From Rebecca billardiae RCC1528 (lineage: Eukaryota > Protista > Haptophyta), in assembly GCA_965240325.2 (NCBI GenBank), contig OZ251224.1, positions 372,001 through 436,000 on the forward strand: a stretch of 64,000 bases of DNA, written 5' to 3'. A program made the position numbers and the translations under genes. The notes beneath the pieces are model-generated. The model was given only the letters and a program-made list of their open reading frames with translations. It ran no database searches and was not told the DNA's origin. Positions 1 through 64,000 of the stretch are shown one piece after another. Every line of letters begins with the position of its first letter. The stretch's first letter is position 1.

Positions 1-242
1 AGCTGCTCGCACTCCGCGTCCGTCGGGCTGCCCAGCCGGCCGGCGATCAGCCTGAGCTGCTCCGGACTGCTCGCGCCCGCCATCAGCGGCGTGCGCAGGA
101 TCATCTCCGCAATGATGCAGCCCACCGACCACAGGTCCACCTCCATGCCGTAGCTGCCGGCGGCCAGCAGCAGCTCGGGCGCGCGGTAGAAGCGCGTGAC
201 GATATAGTTGGTCATGTGCGGAGGCGCGCGCGAGGCGCCGCT

Positions 243-274
<32 letters not shown>

Positions 275-1328
275 CGCCGCCGCCGCTGCCCCCGGCGTGG
301 CCTTCGCCCACCTGCTTCGTGTCGGCGAGGATCCGAGAGATGCCGTAGTCGGCGATGCGCAGCGAGCAGTCGCGGTTGATGAGCAGATTCGACGGCTTGA
401 GGTCGCGATGCACCACGTTCGCCGCGTGCAGCGCGCGCAGCCCGCGCAGCAGCTGGTACGTGAAGAACTTGCAGTGCTCGTCCGTGATTGGCTGGCTGGA
501 GCGGATGACTGCATGCAGGTCGCAGTCCATGCGCGGCATCACGAGATAGAGCGAGGTCCAGGCGAGCAGCGGGCCCTCGAGCGGCGGGATGAGGTCGAGG
601 AGCCCGACGAGGTTCTCGTGCGGGTGCCGGCGGATGTGCAGCAGGATGCCGAGCTCGCGGATCGCCGCCTGCAGCTCGATGGGGTGGCCGACCGCCGCCA
701 CCTTCTTCAAGATCACGCGATCGCCCGACACGCTGTCCTCGGCCTGCGCGATCACGCCGTACGCGCCGCGGCCGAGCAGCCCCGAGAGCTTGTACCGCTC
801 GGTCGTGTGGAACTCGACGTCGTCGAGCGTGACCGGGCTGCACGACGTGCGCGGGCAGGCGTCGATCAGCTTCTGGGACAGCTCGGGCACGGCACCCAGC
901 GAGACATCCGAGTCGAGGTTGAGTGGCGCGCGCAGCGTCAGGCCCTCGCGGTCCCACGCGAGGAGGCGCTTGTAGAAGAGGATGAACTCGTCGAACGATA
1001 TGACCCGGTCTTTGTTCAGGTCGACCGTCTGGATGTAGAGCTCCACGCGCCGCTTGTGCAGCGAGGCGTGAGAGACACCGATGTCGACGAGCATGTCAAA
1101 GAACTCGGAGTAGTCGAGGTGGCCGTTCTTGTCCTTATCGTAGCGCCTGTACATCACGACCGCCGCCGCATGCAGCTCGCTCTCTTTCGGCTCCACCTCA
1201 GGCGGTAGCCGCCTCACATCCACGCGCAGCTTGAGCAACCTGACAGCTGCGCGCGCGAGAGCCCACTTGCTGCTTCGGCCCACGAGCTCGCCCACGCGAG
1301 CGCGCTTGGCCAGGCGCGGGCTTGACAT
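1..1328 (-). CDS. MAP kinase-like protein with two N-terminal EF-hands (3' end runs off the window)
   Basis: Manual translation from ATG 1328 (not in the ORF track because it is open at the edge). EF loops DKDKNGHLDYSE and DLNKDRVISFDE precede kinase motifs GRGAYG, HRDLKPSNLL, DYG, MTNYIVTRFYRAPE and DLWSVGCI. Confidence 0.9.
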
Positions 1329-1706
1329 CGCGAGAGGCTACGCCTGGGGGTGCCTCCTCCAACCCAGCGCCACGCCTCGAACCGCACGTCTGCCGCCCAG
1401 CGAGCCCGAGCTGCACAGCCGTGCCCGAACGCCACGCAGCAGACGGTGGCCGCGCCGACGCGCGCTCGGCGGTCAAGATCTACCAGTACGGCGACTCAAG
1501 GACGAGAGTACGGCTGAACCGCTGAAAACGCGCGAGGCGTCGTCACTCCGGGTGCAAACCTTCGCCCGGAGCCCTTGGGCCTTGGCCCGGATCTCGATCG
1601 TAGATCCGGCAGAGCTTGGAGCTTGTCGGGCACTCGGGCTGCTCGCTCGCCATCAAGTGCGTCCTTCGCCGTGACGGCCGGGGCGTGGGGACGTGTCCGC
1701 GCCAAT

Positions 1707-2552
1707 ATGCTGCTGGCCACTCCGCGCCCCAGGATGTGGCTGCTCACGGTCGCCGTGACGCGGCGCCTGTGCAGCGCTGCGGTCAGAATCGACGTGGGCG
1801 TCGCCAGCCTGCCCGACCCGAGCAAGAAGAAGGGCGAGGACGCCCATCTCGTCTCGCAGCAGCGGCAGGTGACGATCGCGGGCGTCTTCGACGGCGTGGG
1901 AGGGTGGGCGCAGTACGGCGTCGACCCGAGCCGGTACTCGAATCAGCTCGCAAATCTGGTCGAGCTGGAGCTCACGGGACAGGTGGAGAGCACCGGCTCC
2001 TTCAGCCTGCGCGATGCGCTGCGAGTTGCTGCCAAGAACAACCGCGAGATTGGCAGCTGCACCGCGTGCGTGACGGCGGTGGACTGGGGGCCGGAGGAGG
2101 AGGCGACGGTGACGACGCTCAATTTAGGCGACTCAGGCGCGATCCTGCTGCGCCCCTCGCCCGACGCAGACGTGTACAGCCTCGTCGCACGCTCGCAGGT
2201 GCAGCAGCACGCCTTCAACACGCCATACCAGCTTGGCACGCAGTCCGCAGACTCGGCAGACGACGCGGAGCTGGCCACCTTCACTGGCCGCGCGGGCGAC
2301 GTTGTCGTTCTCGCCACTGACGGCCTCTTTGACAACATGTCCGTCGGCGAGATCACCGACGTCCTCGCGACCGAGCTGCACGAGCAGCCCGCGAAGAGCA
2401 TGGCGGTGGCGATTGCGACGATCGCGCAGAAGCTCTCGTTCGACGCGCAAAGGCAAAGCCCGTTCGAGATCGAGGCTAAGAAGCATGGGCTGTTCTACAA
2501 GGGTGGCAAGGTGGACGACACGACTGTCATCGTCATGAAACTCTTGCCCTAG
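1707..2552 (+). CDS. PP2C-family phosphatase, PTC7-like, probably organelle-targeted
   Basis: Motifs GEDA, GVFDGVGGW, NLGDSG, QQHAFNTPYQLG, LATDGLFDN and GGKVDDTT; Arg-rich N-terminal presequence. Confidence 0.9.
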   Translation: MLLATPRPRMWLLTVAVTRRLCSAAVRIDVGVASLPDPSKKKGEDAHLVSQQRQVTIAGVFDGVGGWAQYGVDPSRYSNQLANLVELELTGQVESTGSFSLRDALRVAAKNNREIGSCTACVTAVDWGPEEEATVTTLNLGDSGAILLRPSPDADVYSLVARSQVQQHAFNTPYQLGTQSADSADDAELATFTGRAGDVVVLATDGLFDNMSVGEITDVLATELHEQPAKSMAVAIATIAQKLSFDAQRQSPFEIEAKKHGLFYKGGKVDDTTVIVMKLLP

Positions 2553-4086
2553 ACCAGCAGCGCCGTTGAGATGGCCTCGCATCTGGCCCGCCTATTCGAT
2601 CTGTCGACTCCGCAGCGCTGAGCGCAGCCGAGAACCAGCATCCTTTACCGCGGCCGTCTTCATTCTTCAATCGCGACGGCCAACGAGCTGTTCGGGCTTC
2701 GCAGCGGCGGTCTTCGCAGCGGCGGTCCCTGCGGCTGCGGCGCTGCGCCAGCATTTCGATCCGAAGTCGGCGGCCTGTGCATGCCTGCCGTGTACGACGT
2801 GCCGCCACTCTGTGACTCTGATTATCATCGGCGCCGCGGAGTTATAACTACATCAGAATAACTACAGCAGTGCCGCTGACACTCGGGCGCCACGGCTCGG
2901 GCTGTCGGGCTGAGGCCGCGGGCGCGGGCCCGAGCCGCGACCGGCGACCCCGGGCGCGGCGGCCGGCACGCCGCTACTGAGGCGGGCCGCTAGAGCTATA
3001 CTACGTTACTACGTACGGTGTCGGTGACTTGTCGCCGGGTGTTCATGCGCGCATCAGTAAAATATATATGGCGTTAGGCGTATGACTAATGACGTACTCG
3101 ATCGTCCGGCGGACCGAGGACCGGTCGGCCGCTCTGGCCGACGACTATCCTCGCTGCTCGCACCGTAGTGCCTAAGTGAGTGCCACCGTAGTGACCGTTA
3201 CGTCAATAACGTCATTACTGAATAAACGGCGCGCCTAAATAAAGGCACGGACCACTGGCACTGGTCGCGCGCCGCCCCGACTGGCCCGAGGCCGGGGGCG
3301 AGGCCCACTCACTCAGTCACTGGCAGCGATTGGCGGATTAGTGGGCGGGCCGCCGGATCTGCATACTAACTACATACCACCCGTCCCAGCCCCATACCGC
3401 ATACGACGTGATTACGTCACTAGTCAGCTCGAGTCGAGTCCGCGGTATAATAATGAAAAATACCCGCAACTATAGTGCGTGGCGGCGGTCAGTTTTAATA
3501 GTCTGGAGCTCATGAGGTACCGTCGGTACCTCATGAGCCCGCTGACCCGAAGACGGGCTCACGGGCTGCCTTTCTGGGACGGGTGCTGGTGCATTGCCGC
3601 CGCCGCTGACTATAACAGAAACTTGCGCTGCTAGTGTATCAGTAAGCTCCTGCCGTCGTCACTCTGACGTGATACTGATAAGTCACGACTCCGCGAACGT
3701 GACCTACTAGTTGGCGTCTGGGCTTTCGATCTCACTTAGATTAGTTCAAGTATAGTTATTGAATGACTTCTAAGAAATAGTCTATTATGGTGATGTCGCA
3801 TCACAGGCATCACTGCCATCCGCCCGAGACTGCCATGAGTGTCAAGTGATGAGAGTGTCGACGATCGGGCACTGCCGACGACGAATCAGGAGACCTGCGC
3901 CGTCCTGAGACCTGTGTCGTTAAAACTTAAATCATAGAATGAGTAAGACTCACTAGTAAGAGCTGTAAGAGCCCGTGCATCACTGCATGGGGATAACGCC
4001 ATGCATCTTAGAAACGCCACTGTGATGGAATGCCATGGACCATGGTATGTGCGGTGTTCCTGACGGCGAACGGGTCGGGTTGAAGC

Positions 4087-4684
4087 TCACTCGTCGGACT
4101 CCTCGGCGACTGCAGAGATCAAGCCTTGCCCCTGTGCCGACCATGATGCAAGGAACCCCATGGTGCGGGTGGGCGCGTGCTCGGCATGTGATGAGCAGCC
4201 GTTGTCCCGCGAGCGCGACGGCAGGGAAGGGGATGCGGCATGGGAAGGGTGGGCACACGCAAGCGCACACCTTCAGGCCATCGCAGTAAGCCTCAGCAAG
4301 CTCATACACCCACACGCCACAGACAGCAAAGCCGTGCGTGTGCGCCTTCTGCATTACCGTGTACGCGATCGCCTCCGTCATCTCCGGGATGGTCGAGACG
4401 AGGGCGCGGGCGACGAATTCGCGCTTGTTCACGTTGTCGTTGAAGAGCAGCACCTTGTACTTCTTCCCTCTCGCGTTCATCTCGTCGCCTGCGGGCTGCT
4501 GCGGAGCCAGCTTAATCTCTGGCGGCCGCTCCAACACATCCGCCATCTGGATCGACGGCGTGCGCACCGGCGCAGTGACCGGGGACGCGACGCGCGATAC
4601 CACGAGACGGTTGGGCAGGAACGCCGACGCCTCGGGCCGCACGATGGCCGACGCTGTGGCGAGGAGGACAGCAATGGCCTGCAT
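4087..4684 (-). CDS. clpS: Plastid-targeted ClpS N-degron adaptor, 2 exons (intron 4132-4270)
   Basis: YKVLLFNDNVNKREFV...MQKAHTHGFAVCGVW...AEAYCDGL. A GT-AG intron restores the C-terminus GQGLISAVAEESDE*. Signal peptide followed by an ASAF motif. Confidence 0.85.
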
Positions 4685-4767
4685 GGTTACGCCCGCGACA
4701 ATGACCTCGAGAGTCGTGCCCAGCGGCTGCACAGCTCGAAGGATGAGGACTCGTGGCGGCGTTCTAG

Positions 4768-5769
4768 ATGTTTCCCCGCAGTCATCATCGTCACTCATTC
4801 ATCAAGCTACTGAACCAGTTTCCAGGTCTCTCTTGGACGCACGATGGAGGCAGCGGGCTCGATCAACCAGCCTTGATGCAAGTCGCAGACGTCCCGGCTG
4901 CGGTCCATCGCCGTGTGGCGCAGGCCGAGCCACTGCTTGGGTATGCACGGGCGCAGCTGAGCTCGTCGACACAATCACCAGTCGTCGCCCTGCACATCGG
5001 CCCGATCAAGGTGAGCGCCGACGGAGCCACTATCCAGCCGAAGCTCAACATTGGGATGCAAGGCGGCTGGCTCTACCTGATGGCGGGCATTCGTGACGTG
5101 CGGGATGGACTGGCCTTCGAATGCCTCGGCATGATCATAGTCACGTACCATGGGGAGGGCCGCTCGCTCGAGGAGTTTTTGCGGAGCGTGCGCTGCGACA
5201 ACCCAGTGCCCATGATCAGCTTCCTCGTCGCGGCTGTGCCGCGGATCCTCTGGGCGATCGCGCACGCCACGGACATCGACGTGGCTTCGGACGCGTATGG
5301 CGTGAAGGGCAGTGTTATGTTCTACATTGGCTTGGGTCTGACTGCGGGCGTCTACCTGGGGTGGCGAGATACGCGCGGGTATCGGATGTTAGGCGTTGAG
5401 GGCCGTGTGGCCTCTGGCTTCGGGCTTGGTGCCACCTTGCGCGCAGGCGTGCATGACGAGGACGGGAGCGTGCGCGTCGTCTGCTTTCTCGCCAACGTCG
5501 GTCTGGACTGTGTCTTCTGCCCTGCTGAACCTCCCAGTGGAGGCGGGGACGGTAGGGTGCTCGTCTCGGGGGCAGCGATCCCGCCGCTGGTTGATGCGCT
5601 GCCAGCGCGAGAGGGCGATGCTGGTCGATTGCCTCAGGCCATGGCATGGGCGGCTGCCGCAGGGCCTGCGCCCAACAGCACCGCACCAGCGACTGCCGCC
5701 GCGGCGAGCAGCCAATGCGCAGCGCCTGCTGCGCCGAGTTCAGAGCCCGCGTGCGACGAGAGACGTTAG
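4768..5769 (+). CDS. Hypothetical protein (333 aa) with Gly-rich beta-like segments
   Basis: ATG-initiated ORF with protein-like composition, divergent from clpS; no family recognised. Confidence 0.5.
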   Translation: MFPRSHHRHSFIKLLNQFPGLSWTHDGGSGLDQPALMQVADVPAAVHRRVAQAEPLLGYARAQLSSSTQSPVVALHIGPIKVSADGATIQPKLNIGMQGGWLYLMAGIRDVRDGLAFECLGMIIVTYHGEGRSLEEFLRSVRCDNPVPMISFLVAAVPRILWAIAHATDIDVASDAYGVKGSVMFYIGLGLTAGVYLGWRDTRGYRMLGVEGRVASGFGLGATLRAGVHDEDGSVRVVCFLANVGLDCVFCPAEPPSGGGDGRVLVSGAAIPPLVDALPAREGDAGRLPQAMAWAAAAGPAPNSTAPATAAAASSQCAAPAAPSSEPACDERR

Positions 5770-6019
5770 ACTCTGGGCGCGATCATTTTCATCACCGCCT
5801 GTACACAGTAGCTTACGGTACTCATTGAAACTCTACCCCCATATGAAACCCAAAACGGTACTGCTAGTATGTGGGTAAATGTGGTGAGAATACTGTAGTA
5901 GTAGTAGTAAGAAGTAACGGGCAACGGCAGCCATGTCGGCGGCAATTCAGCCGAGTTCGAAAAAGCTGCAGCGCGGCTGGGATCGCGGGACGGCGCGCTG
6001 CCGCCGATTTGTCGCAGTC

Positions 6020-6822
6020 ATGGCGGAGTCCGCCGGGGAGCATCGCCCAACACGTGTCGCTCTCAGCGGAACGTGCGTGGCTTGCACTGTCGTGGGTGCC
6101 GTGCTCACAGTTTCTGCCCTGACGGCCGTCCTCACGGGCAGTGCTGTTGGCAGGAGCGCGGCGTTGCACCTGGACGCTAGCGATCGCGGGCTGCGGGAGC
6201 GACTGCGAGAGATGATGGGTGGTGGCGACGCAGATCTCGAGAAGAAGGCTGCGCACTCGCAGGCCATGTGTGGGAACTGTTACAAGATGAACAGGTGCTC
6301 GGAGATCGCCCCGTTCAACTACTCGGACGCCAAGCAGGCCTGCCTGTGCGCGGGGAAAGGGCCGCACGCCAAGCGGCCCTGCCAGATTCAGTGCGCCAAG
6401 CAGGGTCCGGCGCCTATCAGGGACACGAAGCTCATGGCTTGCCAGAAGAGTGGGTGCAACAAGTGCTCGCGCAACTGCGGTGGCGGGGAGTACTGGTCGA
6501 ACACGGGCACGATTGCCAACTGGAAGTACTCGTCCACGTACACGACCGGCAACACGTGGGCAAGGGTGCGCACGCGCGCGCGCGCGAGCCGGGGTGGGTG
6601 GGCGGGCGGGGCGGCTGCAGGATGGGCCATGTTCTCGACTTGCGCGTGTGGCATAGGTGCTAGCCCGCCGCCCGATCACTCACCCGCGATGGCGACGACC
6701 GCTGGCGCCCTGCACACGCGCCGGTGCAGGGCTACTGCGAGTGCATGAAGGCAAATTGCTTCAAGGAGTGCGACGGCATCGAACTGTTCAGGCAGGTCTC
6801 GGACTGCGCGCAGCTGCCGTAA
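6020..6822 (+). CDS. Cys-rich protein with an N-terminal membrane anchor, 2 exons (intron 6566-6729)
   Basis: Hydrophobic N-terminal helix and many Cys/Lys residues. The GTGCGC...GCAG intron joins NTWAR to GYCECMKANCFKEC...LP*. Start could be 5933. Confidence 0.65.
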
Positions 6823-8266
6823 GGGGTTCTGCCATTCCTGCAGCAGCACACGCACGCCAGCGTAAAGATCGCACAGAGCGCTTCACCTCTGGGCGACGGC
6901 GTCACCATGCAGCACCGGCCGCGATGGGCACGCGCCCACGGCCTGCCAGTGGCAGTGGGCCTGTGGCTGTGCCTGTGACGCCTGTGGGCCGCATGCCAGC
7001 CGCGGAGCCGCCTGAGGCCGCCTGAGGCTGCGGCTCCGGAGTCCGGTCGAAGGCAGAGTTGACTATTATTCATATTGCCAGCAGTAGTACTTCACCCGAT
7101 ACTGATTCTGACTTCACTCACCCGTGACTCACCGTGTCCGACTCTCACTCTCAGTCTCACCCGCCGTTCGGCTTAGCTCACCGTGACCGAGGCCCCCGGC
7201 GAGAGGCCCGCGCACGGACGGCGCAGAGTGCGGCTTAATACTCACTGTGAATAATAGTATTATAATGCTAGCAGAAGTGGCCGCTCCCGGTCTCCCGGAG
7301 CGCGGACGGTGGCAGCCGGCAGGGCTCCGCAGGACCAGGACTGTCCAGGTCACAGGTGATCCCGCTCACCGCGCTGCGCCGGGTCCGGGACACGGTCGTC
7401 TAATAAGCAGGCTCAGCAGCAGCTGGCGGAGATCGAGCCGACGACTGCCAGCCGAGACGGCCAGACTCTAACTGAGTCTAAGTTCGCCCGCGAGTTTTAC
7501 ACTCAATTACAATTTTTTTACAGGCACTAGTCAGTGACGAGTCCGTTAGCAGCAGTCTTATCAGTACATATATACTGCTCATCATCACAGCGTACTACCT
7601 GCCGCCCGCGTCACCGGTCACGCCGGCGCGCCCGCCGCAGCGCCGGCAGCGCGGGTCGGCGGCCGCGGGGGCGCCGCGTCCCGCGGCCGTCCCGCGGACG
7701 GCGGACGGCGGTCGCGGAGGGCGACGCGGACACCGCGCGGCCCGCGTTCGAGAATTGAGGCGCGTGACTCACGCCTCACGGGTCACACGGTGACGGACCG
7801 TACTCCGTAGTCGGGCGTCTAGACGTATGTCGTACTATGTAGCAGTCACGGTTATAACTCTAGTTGACAAGTTGTAACGCCGGACGGCCGACGGGGGACC
7901 GGACTAAGCGGACCGCTCAGCCCGGGCCCCCGACTCCCGAGGGCCGAGGCCCTCGTCAATGCGGGCCTTGGCCTCGGGCTTGGCGGAGTTGCCAGTTGGC
8001 CAAGCCAGGCAGCCTGCCAGCCTGCCACTTATTCGGGCTGGTTCCGCTGACCAGCGATCACATGATTCATACATGAGACTTAGCCGGCGATGACGTGACA
8101 ATGACAGCCCAAGTCACCAGTCCGGGCGCTCCCGCGCTGCTTCGCAGTCGGGCCGGACGCTCGCCTCCACCGCCAGGCTCGCCACCGAGGACCGAGCTGA
8201 AGCGAACTCACGCTCGCGGCCGGCCTCGCTCGCGTCATCCATCGGTTGCGCCTCATCACGTGCGGT

Positions 8267-8875
8267 ATGCTGGCTGTGGCGACGATCGTGGCAGCGGCCT
8301 CGTCGGGGGTGGTCAGCTCGAAAGGGCACATCATCACCCGCCGTTCTGCCTTCCAGGCCCTGGGCGGCGTGGTCGCTGCCAACGTCCTTGCCCCGGCCGC
8401 GCACGCGGGGATGAAGTTCCCCGGCGAGCAGCCCAAGGACCTTGGCGTCCGGCCTGATGGCTCGCTCAAGGGGTGCCCGTCCAGCCCGAACTGCTGGTCG
8501 ACCTCGGGAGACGCGAAGCACGTGATCAACCCGTTCGAGTTCTCCAAGAAGAAGGACGCTGCGGTCGCCGACCTCACCTCTGTCCTGTCGGCATACCCGC
8601 AGGAAGGGGTGACCGCGGCTGACGGCAGTCTCATCGATGGCGGCGGCAACCAGATCGTGACCAACGACGCTGGATACGTGTACATGCAGTTCACTTCGAA
8701 GCGATTCGGTTTCGTTGACGACGTCGAGTTCAGCGTGCAGGATGGGGGCAAAGTGATGGTGCGCTCCGCCTCACGCCAGGGCGACTCTGACCTCGGCGTC
8801 AATGCGGCGCGCCTCAAGTACATCGCCGCAAAGCTAGCAGAGAAGGGCGGCTGGAAGACTGAGCTCGGCGTCTAA
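8267..8875 (+). CDS. DUF1499-family protein, probably thylakoid lumen (Tat signal)
   Basis: LKGCPSSPNCWST, FGFVDDVEF and VRSASRQGDSDLGVNAARL. Twin-Arg signal TRRSAF...AHA follows a signal/transit region. Confidence 0.85.
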   Translation: MLAVATIVAAASSGVVSSKGHIITRRSAFQALGGVVAANVLAPAAHAGMKFPGEQPKDLGVRPDGSLKGCPSSPNCWSTSGDAKHVINPFEFSKKKDAAVADLTSVLSAYPQEGVTAADGSLIDGGGNQIVTNDAGYVYMQFTSKRFGFVDDVEFSVQDGGKVMVRSASRQGDSDLGVNAARLKYIAAKLAEKGGWKTELGV

Positions 8876-9172
8876 GCGTGGCGCTTCTCTTCCAGCTCTG
8901 AGCTGTGTCACGGCGAGCGTATCGTGCAACCTCGATGCACACAGCAGCTGCCGCGGCGCTCTCGGTCTGTGGACTGACGACTGTCATTCGCGGACCATGT
9001 CCATGGGCATGCCGCATCAGGTCCGCCGACGATATGCATGCGCCTTTCCACACGTACAGACAGCGGCTGACCATGCAGCCTGGCACAGGGGGCATGATGA
9101 CCGACTCCCGGATGTCACCGGCGGCAACCGAGTCTGACACTGATCGGATCTGAGCCGCGGCGCGATACACTA

Positions 9173-9684
9173 CAGGCAATCGCGGGCAATAAGAAGCTGT
9201 CACGTTAAGAAACTGGGGCTTGCTATCTGCGGATCAGGCCTAGAAACTGAGGCTAGCGATTGGCTGGTTCGCTATACGCATAGTCGCACTAAGAAACCGG
9301 GACTACGTCGTCCCGGCTGACGAGTGGTCCGCCGAGGGGCGAGGCGCAGTCGGCCCGTCGGGGACGCGGCGCGCGGCCCGACAACGAGTACAGGCCAAGT
9401 CCCGACTTCTCCTGATGACTGACTCCTGGCCAGTGCACCGCAGCATCCATGCAACATCATGCCAGATTTGCTCATCCAAAAAGGCCCAAATTTTTCGTCG
9501 GCCTCGCCGGCCGGGCCTAAAGACTCAGCGGGGGGCTCTGCCCCCCTGCGCCCCCCGCGCCTGCGCGGCGGGCCGGGACCTAGCGCTAAGAAACTGAGAC
9601 TCCGTAGGCGCTCGGGCTACCGAACGGCTAAGAAACCGAGGCTAGCCGTGAGATCTCTGACTTCTTATTGCCCGCGATTGCCTG
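9173..9684. mobile_element. MITE, Tc1/mariner-like, 24-bp TIR with TA target duplication
   Basis: TA|CAGGCAATCGCGGGCAATAAGAAG at 9171-9196 and its exact reverse complement at 9661-9686; no coding capacity. Confidence 0.85.
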
Positions 9685-9989
9685 TATACAGCGCTGCAGT
9701 ACTAGTGTCACTACTAGTACTACCGTTATGTCTGATGACTACGACGTAAGCTAGTTACACGGCATGATACTGGCAGCGCCGCCTCAGCGGGCACTGTATC
9801 ATGCAGTATCACGATACTGATACGACGTACCACACTTGTTTGTACTGTGCCACTCAGCAGTACAGTTTACTATATGATTTTTAAACGTGCACAGTAATTA
9901 TAAATCTCGCCTGCCTGAGCTGTGTGCGTCTCTTATTCTTAGTAAACTGTACAGTCTGCTGAGCTAAAAGAAGGATATCGCAAACGACG

Positions 9990-11729
9990 ATGGCGACGCT
10001 GCTTCGGCGCTGGTCGACTTCGGGTGCGGGCGTCGCGGCGAAGGACGAGGGTGGTGATGCGCGGCAGACGCTCCTCCTGGGGAGACGCGGCCGGCGCGAG
10101 ACGGTGGACAGCGCCCAGTTCGCCCGCGCGCTCACCGCGCTCAACGGCATCGCGCACGCCTCGGCCGCGAGCGATGACGAGCGCGACCGCGCGGCAGTCA
10201 ACGTGATCGGCACGCTGCAGCGGCGCAAGACGGTGATCGCGCTGGTGGAGGAGGACGAGGCGCCGCAGCAGGCCCGGCCGCCCACGCCCTTGCAGCGCTC
10301 GCACGCCGCCGAGATCCACGCGTTCAAGTGCGCGCTGGTCGTGTGCCTCAGCTGCGTCGTGTGCCTGCACCGCGAGGTGTCGCTGCACGGCGGCGAGCAG
10401 TGGGCGGTGATCTCGGTGCTGATCGTCTTCGCGTCGGGCACGTCGGTAGGGGACATCGTCTCGAAGGGCGTGAACCGCATCGCGGGCACGCTCGTCGGCG
10501 TGGCGCTCGCGCTGCTCGTGCACCTGCCCGTGATGTGCCTGCACGGCCCGTGGGCGCGGTACGCCGTGATGTGCGCGGCCGTCTCAGCCGCCTCGATGCT
10601 CTCGATGTGGCTGATCTGCAAGTTCAAGAGCTCGGACTGGGCGTACGCGCTGCTCGTCGCGGCGTTCACCTTCGCCATGTTCACCGTCACGTGGTACAAA
10701 GCCGGCGCGCACTTCGAGTCGGGCGCGTGGCGCGGGTGCGTGATCCTGCTGAGCTGCGGCCTCGCGTTTGTGGCCGCTGTCGCGCTGCTGCCGCACTGGG
10801 CGACCGACGAGCTGGACGCGCTGATCGAGCGCTCGTTCAGCGACGCGGCGGCGACGGTGGGCACGACGATCCGCGCGTGGTGCGACGCCGGCGCCCCGCC
10901 CGCCTCCGCCCCGCCCTCCCCCGCGGGGTGCGTCGCGCACTCCCTGCTGCTCGAGGACGAGATGCACGAGGCGTTTGAGCGGCTCGTGCTCTCGAGGGAG
11001 CGCGGCGCCAAGCTGCTGCTCGCCGCGCGGTGGGAGGCGGTGTGGAGGCGCGTGCTCGCGCCGTGGCGCCAGCCTGACGCGTGGTGGGAGCACTCGATCG
11101 GCCTGCTCTCCGCGCTGCGCCACTTCGTCCGCGCCGTCGAGGCGCTCGACCGGCTGCTGCGCGCGCGCGCCGAGCCGAGCGCGAGCGCGCGCAAGCGCCT
11201 CAGCCCCGCGCTGCTCAGGCTGTCAGCCCAGCTCACCACGGCGCTGACGGAGCTCGCGCGCTGCGTGAAGCACTCGACCGCGCGGAGCGTCGACGTGCGC
11301 TTCGACCGGCGCCGGCTGGCTGAGGCCTCGCGGCTCAGCGCCGAGCTGTGGGCCGAGCTCGAGCGCGTCGAGGCGGCCGAGCTCGACGGCGCTGCGCCTG
11401 CGCCGGCCGGCGCCGCGCACCGCACCACCGCGCACCGCACCGCGCTCTCCGCGTTTGTGCTCCTCGCGACCGAGCTCGTGCCGCACCTGGAGGAGCTCGC
11501 CCGCGCCGTGGAGCAGTACGCCACGCGCCCCTCGCTCTCGCTCCAAGGCTCGCGCCTCCCGAGCCAGCACGGCCTGCCGCGCTCGGCCAGCGCGGCGTCC
11601 CGCAGCCAAGGGTCCGCCGCCGCCGATGCCGATGGCTCGGCCGCGGCCGCGGGCCCCGCGGATGGCGCACGAAACGCACCTCTGCCCTGCGCAAGTGTCA
11701 GCGTGACCCTGCCAACGTTGACTGACTGA
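9990..11729 (+). CDS. ALMT/FUSC-superfamily membrane transporter or anion channel
   Basis: WAVISVLIVF...VGDIVSKGVNRIAGTLVG resembles the ALMT signature; 5-6 TM helices followed by a helical C-terminal domain. Confidence 0.75.
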   Translation: MATLLRRWSTSGAGVAAKDEGGDARQTLLLGRRGRRETVDSAQFARALTALNGIAHASAASDDERDRAAVNVIGTLQRRKTVIALVEEDEAPQQARPPTPLQRSHAAEIHAFKCALVVCLSCVVCLHREVSLHGGEQWAVISVLIVFASGTSVGDIVSKGVNRIAGTLVGVALALLVHLPVMCLHGPWARYAVMCAAVSAASMLSMWLICKFKSSDWAYALLVAAFTFAMFTVTWYKAGAHFESGAWRGCVILLSCGLAFVAAVALLPHWATDELDALIERSFSDAAATVGTTIRAWCDAGAPPASAPPSPAGCVAHSLLLEDEMHEAFERLVLSRERGAKLLLAARWEAVWRRVLAPWRQPDAWWEHSIGLLSALRHFVRAVEALDRLLRARAEPSASARKRLSPALLRLSAQLTTALTELARCVKHSTARSVDVRFDRRRLAEASRLSAELWAELERVEAAELDGAAPAPAGAAHRTTAHRTALSAFVLLATELVPHLEELARAVEQYATRPSLSLQGSRLPSQHGLPRSASAASRSQGSAAADADGSAAAAGPADGARNAPLPCASVSVTLPTLTD

Positions 11730-11992
11730 ATCATATACGACGCGCGAGCCAAGAATATGATGCGCGGCATCCGCGCCGATCGTCATCTGCGACGTTAGTA
11801 GCATAGAGGAGTAGTTCTGTGCAATATCTCACTCGGGCGGGTCCCCCACAGGATCACTGCTCCGACTCCGTGCTCGACCCTGGTTGTGATCACAGTCTCA
11901 GATCGCATCCGTCTCAGCAGCAGCGATGGGGACCAGGGGGCAGGGCCACGAGGCCGCGGCGCGCGCGGCACAACGCCCGCTCACTCTCAGAC

Positions 11993-12952
11993 TCAGTGCG
12001 TGCGCACCTGCATCCCGCGCGCCTTGCGCTGCCGCAGCAGCTGCAGCCGGCGCTCCAGCTCAGTGGACGCGGCCGGGCGGCGCGCGCTGGCGGGACCGCG
12101 CGCGCCCGAGGCCTCGGCGCGCGCAGAGCCGCCCCTCGGGTCGTCGAAGATGCCGCCGAGCTGGATGCGCGCAGCCGGGAGCCCGCACTCCGCCTCCGAG
12201 CGCCGCCGCTTCGCGCCGGCGAACTCGTGCGCGCGCGCCGCCTGCTCGTGCGCGGCGGTCGGCGGCGGCAGCGCGCTCACGACGCCCACGCCGCGCGCGC
12301 GCAGCTCGAGCTCGGCGCGGCGGCTCGCGCGCTTGTCCTCGCGCAGGCGCGCGCGCAGCTGCGACGAGCGCTCGTAGTCCGCGCCCGGCCCCCACCGCTC
12401 GTCGCGCTGCTGCTGCAGCCGCTCGAGCCACGTGCCCGCCGCCTTGGCGCGTCGGTGCGCCGACTCCCTGTGCTCCAGGGCGTACAGGGGGTCTGCCGCA
12501 CGGCGCGCGCGCTCCTCGGGCGCGTCGAGGCGCTCGACCTCGGCGTCGGCCTCGGCGTAGCCCTCCTGCTTGCGCCGCGCACCCGCCGTCACCTCGAAGT
12601 CGCCCTTCCGCGGGTCGGTCCGCACCTCGATCGCGCCGGCGCACAGGTGGCACTTGAGGCCGAACGCCCAGATCTTGGTCGAGTGGTACTTGCCGACGCA
12701 CTTCTTCTCCGCGTTGAAGCGCACGCCCTGGGCGATGTGCGCGCTGCACGAGCCGCACCAGATGTTGAAGGGCATCTCGAAGCGCACGACGAGCACGCCC
12801 TCCGTGCGCAGCTTCTTTGCGCGCTCGCGCAGCGGGTGCGCCTGCCACTCCGCCTTCCCACTCGCCTGGTACGCATTGCGCGACTCGCGCTGCGGGTCCC
12901 AGTCCGGCGGCTGGTAGAAGTTGTCCGCACGCGCCGCCTTGAGCGTCGACAT
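11993..12952 (-). CDS. YJU2B: Splicing factor CCDC130/YJU2B (CWC16 family)
   Basis: RADNFYQPPDW, VRFEMPFNIWCGSC, GVRFNAEKK and KCHLC...IEVRTDP. Confidence 0.9.
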   Translation of the reverse strand: MSTLKAARADNFYQPPDWDPQRESRNAYQASGKAEWQAHPLRERAKKLRTEGVLVVRFEMPFNIWCGSCSAHIAQGVRFNAEKKCVGKYHSTKIWAFGLKCHLCAGAIEVRTDPRKGDFEVTAGARRKQEGYAEADAEVERLDAPEERARRAADPLYALEHRESAHRRAKAAGTWLERLQQQRDERWGPGADYERSSQLRARLREDKRASRRAELELRARGVGVVSALPPPTAAHEQAARAHEFAGAKRRRSEAECGLPAARIQLGGIFDDPRGGSARAEASGARGPASARRPAASTELERRLQLLRQRKARGMQVRTH

Positions 12953-13204
12953 GGCGCCCGGGCGAGACGCGCGCGCCGCAAGCCGGCACCGCCGCGCGTG
13001 ACACAGAGAGGAGCAAGAAGGTCGACGACCCCCTTGGGCGCAAGCTGCCGCCGCCCTGCTGAGCAACCTCGCCCTTCCCTCCTCACGGCTTGTCAGACAA
13101 ACCCACGCTGGCGGCGGAATGTCCGGAAAGCGCAGATCACCAACCGGACGGCCGGCTCCCCACGGGGAGCCGGCCGTCCGGTGCGCAGCAAATAGGCGTC
13201 GCGC

Positions 13205-14001
13205 GTGCGCGGACGCCGGACGCCAGCCCTAACGGCGGGATGGTGTTCACCGGGCGACGCCCTTGGCGACGCGAGGGCCCGCCTGCGCCACGCGCCCAGG
13301 GCCGCATACGAGCTTGACAGCCGTGCGCGGGCGCCTCGTGGTGGCGAGAAGACCCGATGGCAGCATTTGCGCCGTCTTGTCCACGCCCTCGTCACCCTTT
13401 ATGCGCGCAAAGACCTGCTAACTGGCACGCGCAGCTCTAGAATTGAAGGCCTGCCCGACGAGCATGATGGTCGGCACGCGTGCGCCCCTGAGGTATTCAA
13501 TGGTCGGGTACTTTCACTTCTGTGCGAGGGGCCTGAGAGTACTGAGCATGAACGCTGCGCCTTGAGCCATGCTGGCATCAGTCAGACCGCACGCATGTAT
13601 GTGAGACGGGCCAGTCGGAGAATGATCGTCATCGCCGCCGCCGCCGCCAGTTAGTCAGCCTTGCTTCTTCTCCACGCATAGCCTCGAGCAACAACTAGGC
13701 TAGCACATCTGTTGCGTCGACTTCCGACACCTTGCGGTCTGCTTCGTCGCTCATGCCTCTATACCTCCCTACGAATGGCGGCATGCCCGGCTGGCGCGAG
13801 CCCCGGCCCGCCGTGCCCGTGAACGGTGCGCACGCCGTCGCGGCGACCGGCCGACTCACAGCTGACCGGCTCCAGATCGGACCACACCGCGCCATGAGCG
13901 TGGGTGCACACGAGTGTGCAGGCGATCGCACACATGTCGAGCGCACTGTCTACGGCCAGCAGGTGCCCAAGAACGCACTGTGCTGCAACATGTGCATTTG
14001 A
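13205..14001 (+). CDS. Possible spliced small gene with a ubiquitin-like segment and Cys-rich C-terminus (structure unresolved)
   Basis: VFNGRVL...LSHAGISQTARMYV loosely resembles a ubiquitin-fold C-half; a downstream ORF ends CCNMCI*. Exons could not be fixed. Confidence 0.2.
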
Positions 14002-14436
14002 GCTGTTCGAACAATCTGCTCACCAAGCAACAAAACCGCTCATCTCCGCTGAGTACGCGAGGGCATCGTCGCGCGCTGGGGCTCGCCGATGCGCCAACAC
14101 CTAGGCCCATCGGGCAGAGGCCGTGGCTCGTCTTAATTGGGCCTCTGGCACACGCGCGCGCGCGCTCTCGCGCGGCGGGCCGCCTCCTGGACGCGTCGCG
14201 CGGAAAGTAGCCGGGCCCTGCGCGCGGCGAGGGCGGCGAGGGCGGGCGGGAGCGCGCGCGATTGAGCCCCATAGGTGTCTTGAGCCGCGCCGACCTCGCG
14301 CGCGCACCCGCAGCGGCCGTGGGTGCGCGTCCGAGCGCGCCGCGTGAGGCCGCCATCGCGCCGTGCGCGCGCGGGGCCGTCCCCCGTGGGTTTGTCTGAC
14401 AAGCTCACGGCCTCATGATCAGTCTGGACGGAAGCC

Positions 14437-15632
14437 ATGCCGCCCGCCCGATCGCCGAATCCGAAGAGCCCCGCGACGCCGCGCACGAAGCGCGGCGGCG
14501 CACCGGACGTCCCCGAGGCGGAAGCGCCGGCCAACGTGTTCGAGCTGCTCAGCGAGCCGCTGCTCGAGCGCATCGTGCGCGAGGCGGGCGTCGCGAGCGC
14601 ATGCGCGTGCGCTCGCACGTGCCGCCGGCTGCGCGCCGTCGGCCGCCGGCTGAGCGAGCTGGCGTATCCGGCCGAGCGGCTGACCAAGGTGATTCGCGTG
14701 GTCGAGACGAACACCTGGCCCTACGAGTTCGCGCGCGGCGTGCTCGCGCGCGAGCGCCGCGCGCCCATCGAGCTGGAGCTGGGGCGCAGCGCGCACCTCG
14801 ACCAGCCCGAGTACTGCCGCGTCTACTTGTTCCGCCCGCACACGTACGTGCAGTGGTCGCTCGTGCAGAACTACGACGATGAGCTCGACCCGACGCCAGC
14901 GGCCGGCGTCGGTCCGGAGCAGCTCGACTACGTCGAGAGCGCGTGGGTGCGCGCGCGCGATGCCCTGCCCGCGCTCCCGCCGAGCGCACGCGCGCACGCG
15001 CTCACCGCACGCGCGCGGGCGGCGCGCGGCGCGCGCGGCGCGCGCAGGTGCGGGTCACGTACGTGCTCTTCGCGTCCAAGCGTCCGGCCGACGACGCGCG
15101 GCTGAACAAGCTGCGCCGCCTCCTGCGCACGCGCGGCATCGACGGCGTGCCCTGGCCCTCGCACCTGCGCCCGACGCGCCTGTACCACGCGGGCTCGCTG
15201 GAGGAGCAGCCGCAGCCGCGCGGCCAGCCGGGCGCGCGCGCGGGGCTGGAGGCGGAGGGCGGCCCCGCCGGCGCGCAGCCCGAGGCGCCGCCCGCCGTCG
15301 GCGCCGACGGCGACAACGCGATCGCGTGGTGGGCGCGCAGCGCGGACTGGTTCGAGGCGCGGCTGCCGTACCGCAGGCTCGAGGTCACGCGGCCCAAGGG
15401 CCCGGCGGACCGCGTGCGAGTGATCCGAGACAGCGCGGCCGACGCGCCGGCCGAGGGCGCGGACGACGAGTGGTGCCGCCCGTGCGTCGCGCAGGTGAGC
15501 GCGCTGTACCACCTGCGCAGCGCGCTGCCCACGCACGTGCAGCTCGTGCGCACGCTGCTGCAGTACGTCGAGTGCATGCAGGGCATCCTCTTCAAGACCA
15601 TGCCGCTCTTCGAGCCTGGCGCCGAGGAGTGA
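14437..15632 (+). CDS. Hypothetical protein with an N-terminal F-box-like motif, 2 exons (intron 14947-15047)
   Basis: FELLSEPLLERIV...CARTCRRLRAV. A GTGCGC...CGCAG intron joins VESAW to VRVTYVLF. Confidence 0.65.
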
Positions 15633-15962
15633 GACTGACTCTGGCGCGCGACAGCACGGCTGCGCCCATGCCGATGGGTGCTCGCCGACGGCACCGTGGC
15701 TGGCCGCTGCGCACTGCGCTGTACGCAGCCAGGCGGGCGTCAATGCCGTCATCAGCTGGTCAGATCACGGTGACGACGGTCCACGGGTGACGACCCGACA
15801 GTCTCACGAGTGCCGCGCACGGCACGACGACGAAGTTGTCCGAACGACATTGGACAACGGTGAACGGACAGTGAACGTGGTCTGCAAGGCCCTACTTCTG
15901 ATGACAAGATTTCGAGAAGGCCGTTTCGTCCGTTTCAATGCGGTGATCGTTTGGCGCAAACG

Positions 15963-17558
15963 ATGGCGGACGATGCGGATCCCACCGAGGTGGTGGACCC
16001 GCAGATGGAGGCCATGATCGCCGAGACACACCGGGCGGTGAGCGCGCGTGCGCGCGGCATACCCCCCCCCCCCCAACCCGCCTCGCACCCTCCGCGCCGA
16101 CCGTCCCTTCCGCCCGTCCGCGCCCGCGCCCGCGCATGGCCGGCGTGTGGCGCAGATGCTCGACCCAGCCTTCCAGCCGGGCGCGTCCAAGCAGGTGCGC
16201 AAGATCAAGTACGGCGGCGCCCCGCTCGGCGGCGCCGAGGACAATCGCTGGTGGCTGCAGGACGCGGGCGTGCCCGCCGCCTCCACGCCGGCCGAGCAGC
16301 CCGGCGCGTCAGAGGCGGATGCGCGCTCGGCGATTGAGAGCGAGCCCGCGTTTCAGTCCGCCTTTCTGATGGGCTTCGGTGACCCGAGCAGGATGGTGCA
16401 GGAGCTCGTGGTGCTGAACAACGTGCGCGCGCGAGGCGGCCCCGGCCGCGCGCGGCCGTGCACGGGCGTCGCCGCCCTCACTCCGCGTCCGAGCGCCGCG
16501 CGCCGCGCGCCCGCGCCCGCGCGTCTGTTGGCGCGCAGTACGACCACCGCGGCCAGGTGGTCAAGGACTCGGGCGCGTACATCGGCGCGGAGGGGCGGAA
16601 GGTGGGCCAGCTCGAGACGTTCAAGCCCAAGCCCTTCGCGCAGGCCAAGAAGGGCAGCGCCGCCGTCTCGTACGACATCAAGGAGCCGCCGCCCCATGAG
16701 CAGAAGGGGCCGAAGCGCGTCGACAGCCGCAGGCCTGCGAGCGCACGCCGACGCTCGGCGCCCAAGGAGGCGTGGGGCGCGGCGGGGGTGGGCGGGGCGG
16801 GGCGGCGGGACGAGCGGCAGATGACGGCGGCTGTCGCCGCGGCGTTCGGCGCGATGCGCCGCGCGCAGCTCCGCGAGCTCGAGCAGCAGCAACGGCAGGC
16901 CAGCAGCAGCCCCGGCAGCGGCGGCGCGCGCGGCTTTGCGGGCAACCCGCGCAACCAGCGAGGCCGCGCGGCGGGGCCGGCGGCCGCGGACGGCAGCTCG
17001 AGGCGACCGCAGTTGGAGCACGGCCCAGTCGGCCGCTTCATCCCGCCCGCGCCGCCCGTCATCGTGCGCAGCGCCGAGCTGGCCGACTCGGAGCGGCCGC
17101 GCACGAGCGGCGGCGCCGAGGCAGCCGCGCAGCCGGGCGGCGCGCGCCGGCCGTCGAGCGCGCACGCTCGGCGCGCGAGCGGCGCGAGCACGGCCCGGGT
17201 GCAGGTCGACCGCGTCGCGTGGGCGCGCGAGCGGCACGAGCAGTCGATGCGCGAGCGGCACCGCCCCCAGACGGCTCGCACGAACCGCGCGGCCTACGAC
17301 CCGTGGGCGACCGGGCGGCGCGCGCCCGACTCGCTGCGGGGGCCCCCCAGCCCAGCGCATGCGGGTGCGGAGCGCGCGGCCGAGCTCGACGCGGCCGACA
17401 TCGCGCGGAGACGAGCGTCGAACGCGCCGGCCACAATGGAGGCGGCCAGGGCGGGCGGCGGCAGGCTCACGCGCGGTGCGGCGTTTGGGGGCGGCAGGGC
17501 GGGGTCTGGCGGCGGGCGGGAGCCGTCAGAGCTGATGCTCGAGCTGCTCGACTTGTGA
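15963..17558 (+). CDS. Hypothetical protein, 3 exons
   Basis: Three ORF pieces are joined by canonical introns (approx. 16038-16155 and 16423-16538); coding-like codon usage. Confidence 0.6.
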
Positions 17559-17598
17559 CGCCGACGGTAGCTAACTACAGGCTTTATAGATATATATT

Positions 17599-19128
17599 AT
17601 GACCGCGTTCCGCGGTCCTCTTCCGTCAGAACCAACGTAGTTGGGGGCCCGCGGTGCAGCTGTGCCACCCGCTCCGTCACCGCCACGGCACGGCGTCGCC
17701 CGTCGCATATGCCACCTCGCTGCATCAGTCGCGCGGACTCATCCACTCGCCGCTGGCCGCGCAGATCTGAGCCTGTGGGCTTTCGTGTCAGGCAGTCAGG
17801 CATCCGTCGTGCCCATCAGCGCCCGAGAGCTGGCTCTCAGTCACTGAGTGAGTGAGAGCCGCCGCTCTAACAGCGCGCGGTCCGAGCTCGCGCGCCAAAC
17901 GCCCGCCCATGCGCCAGTCAAGCCGTCGAGACTCGAGACAGCTCGGATGCGGCGGACGAGAGCAAAATCCATCACAGCTCGGCCATGGACGGCGCGAGCG
18001 AGGGCTTGGGCGAGCGAGATGGCCGTGGTGGCTGCTCCACATCCCGACAAAACGTCCATCAGGCGAAGGCTCCGCACTGCAGATCAGGCTCGGCGCCAGA
18101 CGGCTGAGCCGGAACGTCCTCGCGAGGCCCCGCGCTTCAACACGCCGAGAATTCAGCTGCGCGGCGTGCGGCGTGGCGCGCGCGGGCGCGCGCATGGTCA
18201 GCTGGAAACACAGCGAGAAACTCGCCTCGCCCCCACGCGCCACGCGCATTCGCACCCATAATATCACACGCGAGGAGCATCGTCCGATGAGTGAAGCTAC
18301 TCGGCAGCTTCATTGGCACCGGTGAGTCAGCTCACGGCTGCGCAGTCAATAAACGATGAACTCGAGGGACACCCCATGCTGCTGTCACCTGCGGAGTAGG
18401 CCTGGATTCACGCGTTAGGATGCCCCGCGGTCTCCTCCTCGTACCGTCGCCGACCGCTCTCCGGCGCGCGGGCGTTGACATCGATTCGTCGGTCCGCCGG
18501 TCGTGCTCGGTTGGAAACCGCACTGACTGGGCCGAAGAGGGATCGGCAGGGCGGGGCGCGCGGGGTGAGCGGGGCACGAAAGCGACGCCGATGACCGTCG
18601 GGACCCGCCGCAGCCGCGCGCACCTGCGCTGAGTCCGTCGGATTGAACGCCTCGTGCGCAGCGCCGCCGGCGCGAGGCACCCCTCGGCTTGCTGAGTGAG
18701 CCCTTCTCAGCGGGCTCAAACCTACCGACCCGGTCGGGATCCGGCACAGGCGACGGGCGGCCAGGGAGATAGTATGAAGATTGCGTTGTGGTGGCGCGAT
18801 CAACATTTGATCATCAAACGTCGTCGCTCCTTGAATATCATTGGCCGAAAAATTCGCTTGTAACGGTTCGTTACGTTAGGGATCCTAAAGGGCGTGAAGT
18901 TTTTTGGACGGGCGTCACTCCACGCTTTACTATGAACTTGCCGTGGGCGCGACCTTTTTCGACGCTAATGCACCTGTAAGGGAGTCTCAAAATTCGAAAC
19001 TCGGTCTCCTCCAGCCATGAAAATCGTCCCCCGTCCCTTTTTTCTTGATCAAAGATCTTTTTGAAACGTTGTTCGGGCCCGCTGGTGCGGGCTCCACGCT
19101 GCGCGCTCCGCCCTGCACCGCGGGCCAT
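17599..19128 (-). mobile_element. Non-autonomous Helitron2/Helentron-like element, copy 1 (about 1.5 kb)
   Basis: Both ends are shared with the copies at 33156-36566 and 49371-50656. Terminal hairpin GACCGCG-TTC-CGCGGTC; asymmetric IR GGCCCGCGGTGCA at 17646-17658 and 19114-19126. Confidence 0.75.
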
Positions 19129-19216
19129 TATGATGCTGATGTAGTGATGATGCGCGCTAGCATTGGTGATGATGCTGATGTGTTGAGTTCGCGATCAAGG
19201 TTTCAGCCGCTGCTTA

Positions 19217-19672
19217 GAGGGGTCAGAGACAGAGCCGCCCACTGGGGGGTGCGTGGCCCAAAGCCAAAGGCAAAATCCAACTTCGTCCTGTCGTCTTGAG
19301 ATAAGGCTCTCAAACTTCGGGATGTCAATATTCGCCTGAAATGAGCTGGGGTCACCCTGATAAGTTTTGCGAAAAAATGCCACATATTGGAGATATACGA
19401 CCTCAATCTCGACGCGATCTCGGCAACATTAGTAGGGGAGATACACGATCTCCCAGGCGATCTCGCTATTTGCACCAGAAAGAATCATCGCACCGTCTAG
19501 ATCACATTTTGGCAGCCTGAAATTGGCACAGGCGGATTCTACACCCTGGAATTAAGCCTTAACGCCTACTAACTAGTTCGCCCAAGTAAATACCCGTGTG
19601 ATAGTTCATGCTAAGAGATTTCGGGAGATTGTGGCTTCCGAGAGTGAGTAACGGTCGGAGCTCTGACCCCAC
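19217..19672. mobile_element. Putative small TIR element
   Basis: TA|GAGGGGTCAGAG ... CTCTGACCCCAC|TA (12-bp TIR, 1 mismatch) around an AT-richer non-coding interior. Confidence 0.4.
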
Positions 19673-19674
19673 TA

Positions 19675-20452
19675 CAGGGGTCTCAACAATTAGCTGTATC
19701 TCTGTTTGTGCCACTGGACAGGCATGTGAGCACTTGATTGCCTGGCTAGATGTGGTCTAGCACAGCCCACTCGCTGGCCATTCTGACGAGTGGGTGGCTG
19801 CTTGGCCAGCTCTCCATGCTGGGCTGTGGTGCCATCCAGAGTGCGCATGTGCAGCAGCCCAGGTGGGTGCAGCGAGGGGTGCGGCAGGCAGCAGTGGGTG
19901 GTCAGCTTGAAAATCCATGCAGGCCAGCCACCAGCAGCTGGGCTGCAGAGCTCTTGGCTGCACCAGCCCCACTCCAGCCCCCTCAAGTCGGGTGGCTGGC
20001 CACCCTCGGGGTGTGTCAGCGGGTGCTGCTGCTGGCCTCCCAGTGCAGGGGAGCTGACCCGACAGGTCCTTGCGCAGGTGGGGGTGCGGGATTGGGCACT
20101 GTGCCACAGCAGCTGCATCCCATGAGCTCCCCCCCAGGTGGCATGCAGCCCACCCTAGGGGGTACCAGATCCACTGCCAAGCACAATTTAGGCCTGGCCT
20201 GTGTGGGCACACGGCCCGCGACCAGTGACGACAAGCCTGCGGCAGGATCTGGCCAGCTGCGACAGGCTGTACGCCTGCAGCCGTGTGACCTGCTGGTGTG
20301 CCCAACTCCAGCCCACGCGCGCTGGGGCTGACGCGCTGGGTCGAAACCGTCGTGCACGGGCCGTGGGGGCCGCCTGGGTCAGCCCAGGGGGGCAGGGTGA
20401 GCAGTGGCGTGCAGCTCAGTCAGAATGTGACGTTTAATTGTTGAGACCCCTG
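19675..20452. mobile_element. MITE, Tc1/mariner-like, 18-bp TIR with TA duplication, CpG-depleted
   Basis: TA|CAGGGGTCTCAACAATTA ... TAATTGTTGAGACCCCTG|TA. Confidence 0.85.
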
Positions 20453-20657
20453 TAGCGGGCCGCTGCTGCATGCAGATTGCAGCAGCCTTGATCATGATGT
20501 CACGTAGTCGACACGCGCCATCATGCACAGCTTGAATTCAGCGCAGCATTATCTTAACAGTACTCTCCGTCTCTCGGAGTCGGACAGCAGTGTGACAGCA
20601 GAATGTCAGCAGATCATCATGATCAGTGACAGTCCGACGGTCATCTGACTCACTCTG

Positions 20658-21815
20658 TCATGAGAGGGCCTCAGGCTCTGCATCCTCTCCCGCTTCGTCG
20701 GCGTCGACGTCGAGCTCTCCGCCAGAATCGCTCGGCAGCGCCACGTCTGCACTCGGCACGCCGCCGCTTCCACTGCCCGCATGCGTCCCGGCCGCGCCTG
20801 CCGCCGCCGCGCTCGCCTGCGCGCCGAGACTGCCGCCGTCTCCGCGCGCGTCGACCTCGCCGCCCGCAGCGCGCCACACGTCGGCGGCGGCGCGGAAGAC
20901 AATCGAGTGGCGCCACGCGAGCTCGTCCAGGTCTTTCGAGTAGCCGCCGCCAATCACCGTCGCCACGGGCACGCCGCGCTCCATGCACGCCTCGAGCACC
21001 CACGTGTCGCGCGCGCGCAGCCCGTCGCAGCTGAGCTCGAGATGGCCGAGCGCGTCGGAGGCGGCCGCGTCCACGCCCGCGTCGTAGAGCACGAGGTGCG
21101 GGCGGAAGTCGTCGAGGATGGGGGGCAGCGTCGCGCGGATCGCGTCGAGGTACGCGCCGTCCGACGTGCCCTTCGGCAGGTCGAGGTCGAAGTCGGAGGT
21201 CTGCTTTCGAAAGGGGAAGTTGGCGCCGCAGTGGGCGGAGTAGGTGAACACAGTCGGGTCGCGCTCAAAGATGGCGGCGGTGCCGTCGCCCTGGTGCACG
21301 TCGAGGTCGACGATCAGCACGCGCGCGCCGGGCTGGTCGTGCTGCACCTGCCGCGCCGCGATCGCGAGGTCGTTCAGGATCGTGAAGCCCGAGCCGAAGT
21401 CGTAGTGCGCGTGGTGCGTGCCGCCGCCCAGGTTGCACGCCAGCCCGTGCCTGAGCGCGAGCCGCGCGGCGAGGACGGTGCCGCCGCACTCGACGCGGGT
21501 GCGCTCGACGAGCTGCGGGCTCCACTCGAAGCCGATGCGGCGCATGACCTGCGGCGCGAGCAGCCCGTCGCAGAAGTCGGTGTAGTACTCGCGCGCGTGC
21601 ACGCGCAGGAAGAGCCCGTCCCCGGGCTCATCCGGCGGCCGCGAGATGTGCTCGGGCGTGATCACGCCGTCGCGGAGCAGGCGCGCGTGCAGGTCGGCGA
21701 ACTTGCTCATGCGGAAGCGGTGGCTCGACGGCCAAGGCTCGAAGCCGTACCGCGCGCTGTACACGTGCGGCAGCAGCCTGGGCAGCCCGGCGGCGCGCAT
21801 CGCTGCTTCGCGCAT
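20658..21815 (-). CDS. Zn-dependent histone deacetylase superfamily protein (HDAC11/AcuC-like)
   Basis: HRFRMSKF, GGGTHHAH...GFTILND, DLDVHQGDG, YDAGVD and GGGY. Confidence 0.92.
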   Translation of the reverse strand: MREAAMRAAGLPRLLPHVYSARYGFEPWPSSHRFRMSKFADLHARLLRDGVITPEHISRPPDEPGDGLFLRVHAREYYTDFCDGLLAPQVMRRIGFEWSPQLVERTRVECGGTVLAARLALRHGLACNLGGGTHHAHYDFGSGFTILNDLAIAARQVQHDQPGARVLIVDLDVHQGDGTAAIFERDPTVFTYSAHCGANFPFRKQTSDFDLDLPKGTSDGAYLDAIRATLPPILDDFRPHLVLYDAGVDAAASDALGHLELSCDGLRARDTWVLEACMERGVPVATVIGGGYSKDLDELAWRHSIVFRAAADVWRAAGGEVDARGDGGSLGAQASAAAAGAAGTHAGSGSGGVPSADVALPSDSGGELDVDADEAGEDAEPEALS

Positions 21816-22005
21816 CTTGCCACCGGCCAACCAGTCCGGGCGCGCGCGCGCTGGCACCCTGGCACCGGAGTTGTCCAGCCCTTCTCCAATTCAAAAGGTT
21901 GACGGTGATGGCGCCGTTGTGAGGCGGCCGCACACAGCACCCACTTGACCCCACCCTCGGGCGGGGGCAGCACACGCGCGCACGCGGACGCGCGCACGAG
22001 TGAGC

Positions 22006-22483
22006 ATGCCGGGCCAGCCGTCTGACCGCCTCCTCGTCGAGCGCTGGGCGCACGTCGCCGCCGCCAACCGCGTGCTCCCGCTGCCGGCGGATGCGCAGCT
22101 GGGGCGGCAGACGCCCTTCTGCCTCGAGCTGATCGACCTCACGTCGGTGCCCCTGCCGCCCGCGCTGGTGCGCGCTCGGCGGTGCGCTCGAGCTCGTGAG
22201 GCTACCACCCCGCGCGGCGGACGCGCCCCCCGCGGCGGACCCGCGCACGCGCGTGTGCACATTTCACGCGGCGCGCGCTCGCGCGCACGCGGCGCCGCGC
22301 AGCGCGACGGCGCGCTCGGCACGGCCAAGATCGAGCTCAAGCTGGTGCTGAGCATGTACGACTCGAACACAAAGGCGTTCTTTGGACGATCCATCACCAC
22401 GCCGCCTCTGCCTGTGCGCGCCGACGACCCACCGCGCCCGCTCGGCCGGCGCGCGCGCGCCCTCGCCCAAACCAGCCTCACCG

Positions 22484-22527
<44 letters not shown>

Positions 22528-25500
22528 CGCGCGCGCGCGCGCGCGCGCGATCCGCCTCGCGCGCGCAGCTCGACCGGCGGCAGCTGTCGGGCGCTTCCCT
22601 GGGCGAGCTGCGGCTGGACCTGCCGCTGTACGCGCACACGCCCGTGGTCGACGCGCGCTGCGTGTGTGTCGCGCAGCTGGTGTTCAGCGTGCTGAGGCCG
22701 GGGCTGGAGGTGGGCGAGCAGAGCGGCGGCTGGGCGCTGCTGCCGCTCTTCGAGGGCGCGGCGCGGGCGCGGCAGCCCGCCGGCGCGGCGGTGCGCTCGG
22801 GCGCGCCGCCCGACGCCGGCGTCGGGCCCGACGCCCCCGCCGAGGCGCACGTGCCGTTGTACGACGGCTCCGCCGCCGCGCTGCTGCTCGCCGAAGGGCC
22901 GTACCCGTGGGGGGCGGCGGGCGGCGCGGCCGCGCCCTTCCGCGCGCTCGGCGGCGCGCGGCTGGCGTACTCGGTGCGCGCGCACCCGGTGCTGCTCGGG
23001 CCGGCGGGCTGCGCGCACCTCATGTCGCCGAGCGTACTCTACCCGGGCGAGCGCGCGCCGCCCGGCGTGCAGCAGGCGCCGGCCGCGCGCGCGCCCGCCT
23101 CCGGCGCTGCGCGCTCTGCGCTCGAGGCGCCGCGCCTCGCCAGCACGTTCGCGCTGGCGGTGGGCGTGGAGCTGCTCGTGCTGCCCGCGCAGCTGCTCGA
23201 GGCGCTCGGCGCGGCCGCGCGCGACGAGGCGCGCGCGCGCGCCGGCGGTGTCCCGCCCGGCTCGAGCTCTCGGCTCACGCTCGGCGCGCGCGGCGCGCGC
23301 TCGAGCGGAGCCGCGGCCGCGCCGGGCGCGGGCGCTGCCGGCGGCGGCGGCGGCGAGTGGACGGTGGGCTCGTACGCGCTGGCGCTGACGCTGCACAACG
23401 GGCACGTCGCGGTGGGCGAGCGCCGGCTGCTCGCGCTCGATGCGGAGCCGTACGACCCCGGCGGCGCCGCCGACGCCGCCGGCGCGTCGACGCGCGCGCA
23501 GCGGCGCGCGGGCGGCGCCGCCTCGGCTGCCGAGCGCGCTCCGAGCGCGCCCCGCCTGCTCGCGCTCACGCCGCGCGCGGGCGTGGACGACGGCGAGGTG
23601 GAGCTTCCCGGCGCGTTCGCGTCGAAGCACCTCGCCATCGCCTTCGAGCTGGAGGCCACGCTCACCCCGCCGCCGCCGCCGCCGGCCGACGCGGGCGCGG
23701 CGCGGCGCGGCGCGGCCGCTCCGGCGGCCGCGCCGCCCGCCGCGCCGCGCGCCGTCCTTCTGGCCGAGGGCCTTCTCGTGCCGTTCACGGGCGCGACGAT
23801 GCTGTGCGCGCACGGCACGCGCGTGCCGCTGGTGTTCGGCCCCGGCGTCAGCCGCTCCTCCTCGCGCGTGCTCGCCGCGCCCACCGCCGCCGCGGCGCGC
23901 GCCGCGCCCGCGCCCGCGCCGTCGGCCGTTGGACTTTTTGTGAGCGTCGGCCCTCGGGAGGTGCAGGCGTTTTCGCGCAGCCTGCCGGCGGTGCTGTCGA
24001 AGGAGAACGGAGTGCCGCCCGCGGAGGCGCAGGCCGTGGGCGCGCGCCTGCGCGCGGACGCCGCCACCGCGCGCGCCGACGCGCAGCGCGCCGCCGCGCC
24101 GCCGCCGGGCGGCGGCGGCGCGCGCGCCGATCGCTCGGCGGCGGCGTACGTCGCGCTCGGCGGCGGCCGCGTCGGCGCGCGCGCCGAGCCGCCGAGCTCG
24201 GAGGCGGAGCAGGCGGTGGCGACGCTGCAGCGCGCGTTCCGCGCGAAGCGCGGCGGCGGGGGCACGGCCGCGCAGTTCCGCGCGACGCGCGCGCGCGCGG
24301 GCGGGCTGATGCGCGCGTACACGGGCGAGCACGGCCGCGCGGCGTTTGGCGCGTGGCGCGAGCTCACGCGCGCGCTCGCGGCCGAGCGCGCGCGCACCTC
24401 CATCACGCTGCGCGCGCGCGACGTGACGCTGAGCGACGCGCTGGTGCCGTCGGCGGGGAGCGTGTACCTCGAGGCGGAGATCCCGACGCTCCGCTTCCCC
24501 GTGCGCTCCGCCCGCGTCCGCGCCGCGCGCGGCCCGCTCCCCCTCTCCTTCTCCGAGGAGGTCGCGCTGCTGGACGGCACGCGCCCGATGCGCGAGGCGA
24601 GCGCGGCGCTGGCGCGCGCCGACCCGTCGGAGCTCGACCTCGTGCTGCGGCTGTGCACGGCGCGCGGCGGGGCGGAGGGCGCGGGCGAGGCGCGCGGCGA
24701 GGCGCTCGTCTCGCTGTGGCAGCTCCTCCGCGCGCGCCGCGACGCCGTCGACCAGCACGTCCGCTTCGTCGACGGCGGCAGCGGGCGGCAGGTCGGCACG
24801 GCGCGGGTGTCCGTGGTGTGCGTGGCCGCGCTGCTGCGCGCGGCCGAGCACGCCGCTGCGGCCGTGCAGCCGGGCCTCGCGTCGGACCCGACGCTGGGCG
24901 CGCGGCTGCGCGGCGGCGCGCTCGAGCCGAGCACGCCGCTCACGCTCTCGCCCGCGCCCGGCCTCGCCGCCCCGTACGCCACCGCCGCCGGCCGCGCCGA
25001 GCTCGTCTCGCGCGCGCGCGAGCTCGACGCCTCGCGCGCCGCACCGCTCTCGCGCGCCGAGCGCGCACTCATCTGGGAGCTGCTGGAGGAGGGCGCGCGC
25101 CAGCCGGGGAGGTACGGGCCGGCGGAGGCGGGGACGCTGGGCGCGCTGGAGCACTGGTCGGAGGACGTGCGGCACGAGGTGCTCCTCCACTTCACCGCCT
25201 TCCTCCCGGCGCACTCGCAGCAGCAGCAGCGGCGCGCGGGCGCAGACGGCTCAGACGACGCGGCCGCGGCCGCGGACGAGGGCGCGGCGGGCGGGCCTGC
25301 GCGCGCGCCTCGCTCCGTGTACCTCACGCTGCAGTTCTACGACCACCAGCCGTGCACGACGCCGCGCGCGCTCGTCGCGCCCGCGGACGGCGCGGTGCCC
25401 GCCGCCGAGCTCGCGCGCCTCGGCGCCGCCGAGGCGCAGCCGCTACCGGCCGCGCTGCCGGCCGCGCGCGCAGGTGACGGGCTCCGGCCGAGCTCGGCCG

Positions 25501-28500
25501 CGGCGGTGGGCGGCGGCGTTGGCTATGTGGACGGCGCGACGGCGGCGCGCGCGGGGCAGGCCGCCGACCCGCTGCTCGCGCTCGCGACGGGCGGCGGAGG
25601 CGCCGCGCCCGCCGCGCAGCCGGCCGCCGACCCTTTGCTCGCGCTCGCCACCGGCGGAGGCGGAGGCGGCGGCGCGCCGCCCGCCGCCGCGTCCGCCGCC
25701 GACCCTTTGCTCGCGCTCGCCACCGGAGGCGGCGCGCAGCCCGGCGCGCCGCCGCCCGCCGACCCGCTGCTCGCGCTCGCCACCGGCGGCGGTGGCGGCG
25801 GCCCCGGCGCGCAGCCGGGCGCGGACCCGCTGCTCGCGCTCGCCACCGGCGGCGGTGGCGGCGCCGGCGCCGGCGCGGACCCGCTCCTCGCCGCGGCGAC
25901 CGGCGCGGCCGGCGCCGGCGCGCCCGCAGACCCGCTCGCGGACGAGGCGCGGCGCGCGCGCTCGGATCGGCTGCGCGCCGGCGGCGCGCCCGTGGCGGCG
26001 GCGGCGGCGGCGGCGCCGTCCGCCGCGGCGGCGGCGCTGATGCACGACAGCCGCGGCATGCGCGCGCCGCGCGGCGAGCGCGGCGCCGGCCTGCTCTGGG
26101 CGTACGACCGCTCGCGCGCGCGCGAGGGCGTGGGCCTGATGGTTCGTTTCACGGTCGAGCCGCCCGCGCCGCCGGACGCGGACGCGGAGGGCGCTCGCGA
26201 GTGGCGCGCGCGCGCCGCGCGCCGGTTCGCGGCGTACCTCGAGTCGCGCACGCTGTCGGTGGACGTGTGGGACGGGGACAGCCTGCTGCTGCTCGGCACG
26301 GCGCGCGTGCCCCTCGCGCCGCTGCTGCAGCCCGGCGCCTCCGAGCACGCGGGCTCGGCCGTGACCAAGCACTATGCGGCAGCGCACGTGCTCGCGTCCG
26401 CCTCGCTCCGCGCAGATGAGCCGCCGCCGCCCGCCGCGCGGCGCGCGGACGCGCGCGCCGCGCCGGTGGGCAGCGTGGGCACGCTGCAGCTGATGGCGGC
26501 GCGCGTCGCCACGCGCGTCGAGCCGCCGCCCCCGCCGCCCGGCGCCGCGCCCGACCCGAGCGCCGCCCACGCCGCCGCCGCCGCTGCCAAGGAGAATCGG
26601 CGGCCGCGCGGCGGCGGCTCCTCGCGCGCGCGCGCGGGCAACAAGGTGCGCGCGCGCGGCCTCGCGCAGGCCAAGTCGGGCGCGGGCGAGGCCGCGCGCG
26701 AGCTGCTCCGCTCGCGCGGGCTGGCGGACGAGGAGGGCGCGCTGCGCCGCGCGCTGCACCGCCAGCAGCGCCACGAGCGCCTCGGGCTCGCAGGCAGCGC
26801 GGGCGGCGTACGCGCGCGCACCGCGCCCGCGCACGGCGGCAATTTTGGCGGCGCGCCCGCGCGCGCGCCGCCCGCCACGGCCGCGGCGGGCGGCGCGGCG
26901 GACCCGCTGCTCGCGCTCGCCGGAGGCGGCGGCGCGCCGCCGCCCGCCACGCCCGCCGCGGCCGACCCGCTGCTCGCGCTCGCCACCGGCGGCGGCGCGC
27001 CGCCGGCCGGCACCGCCGCCGCCGCGTCCGCCGCCGACCCTTTGCTCGCGCTCGCCACCGGAGGCGGCACGCAGCCCGGCGCGCCGCCGCCCGCCGACCC
27101 GCTGCTCGCGCTCGCCACGGGCGGCGGCGGCGTGCCGCCCACGCCCGCCGCGCCGGGCGGCGCCGACCCGCTCCTCGCGCGCGCGCTCGCCGGCGGCGCG
27201 CCGGGCTCGACCGGCCCGGCCGCGGCCGACCCGATTGTGGCGAGCGCGCGCGCGCGGAAGCAGCAGCAGCAGCAGCAGCAGCAGCGCGGCGGCGCGCGCG
27301 GCTCCGCGGGCGAGGCGACGCCGTCGACGCGGCTCGCGCCGCACGACCCGGTGCGCGCGGCGGCGCACGCGCGCGTCTCGACGGGCCAGGCCGCGCTCGC
27401 CGTGCTCGCGGAGGCGCGCGCCTCCTCCAAAGCCGCGTCCATCTCCAGGCTGCTGCGCGCGGCCACCTCCTCCGTCGCGACCGTCTTCCCCTCGTATGGC
27501 AGCGCCGAGGTGTTCGAGCTGCGCTTCCGCAACCCGTACGCGGTGGAGCACGTGTTCGCGCTCGAGGTGGAGGACGCGGGGCTGGGGAGGGAGCCGGGCG
27601 GGCCGGCCGGCGGCGCGGCGCACGAGCTTCACCTGATCACCGACGGTGCCGAGCTGCGCGCGCACTACGCGGCCGGCCGGCTGAGTGTGCCCGCAGACGC
27701 GCAGATGCTGCTGGCCGCGTCGCGGCTCTTCTTGATGCCCGCGGAGGAGGTGGCGCTGCCCTTCAAGTTCCAGACGTGGCGCGCGGCACGGCACGCGGCG
27801 CCGCCGCCGGACGGCGCGAGCGGCGGCTCACACGTGCTCGGCGCGCTGCCCTCCGCTGACGAGCGCGCGCACATCGCGCCGCGCGACATCGCCGTGCGCG
27901 TGGCCAACGCGGCGGGCGAGGTGGTGCACGCGCTCACCGTCAAGGTGCGGCCGCAGCCGTTCGCCGTCTCGCAGACGTTCCGCTTCCACGCGGCGGAGGG
28001 CGAGATGCTGCGCGCGCGCGTGAAGGTGGGGCACGCGGGCGGCGGCGCGCTCGCCGCGGCGGAGACGCCGGTCGACGCGCACGCGCACGCCGCCACCTTT
28101 TGGGCGGAGGAGGCGGTGCGCGCGGACGGCGTTGGCGGCGCGCGGCGGCAGCACTGGTGCCGCTGCTCCGACCCCGACGTGGTGGTGGGCACGGAGGAGC
28201 CGGGCGGCGGCGCCGAGGGCGACGGCGGCGCCGGCCTCGAGCCGCCCGCCGTGTACATCAAGTACCGACCGGGCCGCGCGCCCGCCCTCCAGCGCTTCCT
28301 CGTCGCGCTCTACTCGGACGTGCACCTGACGGCGCTGCGCGAGGTGTGGGAGGTGTTTGTGCACGCGCACGCGCGAAGCGAGCTCACCGCCATCGTGGGC
28401 GAGCGCACGGCGGGGCAGCTGCTGCTCAAGGCGCCCGAGGGCATGGGCGCGGCCACGTGCGCGCGCGCGCGCCGCGCGAGCGCCGCGCGCGTGTGCGTGC

Positions 28501-29401
28501 GTGCGTGCGTGTGTGCGCCTGACGCGTGTCGGCCCGCCCCGCCGCGTGCCCGCGCGCCGCCTCCCGCCCGCGCCGCCGCGCCGCCGCGCGCCCGCGCCCG
28601 CCCGCCCGCGCCGGCAGTGTCGAGTGCTTCTCCTCCGACGAGCGCGTGCTCGCCTTCCCCGCGCAGCAGCCCACCACCCTCGTGCCGGGCAACCCGCGCG
28701 CGATGCCGTTCGTCGTGCGCCCGCCCCTCGCCACCGTCTCGCCGCGCACGGACGTGGTGGTGCACGCCGTGGACACCGCGCGCCGCGCGCTCATCGGTGC
28801 GCCGCGCCGCGCCGCGCGCGCGGCCACGCGCGAGCGCGCGCGCGGATGCGCGCGTTGCTCACGTGCGCTCGCCGCGCGCGCCGTGCGCGCCCTCCGCGCG
28901 CCAGGCTCCTACCTGGTGAGCATCCGCAACGTCGTCCCCGCGGTGAGCAAGTCGTACGACGTGACCGTCGAGATCGGCCGCGGCGCGAGCAAGGTGCAGC
29001 GCGCGCGCCCGCGCGCACCGCCCGCGCGCACCGCGCCGCGCCACCACGCGCGATGCGCGCTCACGCCCCGCCCGCGCGCGCCGCGCCCGCGCGCGCCGCG
29101 CCCGCAGCGCATCGCGCTGAGCAACCCGTACAAGGCGGAGCGGCTCTTCCGGCTGCACTCGTCGCGGCCCGACCTGCTCGCTTTCAAGCAGGAGACCCTC
29201 GCCGTGCCGGTGGGCGAGTTCCGGTACATCGGGCTCAAGTTCTCACCCGACCCGGCCATCAGCGCGGGCGTGGCCGACATCCTCGTGCTCGTCAACAACC
29301 GCGACGAGAAGAACGAGGAGGCCATGCTCGTGCGCGCGTCGTTCGTGCAGCCGGGAGGGCGCGGGGGCGTGGCGGCCGCCATGCTGGACGACGGCGAGTG
29401 A
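22006..29401 (+). CDS. NPHP4: Nephrocystin-4 (ciliary transition zone), multi-exon
   Basis: VYLTLQFY...TTPR, YLESRTLSVDVWDGDSLLLLG, FELRFRNPY, QTFRFH, SKSYDV..., SNPYKAERLFRLHSSRPDLL and ILVLVNNRDEKNEEA match NPHP4 blocks as I recall them. Introns include 22168-22302 and 22414-22568. Confidence 0.9.
22485..22527 (+). repeat. (GCCCAT)n microsatellite inside NPHP4 intron 2
   Basis: About 7 tandem hexamers followed by (GC)n. Confidence 0.9.
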
Positions 29402-29937
29402 GCGACTCTCCAATGGCCCAATGTGTCTGTGACTGTCCGGACGGCGATAACTCCGCGGCCGCGCGCCGCCACGCCCACGGCCCCCGGGTACGGGCGGCAC
29501 GGCGAATGCGCGGCGCCTGACTGACTCACTAGTCACTGACTGCCCGACCTGTTCGGACGGCGCGGACACGTATATACTGTTATACGTGTCTGCTGCACTC
29601 GGCCCGGTGTAATTCGGCTGCCCGTTGCATGTAGTCACGGGGCACTACGCGGCGCATTAGTTATCAGATACTCACTACTCAGACTACATGCGCACCGCAG
29701 TACAAACAACATCACTCGTCCGATCAGCATGATACCTGTGACCGTTGTGGGCTGGCCAGGGTAGGGCTGGAGGCTTCGGCCGCCAGCCTGATCACCCGGA
29801 GCCCGTTATGGCCCGCGGTGCAGGGCGGAGCGCGTAGCGTGGAGCCCCGCCGGGGGCCCTCACTACGTTGTCAAAAAGATCTTTTGATCAAAGAAAAGGG
29901 GACGGGGGACGATTTTGAGGGCTGTTGGAGGGTGAGT

Positions 29938-30198
29938 CGGCTCTTCCGGCTGCACTCGTCGCGGCCCGACCTGCTCGCTTTCAAGCAGGAGACCCTCGCC
30001 GTGCCGGTGGGCGAGTTCCGGTACATCGGGCTCAAGTTCTCACCCGACCCGGCCATCAGCGCGGGCGTGGCCGACATCCTCGTGCTCGTCAACAACCGCG
30101 ACGAGAAGAACGAGGAGGCCATGCTCGTGCGCGCGTCGTTCGTGCAGCCGGGAGGGCGCGGGGGCGTGGCGGCCGCCATGCTGGACGACGGCGAGTGA
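29938..30198 (+). pseudogene. Duplicated last 86 codons of NPHP4 (copy 1)
   Basis: Matches 29141-29401; fused directly behind 130 bp of transposon end. Confidence 0.9.
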
Positions 30199-31611
30199 GC
30201 GACTCTCCAATGGCCCAATGTGTCTGTGACTGTCCGGACGGCGATAACTCCGCGGCCGCGCGCCGCCACGCCCACGGCCCCCGGGTACGGGCGGCACGGC
30301 GAATGCGCGGCGCCTGACTGACTCACTAGTCACTGACTGCCCGACCTGTTCGGACGGCGCGGACACGTATATACTGTTATACGTGTCTGCTGCACTCGGC
30401 CCGGTGTAATTCGGCTGCCCGTTGCATGTAGTCACGGGGCACTACGCGGCGCATTAGTTATCAGATACTCACTACTCAGACTACATGCGCACCGTCAGTA
30501 CAAACAACATCACTCGTCCGATCAGCATGATACCTGTGACCGTTGTGGGCTGGCCAGGGTAGGGCTGGAGGCTTCGGCCGCCAGCCTGATCACCCGGAGC
30601 CCGTTATGGCCCGCGGTGCAGGGCGGAGCGCGTAGCGTGGAGCCCCGCCGGGGGCCCTCACTACGTTGTCAAAAAGATCTTTTGATCAAAGAAAAGGGGA
30701 CGGGGGACGATTTTGAGGGCTGTTGGAGGGTGAGTTTTCGCTTTTTCGAGGGGTACATTGGCCCATTGCTTTGCATTAGCAAGACTCGATTGACGAAATA
30801 GCCGCGCCCGCTCCAATTCCATATCTACGGACGGACGTGAGCCTGTGGACGTGCATTTGTCAGTATATGATCTGGGGGCACTACGCGGCGCATTAGTTAT
30901 CAGATACTCACTACTCAGACTACATGCGCACCGCAGTACAAACAACATCACTCGTCCGATCAGCATGATACCTGTGACCGTTGTGGGCTGGCCAGGGTAG
31001 GGCTGGAGGCTTCGGCCGCCAGCCTGATCACCCGGAGCCCGTTATGGCCCGCGGTGCAGGGCGGAGCGCGTAGCGTGGAGCCCCGCCGGGGGCCCTCACT
31101 ACGTTGTCAAAAAGATCTTTTGATCAAAGAAAAGGGGACGGGGGACGATTTTGAGGGCTGTTGGAGGGTGAGTTTTCGCTTTTTCGAGGGGTACATTGGC
31201 CCATTGCTTTGCATTAGCAAGACTCGATTGACGAAATAGCCGCGCCCGCTCCAATTCCATATCTACGGACGGACGTGAGCCTGTGGACGTGCATTTGTCA
31301 GTATATGATCTGGGGGCACTACGCGGCGCATTAGTTATCAGATACTCACTACTCAGACTACATGCGCACCGCAGTACAAACAACATCACTCGTCCGATCA
31401 GCATGATACCTGTGACCGTTGTGGGCTGGCCAGGGTAGGGCTGGAGGCTTCGGCCGCCAGCCTGATCACCCGGAGCCCGTTATGGCCCGCGGTGCAGGGC
31501 GGAGCGCGTAGCGTGGAGCCCCGCCGGGGGCCCTCACTACGTTGTCAAAAAGATCTTTTGATCAAAGAAAAGGGGACGGGGGACGATTTTGAGGGCTGTT
31601 GGAGGGTGAGT

Positions 31612-31872
31612 CGGCTCTTCCGGCTGCACTCGTCGCGGCCCGACCTGCTCGCTTTCAAGCAGGAGACCCTCGCCGTGCCGGTGGGCGAGTTCCGGTACAT
31701 CGGGCTCAAGTTCTCACCCGACCCGGCCATCAGCGCGGGCGTGGCCGACATCCTCGTGCTCGTCAACAACCGCGACGAGAAGAACGAGGAGGCCATGCTC
31801 GTGCGCGCGTCGTTCGTGCAGCCGGGAGGGCGCGGGGGCGTGGCGGCCGCCATGCTGGACGACGGCGAGTGA
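31612..31872 (+). pseudogene. Duplicated last 86 codons of NPHP4 (copy 2)
   Basis: Matches 29141-29401. Confidence 0.9.
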
Positions 31873-33155
31873 GCGACTCTCCAATGGCCCAATGTGTCTG
31901 TGACTGTCCGGACGGCGATAACTCCGCGGCCGCGCGCCGCCACGCCCACGGCCCCCGGGTACGGGCGGCACGGCGAATGCGCGGCGCCTGACTGACTCAC
32001 TAGTCACTGACTGCCCGACCTGTTCGGACGGCGCGGACACGTATATACTGTTATACGTGTCTGCTGCACTCGGCCCGGTGTAATTCGGCTGCCCGTTGCA
32101 TGTAGTCACGGGGCACTACGCGGCGCATTAGTTATCAGATACTCACTACTCAGACTACATGCGCACCGTCAGTACAAACAACATCACTCGTCCGATCAGC
32201 ATGATACCCGTGACCGTTGTGGGCTGGCCAGGGTAGGGCTGGAGGCTTCGGCCGCCAGCCTGATCACCCGGAGCCCGTTATGGCCCGCGGTGCAGGGCGG
32301 AGCGCGTAGCGTGGAGCCCCGCCGGGGGCCCTCACTACGTTGTCAAAAAGATCTTTTGATCAAAGAAAAGGGGACGGGGGACGATTTTGAGGGCTGTTGG
32401 AGGGTGAGTTTTCGCTTTTTCGAGGGGTACATTGGCCCATTGCTTTGCATTAGCAAGACTCGATTGACGAAATAGCCGCGCCCGCTCCAATTCCATATCT
32501 ACGGACGGACGTGAGCCTGTGGACGTGCATTTGTCAGTATATGATCTGGGGGCACTACGCGGCGCATTAGTTATCAGATACTCACTACTCAGACTACATG
32601 CGCACCGCAGTACAAACAACATCACTCGTCCGATCAGCATGATACCTGTGACCGTTGTGGGCTGGCCAGGGTAGGGCTGGAGGCTTCGGCCGCCAGCCTG
32701 ATCACCCGGAGCCCGTTATGGCCCGCGGTGCAGGGCGGAGCGCGTAGCGTGGAGCCCCGCCGGGGGCCCTCACTACGTTGTCAAAAAGATCTTTTGATCA
32801 AAGAAAAGGGGACGGGGGACGATTTTGAGGGCTGTTGGAGGGTGAGTTTTCGCTTTTTCGAGGGGTACATTGGCCCATTGCTTTGCATTAGCAAGACTCG
32901 ATTGACGAAATAGCCGCGCCCGCTCCAATTCCATATCTACGGACGGACGTGAGCCTGTGGACGTGCATTTGTCAGTATATGATCTGGGGGCACTACGCGG
33001 CGCATTAGTTATCAGATACTCACTACTCAGACTACATGCGCACCGCAGTACAAACAACATCACTCGTCCGATCAGCATGATACCTGTGACCGTTGTGGGC
33101 TGGCCAGGGTAGGGCTGGAGGCTTCGGCCGCCAGCCTGATCACCCGGAGCCCGTT

Positions 33156-36100
33156 ATGGCCCGCGGTGCAGGGCGGAGCGCGTAGCGTGGAGCCCCGCCG
33201 GGGGCCCTCACTACGTTGTCAAAAAGATCTTTTGATCAAAGAAAAGGGGACGGGGGACGATTTTGAGGGCTGTTGGAGGGTGAGTTTTCGCTTTTTCGAG
33301 GGGTACATTGGCCCATTGCTTTGCATTAGCAAGACTCGATTGACGAAATAGCCGCGCCCGCTCCAATTCCATATCTACGGACGGACGTGAGCCTGTGGAC
33401 GTGCATTTGTCAGTATATGATCTGGGTGAACGAATCTGCGATTTGTTGTAAATCTTCATACGACCATAATGTTGCCAAATAGGACGAGGACCCAAGCGCA
33501 TGCGATGGAGGTCCTGGGCTCCGGCCTGGCAAAAAGTCTCGTCAAGTACTCAACTTTACTAACGACGAACCTTTGCGCGCTGCCAAATTACTCAACTTTA
33601 CTAACGACGAACCTTTGCGCGCTGCCAAATGGGACGAGACCCAAGCGCAGTGATGCATGGAGGTCCTAACAAAAATCCGTCAAGTACTCAACTTTATTTA
33701 CTGACGACGAACCTTTGCGCTCCCGGCGAGTATGATGCGTCGCATCCGATTACCGATTGGCCGAGTCTGAACTATGACGAACGGCACCCGGTATTGGATG
33801 GCGGCCCGAGGGCCGAGGCCGAACACAGCGCAGGTTTTTTACCCGGGCGCGGGCTCTGCCCGCGCGGGCGCGTTCGTCGCTCGAGGAGGAGCGCGCAAGG
33901 GCGAGCCGAGTCCGGAGCACTACGCGTAAGCTCGTTCGTTGCTAGTAGGGGGTCCAAGCCAGCAGCCCACTGATTTGTGATATTTGACAACCATGCCATG
34001 TAGGCGTCTGCTGAGCGTGGCGCTTGCGGAGTCACCCTCAAATATGCCCCACAGCCCAGCCCAGCCGTCAGAAGCACTAAAAACCGACTCCGCGTGTCGT
34101 CGCGCGGTCGTGCGCGCGCGCAGCGGCGCCCGCTGTGTCACATAGAGATTCAGCCGAATGTTACCTACTTGTTATTGCAGCTAGATGACGATACGCGGTC
34201 GGACTTACCTATTGACAAGCGCTGCCCCCTATCCGAAGGATTTTATGGTGAAAATACCGAAAAAGTGGGGCACTATGCTGTGCGCGTAGACGTCCATGAA
34301 AAACTACTCCAAGATCGAGCACATTACCCATTTAATTATAGGAATTTACCCGCGTATAAGAGCATGTTTACCCACTTTATATCAAATGTGGTTACTTTTA
34401 TAATATGTATTCAAGTACGTGCCTATACATGGGTACCTTGCTCACTATTTGCTGGGTCATCCGAATACGGAATACGGCGGCGCCGAGACGGCTCATGCTG
34501 CCACTGGACTCACATCAGTGAGCGCCGGCCCGCGAACGCGGGCCTGATGCCGGTGGCGGGCTGCACGTGCTGCGGCACACGGCCAACTCCGCCACTGAAC
34601 ATGCCACCATCCCCGTATGAGAGGCCTCTCCGCCGTCGAGGCTGGCGTGCGCAGACTAGCTCGCCATGTGTGGCGGCTTCCTTGCCGGTCTCAGGTGTCA
34701 CCGGCACCGTCGCCGTTCGTCGTACACCAGCCCACGCGAGGCCGCCACCGGTCCACCTCGGCTGCGGCTACAGCGCCTGCAGTCGAGGGTGCTCCATGTT
34801 ACCTCTGACTCGGCGAGCTGCTCGGTGGCGAGCGTTGAGCTCTCTGCCTCCGCTGCCGCGCCCAGCGCGCACGCCTGCCCCGAGCACCATGCAGTCTGCA
34901 CGCTGCTCCAAGACGGCCGCCAACAGTGGCGGCGGCACTCCCGAGACGAAGACACGGTGTACAGATGTGGCAGCGGCCATAGCGGCGCTTGGCGGCGCGC
35001 GTCTGCTCCGCAGCAAGCTTGACGTTCGTGACAAGGTGCACGCTCTTCGCCTCAGGGCAGCTCGGCTGCTGCATGCAGCCAAGCGGCACGCCAAGTGGCA
35101 CAACAAACAAGCCGACGCGTGCCGGCTGGAGCTTCTGGCGGTACTACTGTGGGCTGGAAGATAGGCCCCGCACGTACACAGGGTCGCCGAGCTTGCTTAC
35201 CACCCACGACTGCCGCGCGCTCCCGTTTGCGCACGAGCGGCCAGCGATCGCGCGAGTGCATGCGCAGCGCGTGGGGAGGTGAGCACTGCACGCACCGGGC
35301 CAAGCGCCGGGGGCTGACTCATTCTCCTCATGAGCTGATGGAACCAGTAGGGAACCAGGGCGCAGCGTGCACGGTTCACCTGGAACCGGGGCTGCGTTGT
35401 CCGCGCTCATCCGGATGAGAGTTCGAACGGCGCGCAGAGCGGGGCTGTGAGGTTCAAGATGTCCGGTGAGAGCGAGCTGCCAGCGATCATTTGGCCGAAC
35501 GCTGCCATGGTGGGCACCCTGACTCGCCCGCCCGCGCGCCTCTGACGCCAGAGCGCGCTCCGCCGCGCCGACGCGACGATGAAGTCCACCGCCCAGGCGT
35601 GCTGCTCGCCCGATCTCGGGCTCGACCGTGCTCTGAACGGCCGCGGCCCGTGCTGCCGCAATTCGAGGCCAAAATGTTCAGAAATGCTCAGCGCGAAATC
35701 GGTCAGTCGATTTTCGATTTTAAATTCCGCGGCTTGGACCCCCTATTGCTAGAGGAGGAGCGCGCCGCGAGCACGCAACGGATGCGCCCGGAGCTAGCGC
35801 GGCTGAAGGGCGAGCTCGAGCACGCGAGCTCGCTCCTCGTGACGTCGAGCGCGAGCTCCTCCTTAGCAACTCGGTCGACGGCGGCGTGGAGGTGCCGAGC
35901 AGCGTGAGTGAGGACGAGCAGGAGCAGTGACAGTCGTGGAACGCGCGCCGGTTCCCGTTCGGTCGCGCAGCCGGGCGCCCAGCTGACTCGGGCCGTGCAT
36001 CGGAGCACGTGCGCGCGCAGGCGCTGGGCGCCGAGCTGGCCCGGAAGCGCGGCGCCGAGCTCGACGCGCTGCGCCGTGCGCGACGCGGCGACGGACGCGC

Positions 36101-36566
36101 TGGGCGCGCGCGGCGCCCTCGTCGCGACGCCCCCGGTGCAGCAGCTCGAGCAGCCAGCTGTGGAGTAGACGGCCGTCGACTCGAGGGCGCCACCGCGCCG
36201 GGTGAGTGAGCACGCACGGGCTCAGCCTCGGTCGGCTGGCTGGCCGCCGCTGCTTATTCGAGGCCGACGCGGCGGAGGAGGCTGGAGGCGGCGGGCGAGC
36301 ACGGTGCCGGTGGCGCGGTGGAGCAGGCGCGCACGCGCGGCGGCAGGCGCGACCCGCCGCTCGCCTCGTTCCACCCCGAGCTCCGCGCTCGGTCTCGCCT
36401 CTGGGTGCGCGGCTGCGCAGCGCCGTGAGTGAGCGCACGGGCCCGGGGGGCGGGGCCGCAGCAGTGGCGCGCGCTCTCGCCGTCTGCCGGCACGAGGCGC
36501 AACGGAGGGTGCACCGCGGGCCTCTAACTACGTTGGTTCTACGGAAGGACCGCGGAACGCGGTCAT
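33156..36566 (+). mobile_element. Non-autonomous Helitron2/Helentron-like element, copy 2 (about 3.4 kb)
   Basis: Starts ATGGCCCGCGGTGCA; inverted copy TGCACCGCGGGCC at 36510-36522; terminal hairpin at 36548-36564; no recognisable transposase. Confidence 0.75.
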
Positions 36567-36788
36567 AAAGGGGAATTTTAAAACACACTACACAGTTCCG
36601 ATGTAAAGTACTTTATGACTATGGCACTATGCGCTCAAGCTATGCAGTATTCGTCGTCGTGGCTGACTTGATGCTGATTAAAAGGCGTATCGCGTCCATA
36701 TATTCACTGATGTGCAATATTGTGCATCCACCGCCGCGGCGCCGACCCCCGCTGGCGCTGCGCTTTGGCCTTCGCTTTCCTGCGCAGC

Positions 36789-38030
36789 ATGGCGGCGGCC
36801 ACCCGCCACCTCTTCACTGCCCTCGTCCTTGCGTCACAAACAACGGTATCTCTCTCCCGTAGACTCCCGCCAAGACCGCTGTGCACGCTGACGAACATTA
36901 CGCAGGTGCTGCGGCCAGGCTCGCGAGCGCTCCGGTTCTACACGGACGGTGTGTACGGGCCGGCGCCTACGGCTGTGGCCGCAGCGGCGCGCGAGGCGGA
37001 CTTTGCGAGCAAACTCCACTGCTGCGTAGACGTTGTGTACGCGCGGCTCCTGCCGCGCGAGCTTCAAGAGGGCTGCAGATGGCCGTGGGACACACTCCAC
37101 GCTGGTGGCGTGCGCATGCATCAAACGCCATGGCACTTTTCGCAAAAGGAAGACGAACAGCTGGGCGTGCTGCGCGTGGGCAACACGAGCCGCCAATGCG
37201 CTACTACTGCTGATCGCCGCCATCATCCTGACGATGTCCGACCACCGCCACCCGCGCTTGTCGACTGGGACGACGAAGCCGAATGGCTGGAGGTGTCGCA
37301 CACTGTGGGGCCGAATCTGGACGAGTCAGATGGCCTGTGGTTCTACCGCGCCATCGGCTCAGGCCTGTGGTTTCAGCCGCGCCGCCTGCTACGGATGACG
37401 ACGCATGGCGACTTCCAAACACAGATGGGCGAGCGAAACATGCACAACGCGCTGCGCAAGGCCTTTGGCCTCGGGTACGCCAGCGTCTCCTTCAACTCTT
37501 TTTGTGACAAAGGCGCACCAATGTACTTTCTGGAGCTCGTGAGCAACCTGCCGTCGGAGCGTACTGATGCGCGACGTCTCTTTGCAGACAGCTGCACAGA
37601 GCGCTTTCGAGCGGGCTATCCACCATACCTGCAAAACTGCACTTGCTGCGTGCGCGAGATCAGGACGAATTTGCCTGCCGGCCGGCCTCGGCGCACGTAC
37701 TGCCCATTCGCAAGTGTCGGCGCTGCCGCCGAGCTTGATGATGGCCACGACATTCTGCTCAATGTCGGTGCCGACGGTGGGCGTGGAGCACGACGTCGTC
37801 GACTAGAACCAAGCTCGTTTCGGCTCGCTCGCCGTTTTGCAAATGACTCGGACTTCCGAATGGGACTGGCTGCCTTCAGATGCCTGCTGCCCAAGCACCA
37901 GCGGCAGTACTGGCTGCCGGAGGACGCGCCGCCGCGGCCTACGACTCTGAATAAGATGCCGGCGGCGCCCGCGCTGGACAGTCACAGCCGCGGAGCCATC
38001 CGCTCAGGTGCCACTGACAGGACTCACTGA
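36789..38030 (+). CDS. Hypothetical secreted protein
   Basis: Intronless ORF with a signal-peptide-like start and the motif WLEVSH...GLWFYRAIGSGLWF. Confidence 0.65.
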   Translation: MAAATRHLFTALVLASQTTVSLSRRLPPRPLCTLTNITQVLRPGSRALRFYTDGVYGPAPTAVAAAAREADFASKLHCCVDVVYARLLPRELQEGCRWPWDTLHAGGVRMHQTPWHFSQKEDEQLGVLRVGNTSRQCATTADRRHHPDDVRPPPPALVDWDDEAEWLEVSHTVGPNLDESDGLWFYRAIGSGLWFQPRRLLRMTTHGDFQTQMGERNMHNALRKAFGLGYASVSFNSFCDKGAPMYFLELVSNLPSERTDARRLFADSCTERFRAGYPPYLQNCTCCVREIRTNLPAGRPRRTYCPFASVGAAAELDDGHDILLNVGADGGRGARRRRLEPSSFRLARRFANDSDFRMGLAAFRCLLPKHQRQYWLPEDAPPRPTTLNKMPAAPALDSHSRGAIRSGATDRTH

Positions 38031-38727
38031 TGACTACAGGACTGACAGCACAGCAGGTCACACTCGGTCGCCTCGAGTAACAGTACGACTGAACAGGTCC
38101 CGGAACGCGATCGGCGATGACTCCGTGGACCGTGCGCAGCAGATCCAGCGCGCCATCAGATCCTGTATGTAGTGCTGACAATTATAATAAATTTATAATA
38201 TATATTATATTATAATAATATGACGACATATATAGCAGTCGTATACGACAGTAGTACCGCTGACGATCCGGCCGACGCGACATGGCGCGACACTGATACG
38301 GCGCAGCCAGCCGCGGCGATAGTGCGTCAGCCAGCTGCCGCCGCGCAATAATGCCATGGGCGGCGGTTGGCGGTTCGTCCCCAACCCGCGGGCGCCGCTG
38401 CCAGGGAGTTCGGAGAGTCAGGCGGGCCAGACGACCCCGGGAGCGCCGGGCGACTGGGCCATGATTCGGACGAGCGCCTGCGACTTGGCCACCGCCCACC
38501 CCGGCCCGGCCGCTGTGCCCGTATGGCCCATGCCTCGTGATGATCTGATGCGTCGTCGGCCGTGCCAGCGGCGGCGATTCAAAGTCAAGCTCGGCCGCTG
38601 GTTGCAGCAGCCCCAGGCGCTCAGCGGCGAGTAAGCAGGCTCCGGGCGCGGTGCACCGTGCAGCGACGCGCACACCAGTGGCAGCGCCACGGCGTCTGGC
38701 TGGCTCCGCCTGCCGGCCCGCCGGTCA

Positions 38728-39426
38728 TCAGAGAAGGCGCCGGGGATGTGGGTGCAAGCTCATGTCGTCCACCGCCATGCTAACGACGGGCTCCCTCGTG
38801 AGCTGCAGGCCCCGTACGCGCATCTCGCGCGCAATGTGCACGGCTTGCGCGCAGCCCAAGAAGAAGAGCCCGGCCACCGCGTAGCCGACGACGACCATGG
38901 ACCAGCTATACGCTCGGTGCGCCACGGGTGGCGCCTCTGCGCAGTCCGCGTGCTGCCGGTGGCACGAGACCTGGACGTAGTAGTCGGCGTTCACCGAGTT
39001 GCCAACGACCTGCGCGGCGACGGCAGCCGCCGTGTACGCGCTGTACCACCACAACGAGACCGAGGACATCGGTGGTGGCCACTGCATGTCGTCCCATGCC
39101 GCCTGCGAACATTCCCTGCACATCGGGCAACCGACGACGAGGAAGCTGCCCCGCGCGGCGCAGAGCCAGCCGAGGATCTCCGGCATCACCCCGGGCGCGA
39201 GCTCCTCGTACAGCACGAGGACGGAGCCGGCTGTCGCGAGCAAGGCGCCACCGACCAGGACTGCCCCGGCGCAGCTGATCGCAAACTGCGCTTGGGCGAC
39301 GTTCGCGAAACGCGACACCAGCGGCGCGAGTGGATCGTCGGGCGGATCGTCGGGCGGATCGTCGGGCAGGTGCGGCTTTTCGTTGAAGTCATCATGCTGC
39401 ATGGAGAGCTCCCGGGCGGCAGCCAT
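38728..39426 (-). CDS. Hypothetical multi-pass membrane protein (about 4 TM)
   Basis: Four hydrophobic segments; divergent from the MFS gene. Confidence 0.6.
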   Translation of the reverse strand: MAAARELSMQHDDFNEKPHLPDDPPDDPPDDPLAPLVSRFANVAQAQFAISCAGAVLVGGALLATAGSVLVLYEELAPGVMPEILGWLCAARGSFLVVGCPMCRECSQAAWDDMQWPPPMSSVSLWWYSAYTAAAVAAQVVGNSVNADYYVQVSCHRQHADCAEAPPVAHRAYSWSMVVVGYAVAGLFFLGCAQAVHIAREMRVRGLQLTREPVVSMAVDDMSLHPHPRRLL

Positions 39427-39634
39427 TCTTGTCACCGCACCGCCCAGTTTTTGTCGTCGTCAGTTTGTGCGCGCTTGCGGCGGGACGCGAGCTCTTTTCC
39501 GGCCGGGGCCGCCAGCTGGATTTGGATTATAATTATTGATACCCGCACTGCTTCGGCCACTCGTGCTCGACGATTTCTGGCAGGCACGCGTCCGTCATTC
39601 GCGCCGACGCCGTCGGCGTCGCGTCGGCCTCGAG

Positions 39635-41116
39635 ATGGGCTTCGGGCACACGGCGAGCACGAGCAACCTGAGTAGCGTCGAGCAGGCGCCACCGCGTGGC
39701 CTTGTCGCCGCGCTGCTCTTCATCGCCGTGATGGTCAATCAGGTGCGCAGGCTCCGCCGTGGCATGCGCGGCACGCGCCGGCCGCGGCCGTTTGCCGCGC
39801 GCGCGGCCGACGTGTGCGCCACTCCGCCTGGCGCGCGCGCGCGCGCCCGCTCGCAGGTGTCCCGGGTGATGATTCCATCGCTCCTCTCGACGATCAAGGA
39901 GGACCCCGCGTTCGGCACGGCCGCGGACGGGAAGGCGGCGATCGCGTCTGCGCTGCCGACGATCCTGCCGATCACATCGATGACATGCCTGTTCGGCAAG
40001 CTGGCCCTCGGCACGGCGACGGACCGGCTGGGCGGCTCGTTCATCCTGATCATCGTCTTTGCGCTCTTCGCCTCCTCCTCCGCCGGGCTCATCCTCACCA
40101 GCGACGTGCACGTGTTTGGCGGGATGTGGGTGCTCAACTCGCTCGCGTACACGGCCACGTGGGGCGCGGCGACGCAGGTGATCCACGCGGCGTTCCCGAA
40201 GGAGGAGTGGCCGGTGCAGCTGAGCTCGATCGCGTCGGCGGGGCGGCTCGGCGCCGCGGCGGGCGCCATCATCTACGGCTTCCTCCTCCAGCAGGGCCTC
40301 ACCTGGCGGCGCGTGTTTGTGGTGCCGACGCTCGTGCAGCTGGCGCTGATCGGGATGTGCGTGTGGCAGCACGCGACCGTGAGGCGCATGCAGCAGCTCT
40401 CCTCGGCCAAGGACGAGGCCGCGCTCGCGGGCGCGAAGGCCGCCGCCGCCTCCGCCGCCGCGCGCCCCGCCGCCCCGCCCGACGACGCCGCCGGCCCGTC
40501 GGTGCTCTCGCTCGTCTGCTCGGTCGACTTTGGCCTGATGTTTGCCGCCAAGGCGGGCCTCTTCGTGTTCACGCAGTGGTTCATGAACTTCGTGGGGATC
40601 TACCTGCGCTCGCAGTTCGGGTACTCGCTGCCCGCCTCGACGAACGCCATCTCCGTCGCCAACGCGGGGCAGATGATCGGCCTGCTCTTCGGCGGCAAGC
40701 TGTACAAGTCGCTCGCGCCGCGCACGCAGGCGGCCGCCATCGCCGCGTGCCTGGTCGTCACGACGGCTGTGCCCGCGCTGCTGCTCGCGCGCAGCTACGT
40801 GCCCGGCGTGGACGTGCTCGTGCTGCCGCTCCTCTTCGCGTGGGGGCTGTGCTTCTCCGTCCCCTTCTATCTCCCCGCGGGCACCTTCGCGCTCGAGCTC
40901 GGTGGCAAGCGCAACGGCGCCCTCTTCACCAACCTGTTCGACGCGGGCGGCTTCACCGCGTGCTCGGCGTGGAACCGGTACGCGGCCGCGCACAGCGCCA
41001 ACGACCGCTTCGACGAGGTGCTGCTCACGCTGGTGACGCTGGGCGGGCTCGCGCTGTGCACGATGCCCGCGTGCATGCTGCGCCGAGCGCCCGCTGGCCG
41101 GCACAAGGCCGAGTAG
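39635..41116 (+). CDS. Major facilitator superfamily transporter, 2 exons (in-frame intron 39743-39856)
   Basis: About 12 TM segments in a 6+6 arrangement; motif A-like GKLALGTATDRLGG. Confidence 0.85.
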   Translation: MGFGHTASTSNLSSVEQAPPRGLVAALLFIAVMVNQVRRLRRGMRGTRRPRPFAARAADVCATPPGARARARSQVSRVMIPSLLSTIKEDPAFGTAADGKAAIASALPTILPITSMTCLFGKLALGTATDRLGGSFILIIVFALFASSSAGLILTSDVHVFGGMWVLNSLAYTATWGAATQVIHAAFPKEEWPVQLSSIASAGRLGAAAGAIIYGFLLQQGLTWRRVFVVPTLVQLALIGMCVWQHATVRRMQQLSSAKDEAALAGAKAAAASAAARPAAPPDDAAGPSVLSLVCSVDFGLMFAAKAGLFVFTQWFMNFVGIYLRSQFGYSLPASTNAISVANAGQMIGLLFGGKLYKSLAPRTQAAAIAACLVVTTAVPALLLARSYVPGVDVLVLPLLFAWGLCFSVPFYLPAGTFALELGGKRNGALFTNLFDAGGFTACSAWNRYAAAHSANDRFDEVLLTLVTLGGLALCTMPACMLRRAPAGRHKAE

Positions 41117-41937
41117 CCTTTGGGCCCCGGCTCGCGACGGCAGCACCCACTGGCAGCCAACAGTGACGACGGCGTACCGACTCGCTGAGGATGGGATCGG
41201 CACGCCGCACCACGTGCGCGCTCCGAGTCATCGGGAGCACTGCCGTCCGACGACGAGCCCGTTGTCGCAAGGGTGTTGGCAGCTGCCCTGCGCGTGGTTG
41301 CTCGCGCGGCGGGATGTTACTTCGGACAGCGCAGTGTGCTGCAGACAGAGAGTAACTAACAGGCCGGTGCCTCGCGGGCCAGGCTCACTGGGATGCGCTT
41401 GCGGCCTTGCGCCGGACGCGACTGAGCTCCGGGGGACACGCTGACGCGTGTCACGCCGTACCGTGCACGGGGCCGGGTAACAGTACGCGGCCGCCTACAT
41501 CCGCCAATCGTCTCAAGTCTGCGCTTACCTAGTACCTAATAATATACCTGATTAGACGCGACTAATATCGATATATATATTAATATATTATAAGGCACTG
41601 TCGTCAATTGATAAACTATATAAAGTGCGCCGACCGATCACACCAGGCCGAGGCGCCACCAAGTCCAAGTCCAAGCAAGCAGTTCAGTAGCAGCAGCCGC
41701 TACGAGTACGACCGACGACACATCTGACAGTAGTGAGTGCAGTAGTCGATCTATACAGTGGCGCACTAGCTAAACTTTATAATACGACATTATTAGCTAC
41801 ACCGTACGTACATTAGATTTATAATAGAAGGCTCCGGCTCCGGTCCACCCCCCCACCCAGCTCCGTTACGTCTTGGCCCCGAGCCGAAGTCAACCAAGCG
41901 GACCATGCAGCAGAGTCCCTTCCGACACCCGATTGGC

Positions 41938-42250
41938 GATTGATGACTTCAACGAGAAATGGCGCATCTGACCACCTCCCATCAATAGGTTCAGACTTTA
42001 TTTTACTATGTAATTACCCGCCCCTTACTCATATTTCAGCATAGCCCGGGAGCTTTCCGGAGGCACCGCCTGTATACATACGCGCGAAAAATGTCACCCG
42101 GACTGGGTATTTAGTTATAGAAAATAGAGTCTGAATAACCTATTGGAGGTGTGGCTGATGATCCATCTGGCCGTATAATATCGTCCAAGGGACTGTCTGG
42201 GGAGTGGTCTTTGAGCAGTTTGAGCTATTGTAGATATATCGTCATCAATC
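41938..42250. repeat. Diverged long inverted repeat (foldback relic), AT-rich
   Basis: CCACCTCCCATCAATAGGTTCAGACTTTATTTT (from 41972) pairs imperfectly with AAAATAGAGTCTGAATAACCTATTGGAGGTGTGG (from 42120); outer arms GATTGATGAC and GTCATCAATC. Confidence 0.7.
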
Positions 42251-42442
42251 AATATGATCATCAGAGGAGAGGCGGCGATCCCGCCGATAACCGATTGCAG
42301 CAGTGTCAACGGATGTAACGCTCGTCCAGTGACCGGACTGGAGGGGATGGACCGAAGCCCGGAAGCCGGAGCCAGTATACATATGATACGACTGATGATG
42401 ACTACTGAGTGTCTACTCGTCCGACTACTACTCGCCCTCGGA

Positions 42443-44404
42443 TCAGTGCATCATAACATCAGCCGACGACGAAAGCCACGGCGACGAAAAACCAGCCGCT
42501 GCTGGTGCCTGCGGCTGCACTTGCAGTTGCCGTTGGGAGTCAGGTTCGTCGTGCGTGGCAGCCGCAGTAGTGGCACCAGCGCTGGAGCCTGCCGCTGCGG
42601 GCTGCGCATGTCCAACATGCGCCACGGCAGAGCCGTGCTGATGATTTCTGCTCGCAGCTGCGTCGCCAGTATCTCCTGCTGTGGCCGCTGCTGCGGATGG
42701 TGCAGGGTCACGGGCCCGGACGCGCCGCACGAGCTCGAGCGCGTCCGCAAGGTCGCGAATGTCCACGCCTGCTTGGGCCGCAGCAACCTCGATGCCCCAC
42801 TGTGCACTGCTGCCACCGCCGTGTGCACCTGGCTTGTCCGCTGGCTCGGCGCTGACCACGCCGTCTGCGCCCACGCCAATGCTGGGCACTACCTGAGCAC
42901 CCGGGTCGGGCGGAGGCTTGCCCGAGCCGCCCGTGCGACCGTCGACCGCCCACGTGAGCAGCGCAATCAGTACGAGCGCAACGTGCAGGCAGACGATGCC
43001 GCTCATCACGCCCGCGCCGAGCTCGTCCGCGGAGTCCTCGGCGGCGGCGCATTGGACCGTGCCGGCGCGCGCGCGGAAGTCGTCGTAGATTCGGCGCAGG
43101 TCCTCCGCCGCGTCGAGCGAGAGCGCGTGCAGCGACCCCTTCACCAGCGCGGAGCACGTGCGGCCGCCAAAGTCGCCGCGCACCGCCCAGCCGGCCTCCG
43201 CGTAGTCGAGCCGCGGGCCGAGCGCAGTCAGCGTGCAGTCTGCGTTGGCCGTGCCATGGAGCGCGAGCTCGAGCTCGGCGCTATCACCGAGCGCGACGCG
43301 GCACCCAGCGCTCGCCATCTGCTCGAATGGCGACCCGTCGGTGCGCACCAGCTTGGCGGTGGGGTAGAAGTGCCGCATGAACTCCTCGCCGTCCGCGTTG
43401 TCCCAGACGCACACCTTGGCGCCCGCGCCCACCGCCTCCTCGAGCGAGGCGTAGTCGGTCTGCAGCGCGGAGTCGATCACCAGCAGCTTGGTGAGGTGCG
43501 CTGTGTACGCCGCGACGATGAGCATCGCCGCGGTCGACCAGCTCAGCGCGACCAGCTTCCCCGCGCGCGTGGCCGGCGCGAGCGCGCCCTGCGTCGCCAC
43601 ATGGTGCGAGGCCTGGTACAGGGAGGTCTGGAGGGAGGCCACAAACGGGTGAGCGCCCCCGCCCGCCGAGCGCGAGCCGCGCAGGTGGGCGGACTCGAAG
43701 ACGGCGTAGAGTAGCGCGGTGCCGACCACGAGCGAGACGATGCACAGCCACGCGCCGCGCGTGAAAGGAAGCAGGATCAGCATCAGCTCGTGCCGCAGCG
43801 ACACGTCCCGCCGGCGCTGGCCCCGCGTCGCCGCGACGAGGCTCGCATCCCACACGCGGAAGGCAGAGAGGACACTCAGCCACGCGCGCTCCTTAGTGCC
43901 GGCGAAGGCGCCGAGCACGAGGTCGTATCGCATCAGCGTGTGGTCGAGCCACTGCGTCGCCGACATGTTCGCCGGCCGCGGCGGCATGAGCGTGAGCTGG
44001 TAGCCGAAGCTGCCGCGCTCGGCGAGCAGCGCGAGCATCTCGATGTGCATGCCGCTCCACGCGCCGGTCACGGGGTCGAAGTCGGCGAGCATCGGCTCGG
44101 ACGGGTGTTCGACCGCGGCGTGTACCGTCCGGCCGGCGAGCGCGCGGCCCAGCGCGACCAGCTCGCTCTCAGGGCTACCAGCGGCCGCGCTTCCTCGCCC
44201 ATCGAGCTGCAGTGAGAGCGCGTCCGCCTCCGCGCAGAAGACGTTGCGGTGGTCGAGGCCGTCGTCGTACAGCGCTGGGCGCGGTCGAGCAGCGCGTAGC
44301 GGAGCTACTGGTAGGGAGACGTGATGGTCTCGCGCAGCGTCGGTGCTGCCCGCGTGTGCGGCCAAAATGAGCACCGTCCACAGTGGTGCCGCCCAGGCCG
44401 CCAT
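42443..44404 (-). CDS. Ionotropic glutamate receptor-like channel without an amino-terminal domain
   Basis: Signal peptide, S1, M1 (LLPFTRGAWLCI), pore segment ATQG, M3 AAYTAHLTKLL (SYTANL-like), S2 and M4. Confidence 0.85.
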   Translation of the reverse strand: MAAWAAPLWTVLILAAHAGSTDAARDHHVSLPVAPLRAARPRPALYDDGLDHRNVFCAEADALSLQLDGRGSAAAGSPESELVALGRALAGRTVHAAVEHPSEPMLADFDPVTGAWSGMHIEMLALLAERGSFGYQLTLMPPRPANMSATQWLDHTLMRYDLVLGAFAGTKERAWLSVLSAFRVWDASLVAATRGQRRRDVSLRHELMLILLPFTRGAWLCIVSLVVGTALLYAVFESAHLRGSRSAGGGAHPFVASLQTSLYQASHHVATQGALAPATRAGKLVALSWSTAAMLIVAAYTAHLTKLLVIDSALQTDYASLEEAVGAGAKVCVWDNADGEEFMRHFYPTAKLVRTDGSPFEQMASAGCRVALGDSAELELALHGTANADCTLTALGPRLDYAEAGWAVRGDFGGRTCSALVKGSLHALSLDAAEDLRRIYDDFRARAGTVQCAAAEDSADELGAGVMSGIVCLHVALVLIALLTWAVDGRTGGSGKPPPDPGAQVVPSIGVGADGVVSAEPADKPGAHGGGSSAQWGIEVAAAQAGVDIRDLADALELVRRVRARDPAPSAAAATAGDTGDAAASRNHQHGSAVAHVGHAQPAAAGSSAGATTAAATHDEPDSQRQLQVQPQAPAAAGFSSPWLSSSADVMMH

Positions 44405-44765
44405 TTCGGTGCGCGCGAAAATGAATATTAAGCGCGGCGGCGAGAAGGCCACAATGGCGGCCGATTCTTTTTCCTACAGCGTACATTCGTGGCGGCGCAC
44501 CGCGGAATGTGCCCGTCGCCGAGCCGAGTTTCCTGGGGACACGCCGCACAGCCGGCGTGTCTGCAGAGGAATGTCCCCGGCGCGTTCGGAGGAGAGCTCC
44601 GCCCGTCAAGGGTCGGGGTGCGGAGCGGCTGGAAGCTGCATGCCGTGCCCCGCGCGCACAGCCACAGGCATACTCGGAACCGCCGCGCAGGCGGTCAACA
44701 GAACGGGGCTACTCCGGCGGCGAGCTTCTTGATGGCAGCTAGACAGCGCGAAGCCTCCAGGCCGG

Positions 44766-45013
44766 CTCGTGCGTCCGCCGTAGATGGTCGGTAGCGCCGG
44801 CCTGATTGCGTGACGACCGTCTGACGGCGGCGCGGCCACGTACGATAACGCGATTGTAAGGCCGATGACCGGCACCGTCTGATCCGACGCCCCGAGCGCG
44901 ACTCGTGCGTCCGCCGTAGATGGTCGGTAGCGCCGGCCTGATTCCGTGACGACCGTCTGACGGCGCGGCTACGATTGTACTGCATGGCCGATGACCGCAC
45001 CGTCTGATCCGAC
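44766..45013 (+). repeat. Imperfect direct duplication (about 120-bp unit x2)
   Basis: CTCGTGCGTCCGCCGTAGATGGTCGGTAGCGCCGGCCTGATT... at 44766 and 44902. Confidence 0.85.
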
Positions 45014-45329
45014 ACCCCAGCAAACCGTCGGTCCGGCGCGGGACTCCGGGGCCGGCGGGCGGGCCGGCGCGGGCGGACCGGTCCGGGAGTCGGAGTCAGA
45101 CTCGCAGACAGTCGGACTGTCTGGGAGTCGCCGCGGCGGACTCGTGTCTACAGTCACAGAGCAATGCGTTCTGTCGTGTAATCTCGCACGCGCCATGCAT
45201 CCGCGACCGGGCCTGACTCAGTACGACTGATATCACCAATCGCGCTGCGCGCGCGGACGCCACCGGCAACGGCCACCGCACTGTCCACTGACCACTCACT
45301 CACCGCTAGCCGGCCAGGGCCGCGCCTCG

Positions 45330-47084
45330 TCACATGGGCACGGTGAGGTTGGGCGTGAGCTTCCCAGTCGACTCGTACTGGAGCACGGCGCGCACGAGGT
45401 TTGCATTGTACAGCTTGTCCGCCTCGTTCATGTAGTTCTCGTTGAGCATGCCGGCCATCTGCGACTCCTTGACGAGCCGCGCGTGCGTGACCAGCTCGCC
45501 CTGGTGCGCGACGGCGCGTCGGCGCGCCTCTGCGCGCAGCCTGCTCTCCACCTCCTTGGCGGCGCGCAGGTTGGCGGCGTCCGTCGACGCCTGCGCACGG
45601 GGCGCGGCAGCCGCAGCCGAGGCCGGGCGCAGCCGAGCGCGTGCGCGCGCGTGAGCACAGCTGCCAACCCGCGCGCAGCTCGTGCGCGCCCCCATCTCCA
45701 AGCACAGCCATGGGCGAGCGCGCGCACGCTGGTCCGCGCGCCGCTGCGCACCTGCTCACGGTCCGCCTGCCGTTCCTGTTCCCGGCGCTGCTCGGCGAGC
45801 TGCATCTGCTCGGTGAGCGAGCGCAGGATGTCCTTCTGCTGCTCATCGAACTTGAGCTTGTCTCGCCGTTCCCTGCGCGCGGCCGAGGCCAGGGCCGGGG
45901 GATGGGCGCGGGGCGGGCGCACGGCGCGTGAGTGCACGCGCGCGCGCGCCCAGCCGGCGCGCGCAGGGGCGCGATGCGCGCGCGGCGGCCACCGTGCGGC
46001 GCCGTGCGGCGCACCTCGCCTCCTGCTGCTCCATGTACTCCTTCTGCGCCTGCAGCATGCTCATCTCGTCCCTGCGCGCGCGCTCGGCCATGTCTGCGCC
46101 CGCGGTCTGGCCGTAGGCCTGCTGCAGCTGCGCCTGCCGCGCATGCGTCTTGCGCATCTGCTCGGTGCGCTTGGCCTCCTGCTCGTCGAGCATCTGCGTC
46201 CAGAGGGCGTCGAGCCGGGCCACCTCGTCGTCCTCCTTCGCCTTCGCCTCCGCCTTGATCCTGCGCGACTTCTCGTTCTCCTCCTTGGCCAGCTCGAGCC
46301 GCTTGGCCTTGGCGACCGCCTCGCGCGCGCGCTTGAGCTTGGTCGCCTCCTGCGCGGCGCGCAGCTCGTGCAGCATCTTCTCGTCCTCGAGCCGGGCGAG
46401 CTCGGCCTCGTCGCGCTTGCGCTGCTCGACCTGGCGCTGCTGCTCCCGGTTCAGCTCGAGCTCGTGCTGCACCTTTTGCCTGTACGCGCGCTTCTCCTCC
46501 TCCGCCTTCTCGACCGCGCGGCGACGCGCGTCCTCCTGCTTGCGCACGGCCGCCGCCTCCTCCTCCTCCTCCTTGCGCTTGAGCGACTCCTTCTCGGCGA
46601 TCTGGTGGCGGATCTGGCGGTTGAGCAGCTGGCGCGCGGCGGTCTCGCGCTCGAGCTTCTCGCGCTCCGAGTCGTCCCCGTGGCGCAGCTTGTACTTGTA
46701 CACGCTGTTCCAGTCGACCCTCGCCTTGGCGTACTCGGGCGCCGAGTCGGCCGCGACCTTCTTGTCCTCAAACGTGCCCGACGTGATCATGTTGAGGCTC
46801 TTCTTGATGTTGCGCTCGAGCTCGCGCACGTCGTCGGGGGCGAGGCGGCCCTTCGCCAGCGCGCGGTCCGCCTCGGCGCGGATCACCGCGCGCACGTGCG
46901 GGTTGGAGCTCGCCCCGAACTGCTTGGCGAGCTTGGTCTCGAGCATCTCCTTCAGCTTGCGCCGCCGCTGCAGGCTCTGCGCGGAGGCCTCGTTCGCGAC
47001 GGCCTTGGCCGGCTTGGGCCGGCTGATCTCGACGAAGCCCTCAGGCGACGGCACGAGCGTGCCCGCCTGCTGGTTGAGCACCAT
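45330..47084 (-). CDS. Long coiled-coil protein (possibly ciliary), 3 exons (introns 45873-46014 and 45591-45751)
   Basis: E/K/R/Q-rich helical ORF; canonical splice sites keep the frame through to the stop at 45330. Confidence 0.75.
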
Positions 47085-47305
47085 CGCACGCCACGCGTCG
47101 CGCGCGCGAGGAGCACGCCGACGAGGGCGGGCGCCGCCAATAACAACAGCAATGGCGGCCGTCGGGGCGTAGTCAGAGAATCGTAACGACCCCTTCGTCG
47201 TGAAAAATCTGGAGATCGGCAGTTTCGCGAGGGAAAAATCTGCAGCTTCAGCGATTTCAATTGCTTTTTTAAAGAGCAGGCAAGGCTCCCCGAACAACAG
47301 GCACG

Positions 47306-48886
47306 ATGGCGGCATCGCGTGATGCCGAGGGTGCTGCCTTCCTTCGGCGGCTGCGCGCGGCGAGCGCGGCGGACCCTTCGCTGGAGGCGCGGGCCGGCGC
47401 CGCCGAAGGCAGCCGCCTGCAGCCGCAGGCCAACCCGACGACGAACGAGCTGCTCGCCAAATTCGCGCGCGAGGCGCTGAGCGGAGTTTTCGGGCGCACG
47501 CAGCACGCGGACGCCACGCCGCGCGCCGCGCTCGCGCCCGTGCTCGCCGGCACGCGCAGGCTGCTCTGGCGCTGGCTGCGCCCGTGGCTCGGCCTCGCGC
47601 TCGTACTCGCGGCGGCGTGCTCGCGCTCCGTGCTGCTCGGCCTCGCGGCGCTCGCGGTGCTGGTGCCGTGCGCGAGCGACTGGCAGCTGCGCCGCTCGCT
47701 GTGGCACTCGGGCGCGGTGCGACCGGGGCTGCACTTCCTCGAGACGGCGCGCAACCGCGCGATCGCCGCGCGCTTCCGCGCCGCGCGCGCGCTCTGGCTG
47801 CCCCGCGCCGAGCGCGAGCTCACCCCGTGGCTGTGGAACGGCGACCTGCAGACGCTCTACCCGTTCCTCACGTACGGCCAGCAGCGGCGCGCGTACGAGC
47901 GCGTGTGGATCGAGGCGACGGACGCGGGCGCGCGCGGCGTGGGCGGCGGCGGCGAGCGCGTGGCGCTGGACATCGCGCTGCCCGAGCGCGGCCTCGACCC
48001 CTCGCGCCCCCTCGCCCTCATCACGCACGGCCTCAACGGCGGCAGCGCGGAGGCGTACGTGCTCGACTTTGTGGCGCACGCGTGCGAGGCCCTCGGCTGG
48101 ACGTGCGCGGTGCTGGTCGCGCGCGGGCTGGGCGGCACGCCGATCCGCAGCGGCGAGCTCTTCCACGGGGCGCGCACGGCGGACCTCGCCGCGGCGTGCG
48201 CGCTGCTCCGCGCGGCCGCGCCCGACGCCGCGCTCGTCGGCGTCGGCTTCTCGATGGGCGCTGTCGTGCTCGCCAACTACTGCGGCGTGAGCGGCGCGGA
48301 GTGCCCGCTCGCGTGCGCCGTCGCGGTGAGCGGCTGCTACGACTGCGTCGCGAACGCGCGCTTCGAGTACAGCCAGCGGATGTGGCAGCCGTGGCTCACG
48401 CAGCAGCTCAAGACCAACTACCTGCTGCGCGAGCCGCACGCCACCTTCCTCCGCGCCTCTGGCCGCGTGGACGTGGCCGCAGCCCTCGGCGCGCGCGTCA
48501 GCTCGATCACCGACTTCGACGCGGCCACGGTCGTGCCCTACCAGGGGTACGCGCACGTGGACGAGTACTACGCGGACATGAGCGTGGCGCACGCGCGCAA
48601 GCTCGAGCGCGTCGCCGTGCCGCTGCTTGCGCTCCACGCGTGCGACGACCCGATCGTCGACTCTGACTCGTACGCCGACTCGATCGCGCGCGCGAAGCGG
48701 CCGGAGGGTGGCGGCAACGAGCACTGCTGGTTCCTGATGACTGCGCGCGGCGGGCACGTCGGCTGGTGCCTCGGCGCGAACCCGGGGCGCCAGCGCTGGA
48801 ACTTTATCCATCGCAGCGTCGTTGACTTTGCGCACGCGGTGTTGGCAGAGCCCTTCGCCGAGCGCGCCGACGCGCCGCCGCCTTAG
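47306..48886 (+). CDS. Alpha/beta hydrolase, ABHD1/3-YheT family
   Basis: NGDLQT, HGLNGGS, nucleophile GFSMG, DDP and GGHVGW. Confidence 0.9.
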   Translation: MAASRDAEGAAFLRRLRAASAADPSLEARAGAAEGSRLQPQANPTTNELLAKFAREALSGVFGRTQHADATPRAALAPVLAGTRRLLWRWLRPWLGLALVLAAACSRSVLLGLAALAVLVPCASDWQLRRSLWHSGAVRPGLHFLETARNRAIAARFRAARALWLPRAERELTPWLWNGDLQTLYPFLTYGQQRRAYERVWIEATDAGARGVGGGGERVALDIALPERGLDPSRPLALITHGLNGGSAEAYVLDFVAHACEALGWTCAVLVARGLGGTPIRSGELFHGARTADLAAACALLRAAAPDAALVGVGFSMGAVVLANYCGVSGAECPLACAVAVSGCYDCVANARFEYSQRMWQPWLTQQLKTNYLLREPHATFLRASGRVDVAAALGARVSSITDFDAATVVPYQGYAHVDEYYADMSVAHARKLERVAVPLLALHACDDPIVDSDSYADSIARAKRPEGGGNEHCWFLMTARGGHVGWCLGANPGRQRWNFIHRSVVDFAHAVLAEPFAERADAPPP

Positions 48887-49370
48887 GAGCGGTAGCCGTA
48901 GCCCGAGCCGCCCGCAGTAGCGTACTTCACTAAGTATAGTACTTATTGCGTAGTAACGGTAATGCGAGTAAGCGGCTGATCGGACGCTCTGACAACGGTC
49001 CTACTCACGGTCGACGATGAACGAACTGAGACTGCGCTTTGCGTGTATATATAAGGCCAGAGGTACCTGGCGCGCTCAGGTTGTGCGCTGCCGATTCCCA
49101 GCTCGCTGCTCGAGAAGCGAGGCGGTGCTCGCGCCGATGACTTGCCGAATGCCCGGGGGCAGCAGCATGGCTGGTTCGTCCGCCAATCTGGCACTCGGGG
49201 CACTTTGCTCGTGCACCCGCGGCGTACCCGCAGAAGAGTCCTGAAGTTCTGCGAGGGCGGCTGCGACGAAACAGGTAAGTGGAGTGCAGAGGCCTCACAG
49301 CGAGCCCCTCCGTCATGCAGCTCGTACACACTCAGTTATTGTACCAATAACACCACATATATGTATATAC

Positions 49371-50656
49371 ATGACCGCGTTCCGCGGTCCTTTTCTGCAT
49401 AGAATCAACGCAGTTGGGGGCCCGCGGTGGCCGTGCAATCGCGGCTCTCCGCCGTAGTGGCAGTTCGCCAGTTGAAGTCGGTTCTGAGATGACTGAAGCT
49501 ATTAGTCCGACCGTCGCCCTGCCTGCGCGACCGCGAGACTCATTCACACTTCACACAATCACAGCAGCGGACCTGAGACCGCACCCGGCACCGGTCGTCA
49601 AATCGGACGTCCGTCTGACAACTAGCTGCCAAATGTCCAACTGGCTGATCAGCTCGGATCCGACCCGTCCGCGATCGTGCCATCGGCATCGGAATTACTA
49701 CTAGTAGCTGCCAAACTGTGTCCAACTCTGGCTGATCAATCAGCTCGGATCCGACCCGTCCGCGATCGTGCCGAGTGAGTCGTGCCGCGGAGCTCGGAGT
49801 ACTGAAGGAGTCGGGTGTGACAGCAGGGTGCTTTAGCGCTGCGGCCCGTGCCAGCCAACGACCAGACGTACTCTGGCCACTTGACCCGTTGCACGGGTGA
49901 GTGACCGTACGCCCTGCCTAGTGCCTACCGCGCGCGCCGCGCGACCGGCGACTCGGGGTGATGGAGAGCGGATGGCGACAGCAGCAGCAGTCCTCATGAA
50001 GACGATGAAACTGGCGGCACGGGTGCACGAGGTGGCAGGCGAAAGCGCGCCGACGAGACCGCATTTGACACACCTGAGCCGCACGCGCGTGCCGTCGCCG
50101 AGCGGCGAGCGCTGCAAACGCGCAACCGTACCGCGCGCGCCACGACGGCGCGGCACTAGCTGATGCAGGCCGTACTGCCGGCACTGCTTCTGCGATCATG
50201 CGCCACGGTCGCAGCTGACTGCGTGAGCAGCAAGCGGGAGGCGGGTCCGGAGGCACGTGCAGGCGCCGTCCGGCATATCCGCCATCGCCCATCGTGCCGG
50301 GGCACGTCACCGGCGACGATCCGGATGTGGCCCAGTCCGGACGTCACGCGATCCGGGAAGATGAGTACGATTCGCTCGTAACGAACCGTTACACTAAAGT
50401 CACGGCCAGGCTCACGTCCCGTCCATCGATTACTTATGGAATCAGCTGGGCGCGCTCTTTTTCGGCCTAATAGACCTCTCTATGCGATCTCAAAAACTCG
50501 AAACTCGGTCTCCGCCAGCCCTAAAAATCGCCCCCCGTCCCTTTTTTTCCGCCGCCCCCCGTCCCTTTTTTCTTGATCAAAGATCTTTTTGAAACGTGGT
50601 TCGGGCCCGCTGGTGCGGGCTCCACGCTGCGCGCTCCGCCCTGCACCGCGGGCCAT
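49371..50656 (-). mobile_element. Non-autonomous Helitron2/Helentron-like element, copy 3 (about 1.3 kb)
   Basis: Same ends as 17599-19128 (ATGACCGCGTTCCGCGGTCC ... TGCACCGCGGGCCAT); different interior. Confidence 0.75.
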
Positions 50657-50696
50657 TATATACGACTTTATACTTATAACAGCAGTAGCTGCTATG

Positions 50697-50739
50697 TTTA
50701 TATATATATGTATATGTATATATATACATATATATATAA
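50697..50739. repeat. (TA)n-rich microsatellite
   Basis: TATATATATGTATATGTATATATATACATATATATAT. Confidence 0.9.
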
Positions 50740-51276
50740 GTCGGCTGGCTTTTATAGTTTTATAATTTATCCCGATCATCCTGAGGCTGATGCCTTAGCG
50801 TAGCTAGTTAGTAGCGCAGCTACTACGTACGTAACGATATAACTGGGACCAGGCCCGCCTCGCGGCGGACTCGGCCCGCGGTCCGGCGGCAGCCGCGGGG
50901 GCGGCGGCCGGGTGACAGTAGCGGCGGAGCGCCCGACTGCTATTCCTCCTTCCGCGCGACGCTCCGGCTACGCGGCTAAGGTAGCGATGGGCCTGCCGAC
51001 CCCCCTCTTTGCCAGTCGCCCCGACTCTGCCCGCAACCCGCGCTATCTAACGAGGGTCGCAGTTGATCAGTAAGGGGACTGGCTGAGGGGCGGCGGCTCC
51101 CGGCCACCGTCGCGTAGGGGGGTGCCACACCTCGGAGAGGTGGCCACACCTCGGAGAGGTGGAGGCCCGGTGGCCCGGGGGCCGGTGGCTCGAGGCCGTC
51201 CGGGCCGCCGCCGCAGAGGGGAAGTGTGGGAAGAGACGCGAGAGTCGAGTGCCAGCGGTGCCACAGGCGGTCGGCG

Positions 51277-52230
51277 TCAGCCCGGATCCGCAAAGGCGGC
51301 AGCCAGCCGAAGGCGCAGCTCCCGGCGCTCCGCCGCGCGGGGAAAATACGTCGCAGGGGCGGCGTTCCAGCGACCGGCCAGCGCGCGTTCCTGCCCCGTG
51401 AAGCCGAGGAGGTCAGCCACGGCAGCGGCGCACCGGCGCACCGAGTTGGTAGACACGTCAGCGGGCCGCAGCCCAACTTCTGCGCCCACCCTGCGAAGCC
51501 AAGCCAAATAAGCCGAGTAGGGGACCGGTGCCCCCGAAGGGAGCACGAACAGGGGGTCGTCGGCCGAGGACTCCCGCGGGCGGCGAAGGAGGTACCTGCC
51601 CAATGCCGCCACTGGGCACAGCGGCGCACCCGCCGGTAGGCGGGGCAGGAGCTCAATCGCCAAGCGGCCCGCGTGGTGTTTCTCGCTGCGAAGGGTCACC
51701 AGGAAGCCGAGGGCGGTGGGTGCGAGGTCCCTGAGCCGGATGAACTTGGAGGACCCGTACCGCGCGACTCCGGCCACGCACTCGGCCCGACACATCGTAA
51801 AAAGCTGCACAAGCAGCATGGCCCAGAAAGCAGCGTCACCATCGCGCACGCGTGCGCCGATCGCGCGGACCGAATCCAGCGAAAGCGCCGGGGCCGGGGC
51901 AGGCTGGCGGGAGGGGAGCCGCCGAAAAGCGGCGACGATGTGCTGACGTCCGAGGTCCCTGATGGGCCCCTCCTGCACACCCAGGACCTGAGCCGCCACC
52001 TGCACCGCCGACACGTATTGCGTGACGGTCGTGGGAGCTTTCCCCTGCAGCCCCAAGTGCGCCGCAAACAGCCGCAGGGCCAGGGCCGACGGGGGCCACA
52101 CTGGCGCCACGCCACCCGAGTGAAAGAAGGCGACGTACGCTCGGACCCCCGCCGCGTTCGGGCCCGAGCCCACCGCCGCCGCTGCGAGCGCCACACACCC
52201 CGCGGCTGCGGCCACGATGGGGTTGTCCAT
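51277..52230 (-). CDS. Tyrosine recombinase (YR) of the retrotransposon
   Basis: N-terminal SAM-like domain (KAPTTVTQYVSAV); catalytic R (MCRAE), K (RSEK), CPV, PLF, N-x-x-R (TNSVRR), GRW and Y (ATYF). Confidence 0.88.
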   Translation of the reverse strand: MDNPIVAAAAGCVALAAAAVGSGPNAAGVRAYVAFFHSGGVAPVWPPSALALRLFAAHLGLQGKAPTTVTQYVSAVQVAAQVLGVQEGPIRDLGRQHIVAAFRRLPSRQPAPAPALSLDSVRAIGARVRDGDAAFWAMLLVQLFTMCRAECVAGVARYGSSKFIRLRDLAPTALGFLVTLRSEKHHAGRLAIELLPRLPAGAPLCPVAALGRYLLRRPRESSADDPLFVLPSGAPVPYSAYLAWLRRVGAEVGLRPADVSTNSVRRCAAAVADLLGFTGQERALAGRWNAAPATYFPRAAERRELRLRLAAAFADPG

Positions 52231-52490
52231 TACCGCCGGGTATTCCCGGCTTGTTTGCCCAGCATGAAGGGCCTCGGCCGCCTGGCGCTTGGAGGGTAGC
52301 GGCCGCCCGAAGCCCACGCTGAAACCGACCGGATCGCACCCGGCGGAGAGCTCAGGGCGGAGGCCCGCCCGCTGGCAGGGGCTTTGATAGGAACGGGCGT
52401 CGGGGCAAGGGGCTGCCCGGTCTGCCGTGGTGCAGGCAGCGACGAAAGACGCCTGCCGCTGAGCGACGAGGTCGCAAGAAGCGACAGCAC

Positions 52491-52790
52491 GCGATGTGCA
52501 TATCGACCGCTGAGAGAATTAAGGGATGGCAAGCAAGCGATGTGCACATCGCAGACCGAAGATGAGACTGCAAGCAAGCGATGTGCATATCGCTGAAAGA
52601 TGAGACTGCAAGGAAAGCGATGTGCATATCGCTGAAAGATGAGATTGCAAGCAAGCGATGTGCATATCGCTGAAAGATGAGATTGCAAGCAAGCGATGTG
52701 CATATCGCTGAAAGATGAGATTGCAAGCAAGCGATGTGCATATCGCTGATGAAAGATGAGATTGCAGGAAAGCGATGCGCGGATCGCTGA
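52491..52790. repeat. 38-bp tandem repeat array carrying about 8 palindromes GCGATGTGCAYATCGC
   Basis: Unit GCAAGCAAGCGATGTGCATATCGCTGAAAGATGAGATT at 52570, 52608, 52647, 52685 and 52723, with degenerate flanking units. Confidence 0.95.
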
Positions 52791-52850
52791 ACGGAGAAGG
52801 GGGCATGGCCGGGGGCGAGCCTGCGCGCCGTGCGGCGAGAACGCCCGGCG

Positions 52851-54608
52851 TCAAAGGGCCAGCGCCGCTTCGCCCGCCAACCGAGGCTCGGCCGCGAGCG
52901 AGCAGAGCTCGAGCCACATGTCAGCCGACGTCTCCCGGCGCCGGCTGAGGGCGTCGGCGAGGCGGTTGCGAGCACCGGGTAGATGGCAGCACCAGAGCGT
53001 GATCGCGTGCTCCGCCACCAGCAGCGAGAGGCGGTGCAGGAGGCCATTGAGCAGCGCCGAGCCCGGCACACGCCACCGGCGCAGCCACCCGAGGGCCACC
53101 GTGCTGTCCGTGAAAAGGCGAACGTGGCAGCCAGCCAGGTACGGCGCCCACTCGATGGCAGCATGGAGGAGCATGTACAGCTCCATGTCTGCGATGTGCC
53201 TCAGCTCGCCCGACACGCGCAGCGACGCCAAGTCCTTGCGCAGCGCCCAGCCGTTGGAGCAGGCGGCGCCGCCGCCCGCCGCCTCCCAGGCGGCGTCGGT
53301 AGCAATCACCGGCGCGCCCACCGCCAGGCCCACCGGGCGGAACAGCCGCCGCCAGCCGGCACCCCGCTCGAGGAGCGCGGCGAAGAATGCGCACTCGCTG
53401 GGCAGCGCGGCGCCGAGCTGGGTCGAGAGACGGCCCTGCGCAAACGCCGACGGCGTGTGCGCGAGATCGACGAAGGGGCGAAGGAAGGCCCGGCACGACG
53501 GCTGGATCGTAGCCGCCCAGCCGAGGCAGCCAATGAGCTTCTGCAGCTCACGCTCGGAGGGCCGCGATGCCCGCAGCTCGGAGAGGAGCGCGGCGTACCG
53601 GGCGCGCTTCTCTGCCGGCAGCGAGACGGCATCGTTGGCGACGTCGACGTCAAAGCCCAGGACCACGGCGCGCTTGGCGGGCGCCACGAGCTTGCCCGGC
53701 TTGTCGGCCGGGTCGAGGCCCATGGCGGTCAGCGTGGCGCACAGCCGCTCGAACGCCGCCTCGAGATCGGCCTTGCGATCGCCCCACCCGAAGAAATCGT
53801 CGATGTACGAACCGAGGCTGAACGAGAGGAGGCCGGACCAACGCGCGACGAAGGCGTCGCGAACGGCGTCGGACAGGCGCACAAACCAGTAAGGAGAGGA
53901 TGCGAGACCGAAGGGAAGAGATGTGAAGAAGTAGTAGAACCCGCGCCAGAACACGCAGAGCAGGCTGTAGTCCTCCGGACGTACGGCCATCCGCGTGTAC
54001 GCGCGCGCGATGTCCACCTTGAACACGTAAGAGTCAGGCGTGAGGGAAGACAGCATGCGGTCGATGCGCTCGAAGGAGAAGGAAGGGGCGTGCACCCGCG
54101 GGTTCACGCCCGAGGCGGTCATGTCGACGATGAGGCGCCTGTCGGCGCCCCCATCTTTGGGCACCGAGCCCAGCGGGGACACGACCATGCGCGCGCGCGG
54201 GAAGGGGCGGTGCTGGAACGGGCCAGCCAAAACGCCGAGAGAGACGTACTCCGCGATGCGCGCGTCGACAAACTCGGGGAAAGCGCGCGCTGAAGGATGA
54301 TTGGGACGGAATGCGGCAGAAGGCTGGCCGGCGAAGAGCACGTCGACGCCGTCGCGCAGCTCGCGCGACAGGTCGACGCCCGCGCCGCCCAGCAGGAACG
54401 CAGACACTTGCTGGAAACGAAGTTGGAGCGCGGTCGGCGCGACTGGCAGGCTGGCGGCGAGGCCAGCCAGCATGCGCGAGCGCTGGCACATCTCGGCGGC
54501 TGTGATCGGCGGGCAGGTCACTGTAGGGGCCGCACCGGCAGCCCACGACACCGGCAGGTCGAGCGCATCGACGCCGGCGTTCTCGCCACCCGCCGCCGCC
54601 GCCGCCTC
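52851..54608 (-). CDS. Reverse transcriptase-RNase H (DIRS type)
   Basis: SPLGSVPK, RRLIVDM, KVDIARAY, LPFGLASSP and YIDD; RNase H motifs ATDAA, IADME, FTDS and HLPGARNRLADALSR. The frame is open up to the gag stop. Confidence 0.93.
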   Translation of the reverse strand, partial: EAAAAAGGENAGVDALDLPVSWAAGAAPTVTCPPITAAEMCQRSRMLAGLAASLPVAPTALQLRFQQVSAFLLGGAGVDLSRELRDGVDVLFAGQPSAAFRPNHPSARAFPEFVDARIAEYVSLGVLAGPFQHRPFPRARMVVSPLGSVPKDGGADRRLIVDMTASGVNPRVHAPSFSFERIDRMLSSLTPDSYVFKVDIARAYTRMAVRPEDYSLLCVFWRGFYYFFTSLPFGLASSPYWFVRLSDAVRDAFVARWSGLLSFSLGSYIDDFFGWGDRKADLEAAFERLCATLTAMGLDPADKPGKLVAPAKRAVVLGFDVDVANDAVSLPAEKRARYAALLSELRASRPSERELQKLIGCLGWAATIQPSCRAFLRPFVDLAHTPSAFAQGRLSTQLGAALPSECAFFAALLERGAGWRRLFRPVGLAVGAPVIATDAAWEAAGGGAACSNGWALRKDLASLRVSGELRHIADMELYMLLHAAIEWAPYLAGCHVRLFTDSTVALGWLRRWRVPGSALLNGLLHRLSLLVAEHAITLWCCHLPGARNRLADALSRRRETSADMWLELCSLAAEPRLAGEAALAL

Positions 54609-55685
54609 CTAGATGCGGCCCACCGCCGCCGGCCAGCCGTCGCCGGACAGCCCCACCGCGTGGGCCCCCGCGAGGTGATCGGGCGATGCGCAAATGGCAC
54701 ACCGCGGCGCGTGGAACTCGTCGAACTCGCCGGGGCCAAACGCCGTGCCGCCGCGGCCGATCGGGCATGACGCGACGGTGCAGCGCTCGCCAGTGAGCTG
54801 GAAGCGCTGGCAGGCGCGCGCCGCGTTCGCTTGCGCCTTGGTGAGCAGCGGTGCGCCCCCCGCGCCCACAAACTTCTGCAGCGACGGCGGGACGTAGTGG
54901 TCAGGCCGCGCGGTGCGCGGCGCAAAGCCCCCACCGCCGCCGGGCGGGAGCGCCCCGCCCCCGCCCCCCGCCGCTTCGAGCGCCGCGCCGCCGGCCCCAC
55001 CCAGCTCGGCGGGTGCGAGGCGAGGCCGCTGCAACGCCGCCCCCGCGTCGCGATCGCCCGCCGGCGCCGACCGCTTCAGCATAGGAGCGGCCGCGACCGC
55101 GGCGTTGGCCGCGCGCAGCGACGCCGACACCGCTTGCGCCGCCGTCAGCTCGGCGTTGAGCGCGCGCGCCTCGGCCGACGCGCTGTCGCGCAGGAAGAGG
55201 ATCGATGACGCGCGGCCCGAGCGCCGCTCCTCCGCCGCGGCGGCAACGAACGATTTGTTCACCACCGAGAGGAGGGACTCGGCGGGCATCAGGCCGCGCA
55301 GCTGCTCGAGCCACGACGAGAACTCGAGCGCCTCGGCCCGCATGGCCGGCGACCAATGAGAGGCTGGGGAGGGGTCATCTGGCGAGGCGGCCGGGACAAA
55401 CGTCGTCGTGAGGCAGCCCAGCAGCGCCTCGAGGGACTGGAAGGGCTGATCCTTCGGCTGCACCCCGCCGAGGAGACGCCCCCCGCGAGAGAACTCGCGA
55501 GCGAAGCGCTCCCCCAGGCCTGGAAATGCCTGGACCATATCGCGCAGGTTGTAGCTCGTGCAGAGCTGGCCAGACGAGTCGCGCACCACGAGCGCGCGGG
55601 GCGCGTCACGCGCCGGGTCCGCGACCACCCGGCGCGCCGGGCCGGCCCCCGACGACGCCCCCGCCTGCTCCGTCATCGCCTGCAT
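54609..55685 (-). CDS. Gag-like ORF1 with C-terminal zinc fingers
   Basis: CQRFQLTGERCTVASC...H followed by CAICASPDHLAGAH. First ATG at 55685, but the frame is open without an ATG back to about 56020. Confidence 0.75.
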   Translation of the reverse strand: MQAMTEQAGASSGAGPARRVVADPARDAPRALVVRDSSGQLCTSYNLRDMVQAFPGLGERFAREFSRGGRLLGGVQPKDQPFQSLEALLGCLTTTFVPAASPDDPSPASHWSPAMRAEALEFSSWLEQLRGLMPAESLLSVVNKSFVAAAAEERRSGRASSILFLRDSASAEARALNAELTAAQAVSASLRAANAAVAAAPMLKRSAPAGDRDAGAALQRPRLAPAELGGAGGAALEAAGGGGGALPPGGGGGFAPRTARPDHYVPPSLQKFVGAGGAPLLTKAQANAARACQRFQLTGERCTVASCPIGRGGTAFGPGEFDEFHAPRCAICASPDHLAGAHAVGLSGDGWPAAVGRI

Positions 55686-56812
55686 GAGCGCCGCCACCGA
55701 CTGGGCCGAGAACCCGAGCCCGGCGGCGTGAGCGGGCGGCGCGGCGGTAGAGGCAGGGCCAGCAGCGCCCCCCGTCGCGCGGTCGGCCGCCGCCGCCGCC
55801 GTCCCCGCCGGTAGCGCGGTAAGGCCGGGGGCGAGAGCGTGCGCCGCGAGGCCCGCAAGCAGCGACGACGGCGCGGCCGCCGCCGCCGCGCCCGCCGCGT
55901 CCAGCGCGACCGAAACCCCGGGAGCAGCAGAAGCAGCCGCGAAATCAGTAGCGACGCCACCTCCCGCACCCGAGGAGGAATAAGCCGACGGCCCGCTCGC
56001 AGCCGACGAGGGTTGCGCCCGCCCTTAGCCGAGGTCGCCACCGAGCGGGATACGGTCGGTCGACCGAAGGCGAAGTGCTGCTGAACAGCTGGGGCTATCA
56101 GCCCAGGCCCAGCCCCGCCTCTGGCTGCCGAAGAGCCGGGCCGGCCGCGGCACCGCATCGGGCTCGGCGGCGCTCAGAGGTAGAATCTACCGGTTCGGTA
56201 CAGGCGGGTCCGGCTGCCCGTATATTGCCCGCCCAGGAATCATACCGCTTTGCTTGGCGCGCACCCGACGCCCGGAGCTTGCTGCCCGCCCAGGCACGGT
56301 CCGGTCAGCCGCCCTAGCAGGTCAGCAGCGGTTAGCAGCATTGAGGAGCAGACGATCATGGCGGCGGGCTGGCCCAGTTATACCCCTATAACCGAACGGT
56401 TATAGAACAACGTTTCATCGCTCGTCACTCCGTAGCTCAGACGACTACTGTTGAGACTGAAATTCCCGCCCCCCCCGTCGCGCAGACGACTACTGTTGAG
56501 ACTGATTCCCGGCCACCCCGTCGCGCGGCCTGCCGCCGCAGGCGCAAGGTCGTGCGCACATGGTCCTAGCAGCATGAGGCAGAGGCGTCTTTCCGGGCCT
56601 CCGCAGGATCAGGATGCCGCCCGGATCGCCGTCCTGTCGTCGTGATGGCGCGCGAACGTCCGCAAGATGATGGCCCCATCCACGTCGCCGCGTCGCGTGA
56701 TCGTTTGTGCGAGCGCACGAGGTGACCAGTCCAGCAGCCAGGCCCAGAGGTGAGAGGCGTGCAGCGCGCTCACGTGCGCGCCGCTAGGCAGCCAGCAGCG
56801 GGGCTGCGCGGC

Positions 56813-59582
56813 CTAGTTGACAATCTGGAAGCGGAAGCGCGAGGCACCGATGGCGAGCACGTCGCCGTCGCGCAGCACGGCGCTCTCCTTGGCGCTGAGC
56901 TGCCAGTCGTTGACCGCGGTGCCGTACGTGCTGCCGTCGTCACACGCGTGCAGCTTGCCGCCCTTCGACTCGATGCGCATATGCCGGCGCGAGATCTGCC
57001 GGCCGGGCGGCGGAGAGGGCGCGGCGGTGCTGGCGCGTGAGGGCGCGGCGGCGCGCGAGGGACGGCGCGCGCGCGCGCGCGAGGCACGACGCGCGCGCTC
57101 ACCTGATCGTCCAGGTTGAGCACAACATCGCACGCGGACGATCGGCCGATCAGCACGCTCGAGCTGCCGGCGGGCAGCCGAAAGACGGGCAGCGAGGTCG
57201 ATCCCAGGTACGGCCCGTCGAGCGGGACGAGCCGGCCAGAGCCGCCCGCGACGGGCGGCACGGCCGATGCGGCCGCCACCGGCGGTGCCGCCGCCGTGTG
57301 TGGCCGGCTGGGCCCCGCGTTGGCCGCGTGCCCGGGCACGCGTGGCAGCGAGGGCGAGTCCTTCCACTCGCCAGAGCCGCCGCGCCTGCGGGGGCGGGAG
57401 GGGCCGGCGCGCGGGGGCGGCGTGAGGCGGCGGCGGCGCACACCGCGCGCGGGCCGCATGCACCGCGCGCACCGGTGTCTCTTCTGCAGCTCGGGCCGGC
57501 CGAACACTTCGCCCAGGTCGCAGGTGAGCTGGCGCGTGAGCGGGAAGAAGACCTCATCCGGGTCTGAGCTCTGCGCACGCGCACGCACGCACACGCACGC
57601 GCACGCACGCACGCACGCACGCACGCACACACGGGGGCGGAGGGAGGGCGCACAGGGGGACGGAGGCGGTGAGCGGGGCGAGCGGGTGCGCGCGCGCACG
57701 GCGCCCGCGCCGCGCCCGCGCCGCGCCCGCGCCGCGCCCGGCCGAGCGCGCGCGCTGCGTGCCTGCTGCCTGTGGAGCGCCGCCTCGAGCAGCGCGGGCT
57801 CGAGCCACGGCGCGTGCCGGTCGCAGTGGGCGTCGAGGTTCGTGGCCTTCTCGACCGCGCGCGCGGTCGCGGCCGGCTGCTCTGCCGTCGGCGGCTTGGA
57901 GGCGTGCGCCGCGGCGGCGTGGTTCGACGGGCCGAGAGGGTTCGCGCCCTTGCCCGCGCCACCGCCGCCCGACGGCGGAGCGGGCGCCGCGAGCTTTGCG
58001 GCGGGCCGCGGGTCGGCGCGCGCCACCTGCGGAGGGTTGGGCGGCGCCGAGGCCTCCGGCTGGTCGTGCTTCTTCATGATCTCTTCGAAGCGCTGCTTCA
58101 TGCGCTGCAGCTCGTGCACGTCGAAGCCGAGGCCGCCCGCGCCGCCGCCCGCGCCGCCGCCCGCGCCAGTGTTGGTCGCCGTGGCCGCCGTGGCCGTCGA
58201 CGTCACCGTCGATGTGGCCGAGCTACTGCCCGCGCCCGCGCCCGCACTCGCGCCCGAAGTGGCGTCGGCCGCGGCGCGCAGCGACGACGGCGGCTCGGGC
58301 TGCGGCTTGGGCAGGCTCGCTACTTCGGCGGCCGCGGCCTCCTTGGCGGCGATGGCGGTGGCGAGCTTGCTCGCACTCAGCTCCAACGCCGCGCCGCCGC
58401 GCTTGGACGCGGACGCGGGCGCGGGCGCGAGCGCCTGCGGCGGCGGGTGCGCCGCCGCGGCCGGCAGCGGCCGTGCGACCGGCGCGGCGCTCACGCCCAT
58501 CACCGCGGCGTTGTCCGCCGCGGCACGCGCCGCGGCGGCCTCCACCGCCTCGCGCGCCTCGAGCCCGTCCAGCTGCACGCGCACGCCCGCCAGCGCCTCG
58601 AGCGCGCCGCCCAGCCTCGCGTCGATGCTCTCGGCCAGCCCGCGCGCCTGCGCCTCATAGAACGCCTTCACAAAGTGCGCTGGCTCGGCGTATGCGGCCT
58701 CGTCCGCGTCGAGCGCGGCGGCGCGCTCCATCTGCTCGTCGACGGCGACGAAGGGCACGGCGAGCGGGCCGTCCGCCTGCACGCGCTTCAGCAGCGAGCA
58801 CAGCAGCTTGTTGCCCTCGGCGAGCTGGGCGGAGCGGCCCGCGAGCCGGACGCGGCCTGCCTCTGCCGTGCGCTGCTGCTGCTCCAGCTGCGCGCGCGCG
58901 CGCTCCAAGCGCTGGTTCTCGGCCTCGGCGGCGCGCAGCGCCAGCCGGGCCTGCTCCTCGCGCTGCTTCGCCTCGAGCAGCTCGGCTGCCGCCCACGGGC
59001 GCAGCGCATCGCGGCGCGGGCGAGGGGGCGGCCGCAATCGTCAGCGCAGGACGCGCGCGCGCATCGCGCATGTGCGGGCGGCGCACACCTCCCAGCCGGG
59101 CCTGCACCTCGGCCGCGGCCGCGCTGTCAAGCGGTGGTGGCGGTGGCTGCGGCATGTGCAGCTCCACCTCCACGGCGCGTGGCTCAGGCTCCTGCGTGCG
59201 TGCCAGGACGCGCGCGGCAGGGCGGATGCAGGGTGGTGTCGTGAGGGCGCAGCGCCGCCGCGCCGGCTCGGCAGCTCGGGTGCGCGTCACCTCGCACCCA
59301 CGCGCGATGCGCCCTGTCGCCCGACAGGGCGCGCGCATGAACGATGCGCCGTACCGATGGCCCAGCCGGCGCCGACGCCCCCGCACCACCCGCAGGCAGC
59401 GGCGCGGCCGACGAGCTCGCAGCCCCGGCCGCCGCTGCCTGCGGCACGTCCACGTCGGCGAACCTGTCAGTCGAGGGCGGCGCGCTCACGTCGATGTCGC
59501 TGTAGTCGAGTACGCGCGCGACAGGTCGCTTCGTAGAGCTCAGGCGCGGCGAGTTGCCCGCGAGCGTGCCCAAGGGCCGCAT
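56813..59582 (-). CDS. Multi-exon coiled-coil protein with an INCENP IN-box-like motif and a C-terminal FHA domain
   Basis: FHA: IGRSSACDVVL..ISRRH..DDGSTYGTAVN..LRDGDVLAIG. Spliced IN-box-like segment. The 5' exons are less certain. Confidence 0.75.
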
Positions 59583-59795
59583 CGCGCTGCCCGCACAAAC
59601 CAACCGCCCTGCTGCCGGGCAATTCAAACACGTCGAACGTGGGAGCTCGCGCAGCTCCGCCGCCGTCGAGTCCCGCTAAACCACCCGAGACCTCCCGGAC
59701 CGGCCCTTTCAAAACGGCAGCAGCGGAACTTTCCCGACTCTCCAACTCTCCAACGTAGCCGGGCGAGGGGGGGCACTCGCGCACAGCAAACGGCA

Positions 59796-61840
59796 ATGGC
59801 TGGCCACGCCGCGAGCGCCCGCGCGCTGCCGGCGGACACGATCCGCCAGACGCTCGCGCCGCACGTCCTGCCCGGGCTGCTGCGGCTGCTGCAGCTCGGC
59901 CGGATTCTCGTCCACGCCCTCCGCGAGCGCATCCGCCGCCGTCCCCTCCTCGCCCTGCTCGCGTCGCACGCGGCCAGCGGCGCGCTGCTCGCGGCGCTCG
60001 TGCGCGCCGTGTCGCGCACGCGGCCGCGACTCGAGCTCGCGTCGGTCGGCCGCGCCGCCAGCGCCCTTCGCGTGGGCACGGCCCCCTCCCCGCCCGCCGG
60101 CGGCCCCGCGGCCAAGCGCGTCAAGCCCAAGATGCGCGCCAAGATCGAGAAGATGGTCGTGCACAAGGGCGGCGCCGAGCCCACGCGCGCGCTGCCGGCG
60201 CGCGGCGCGGCGGACGCGGATGTGCTCGGGCGCCTCGCGCGCTGGTCGGCGGAGGAGCGCACGTGGCGCGACGGCCGGCTCTCGGGCACCGTGTACGGCG
60301 GCGACGAGCGCGTCACCGAGCTCGCGGCGGGCGCGATGCGCGCGTACGCACACGCCAACCCGCTGCGGCCCGACGCGTTCCCGTCCGTGCGCCGGATGGA
60401 GGCGGAGGTGGTGTCGATGGTGAACGGCTGCTTCAACGGGCCGGAGGAGGCGTGCGGGACGATGGCGTCCGGCGGCACCGAGGCCATCCTCCTCGCGTGC
60501 AAGGCCTACCGCGACCACGCGCGCGCGACGCGCGGCGTGACCGAGCCGAGCATCGTGCTGCCGTGCAGCGCGCACGCCGCCTTCCTCAAGGCGGCGCACG
60601 TGCTGCGCATGCGCTGCGTGCGCGTGCCCGTCGACCGCGAGACGTTCCGCGCGGACGTGGGCGCGATGGCCCGCGCGATCGACGACTCCACCGTGCTGCT
60701 CGTCGGCTCCGCGCCGTGCTACCCGCAGGGCGTCGTCGACCCGATCGTGGAGCTGGCCGTGCTCGCGCGGGAGCACGGCGTCGGGCTGCACGTGGACTGC
60801 GCGCTCGGCTCGCTGCTCGTCGCGCTGATGCCGCGCATGGGGCGGGCGCTGCCGCCGTGCGACTTCCAGGTGGAAGGGGTCACCTCGATCTCGTGCGGGC
60901 TGCACACGTACGGCTTCGCGCCGCAGGGCTGCGCGGTGGCGCTCTACTCGAACGAAGAGCTGCGGTGTGCAAGCGCGAGCGCGAGCGCGAGCGCGAGCGC
61001 GACACGGCTGGCGCGCGCACCGCGCGCCTGCGGCCTGGGCGGGCGCGCGCGCGCGCGCGCGGCGGGGCGCGCGCGGCCGAGCGCGCGGGTATGGGCTCAT
61101 GCGCGCGCGCCCCTCCGCACCGCGCGCGCCCGCGCGCGCCCGCGTGCGCCCCCGCTCGGCGCAGCCACCACCAGTACTTTGTCGCGTCCGATTGGGCGGG
61201 CGGCATCTATGCCACGCCGACGCTCGCGGGCAGCCGCTCGGGCGCGCTCGTCGCGGGCGCGTGGGCGGTGTTGGTCGGCATGGGCGAGGACGGGTACACG
61301 CGCGCGTTCGAGCAGATCCTGCACGCGGCGGGCACGATCGCGCGCGGCGTCGAGGGCGTGCGCGGCCTGCGCCTCCTCGGCCGCCCGGACGCGTCGGTCG
61401 TGTGCTTTGGCGCCGCCTCCTCCAAGGGCGACCGGCACGTGGACATGTTCGCGCTCGGTGAGGCGATGGGGGCGAAGGGGTGGGCGCTGGGCGCGCTGCA
61501 GCACCCGCCCGCGCTGCACGTGTGCGTCGGCCTCGCGCACGCCGCGGAGGGCGTCGCCGAGCGCTTCGTCGCGGACCTCCGCACCGTCGTCGACAGCGTC
61601 GAGACCGCGCCACCATCCGAGCTGAGCGCCGGCCGGCTCGCGGGCGGCGCGCTGCACGCCAGCCGCGCGGGCGTCCACGCTGAGCGCGACCCGGTGCCCG
61701 AGGACGCGGAGCTCGCCGCGGAGCTGGCGTGCTGCTTTGTGGACGCGCTGTACAAGGTGAGCAAGCCCGCGCCACCGAGCTCGCCGGCGGAGCCCGAGCC
61801 CAGCGCCATGGCTGTGGACTCCGCTGAGGACAAGCCCTGA
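59796..61840 (+). CDS. Sphingosine-1-phosphate lyase-like protein (group II PLP fold) lacking the catalytic Lys, 2 exons (intron 60965-61164)
   Basis: GRLSGTVY, NPLRPDAFPSVRRMEAEVV, SGGTEAILLACKAYRD, GSAPCYPQGVVDPI and DWAGGIYATPTLAGSRSG. Confidence 0.88.
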
Positions 61841-62754
61841 GGCCTGGGGCCGAGTGCGCCATCGCGCGGCTCGGCCGGGCAGCGGAGTCGCGTCTGCTGA
61901 GCCCACTGCGCCTTGCTGATGATCACGCTCCCGGGTGCCGCGTAACGGGCAACGGTAACGGCACCCGAGAGCACTGGGCCACTGCAGCACTCGGCCAGTC
62001 TGGGGCGCAGCCGCGCGCAGACGACTGCCGCAGGGAGTGGGACCCGCGGTCCGGTCTAACGCGCCCGGTGCCGTCTGCCGAGTGCCGACCGAGGGCCGCC
62101 GCCCGGGGCCGCCGCCGGCCCTGACTGGCTGACTCCTACTGACGAGGCAAATGCTGCCCCCGCGGGCTAAAAGAACAATAACAACAACCGCGCGCCCGTC
62201 GTCAGAAGGCTTCATCCCGAGTTAGATCTCACGGCCTAGTCGTCACATTGACATCAGTACTATACGCTCGATGACGATCTATAATAATAGCGGTATAGGC
62301 GGACTACTAGTAGTTGGCGAGCCGGCGGCGTGTCGGCCTGTCACCTCAAGCTACCACTGAGACCAGGGCTACGCCTACTACGCCTGATTGATCACGGCAC
62401 GGAATGTGCCACGGCAGTCAGCATGCAGCGCGCGGACTAATTCTATGATTTAAAGACACAGGCACGAGGGCGCAGCTCTCCTGATTCGTCTGTCGAAGAG
62501 TACTGAATGGAGTTAATGGAGGATGTCGGAGCGCGTTGGCCGCGGGTGAGGGAGTCGTCGTAACCGATGCTGATCACACGGTCACTGAGGTAGTAGGCGC
62601 CCGGGGATGCCGCTGTTTTGCAGTCGTCGTCGGCCTTGGTCATCATGTAGTTGCCCGTGTCGTCGTCGTCCGAGGCTGTTCAAGTTGATGCCGTAGTGCA
62701 GGTAGTGGATGTGGTCGCCCGGGCCGGTGTGCGCGGCCTAGTGGCCTTGCCGAG

Positions 62755-62879
62755 TTGAGGGAGTAGTCGCCCTTGCCGTTGAGGAAGTCGTCGTCCTTGC
62801 CGTTGAGGAAGTCGTCGCCCTGGCCGCAGAGGAAGTCGTCGCCCTTGCCGTTGAGGAAGTCGTCGTCCTGGCCGCTGAG
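62755..62879. repeat. 24-bp minisatellite, about 5 copies
   Basis: GTTGAGGAAGTCGTCG(C/T)CCTTGCC repeated. Confidence 0.9.
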
Positions 62880-62933
62880 GGTGCCTGCGCTGCCCAACCG
62901 GGCGCGTCTGGCGCGCCAGCGCCGCGCGCGGCT

Positions 62934-64000
62934 CTACGCCAGCGACTGCGGCGCGGCGGCAGCCAGGTCACGGGGGGGGTCGCCGAGGGACGCGGTGCGA
63001 GCCTGCTTGGCCGGCTTGGCGTCGCTCCCGCCAGCGGAGGAGGGCCCATCCTCCTCCGCCGGCGTGGACGGCTCGGTCGCCGCGCGCTTGCCGGCTGCCG
63101 CGGCGCCGGGGGGCAGGACCAGGCGGTAGTTGGACTCCCCGAGCGCCGGCCTGGCCTGTTGCACCTCGGGCCCGTCCGACGGCGCGGCCGCGGTTGGTGG
63201 CTGGGGTGGCGGGATGGCATCGTCCGAACCCTCCCCCTCGGGCTCCTCCGCCTCCGGGCCGGCGGGGTCCGCCGCCTGTTGGTCGGCCGGCTGAGGAGCA
63301 GGGCGGCGCGCAGCGGCGGGCGGCGCGGGCGGCACAGGCGGCGCGGGCGGCACGCCCCACAGGTTGTGTGGGACGCGGGCGGCGCCGGCGATGCGGCGGC
63401 TCGGCTTGAGCGGCGCGAAGAAGATGGGGTGCTCGGGGTCGATGGGCATGAAACGCAGGCGGAGGAAGATCAGGTTCACACCGCCGGAGTAGATGTTGGT
63501 CTCGACGTGCTCACCGTTGGTCACGTACTTGTTGATGTCGGGCACGATCTGCTCGTAGAGGGCCCTGTGAAACTGCACGAGCGTCATCGTGGGGCTAACC
63601 GGGAGCGTGAGGGACACGTCCTTCGCCTGGGTTGCGAGGTCGGCCGCCGACAGCGCGAGCATCTCCTGCGTGAGCTCCGTGGTGCACGCCGTGAGAATGT
63701 TCGGCATGCACAGGCTGGTGGCCAGGCGGCGGCAGATGGTCATGTTCTCGAGCACCGAGCCGGTGAAGGAGAAAACGTGCTTATTGCCTTTGGGGTCCTG
63801 GGTGAGTCCTGAGAGCAGTCGCCCGCCTTGCGAGTTGGGCGCCACGTCGCTCAGGCAGCGCGCGCTCAGCTTGATCATCGTCGTGCACATCTGCTGGCCC
63901 GCATCCCGCCTGGCGGTGGGGGTGCTCGGCCGTTCCACCTGCAGCCCGCGCTCGAAGTTGTTGGAAGAGGGGAAGAAGCTCAAGGCGCTCCTGCTGTTGA
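62934..64000 (-). CDS. Hypothetical protein, 5' partial (possibly transposon-derived)
   Basis: Frame open from the window edge to the stop at 62934; globular-looking region followed by a Pro/Ala/Glu-rich tail; no family recognised. Confidence 0.55.
   Translation of the reverse strand, partial: NSRSALSFFPSSNNFERGLQVERPSTPTARRDAGQQMCTTMIKLSARCLSDVAPNSQGGRLLSGLTQDPKGNKHVFSFTGSVLENMTICRRLATSLCMPNILTACTTELTQEMLALSAADLATQAKDVSLTLPVSPTMTLVQFHRALYEQIVPDINKYVTNGEHVETNIYSGGVNLIFLRLRFMPIDPEHPIFFAPLKPSRRIAGAARVPHNLWGVPPAPPVPPAPPAAARRPAPQPADQQAADPAGPEAEEPEGEGSDDAIPPPQPPTAAAPSDGPEVQQARPALGESNYRLVLPPGAAAAGKRAATEPSTPAEEDGPSSAGGSDAKPAKQARTASLGDPPRDLAAAAPQSLA

Follow-up and report, generated by a model that had tools for sequence, protein, structure and literature searches.

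Helitron2-type transposons are defined by a hairpin with GAA loops and by a terminal inverted repeat that is asymmetric, its 3' copy lying 20–40 bp before the end (PMC5148889), whereas Replitrons are defined by short direct repeats at their two termini (PMC10288648). Tandem arrays of transposable elements can grow via unequal exchange (PMC5932611). Short tandem duplications also arise from nick-derived single-ended breaks, by allelic synthesis and microhomology-guided re-invasion, mostly within 500 bp, while the break site stays scarless (PMC12309385). We describe a higher-order tandem repeat. It lies in a 64,000-nucleotide stretch of Rebecca billardiae RCC1528 (contig OZ251224.1, positions 372,001 to 436,000), hereafter the window, at the boundary between an NPHP4-like gene and a Helitron2-type element. 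The element inserted into a high-copy repeat; we consider it likely that replication-coupled repair later created two junctions across its boundary and that the array grew by homology from there. The window contains the following copies of this transposon group and one nested element.

17600–19127, minus strand: third copy of the Helitron2 group, upstream of the NPHP4-like gene
33157–36565, plus strand: full non-autonomous Helitron2-type element, 'L type', 96–98% identical to 11 other copies
about 33945–35745, no strand assigned: nested, unrelated 1.8-kb TIR transposon within the Helitron copy, with at least 10 other copies (96–100%)
49372–50655, minus strand: separate Helitron2-group copy of the 'S type', 1.3 kb long and oriented opposite to 33157–36565

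By its termini, the element at 33157–36565 belongs to the rolling-circle transposons of the Helitron2 type and is non-autonomous. It starts with TGGCCCGCGGTGCA at the 5' end, and its terminal inverted repeat is asymmetric: the inverse complement of the 5' sequence GGCCCGCGGTGCA, here TGCACCGCGGGCC at 36511–36523, sits about 42–54 nt ahead of the 3' end, and S-type copies bear CACCGCGGGCC. The element ends at 36565 with the hairpin GACCGCG-GAA-CGCGGTC and a final A. This 7-bp stem with its GAA loop appeared in every structure folded; a 5' hairpin was also predicted and was not significant (z = -1.6). Genome-wide we counted 1,122 5' ends and 1,053 3' ends, with none in the reversed controls. The L type is 1,574 bp long in uninterrupted copies. 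A full element had been expected after the array and is present, but it is interrupted by the nested transposon, which has the TIR AGGGGGTCCAAGCC and is flanked by a TTGCTAG duplication. A single 17.5-kb TIR element with 40-nt inverted ends was rejected: there are in fact two separate copies, 33157–36565 and 49372–50655, which are the only sequences between 33157 and 50655 that are repeated in the genome, and host ORFs resembling MFS and ion channel proteins stand between them. A Replitron was likewise rejected, since the ends are an inverse repeat and a hairpin rather than direct repeats. Copies of the group are also stacked head to tail at two loci (L023 and L030), where GGTCA directly precedes TGGCCC.

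The element occupies a repeat of about 80 bp that we call R65.

29744–29808, plus strand: left half of the high-copy repeat R65, the Helitron target (at least 45 scored copies at 98%)
36566–36582, plus strand: right half of R65, reading TAAAGGGGAATTTTAAA

In two other loci (L006 and L043) R65 is intact and the flanks of the window element are contiguous, with GAGCCCGTTA followed directly by TAAAGGGGAATTT. The empty site as a 24-mer, GGAGCCCGTTA joined to TAAAGGGGAATTT, has 379 genomic copies (reversed control, 0), so that the Helitron inserted without target duplication; copies of R65 in the genome number at least 379. Insertion took place between A and T of R65, about 407 bp 3' of the NPHP4-like stop codon, and almost all of about 45 copies have an A before and a T after the element. 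These flanks and the empty site exclude a 3-bp TTA target duplication of the PIF/Harbinger type. The DNA next to the element, which the original prediction took for host sequence throughout, is unique at 29141–29743, but its junction side, 29744–29808, is half of the high-copy repeat.

29108–29401, plus strand: probable last coding exon of the NPHP4-like (nephrocystin-4) gene, from the reading frame

The stop codon of this exon is at 29399–29401, and an acceptor-like cag closing at 29107 marks the splice site as judged by eye. Both gene pieces were searched separately by language-model look-alike. The last-exon piece was nearest to the atlas cluster Ig_NPHP4_4th (0.94, 201 shared features) and the upstream ORF at 24000–28916 to nephrocystin-4 clusters (0.85, 202 shared features); a Pfam library without NPHP4 models (PF26187) gave no match. 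On these resemblances, the gene upstream of the array is probably NPHP4. The genome of the alga is GC-rich.

The array itself begins in the 3' part of this gene and is composed as follows.

29141–29808, plus strand: original flank segment, 668 bp, source of the long A units (junction and offset matching)
29809–29937, plus strand: element 5' end copy 1 (bases 1–129), closing at junction A
29938–30606, plus strand: long flank copy 2 (669 bp; additional T at 30495)
30607–30876, plus strand: element 5' end copy 2 (bases 1–270), closing at junction B with GG overlap at 30875–30876
30877–31044, plus strand: short flank copy, matching 29641–29808
31045–31314, plus strand: element 5' end copy 3 (bases 1–270)
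31315–31482, plus strand: short flank copy
31483–31611, plus strand: element 5' end copy 4 (bases 1–129), second junction A
31612–32280, plus strand: long flank copy 3 (additional T at 32169; private C at 32209)
32281–32550, plus strand: element 5' end copy 5 (bases 1–270)
32551–32718, plus strand: short flank copy
32719–32988, plus strand: element 5' end copy 6 (bases 1–270)
32989–33156, plus strand: short flank copy, adjoining the full element

Seven identical element starts (29809, 30607, 31045, 31483, 32281, 32719 and 33157) follow one another in the order A-B-B-A-B-B-full. Their spacings of 798, 438, 438, 798, 438 and 438, obtained with a repeat finder, TRF and offset matching, agree with the order originally described. 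The border placed on 29808 was off by one: the first base of the element is 29809 (TGGCCC), which makes unit A 129 bases of element plus 668 of flank (and the additional T) and unit B 270 plus 168. The whole array measures 4.3 kb and lies upstream of the element's 5' terminus, outside the element. As had been proposed, every unit straddles an intact flank/element junction, and no breakpoint falls at the terminus. Only two junction types occur: type A leads from element base 129 to host position 29141 with an overlap of 0 nt, and type B from element base 270 to 29639–29641 with a 2-nt GG overlap; the microhomology of 2–3 nt originally described for the junctions is present in B, at 2 nt, and absent from A.

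The 1,674-bp period spans 29639–33285 with a sole mismatch, T at 30535 versus the private C at 32209. The additional T at 30495 and 32169 is found in both long copies, as noticed before, whereas neither the original nor any short copy has it; it sits in a non-homopolymer context. Since both long copies carry it, the 1,674-bp block was duplicated once the long unit existed, as the original prediction held. The block duplication adds no new junction and is therefore explained by ordinary unequal homologous exchange; the arrangement of the parts directly implies the exchange by which A-B-B-full became A-B-B-A-B-B-full. The array and its copy number are given as in the assembly (41 contigs, 72 Mb). 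Near-identical tandem repeats are a classic site of assembly errors, and the assembler could have over-expanded what is really one junction or a smaller array. However, at 4.3 kb the array is shorter than typical long reads, the assembly comprises only 41 contigs for 72 Mb, the differences between units are structured (the additional T, confined to the two long copies, and a private SNP), and the two novel junction sequences must be present in reads, all of which makes an artefact very unlikely.

Units of the array are at least 99.9% identical, whereas 33157–36565 is 96–98% identical to its relatives. The array, a higher-order tandem repeat, is very young; it has two junction types with overlaps of 0–2 nt. 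From these identities, the Helitron insertion is much older than the array, although gene conversion could have evened out an older array, so that 'very recent' is an upper-identity argument only.

The original flank segment runs from 87 codons through the stop to about 407 bp of 3' sequence, and the array holds two additional copies of the gene's final 87 codons and 3' flank. It had been proposed that repeated nicking with re-replication or end-bypass made each unit and that the element captured a gene fragment. Helitrons do capture flanking DNA through end bypass (PMC5148889), and every unit does hold an intact terminus. In the genome search, however, 29141–29743 and the filled junction occurred at the array locus only, and a genome-wide search for transposed or relocated copies of array units found none; the units have been mobilised nowhere else in the genome, and capture in the transposon sense does not apply. 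Nor is there a sign of seven separate events, which, if independent, would not reuse two identical junctions. End-bypass is a process at the Helitron 3' terminus and acts downstream, whereas this array stands upstream of the 5' terminus with its breakpoints off the terminus. We consider this origin highly improbable.

Extrachromosomal circles of 438 bp (and of 798 bp), end-joined across the junction, amplified by rolling circle and re-integrated by homology, would yield several identical units at one time and would account for the perfect identity of the units and for the fact that each unit class has just one type of junction. Helitron-family circles are known and explain tandem truncated copies (PMC5148889). 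Still, the junctions differ from joined Helitron ends, and the interleaved order A-B-B-A-B-B with a T confined to A fits stepwise exchange better than a concatemer, which renders a circle improbable.

The origin that we favour is inferred from the anatomy of the array, for which known duplication and unequal-exchange mechanisms suffice. Long after the insertion and very recently, replication-coupled repair would have created two non-homologous junctions spanning the intact boundary. A 3' end at or near the boundary would have been extended by 129 or 270 nt of element sequence with the sister chromatid as template, then released and re-primed 668 or 170 nt behind, producing the long (A) and short (B) tandem duplications in either order, in one multi-switch event or two. 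The route could be allelic break-induced replication with a subsequent template switch, or end-joining at a stalled fork to the same effect, and the additional T is perhaps an error of repair synthesis. Later growth would have required homology only: a first unequal exchange gave the second B, and a second, between the first and fourth copies of the 297-bp 'short flank plus element 1–129', doubled A-B-B. The outcome would be a higher-order tandem repeat in its nascent state, in which seven sites could serve as Helitron starts. Break-induced replication with template switching, set off by a nick or a stall, fits this geometry, whereas end-bypass does not. Only the bracketing of one point by the two junction pairs suggests the terminus as the trigger point; a RepHel nick at the Helitron 5' cleavage site is the leading candidate trigger, and a fork stall at the GC-rich structured end would be an alternative.

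Transposase nicking would extend rather than oppose this repair-based origin; it is plausible, though less likely than not. RepHel would nick the top strand exactly between the flank and TGGCCC, and a fork arriving from the gene side would convert this nick to a single-ended break with flank base 29808 at its 3' end; early release during break-induced replication, and re-invasion upstream, would then give A and B. As a corollary, Helitron 5' termini would act as natural 'nickase' sites at which tandem duplications form preferentially. Both founding duplications cross one intact cleavage site, and the geometry agrees with nickase-induced duplications (PMC12309385).

Other ends of the family bear on this trigger in both directions. 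Three loci (L048, L049 and L050) have a duplicated 5' end whose second copy begins exactly at element base 1, with units of about 100, 109 and 435 bp and filler of 0–2 nt. By our own arithmetic, the chance of a random left breakpoint within about 3 nt of base 1 at all three is about 2e-5. Ahead of the second copy stands T, T or G where an A would be usual, which indicates that these are not ordinary insertions; nested self-insertion was disfavoured, as the rule of insertion between A and T is broken and only one 3' end lies nearby. A further locus (L026) has a 257-bp duplication across the 3' cleavage site plus flank. At this same end, where arrays were to be sought, relatives show duplications, which start at base 1 and carry no flank. 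The breakpoints of the window array, moreover, are off the terminus, and the array is far younger than the insertion. Close duplicates occurred at 2 of the first 100 5' ends, an unbiased list, both without flank; three genome-wide 31-nt spacing windows yielded only three other loci with paired 5' ends. With one flank-spanning duplication among about 90 ends inspected, which is within a possible background of tandem duplication, flank-carrying arrays look rare across these samples. RepHel (PF14214) was found at five genomic loci with open frames of 2,606–3,640 aa, but these have different ends and neither the 5' nor the 3' motif within about 10 kb, and were rejected as autonomous partners.

The array is not a new kind of system. 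The locus offers a clean, base-resolved snapshot of the birth of a higher-order tandem repeat: two non-homologous junctions came first, doubling driven by homology came next, and the sequence of steps can be read from a shared indel. It serves well for teaching and is a candidate marker for copy-number differences between strains. A broader and rather doubtful proposition is that the 5' cleavage site of the Helitron2 family could be a natural sequence-specific nick hot spot with two footprints depending on fork direction: a duplication starting exactly at element base 1, and a scarless terminus-spanning duplication carrying flank, as in the window. If so, arrays would stack several functional starts upstream of one stop site, and Helitrons would gain a route for 5' capture of upstream gene fragments and for satellite seeding. 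If the nicking link held, RepHel cleavage would have a footprint that could be tested in vivo, and there would be an upstream gene-fragment capture mechanism outside current end-bypass models.

Helentron-derived HINE and DINE-1 elements are relatives of the non-autonomous Helitron2 type. The window element shares with this type the asymmetric terminal inverted repeat, the 3' GAA-loop hairpin, oriented insertion between A and T in AT-rich spots without target duplication, high copy number, head-to-tail stacking and frequent internal tandem repeats. Its A/T target is that of canonical Helitrons, whereas published Helitron2/Helentron targets are TT-type (PMC5148889). It differs further in that none of the five RepHel loci is an autonomous copy with its ends and in that its array straddles the 5' boundary instead of being internal. 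Like nick-derived duplications (PMC12309385), the array spans a scarless break site with 0–2 nt overlap, implies re-invasion a few hundred bp away and may include a frameshift error in a new copy; those duplications, however, were made in mouse cells with a Cas9 nickase, and the nick in the window is hypothetical. Nascent satellites grown from tandem dimers of transposable elements by unequal exchange (PMC5932611), and tandem truncated Helitrons (cited in PMC5148889), resemble it in the head-to-tail multiplication of an element-bearing unit, homology-driven growth, youth and a higher-order period. Whereas these begin from double insertions or from rolling-circle multimers of the element itself, the unit in the window joins a gene-tail flank to an element start, and its founders were non-homologous duplications.

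The array at the 5' boundary of the Helitron2-type element is a real and very young higher-order tandem repeat. A repeat finder and TRF agreed on seven in-register copies of the 5' end at spacings of 798, 438, 438, 798, 438 and 438 bp. By offset matching, a 1,674-bp period runs through 29639-33285 with a sole mismatch (30535 versus 32209), and the shift between 797 and 798 bp is due to a single additional T (positions 30495 and 32169). We traced the junctions base by base: that of the long unit A joins element base 129 to flank position 29141 with no shared base, that of the short unit B joins element base 270 to flank position 29639-29641 with GG in common. The array contains no novel joins other than junctions A (two occurrences) and B (four), and its units are at least 99.9% identical to one another. 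Spacings, period and junctions thus bear out the arrangement described in the original prediction, in which only the element start was off by one base (29809, TGGCCC).

End alignment of about 45 copies revealed two asymmetric kinds of end. At the 5' end the sequence is TGGCCCGCGGTGCA..., with A as the preceding base except in two aligned copies, and at the 3' end it is ...GGACCGCGGAACGCGGTCA, with T as the next base (in short, TGGCCCGCGG...GGTCA). The 5' terminus recurs in inverse complement, TGCACCGCGGGCC, about 42-54 nt ahead of the 3' end, and the 3'-most 18 nt fold into a hairpin of a 7-bp stem and a GAA loop. Genome-wide, 1,122 5' ends and 1,053 3' ends were counted, against none for reversed-pattern controls. 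On either side of the window element lies one half of a short dispersed repeat, and since the uninterrupted form of that repeat, GGAGCCCGTTA|TAAAGGGGAATTT, occurs 379 times in the genome, the element was inserted between A and T without target duplication. Helitron2-type elements are described as having asymmetric terminal inverted repeats, a GAA-loop hairpin and a 3' repeat that lies 20-40 bp before the end (PMC5148889), and the features of the window element match this description. They also conform to what holds for Helitrons in general, insertion at AT or TT with no target duplication (PMC10288648). Replitrons have direct terminal repeats and were ruled out by the different ends of the window element.

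The target repeat, R65, is a dispersed repeat of about 80 bp (...GGGCTGGAGGCTTCGGCCGCCAGCC...CCCGTTATAAAGGGGAATTTAAA), present in 379 or more copies and frequently paired at 140-330 bp. Examples are:

Window 29744-29808 and 36566-36582, the two halves around the element
L006:1190-1270, a copy at another locus
L043:7176-7256 (-), a copy at another locus

As other copies reach further in the 5' direction, that in the window is apparently 5'-truncated; the repeat might be a SINE or LINE tail or a MITE. On the same contig (G000:C5:2830404-2836979), four R65 cores at an exact 2,184-bp spacing suggest another kb-scale tandem array. The assembly is eukaryotic and not human (72 Mb, 41 contigs), and the G+C content of the window is 56-83% per 2 kb.

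A 40-nt inverted match (29808-29847 versus 50617-50656) had raised the possibility of a 17.5-kb TIR element, which was refuted by a whole-genome search with that span: its only repeated parts are 33157-36565 and 49372-50655, two separate Helitron copies in opposite orientation. Between them lie two ORFs that are ordinary host genes, not cargo:

39536-41116 (+), MFS_1 ORF, match at 1.7e-14
42443-44452 (-), ligand-gated-channel-like (Lig_chan) ORF, match at 4.6e-07, just under the cut-off

Nested inside 33157-36565 is an unrelated 1.8-kb repeat (33945-35745), a non-coding TIR transposon with the TIR AGGGGGTCCAAGCC and a TTGCTAG duplication at its flanks. It has at least 10 further copies at 96-100% identity, one of them also within a Helitron copy (L031). 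In the search for an autonomous partner, the RepHel genes at five loci examined had ends unlike those of the window element. These RepHel loci (PF14214; L033-L047 on contigs C7, C13, C23, C33 and C39) hold uninterrupted frames of 2,606-3,640 aa, and the copies of C7, C13 and C33 are 99.8-99.95% identical across 8.3 kb. Tandem repeats also lie beside them: in L038 a 111-bp satellite that extends over 6.4 kb or more, in L039 a 114-bp array, and at L045:4783-7295 an array of six 416-bp units.

Because there are only two non-homologous junctions, a minimum path can be proposed for the array. It would begin with a long duplication (29141 to element base 129) and a short one (29639 to element base 270), whichever came first, or with both in a single multi-switch event. 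One homologous exchange would then produce B-B, and another, in which the first copy of the common 297-bp segment (short flank plus element bases 1-129) paired with the fourth, would yield exactly A-B-B-A-B-B-full. That the long unit predates the doubling of the block, as originally proposed, is borne out by the extra T, which is present in both long copies and nowhere else and is therefore older than the last step; it may have been introduced in error when repair synthesis produced A. As the window element is 96-98% identical to its relatives and the units at least 99.9% to one another, the array seems to be far younger than the insertion, barring homogenisation of its units.

The long unit starts 33 nt into the apparent last coding exon (29108-29401) of the host gene. 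Nephrocystin-4 clusters were the nearest look-alikes for both this exon and the long upstream ORF in two separate searches, the pieces not being joined. Pfam gave no match for the gene pieces, the set searched containing no NPHP4 models. The host gene is probably, if not provenly, NPHP4. Its intact copy is unaffected by the array, and the additional exon copies lack an upstream splice acceptor, so that we infer their splicing to be unlikely. Directly ahead of the last exon, 28459-29117 is very GC-rich, (GC)n-like low-complexity DNA and probably belongs to an intron; at 22-29 kb, ORF calls are unreliable because every strand has long open frames. The proposed capture of gene fragments did not hold, as no unit was mobilised: in a genome search, the segment 29141-29743 and the filled junction had no occurrence outside the window locus.

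Arrays at the same end of other family members, a check suggested originally, were found in part: 5'-end duplications exist at three other loci, but flank-carrying arrays of the window kind look rare. In an unbiased 7-Mb sample, 2 of the first 100 listed 5' ends had a close same-strand duplicate. A genome-wide search with three spacing windows yielded, besides the window array:

C1:956522-959973 (L050), 435-bp unit, 100% identical, TG filler, preceding base G
C17:1540141-1543266 (L049), 109-bp unit, preceding base T
C3:671602-674718 (L048), unit of about 100 bp, preceding base T

At all three, the second copy begins precisely at element base 1, with 0-2 nt of filler and a base other than A before it, which is not the pattern of ordinary insertions. 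Arithmetic on the three loci puts the chance of such starts from random breakpoints at about 2e-5, and the duplications are candidate footprints of 5'-terminal cleavage. At L026:2711-3231 (C7, about 1723.9 kb), a 257-bp tandem duplication across the 3' hairpin end of a copy of the shorter, 1.3-kb type, with 176 nt of flank, has left two identical 3' ends. Together with the base-1 starts, this locus therefore marks the termini as preferred breakpoints of this Helitron2 family, which supports a real cleavage-linked instability. Of about 90 ends inspected, one had a flank-spanning duplication, which background tandem duplication, as seen elsewhere, could account for. Internal tandem duplications are common to subsets of copies (271 bp in L023 and L031, 421-422 bp in L014 and L048, 238 bp in L003), and the duplicated variants have therefore themselves transposed. 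L023 and L030 contain head-to-tail copies joined as GGTCA|TGGCCC.

Both founding duplications run across the intact cleavage site of the Helitron 5' end. End-bypass, suggested originally, does not apply, as it acts at 3' ends and the array lies at the 5' boundary. A RepHel nick of the top strand and a fork arriving from the gene side would provide exactly the 3' end required, and a link between the array and Helitron nicking is plausible but unproven. In experiments, single-ended breaks derived from nicks led to allelic synthesis beyond the break, premature release and microhomology-mediated re-invasion, mostly within 500 bp, and the break site in the resulting duplications remained scarless (PMC12309385). 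The array has the same geometry as these duplications, spanning an intact site (PMC12309385). In conclusion, it is explained by known processes of duplication and unequal exchange and adds one more case to known kinds rather than a new kind.

Follow-up and report, generated by a model that had tools for sequence, protein, structure and literature searches.

A Ngaro-like tyrosine recombinase retrotransposon in Rebecca billardiae, with candidate short inverted ends at TATA

In the window (the whole 64-kb stretch of Rebecca billardiae RCC1528 DNA that was analyzed, contig OZ251224.1, positions 372,001 to 436,000), the segment 50842-56378 on the minus strand is a single copy of a tyrosine recombinase (YR) retrotransposon, with Ngaro-like gene content and from a deep, poorly sampled lineage. 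In its full form, the best reading is a Ngaro-like YR retrotransposon with short inverted ends at TATA, carrying neither split direct repeats (SDRs) nor inverted terminal repeats with an internal complementary region (ITR/ICR); we give this reading about an even chance. The absence of the long terminal repeat structures used by all described relatives is a lead rather than a proven design, because it comes from one copy with an uncertain right border; the end architecture described here is that of this copy and not a demonstrated property of the family.

Gene content and relatives

The ORF map gives an element of 5.5 kb in which gag, RT/RNase H and YR follow one another, all on the minus strand. 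ORF2 (52851..54551, minus strand; 566 codons from GTG, or 540 aa if the ATG selected for P0001 is taken as the start) encodes the reverse transcriptase (RT) and a probable RNase H. Pfam RVT_1 is found in it at 3.6e-8, above the curated cut-off, and its PDB matches are Ty3 and foamy-virus RT chains; judged by sequence, the RT is of the LTR-retrotransposon (Ty3) type. The RNase H region gives only sub-threshold Pfam matches (RT_RNaseH at 0.063 in the window, RVT_3 at 0.028 in the relative P0161) and aligns over its whole length with RT/RH relatives, and RNase H is probably joined to the RT. HMMER recovered 9513 relatives of ORF2. A long stem leads to the RT clade, whose nearest relatives are at most 43% identical and the remainder at most 36%. 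For the nearest relatives (L005-L008), every contig ends in a tandem repeat just past RT/RH, before the YR and the ends.

ORF3 (51277..52317, minus strand; 346 codons from GTG, 317 aa from the first ATG) encodes the tyrosine recombinase. Its homology came to light only through a phmmer comparison with the RT hits, which include three RT-YR fusions; BLASTP gives E 1e-14 to P0059:580-914, the C-terminus of one such fusion. A word-indexed homologue search with the whole protein or with residues 125-346 returned none, and Pfam returned no match above threshold. The YR family profile matches Cre at 2e-12 and XerD at 9e-5, and Cre is also the best Foldseek match (2.7e-8) of the AF2 model, which has a pLDDT of 67.6 with a 6-sequence alignment and of 40 with 4 sequences. 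The protein groups with retroelement YRs. Sequence and model together indicate a Cre-fold YR that takes the place of a DDE integrase in this element. Box II reads NSVR (N-x-x-R, with Asn for His) and the Tyr lies at W+8, one residue out of register; for these reasons the enzyme of the window copy may be impaired.

ORF1 (54609..55970, minus strand) is truncated; its frame runs open from 55970 or farther upstream, with a GTG at 55697 as the first start codon. It is called gag-like by position only, has no Pfam match, and shows a Cys/His cluster at its C-terminus. A second copy, the short-read contig L001 from the same organism, has 477 bp more than the window copy, including the gag ATG and 158 codons. 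The ORF1 of L001 is 601 aa long and starts inside this missing sequence, and the comparison places the deletion junction at 55939|55938. ORF1 deletions are reported for Cafeteria Ngaros as well (PMC8547959). Over 3.2 kb, L001/L002 are 99.2% identical to the window copy (about 0.75% divergence), with 5 synonymous and 3 non-synonymous differences in the RT; by this measure the window copy is young, and the element is multicopy and recent. L001/L002, L009, L010 and L011 are all short-read contigs from read sets of the same organism, and L009 and L010/L011 were retrieved by exact-protein look-ups in read assemblies.

An earlier note on this DNA had described a complete YR retrotransposon with intact gag, RT-RNaseH and YR frames. 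The identification by coding content is upheld, given the RT, the probable RNase H, the Cre-fold YR and the gag-like ORF1. "Complete" was wrong, since gag carries the 477-bp deletion relative to L001. As for intactness, the YR frame is open; gag is truncated and the catalytic residues of the YR are non-canonical.

A 19-bp x2.1 hairpin repeat lies at 51124-51162 in the 3' untranslated region (50860..51276, minus strand), which matches nothing in the 5' region of the element; the 5' untranslated region (55971..56362, minus strand) contains no repeat of the 3' region. The spacer of 530 nt between RT/RH and YR is occupied by a 38-bp tandem array of hairpin units (52486..52791, minus strand), and tandem arrays are also present at the equivalent position in relatives. 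No methyltransferase is found in the element by Pfam or in the ORF map, in which the RT/RH frame ends at 52851 and leaves no coding room before the YR. Pfam detected no DDE transposase domain in the element ORFs, and the tRNA and Rfam scans gave no match.

The element lies in an AT-rich intergenic island flanked by an alpha/beta-hydrolase gene and by an FHA-domain gene, the latter with its 3' end toward the island. AT-rich, (TA)n-like islands without any element are present at other places in the window; thus the AT-rich flanks look like host DNA. GC is 55-84%, with very high values in the neighboring hydrolase, FHA and PLP-decarboxylase genes.

Ends and right border

On the left, a TATA read directly at 50838..50841 precedes the left terminal inverted repeat (TIR) arm, ACTGGGACCAGGCCCGCC (50842..50859, minus strand), which forms the 3' terminus in the element's own orientation. 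This TATA can be taken as a target or crossover core, or as the outermost 4 nt of the inverted repeat. On the right, the arm GGCGGGCTGGCCCAGT (56363..56378, minus strand) forms the 5' end and is followed by a TATA at 56379..56382. The end sequences quoted in the earlier note, from 50838 and up to 56382, are present exactly as written. The inverted repeats of about 17 bp that it proposed pair at 16 positions, with two 1-nt indels and a perfect stretch of 6 nt, or 10 nt when the palindromic TATA is counted.

When 56150-56420 was compared with 50650-51290 for exact matches of at least 9 nt in either orientation, only the 10-nt inverted pair TATAACTGGG/CCCAGTTATA was found. It coincides with the GC/AT composition break at each end; at the left arm, GC climbs from 0.46 to 0.88. 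Among random position pairs, about 2 in 10,000 give an end-anchored arm match as good as this. In free local alignment the arms score 22, no better than random 300-nt pairs (mean 24), and blastn-short does not detect them. Allowing for freedom in the choice of borders, the probability that the arms arose by chance is roughly 1e-3 to 1e-2.

Neither long ITRs, nor an ICR, nor SDRs were found in the window copy by repeat search, blastn-short or end-region comparison, as the earlier note had reported. There is no direct repeat of at least 9 nt between 56150-56420 and 50650-51290, and the positive control, L003, shows its SDRs clearly. An internal copy of the joined ends, as an ICR would be, is absent. 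Neither TIR recurs in the 64-kb window, so no related MITE is present there. Related-locus searches of metagenome, genome and viral collections yielded no other copy and no relative with its ends, exact searches with DNA from the termini and flanks gave no match, and tblastn and blastn of the window revealed no second copy.

The right border is uncertain and lies between 56378 and 56410. The right-flank contigs L010 and L011 both stop at 56381; the assembly graph breaks there in two runs, and 56411-57609 forms one unbroken unitig. This break independently locates the right border to within 3-32 nt. The contigs would be predicted to stop at about 56350 if a multicopy element ended at 56378/56382 in unrelated flanks, or at 56379 if the graph forked against an empty allele reading AACGA-TATA-CCCC. 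Because the contigs stop at 56381, the short-element model needs 56383-56410 itself to be repeated, for example as a preferred target. Either these 28 nt (56383..56410), which contain the inverted pair TATAACCG-AA-CGGTTATA at 56387-56404, are repeated elsewhere, or the element extends to 56410 and they are its true outer end.

Two further statements of the earlier note are not supported by these observations. As TATA reads identically on both strands, a duplication of it is indistinguishable from an outward extension of the inverted repeat, and the two independent contig breaks at 56381 do not fit a duplication. The predicted empty site, AACGA-TATA-CCCCT, was not found, and the flank contig break does not match its prediction. 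The left-flank repeat at 50447-50659 was considered as a source of an empty paralogous site and rejected, as every copy of it stops at one shared position and the sequence beyond is different; a 13-nt stretch of the right flank that matches this repeat was judged to be chance.

Compared with known systems, the element shares with Ngaro-like elements (order DIRS) the order gag-like, RT/RNase H, YR, the absence of a methyltransferase, an RT of LTR-retrotransposon type, a Cre-like YR homologous to YRs fused to related RTs, and a size of about 5.5-6 kb. It differs in that the SDRs that define them (A1 ... B1 A2 B2) are absent and short inverted ends abut TATA. With DIRS1-like elements, which are also YR retrotransposons, it shares inverted termini, and a circle closed by joining them would have a palindromic junction; however, its inverted repeats measure about 17 nt, against about 100 nt or more in those elements, it has no ICR and no methyltransferase, and its ORFs lack the DIRS1-type overlap. 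PAT-like elements differ by the methyltransferase after RT/RH. VIPER-like elements (gag, YR, RT/RH, with SDRs) differ as well, since here the YR is downstream of RT/RH and SDRs are absent.

Competing explanations of the ends

The element may be longer, with its 5' end at 56410, its 3' end possibly at 50660 and the AT-rich tails included, so that the TATA-flanked repeats would be internal recombinase-binding sites. We consider this rather unlikely, and it has several observations on its side. The stop of L010/L011 30 nt inside 56410 is that of a unique flank meeting repeated DNA at k=31, a rule that also holds for the end of L009 at 44914, inside the duplicate 44902-44943, and for the 3' end of L001 at 52720, inside a perfect tandem zone ending at 52749. 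The end motif TATAACYG occurs again at 56387(+) and 56404(-), and TATAACAG lies at 50675(+). The neighboring repeat family stops at 50659 in all copies, which makes 50660 a possible junction. However, the outer segments have no inverted or direct repeat in common, and the sharp GC break and the sole inverted match fall at 50842 and 56378 rather than at the outer positions. AT-rich (TA)n islands are, moreover, ordinary intergenic features in the window, and a longer element would still be without SDRs and ITR/ICR.

Two other explanations would make the inverted ends foreign or fortuitous. An ordinary SDR-bearing Ngaro-like element may have lost its repeats by truncation or rearrangement, leaving an inverted match and TATAs that coincide by accident in an AT-rich site. 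This appears quite improbable, even though the window copy is demonstrably damaged by the 477-bp deletion, the arms do not exceed the random score in free alignment, the relative L003 has normal SDRs, and annotated DIRS and Ngaro families often have degenerate terminal repeats (PMC9210276). In a young copy the SDRs are expected to be near-identical, yet the two ends have no direct match of at least 9 nt. The loss of repeats at both ends together with a 10-nt inverted match on both composition breaks would require several coincidences (roughly 1e-3), and the graph break confirms the right border within its 3-32 nt. A composite origin, in which the retroelement body lies within DNA-transposon TIRs of 16-18 bp with a TA/TATA duplication and a DDE transposase acting in trans mobilizes it, is very unlikely in our judgment. 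Short TIRs with TA-type duplications are the hallmark of Tc1/mariner-like elements. There is also a precedent in MarCry-1_FO, a YR-encoding element riding between TIRs of about 16 bp with a TA-type duplication (PMC3212892). MarCry, however, encodes a DDE transposase and the window element has no such domain in its ORFs; the TIRs do not recur as a MITE in the 64-kb window, and the repeats of the retroelement itself, expected inside the TIRs, are absent.

Proposed route and meaning

Under the best reading, that of short inverted ends at TATA, an undescribed end architecture is plausible but unproven, and we place it at even odds. Joining the ends would give CCCAGT-TATA-ACTGGG, as the earlier note proposed, with inverted arms around an AT core in the general shape of a YR site (PMC3212892, PMC13465315). 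In the most likely mechanism, a circular double-stranded DNA would carry this palindromic site, and the YR would recombine it with a TATA-containing, AT-rich target, in the manner proposed for Cryptons, whose integration is presumed to proceed via a circle and the YR (PMC3212892, PMC13465315). The TATA at both junctions would then be a shared crossover core left by recombination and not a true duplication. Full-length cDNA might, as a best guess, be regained via transcripts longer than one unit, made on a DNA template that is circular or tandem; alternatively, an internal promoter might fire at the first base and complementary RNA ends might pair. A new replication route of this kind is speculation.

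Cryptons share with the element the lack of long terminal repeats and an identical sequence at both junctions, 4 bp here and 4-6 bp in Cryptons, interpreted as the recombination substrate (PMC3212892, PMC13465315), a likeness taken from a single copy in which the palindrome leaves the reading ambiguous. They differ in having neither RT nor gag genes and in being described as TIR-less, whereas an RT is present in the window element. Two further observations count against the best reading: the proposed 4-bp core is shorter than the canonical YR-site spacers of 6-8 bp (PMC3212892), and L003, a relative at a greater distance, carries SDRs of the ordinary kind. That this is a YR retrotransposon lineage without terminal redundancy, its ends cut down to a Crypton-like minimal site of arms around a TATA core, is possible but doubtful.

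If other copies extend further or have normal repeats, the finding is a new deep Ngaro-like lineage in a very GC-rich eukaryote, which alone has annotation value and is unsurprising. The four recognized YR-retrotransposon superfamilies are all defined by terminal repeat structures, and current replication models need these repeats for rebuilding the ends and closing the circle (PMC6681497, PMC9210276). If the best reading is true, the family has been active recently with no more than a minimal inverted site, and terminal redundancy would be shown to be dispensable. Another model of cDNA completion would be required, such as over-unit-length transcription from an excised circle or pairing of RNA ends. 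Retroelement YRs would moreover be mechanistically tied to Crypton-type integration, and the family may represent an evolutionary bridge between Cryptons and YR retrotransposons.

Coding capacity and a second copy

The element is almost certainly real and a tyrosine recombinase (YR) retrotransposon. Its length is 5537 bp (5545 bp if the TATA at each end is counted), and it lies in intergenic DNA between an alpha/beta hydrolase gene (47306-48886, plus strand) and the last exon of an FHA-domain protein (56813-57472, minus strand), which ends 430 bp from it; a PLP-dependent decarboxylase-like gene follows (58212-61625, plus strand). Its genes are on the minus strand in Ngaro order: a gag-like ORF1 ending at 54609, ORF2 for reverse transcriptase (RT) and probable RNase H (54551-52851), an array of 38-bp hairpin units (52791-52486; RNA fold z -4.55) and ORF3 (52317-51277). 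The 530 nt separating ORF2 from ORF3 leave no room for a methyltransferase. Along the element the plus strand has a strong A-over-T skew, and its long plus-strand ORFs are spurious, as expected at 70% GC. The 3' untranslated region holds a 19-bp hairpin repeat (2.1 copies, 51124-51162). Elsewhere in the window, G+C reaches 79-84% at 23000-29000, extreme even against the 55-84% found across the whole.

The RT and YR ORFs reported in the earlier note were both recovered. ORF2 exceeded the Pfam RVT_1 cut-off (3.6e-8) and matched Ty3 and foamy-virus RT chains; RNase H gave a sub-threshold match only. ORF3 matched nothing in Pfam or in two word-indexed homologue searches. Three of the RT relatives are proteins in which an RT is fused to a YR. 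The C-terminus of one of them, P0059, aligned with 288 residues of ORF3 (E 1e-14), and the C-termini of these three match Phage_integrase at 1e-4 to 5e-3. A profile of ORF3 and five fusion-type relatives matched Cre at 2e-12 and XerD at 9e-5. For an AlphaFold2 model of ORF3 (pLDDT 67.6), the top Foldseek match was also Cre (2.7e-8, TM about 0.5); XerA, XerH, Tn1549 Int and lambda Int ranked next. Thus, ORF3 is a tyrosine recombinase with the Cre fold. It retains Arg I, the beta-hairpin Lys, Arg II and the Trp. Box II reads N-S-V-R, with Asn replacing the His of the usual H-x-x-R, and Phe occupies W+9, the position of the Tyr in Cre and the five relatives; here the Tyr is found at W+8. In this single YR sequence, these departures may be either a trait of the lineage or damage.

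At least two recent copies exist. The window RT is 99% identical to P0001, a protein encoded by two Logan contigs of 3728 bp each (L001 and L002, from runs ERR14847149 and ERR14847150), which match window 55940-52720 at 99.2%. Two further contigs reproduce window DNA, L009 (ERR14847151) at 99.95% over 44914-49088 and L010 (ERR14847148) at 100% over 57609-56381; judged by sequence identity, these runs are genomic reads from the window's own organism. The gag had been described as intact. L001 and L002, however, carry 477 extra bases (L001:30-506) that comprise the start codon of ORF1 and 158 codons and are missing in the window at 55939|55938, a junction with 2 nt of microhomology (GC). The window frame is open across this junction and meets its first start codon only at 55697; its gag is therefore truncated. 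The loss recalls the ORF1 deletions of Cafeteria Ngaros (PMC8547959). Elsewhere the copies differ by 24 substitutions and by a single indel in non-coding DNA; the RT has 5 synonymous and 3 non-synonymous changes, and gag 4 and 7, respectively.

Termini and flanking DNA

The end sequences quoted in the earlier note were read directly at exactly the positions claimed: on the left, TATA (50838-50841) followed by an 18-nt arm (50842-50859); on the right, a 16-nt arm (56363-56378) followed by TATA (56379-56382). A repeat finder and a word-7 self-comparison of 50600-56600 showed no long direct or inverted repeats other than the tandem array and GC-rich low-complexity matches, in agreement with the original observation that long inverted terminal repeats (ITRs) and split direct repeats (SDRs) are missing. 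When the 5' region (56150-56420) was compared with the 3' region (50650-51290), exact matches of at least 9 nt were absent in direct orientation and numbered one in inverted orientation; this one, of 10 nt (CCCAGTTATA/TATAACTGGG), lies at the proposed termini. No sequence inside the element resembles the joined ends, as an internal complementary region (ICR) would. The window copy has no terminal redundancy and very probably neither SDRs nor an ITR/ICR system.

The short inverted arms fall on a GC break at both sides of the element. In free local alignment they are no better than random; anchored at the ends, only about 2 in 10,000 random position pairs match so well. With the choice of border allowed for, a chance origin is estimated at about 1e-3 to 1e-2. 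No further copy of either arm occurs in the 64-kb window. Because TATA is palindromic, its presence around one copy is compatible with a duplication, a shared crossover core or the outer part of the inverted repeat itself. We consider it as likely as not that the element's true functional ends are indeed these arms with their flanking TATA.

The right border was also examined in L010 and L011, k=31 contigs from different runs found through a small predicted ORF. L011 (ERR14847151) differs from L010 by a 24-nt indel (57075-57098) and three SNPs (57252, 57417 and 57433) in 1.2 kb; these are different haplotypes, which implies heterozygosity or a mixture in the material sequenced. Both contigs stop at 56381, two bases inside the right TATA. 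The behavior of such contigs was calibrated at two sites, both with an offset of exactly 30 nt: L009 begins that far inside a duplicated segment of 42 nt, and L001 ends that far inside the portion of the tandem array where the repeats are perfect. The segment 56411-57609 is single-copy, and the repeated element therefore does not extend beyond 56410. A multicopy element ending at 56378 or 56382 in unrelated flanks predicts a contig reaching about 56350; a fork against the proposed empty allele, AACGA-TATA-CCCC, predicts 56379, and one against a TA-duplication allele 56380. None of these stops was observed, and the TATA duplication and empty site put forward earlier thus find no support in the sole independent data. 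Two readings remain. The 31-mer 56380-56410 may be present elsewhere, either because the flank is itself repeated, for example as a preferred target, or because the element truly extends to 56410; alternatively, another allele may carry a non-A base at 56380.

The 28 nt beyond the right TATA contain an inverted pair, TATAACCG-AA-CGGTTATA (56387-56404, 5 nt outside the TATA), which mimics the element ends TATAACTG ... CAGTTATA. A 7/8 copy, TATAACAG, lies at 50675-50682, close to where the AT-rich flank on the left has its outer limit, and of five exact TATAACYG sites in the window, four are at these junctions. The palindromes AGTTATAACT and GGTTATAACT (2839-2848 and 7849-7858) equal the core of the predicted joined ends; they may be target or scar sites, or chance occurrences in AT-richer spots. 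These motifs are suggestive as candidate recombinase sites. Three other places in the window have (TA)n-like AT-rich islands resembling the left flank and no element, which speaks for a host origin of the AT-rich flanks, with an island of this kind selected by the element. The right flank also contains a 45-bp tandem repeat (2.3 copies, 56426-56526). A 438-bp satellite forms two blocks (30436-31611 and 32110-33426), and a 105-134-bp segment of it occurs singly at 18944-19131 and, adjoining the element, at 50447-50659; all copies of this segment stop at one identical base (...GGGCCATTAT).

Relatives and classification

Among 9513 RT relatives from a full HMMER scan, only two lineages were close, P0005 (43%) and the P0006/P0161 cluster (41-43%); all others were at or below 36%. 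In the tree, a long-stemmed clade with full support unites the window RT, P0001, P0005, P0161 and P0168; it is nested in a group to which the L004 element and two RT-YR fusions, P0059 and P0085, also belong. The close relatives are GC-rich metagenome contigs of 2-3.5 kb with gag and RT/RNase H (L005-L008). Each stops in a tandem repeat 100-200 bp past the RT/RNase H stop (L005 2312-2416; L006 2185-2251; L008 3185-3255; L007 3162-3337), so that an array 60-200 bp past this stop is found in the window element and in all four nearest-relative contigs. The unit sequences are unrelated from lineage to lineage, and the short-read contigs end there. As a positive control of the repeat search, a distant relative with 32% RT identity on a 3.2-Mb ENA contig (L003) yielded a complete Ngaro-like element (7019-14059) with textbook SDRs: A1 7019-7161, B1 13346-13562, A2 13553-13695 and B2 13814-14059. 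A tandem array of 35-bp units occupies 7892-8670 of this element, whose YR contains an in-frame stop.

The element resembles Ngaro in gene content and in RT and YR kinship but is without SDRs, the defining feature of Ngaro. It also has none of the long ITRs, ICR and methyltransferase that define DIRS1, differs from VIPER in gene order, and has ends resembling those of Cryptons, from which its RT sets it apart. For these reasons it should be placed outside all four superfamilies as defined (PMC6681497, PMC9210276), and "Ngaro-like coding, Crypton-like ends" is the accurate description. Since annotated families commonly show degenerate repeats or lack them (PMC9210276), the absence of repeats from one damaged copy is, taken alone, weak evidence. 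The case is stronger than this absence because the copy is young and the inverted match is well placed.

A possible route of integration

The integrating form would be a DNA circle, whose joined ends would make the palindromic site CCCAGT-TATA-ACTGGG. The YR would recombine this site with a TATA in AT-rich DNA and leave TATA on both sides, the same outcome as in the Crypton model of a circle integrated by its YR (PMC3212892, PMC13465315). At 4 bp, the core falls short of the 6-8 bp that the spacers of YR sites measure (PMC3212892); the real overlap may therefore take in the first one or two bases of each arm (GT-TATA-AC). By speculative analogy with pararetroviruses, and given that the integrated copy lacks redundancy, terminally redundant RNA could arise by transcription round the excised circle or, alternatively, pairing of complementary RNA ends could guide template switching. 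It is possible, though rather doubtful, that the whole family uses this architecture of minimal inverted ends.
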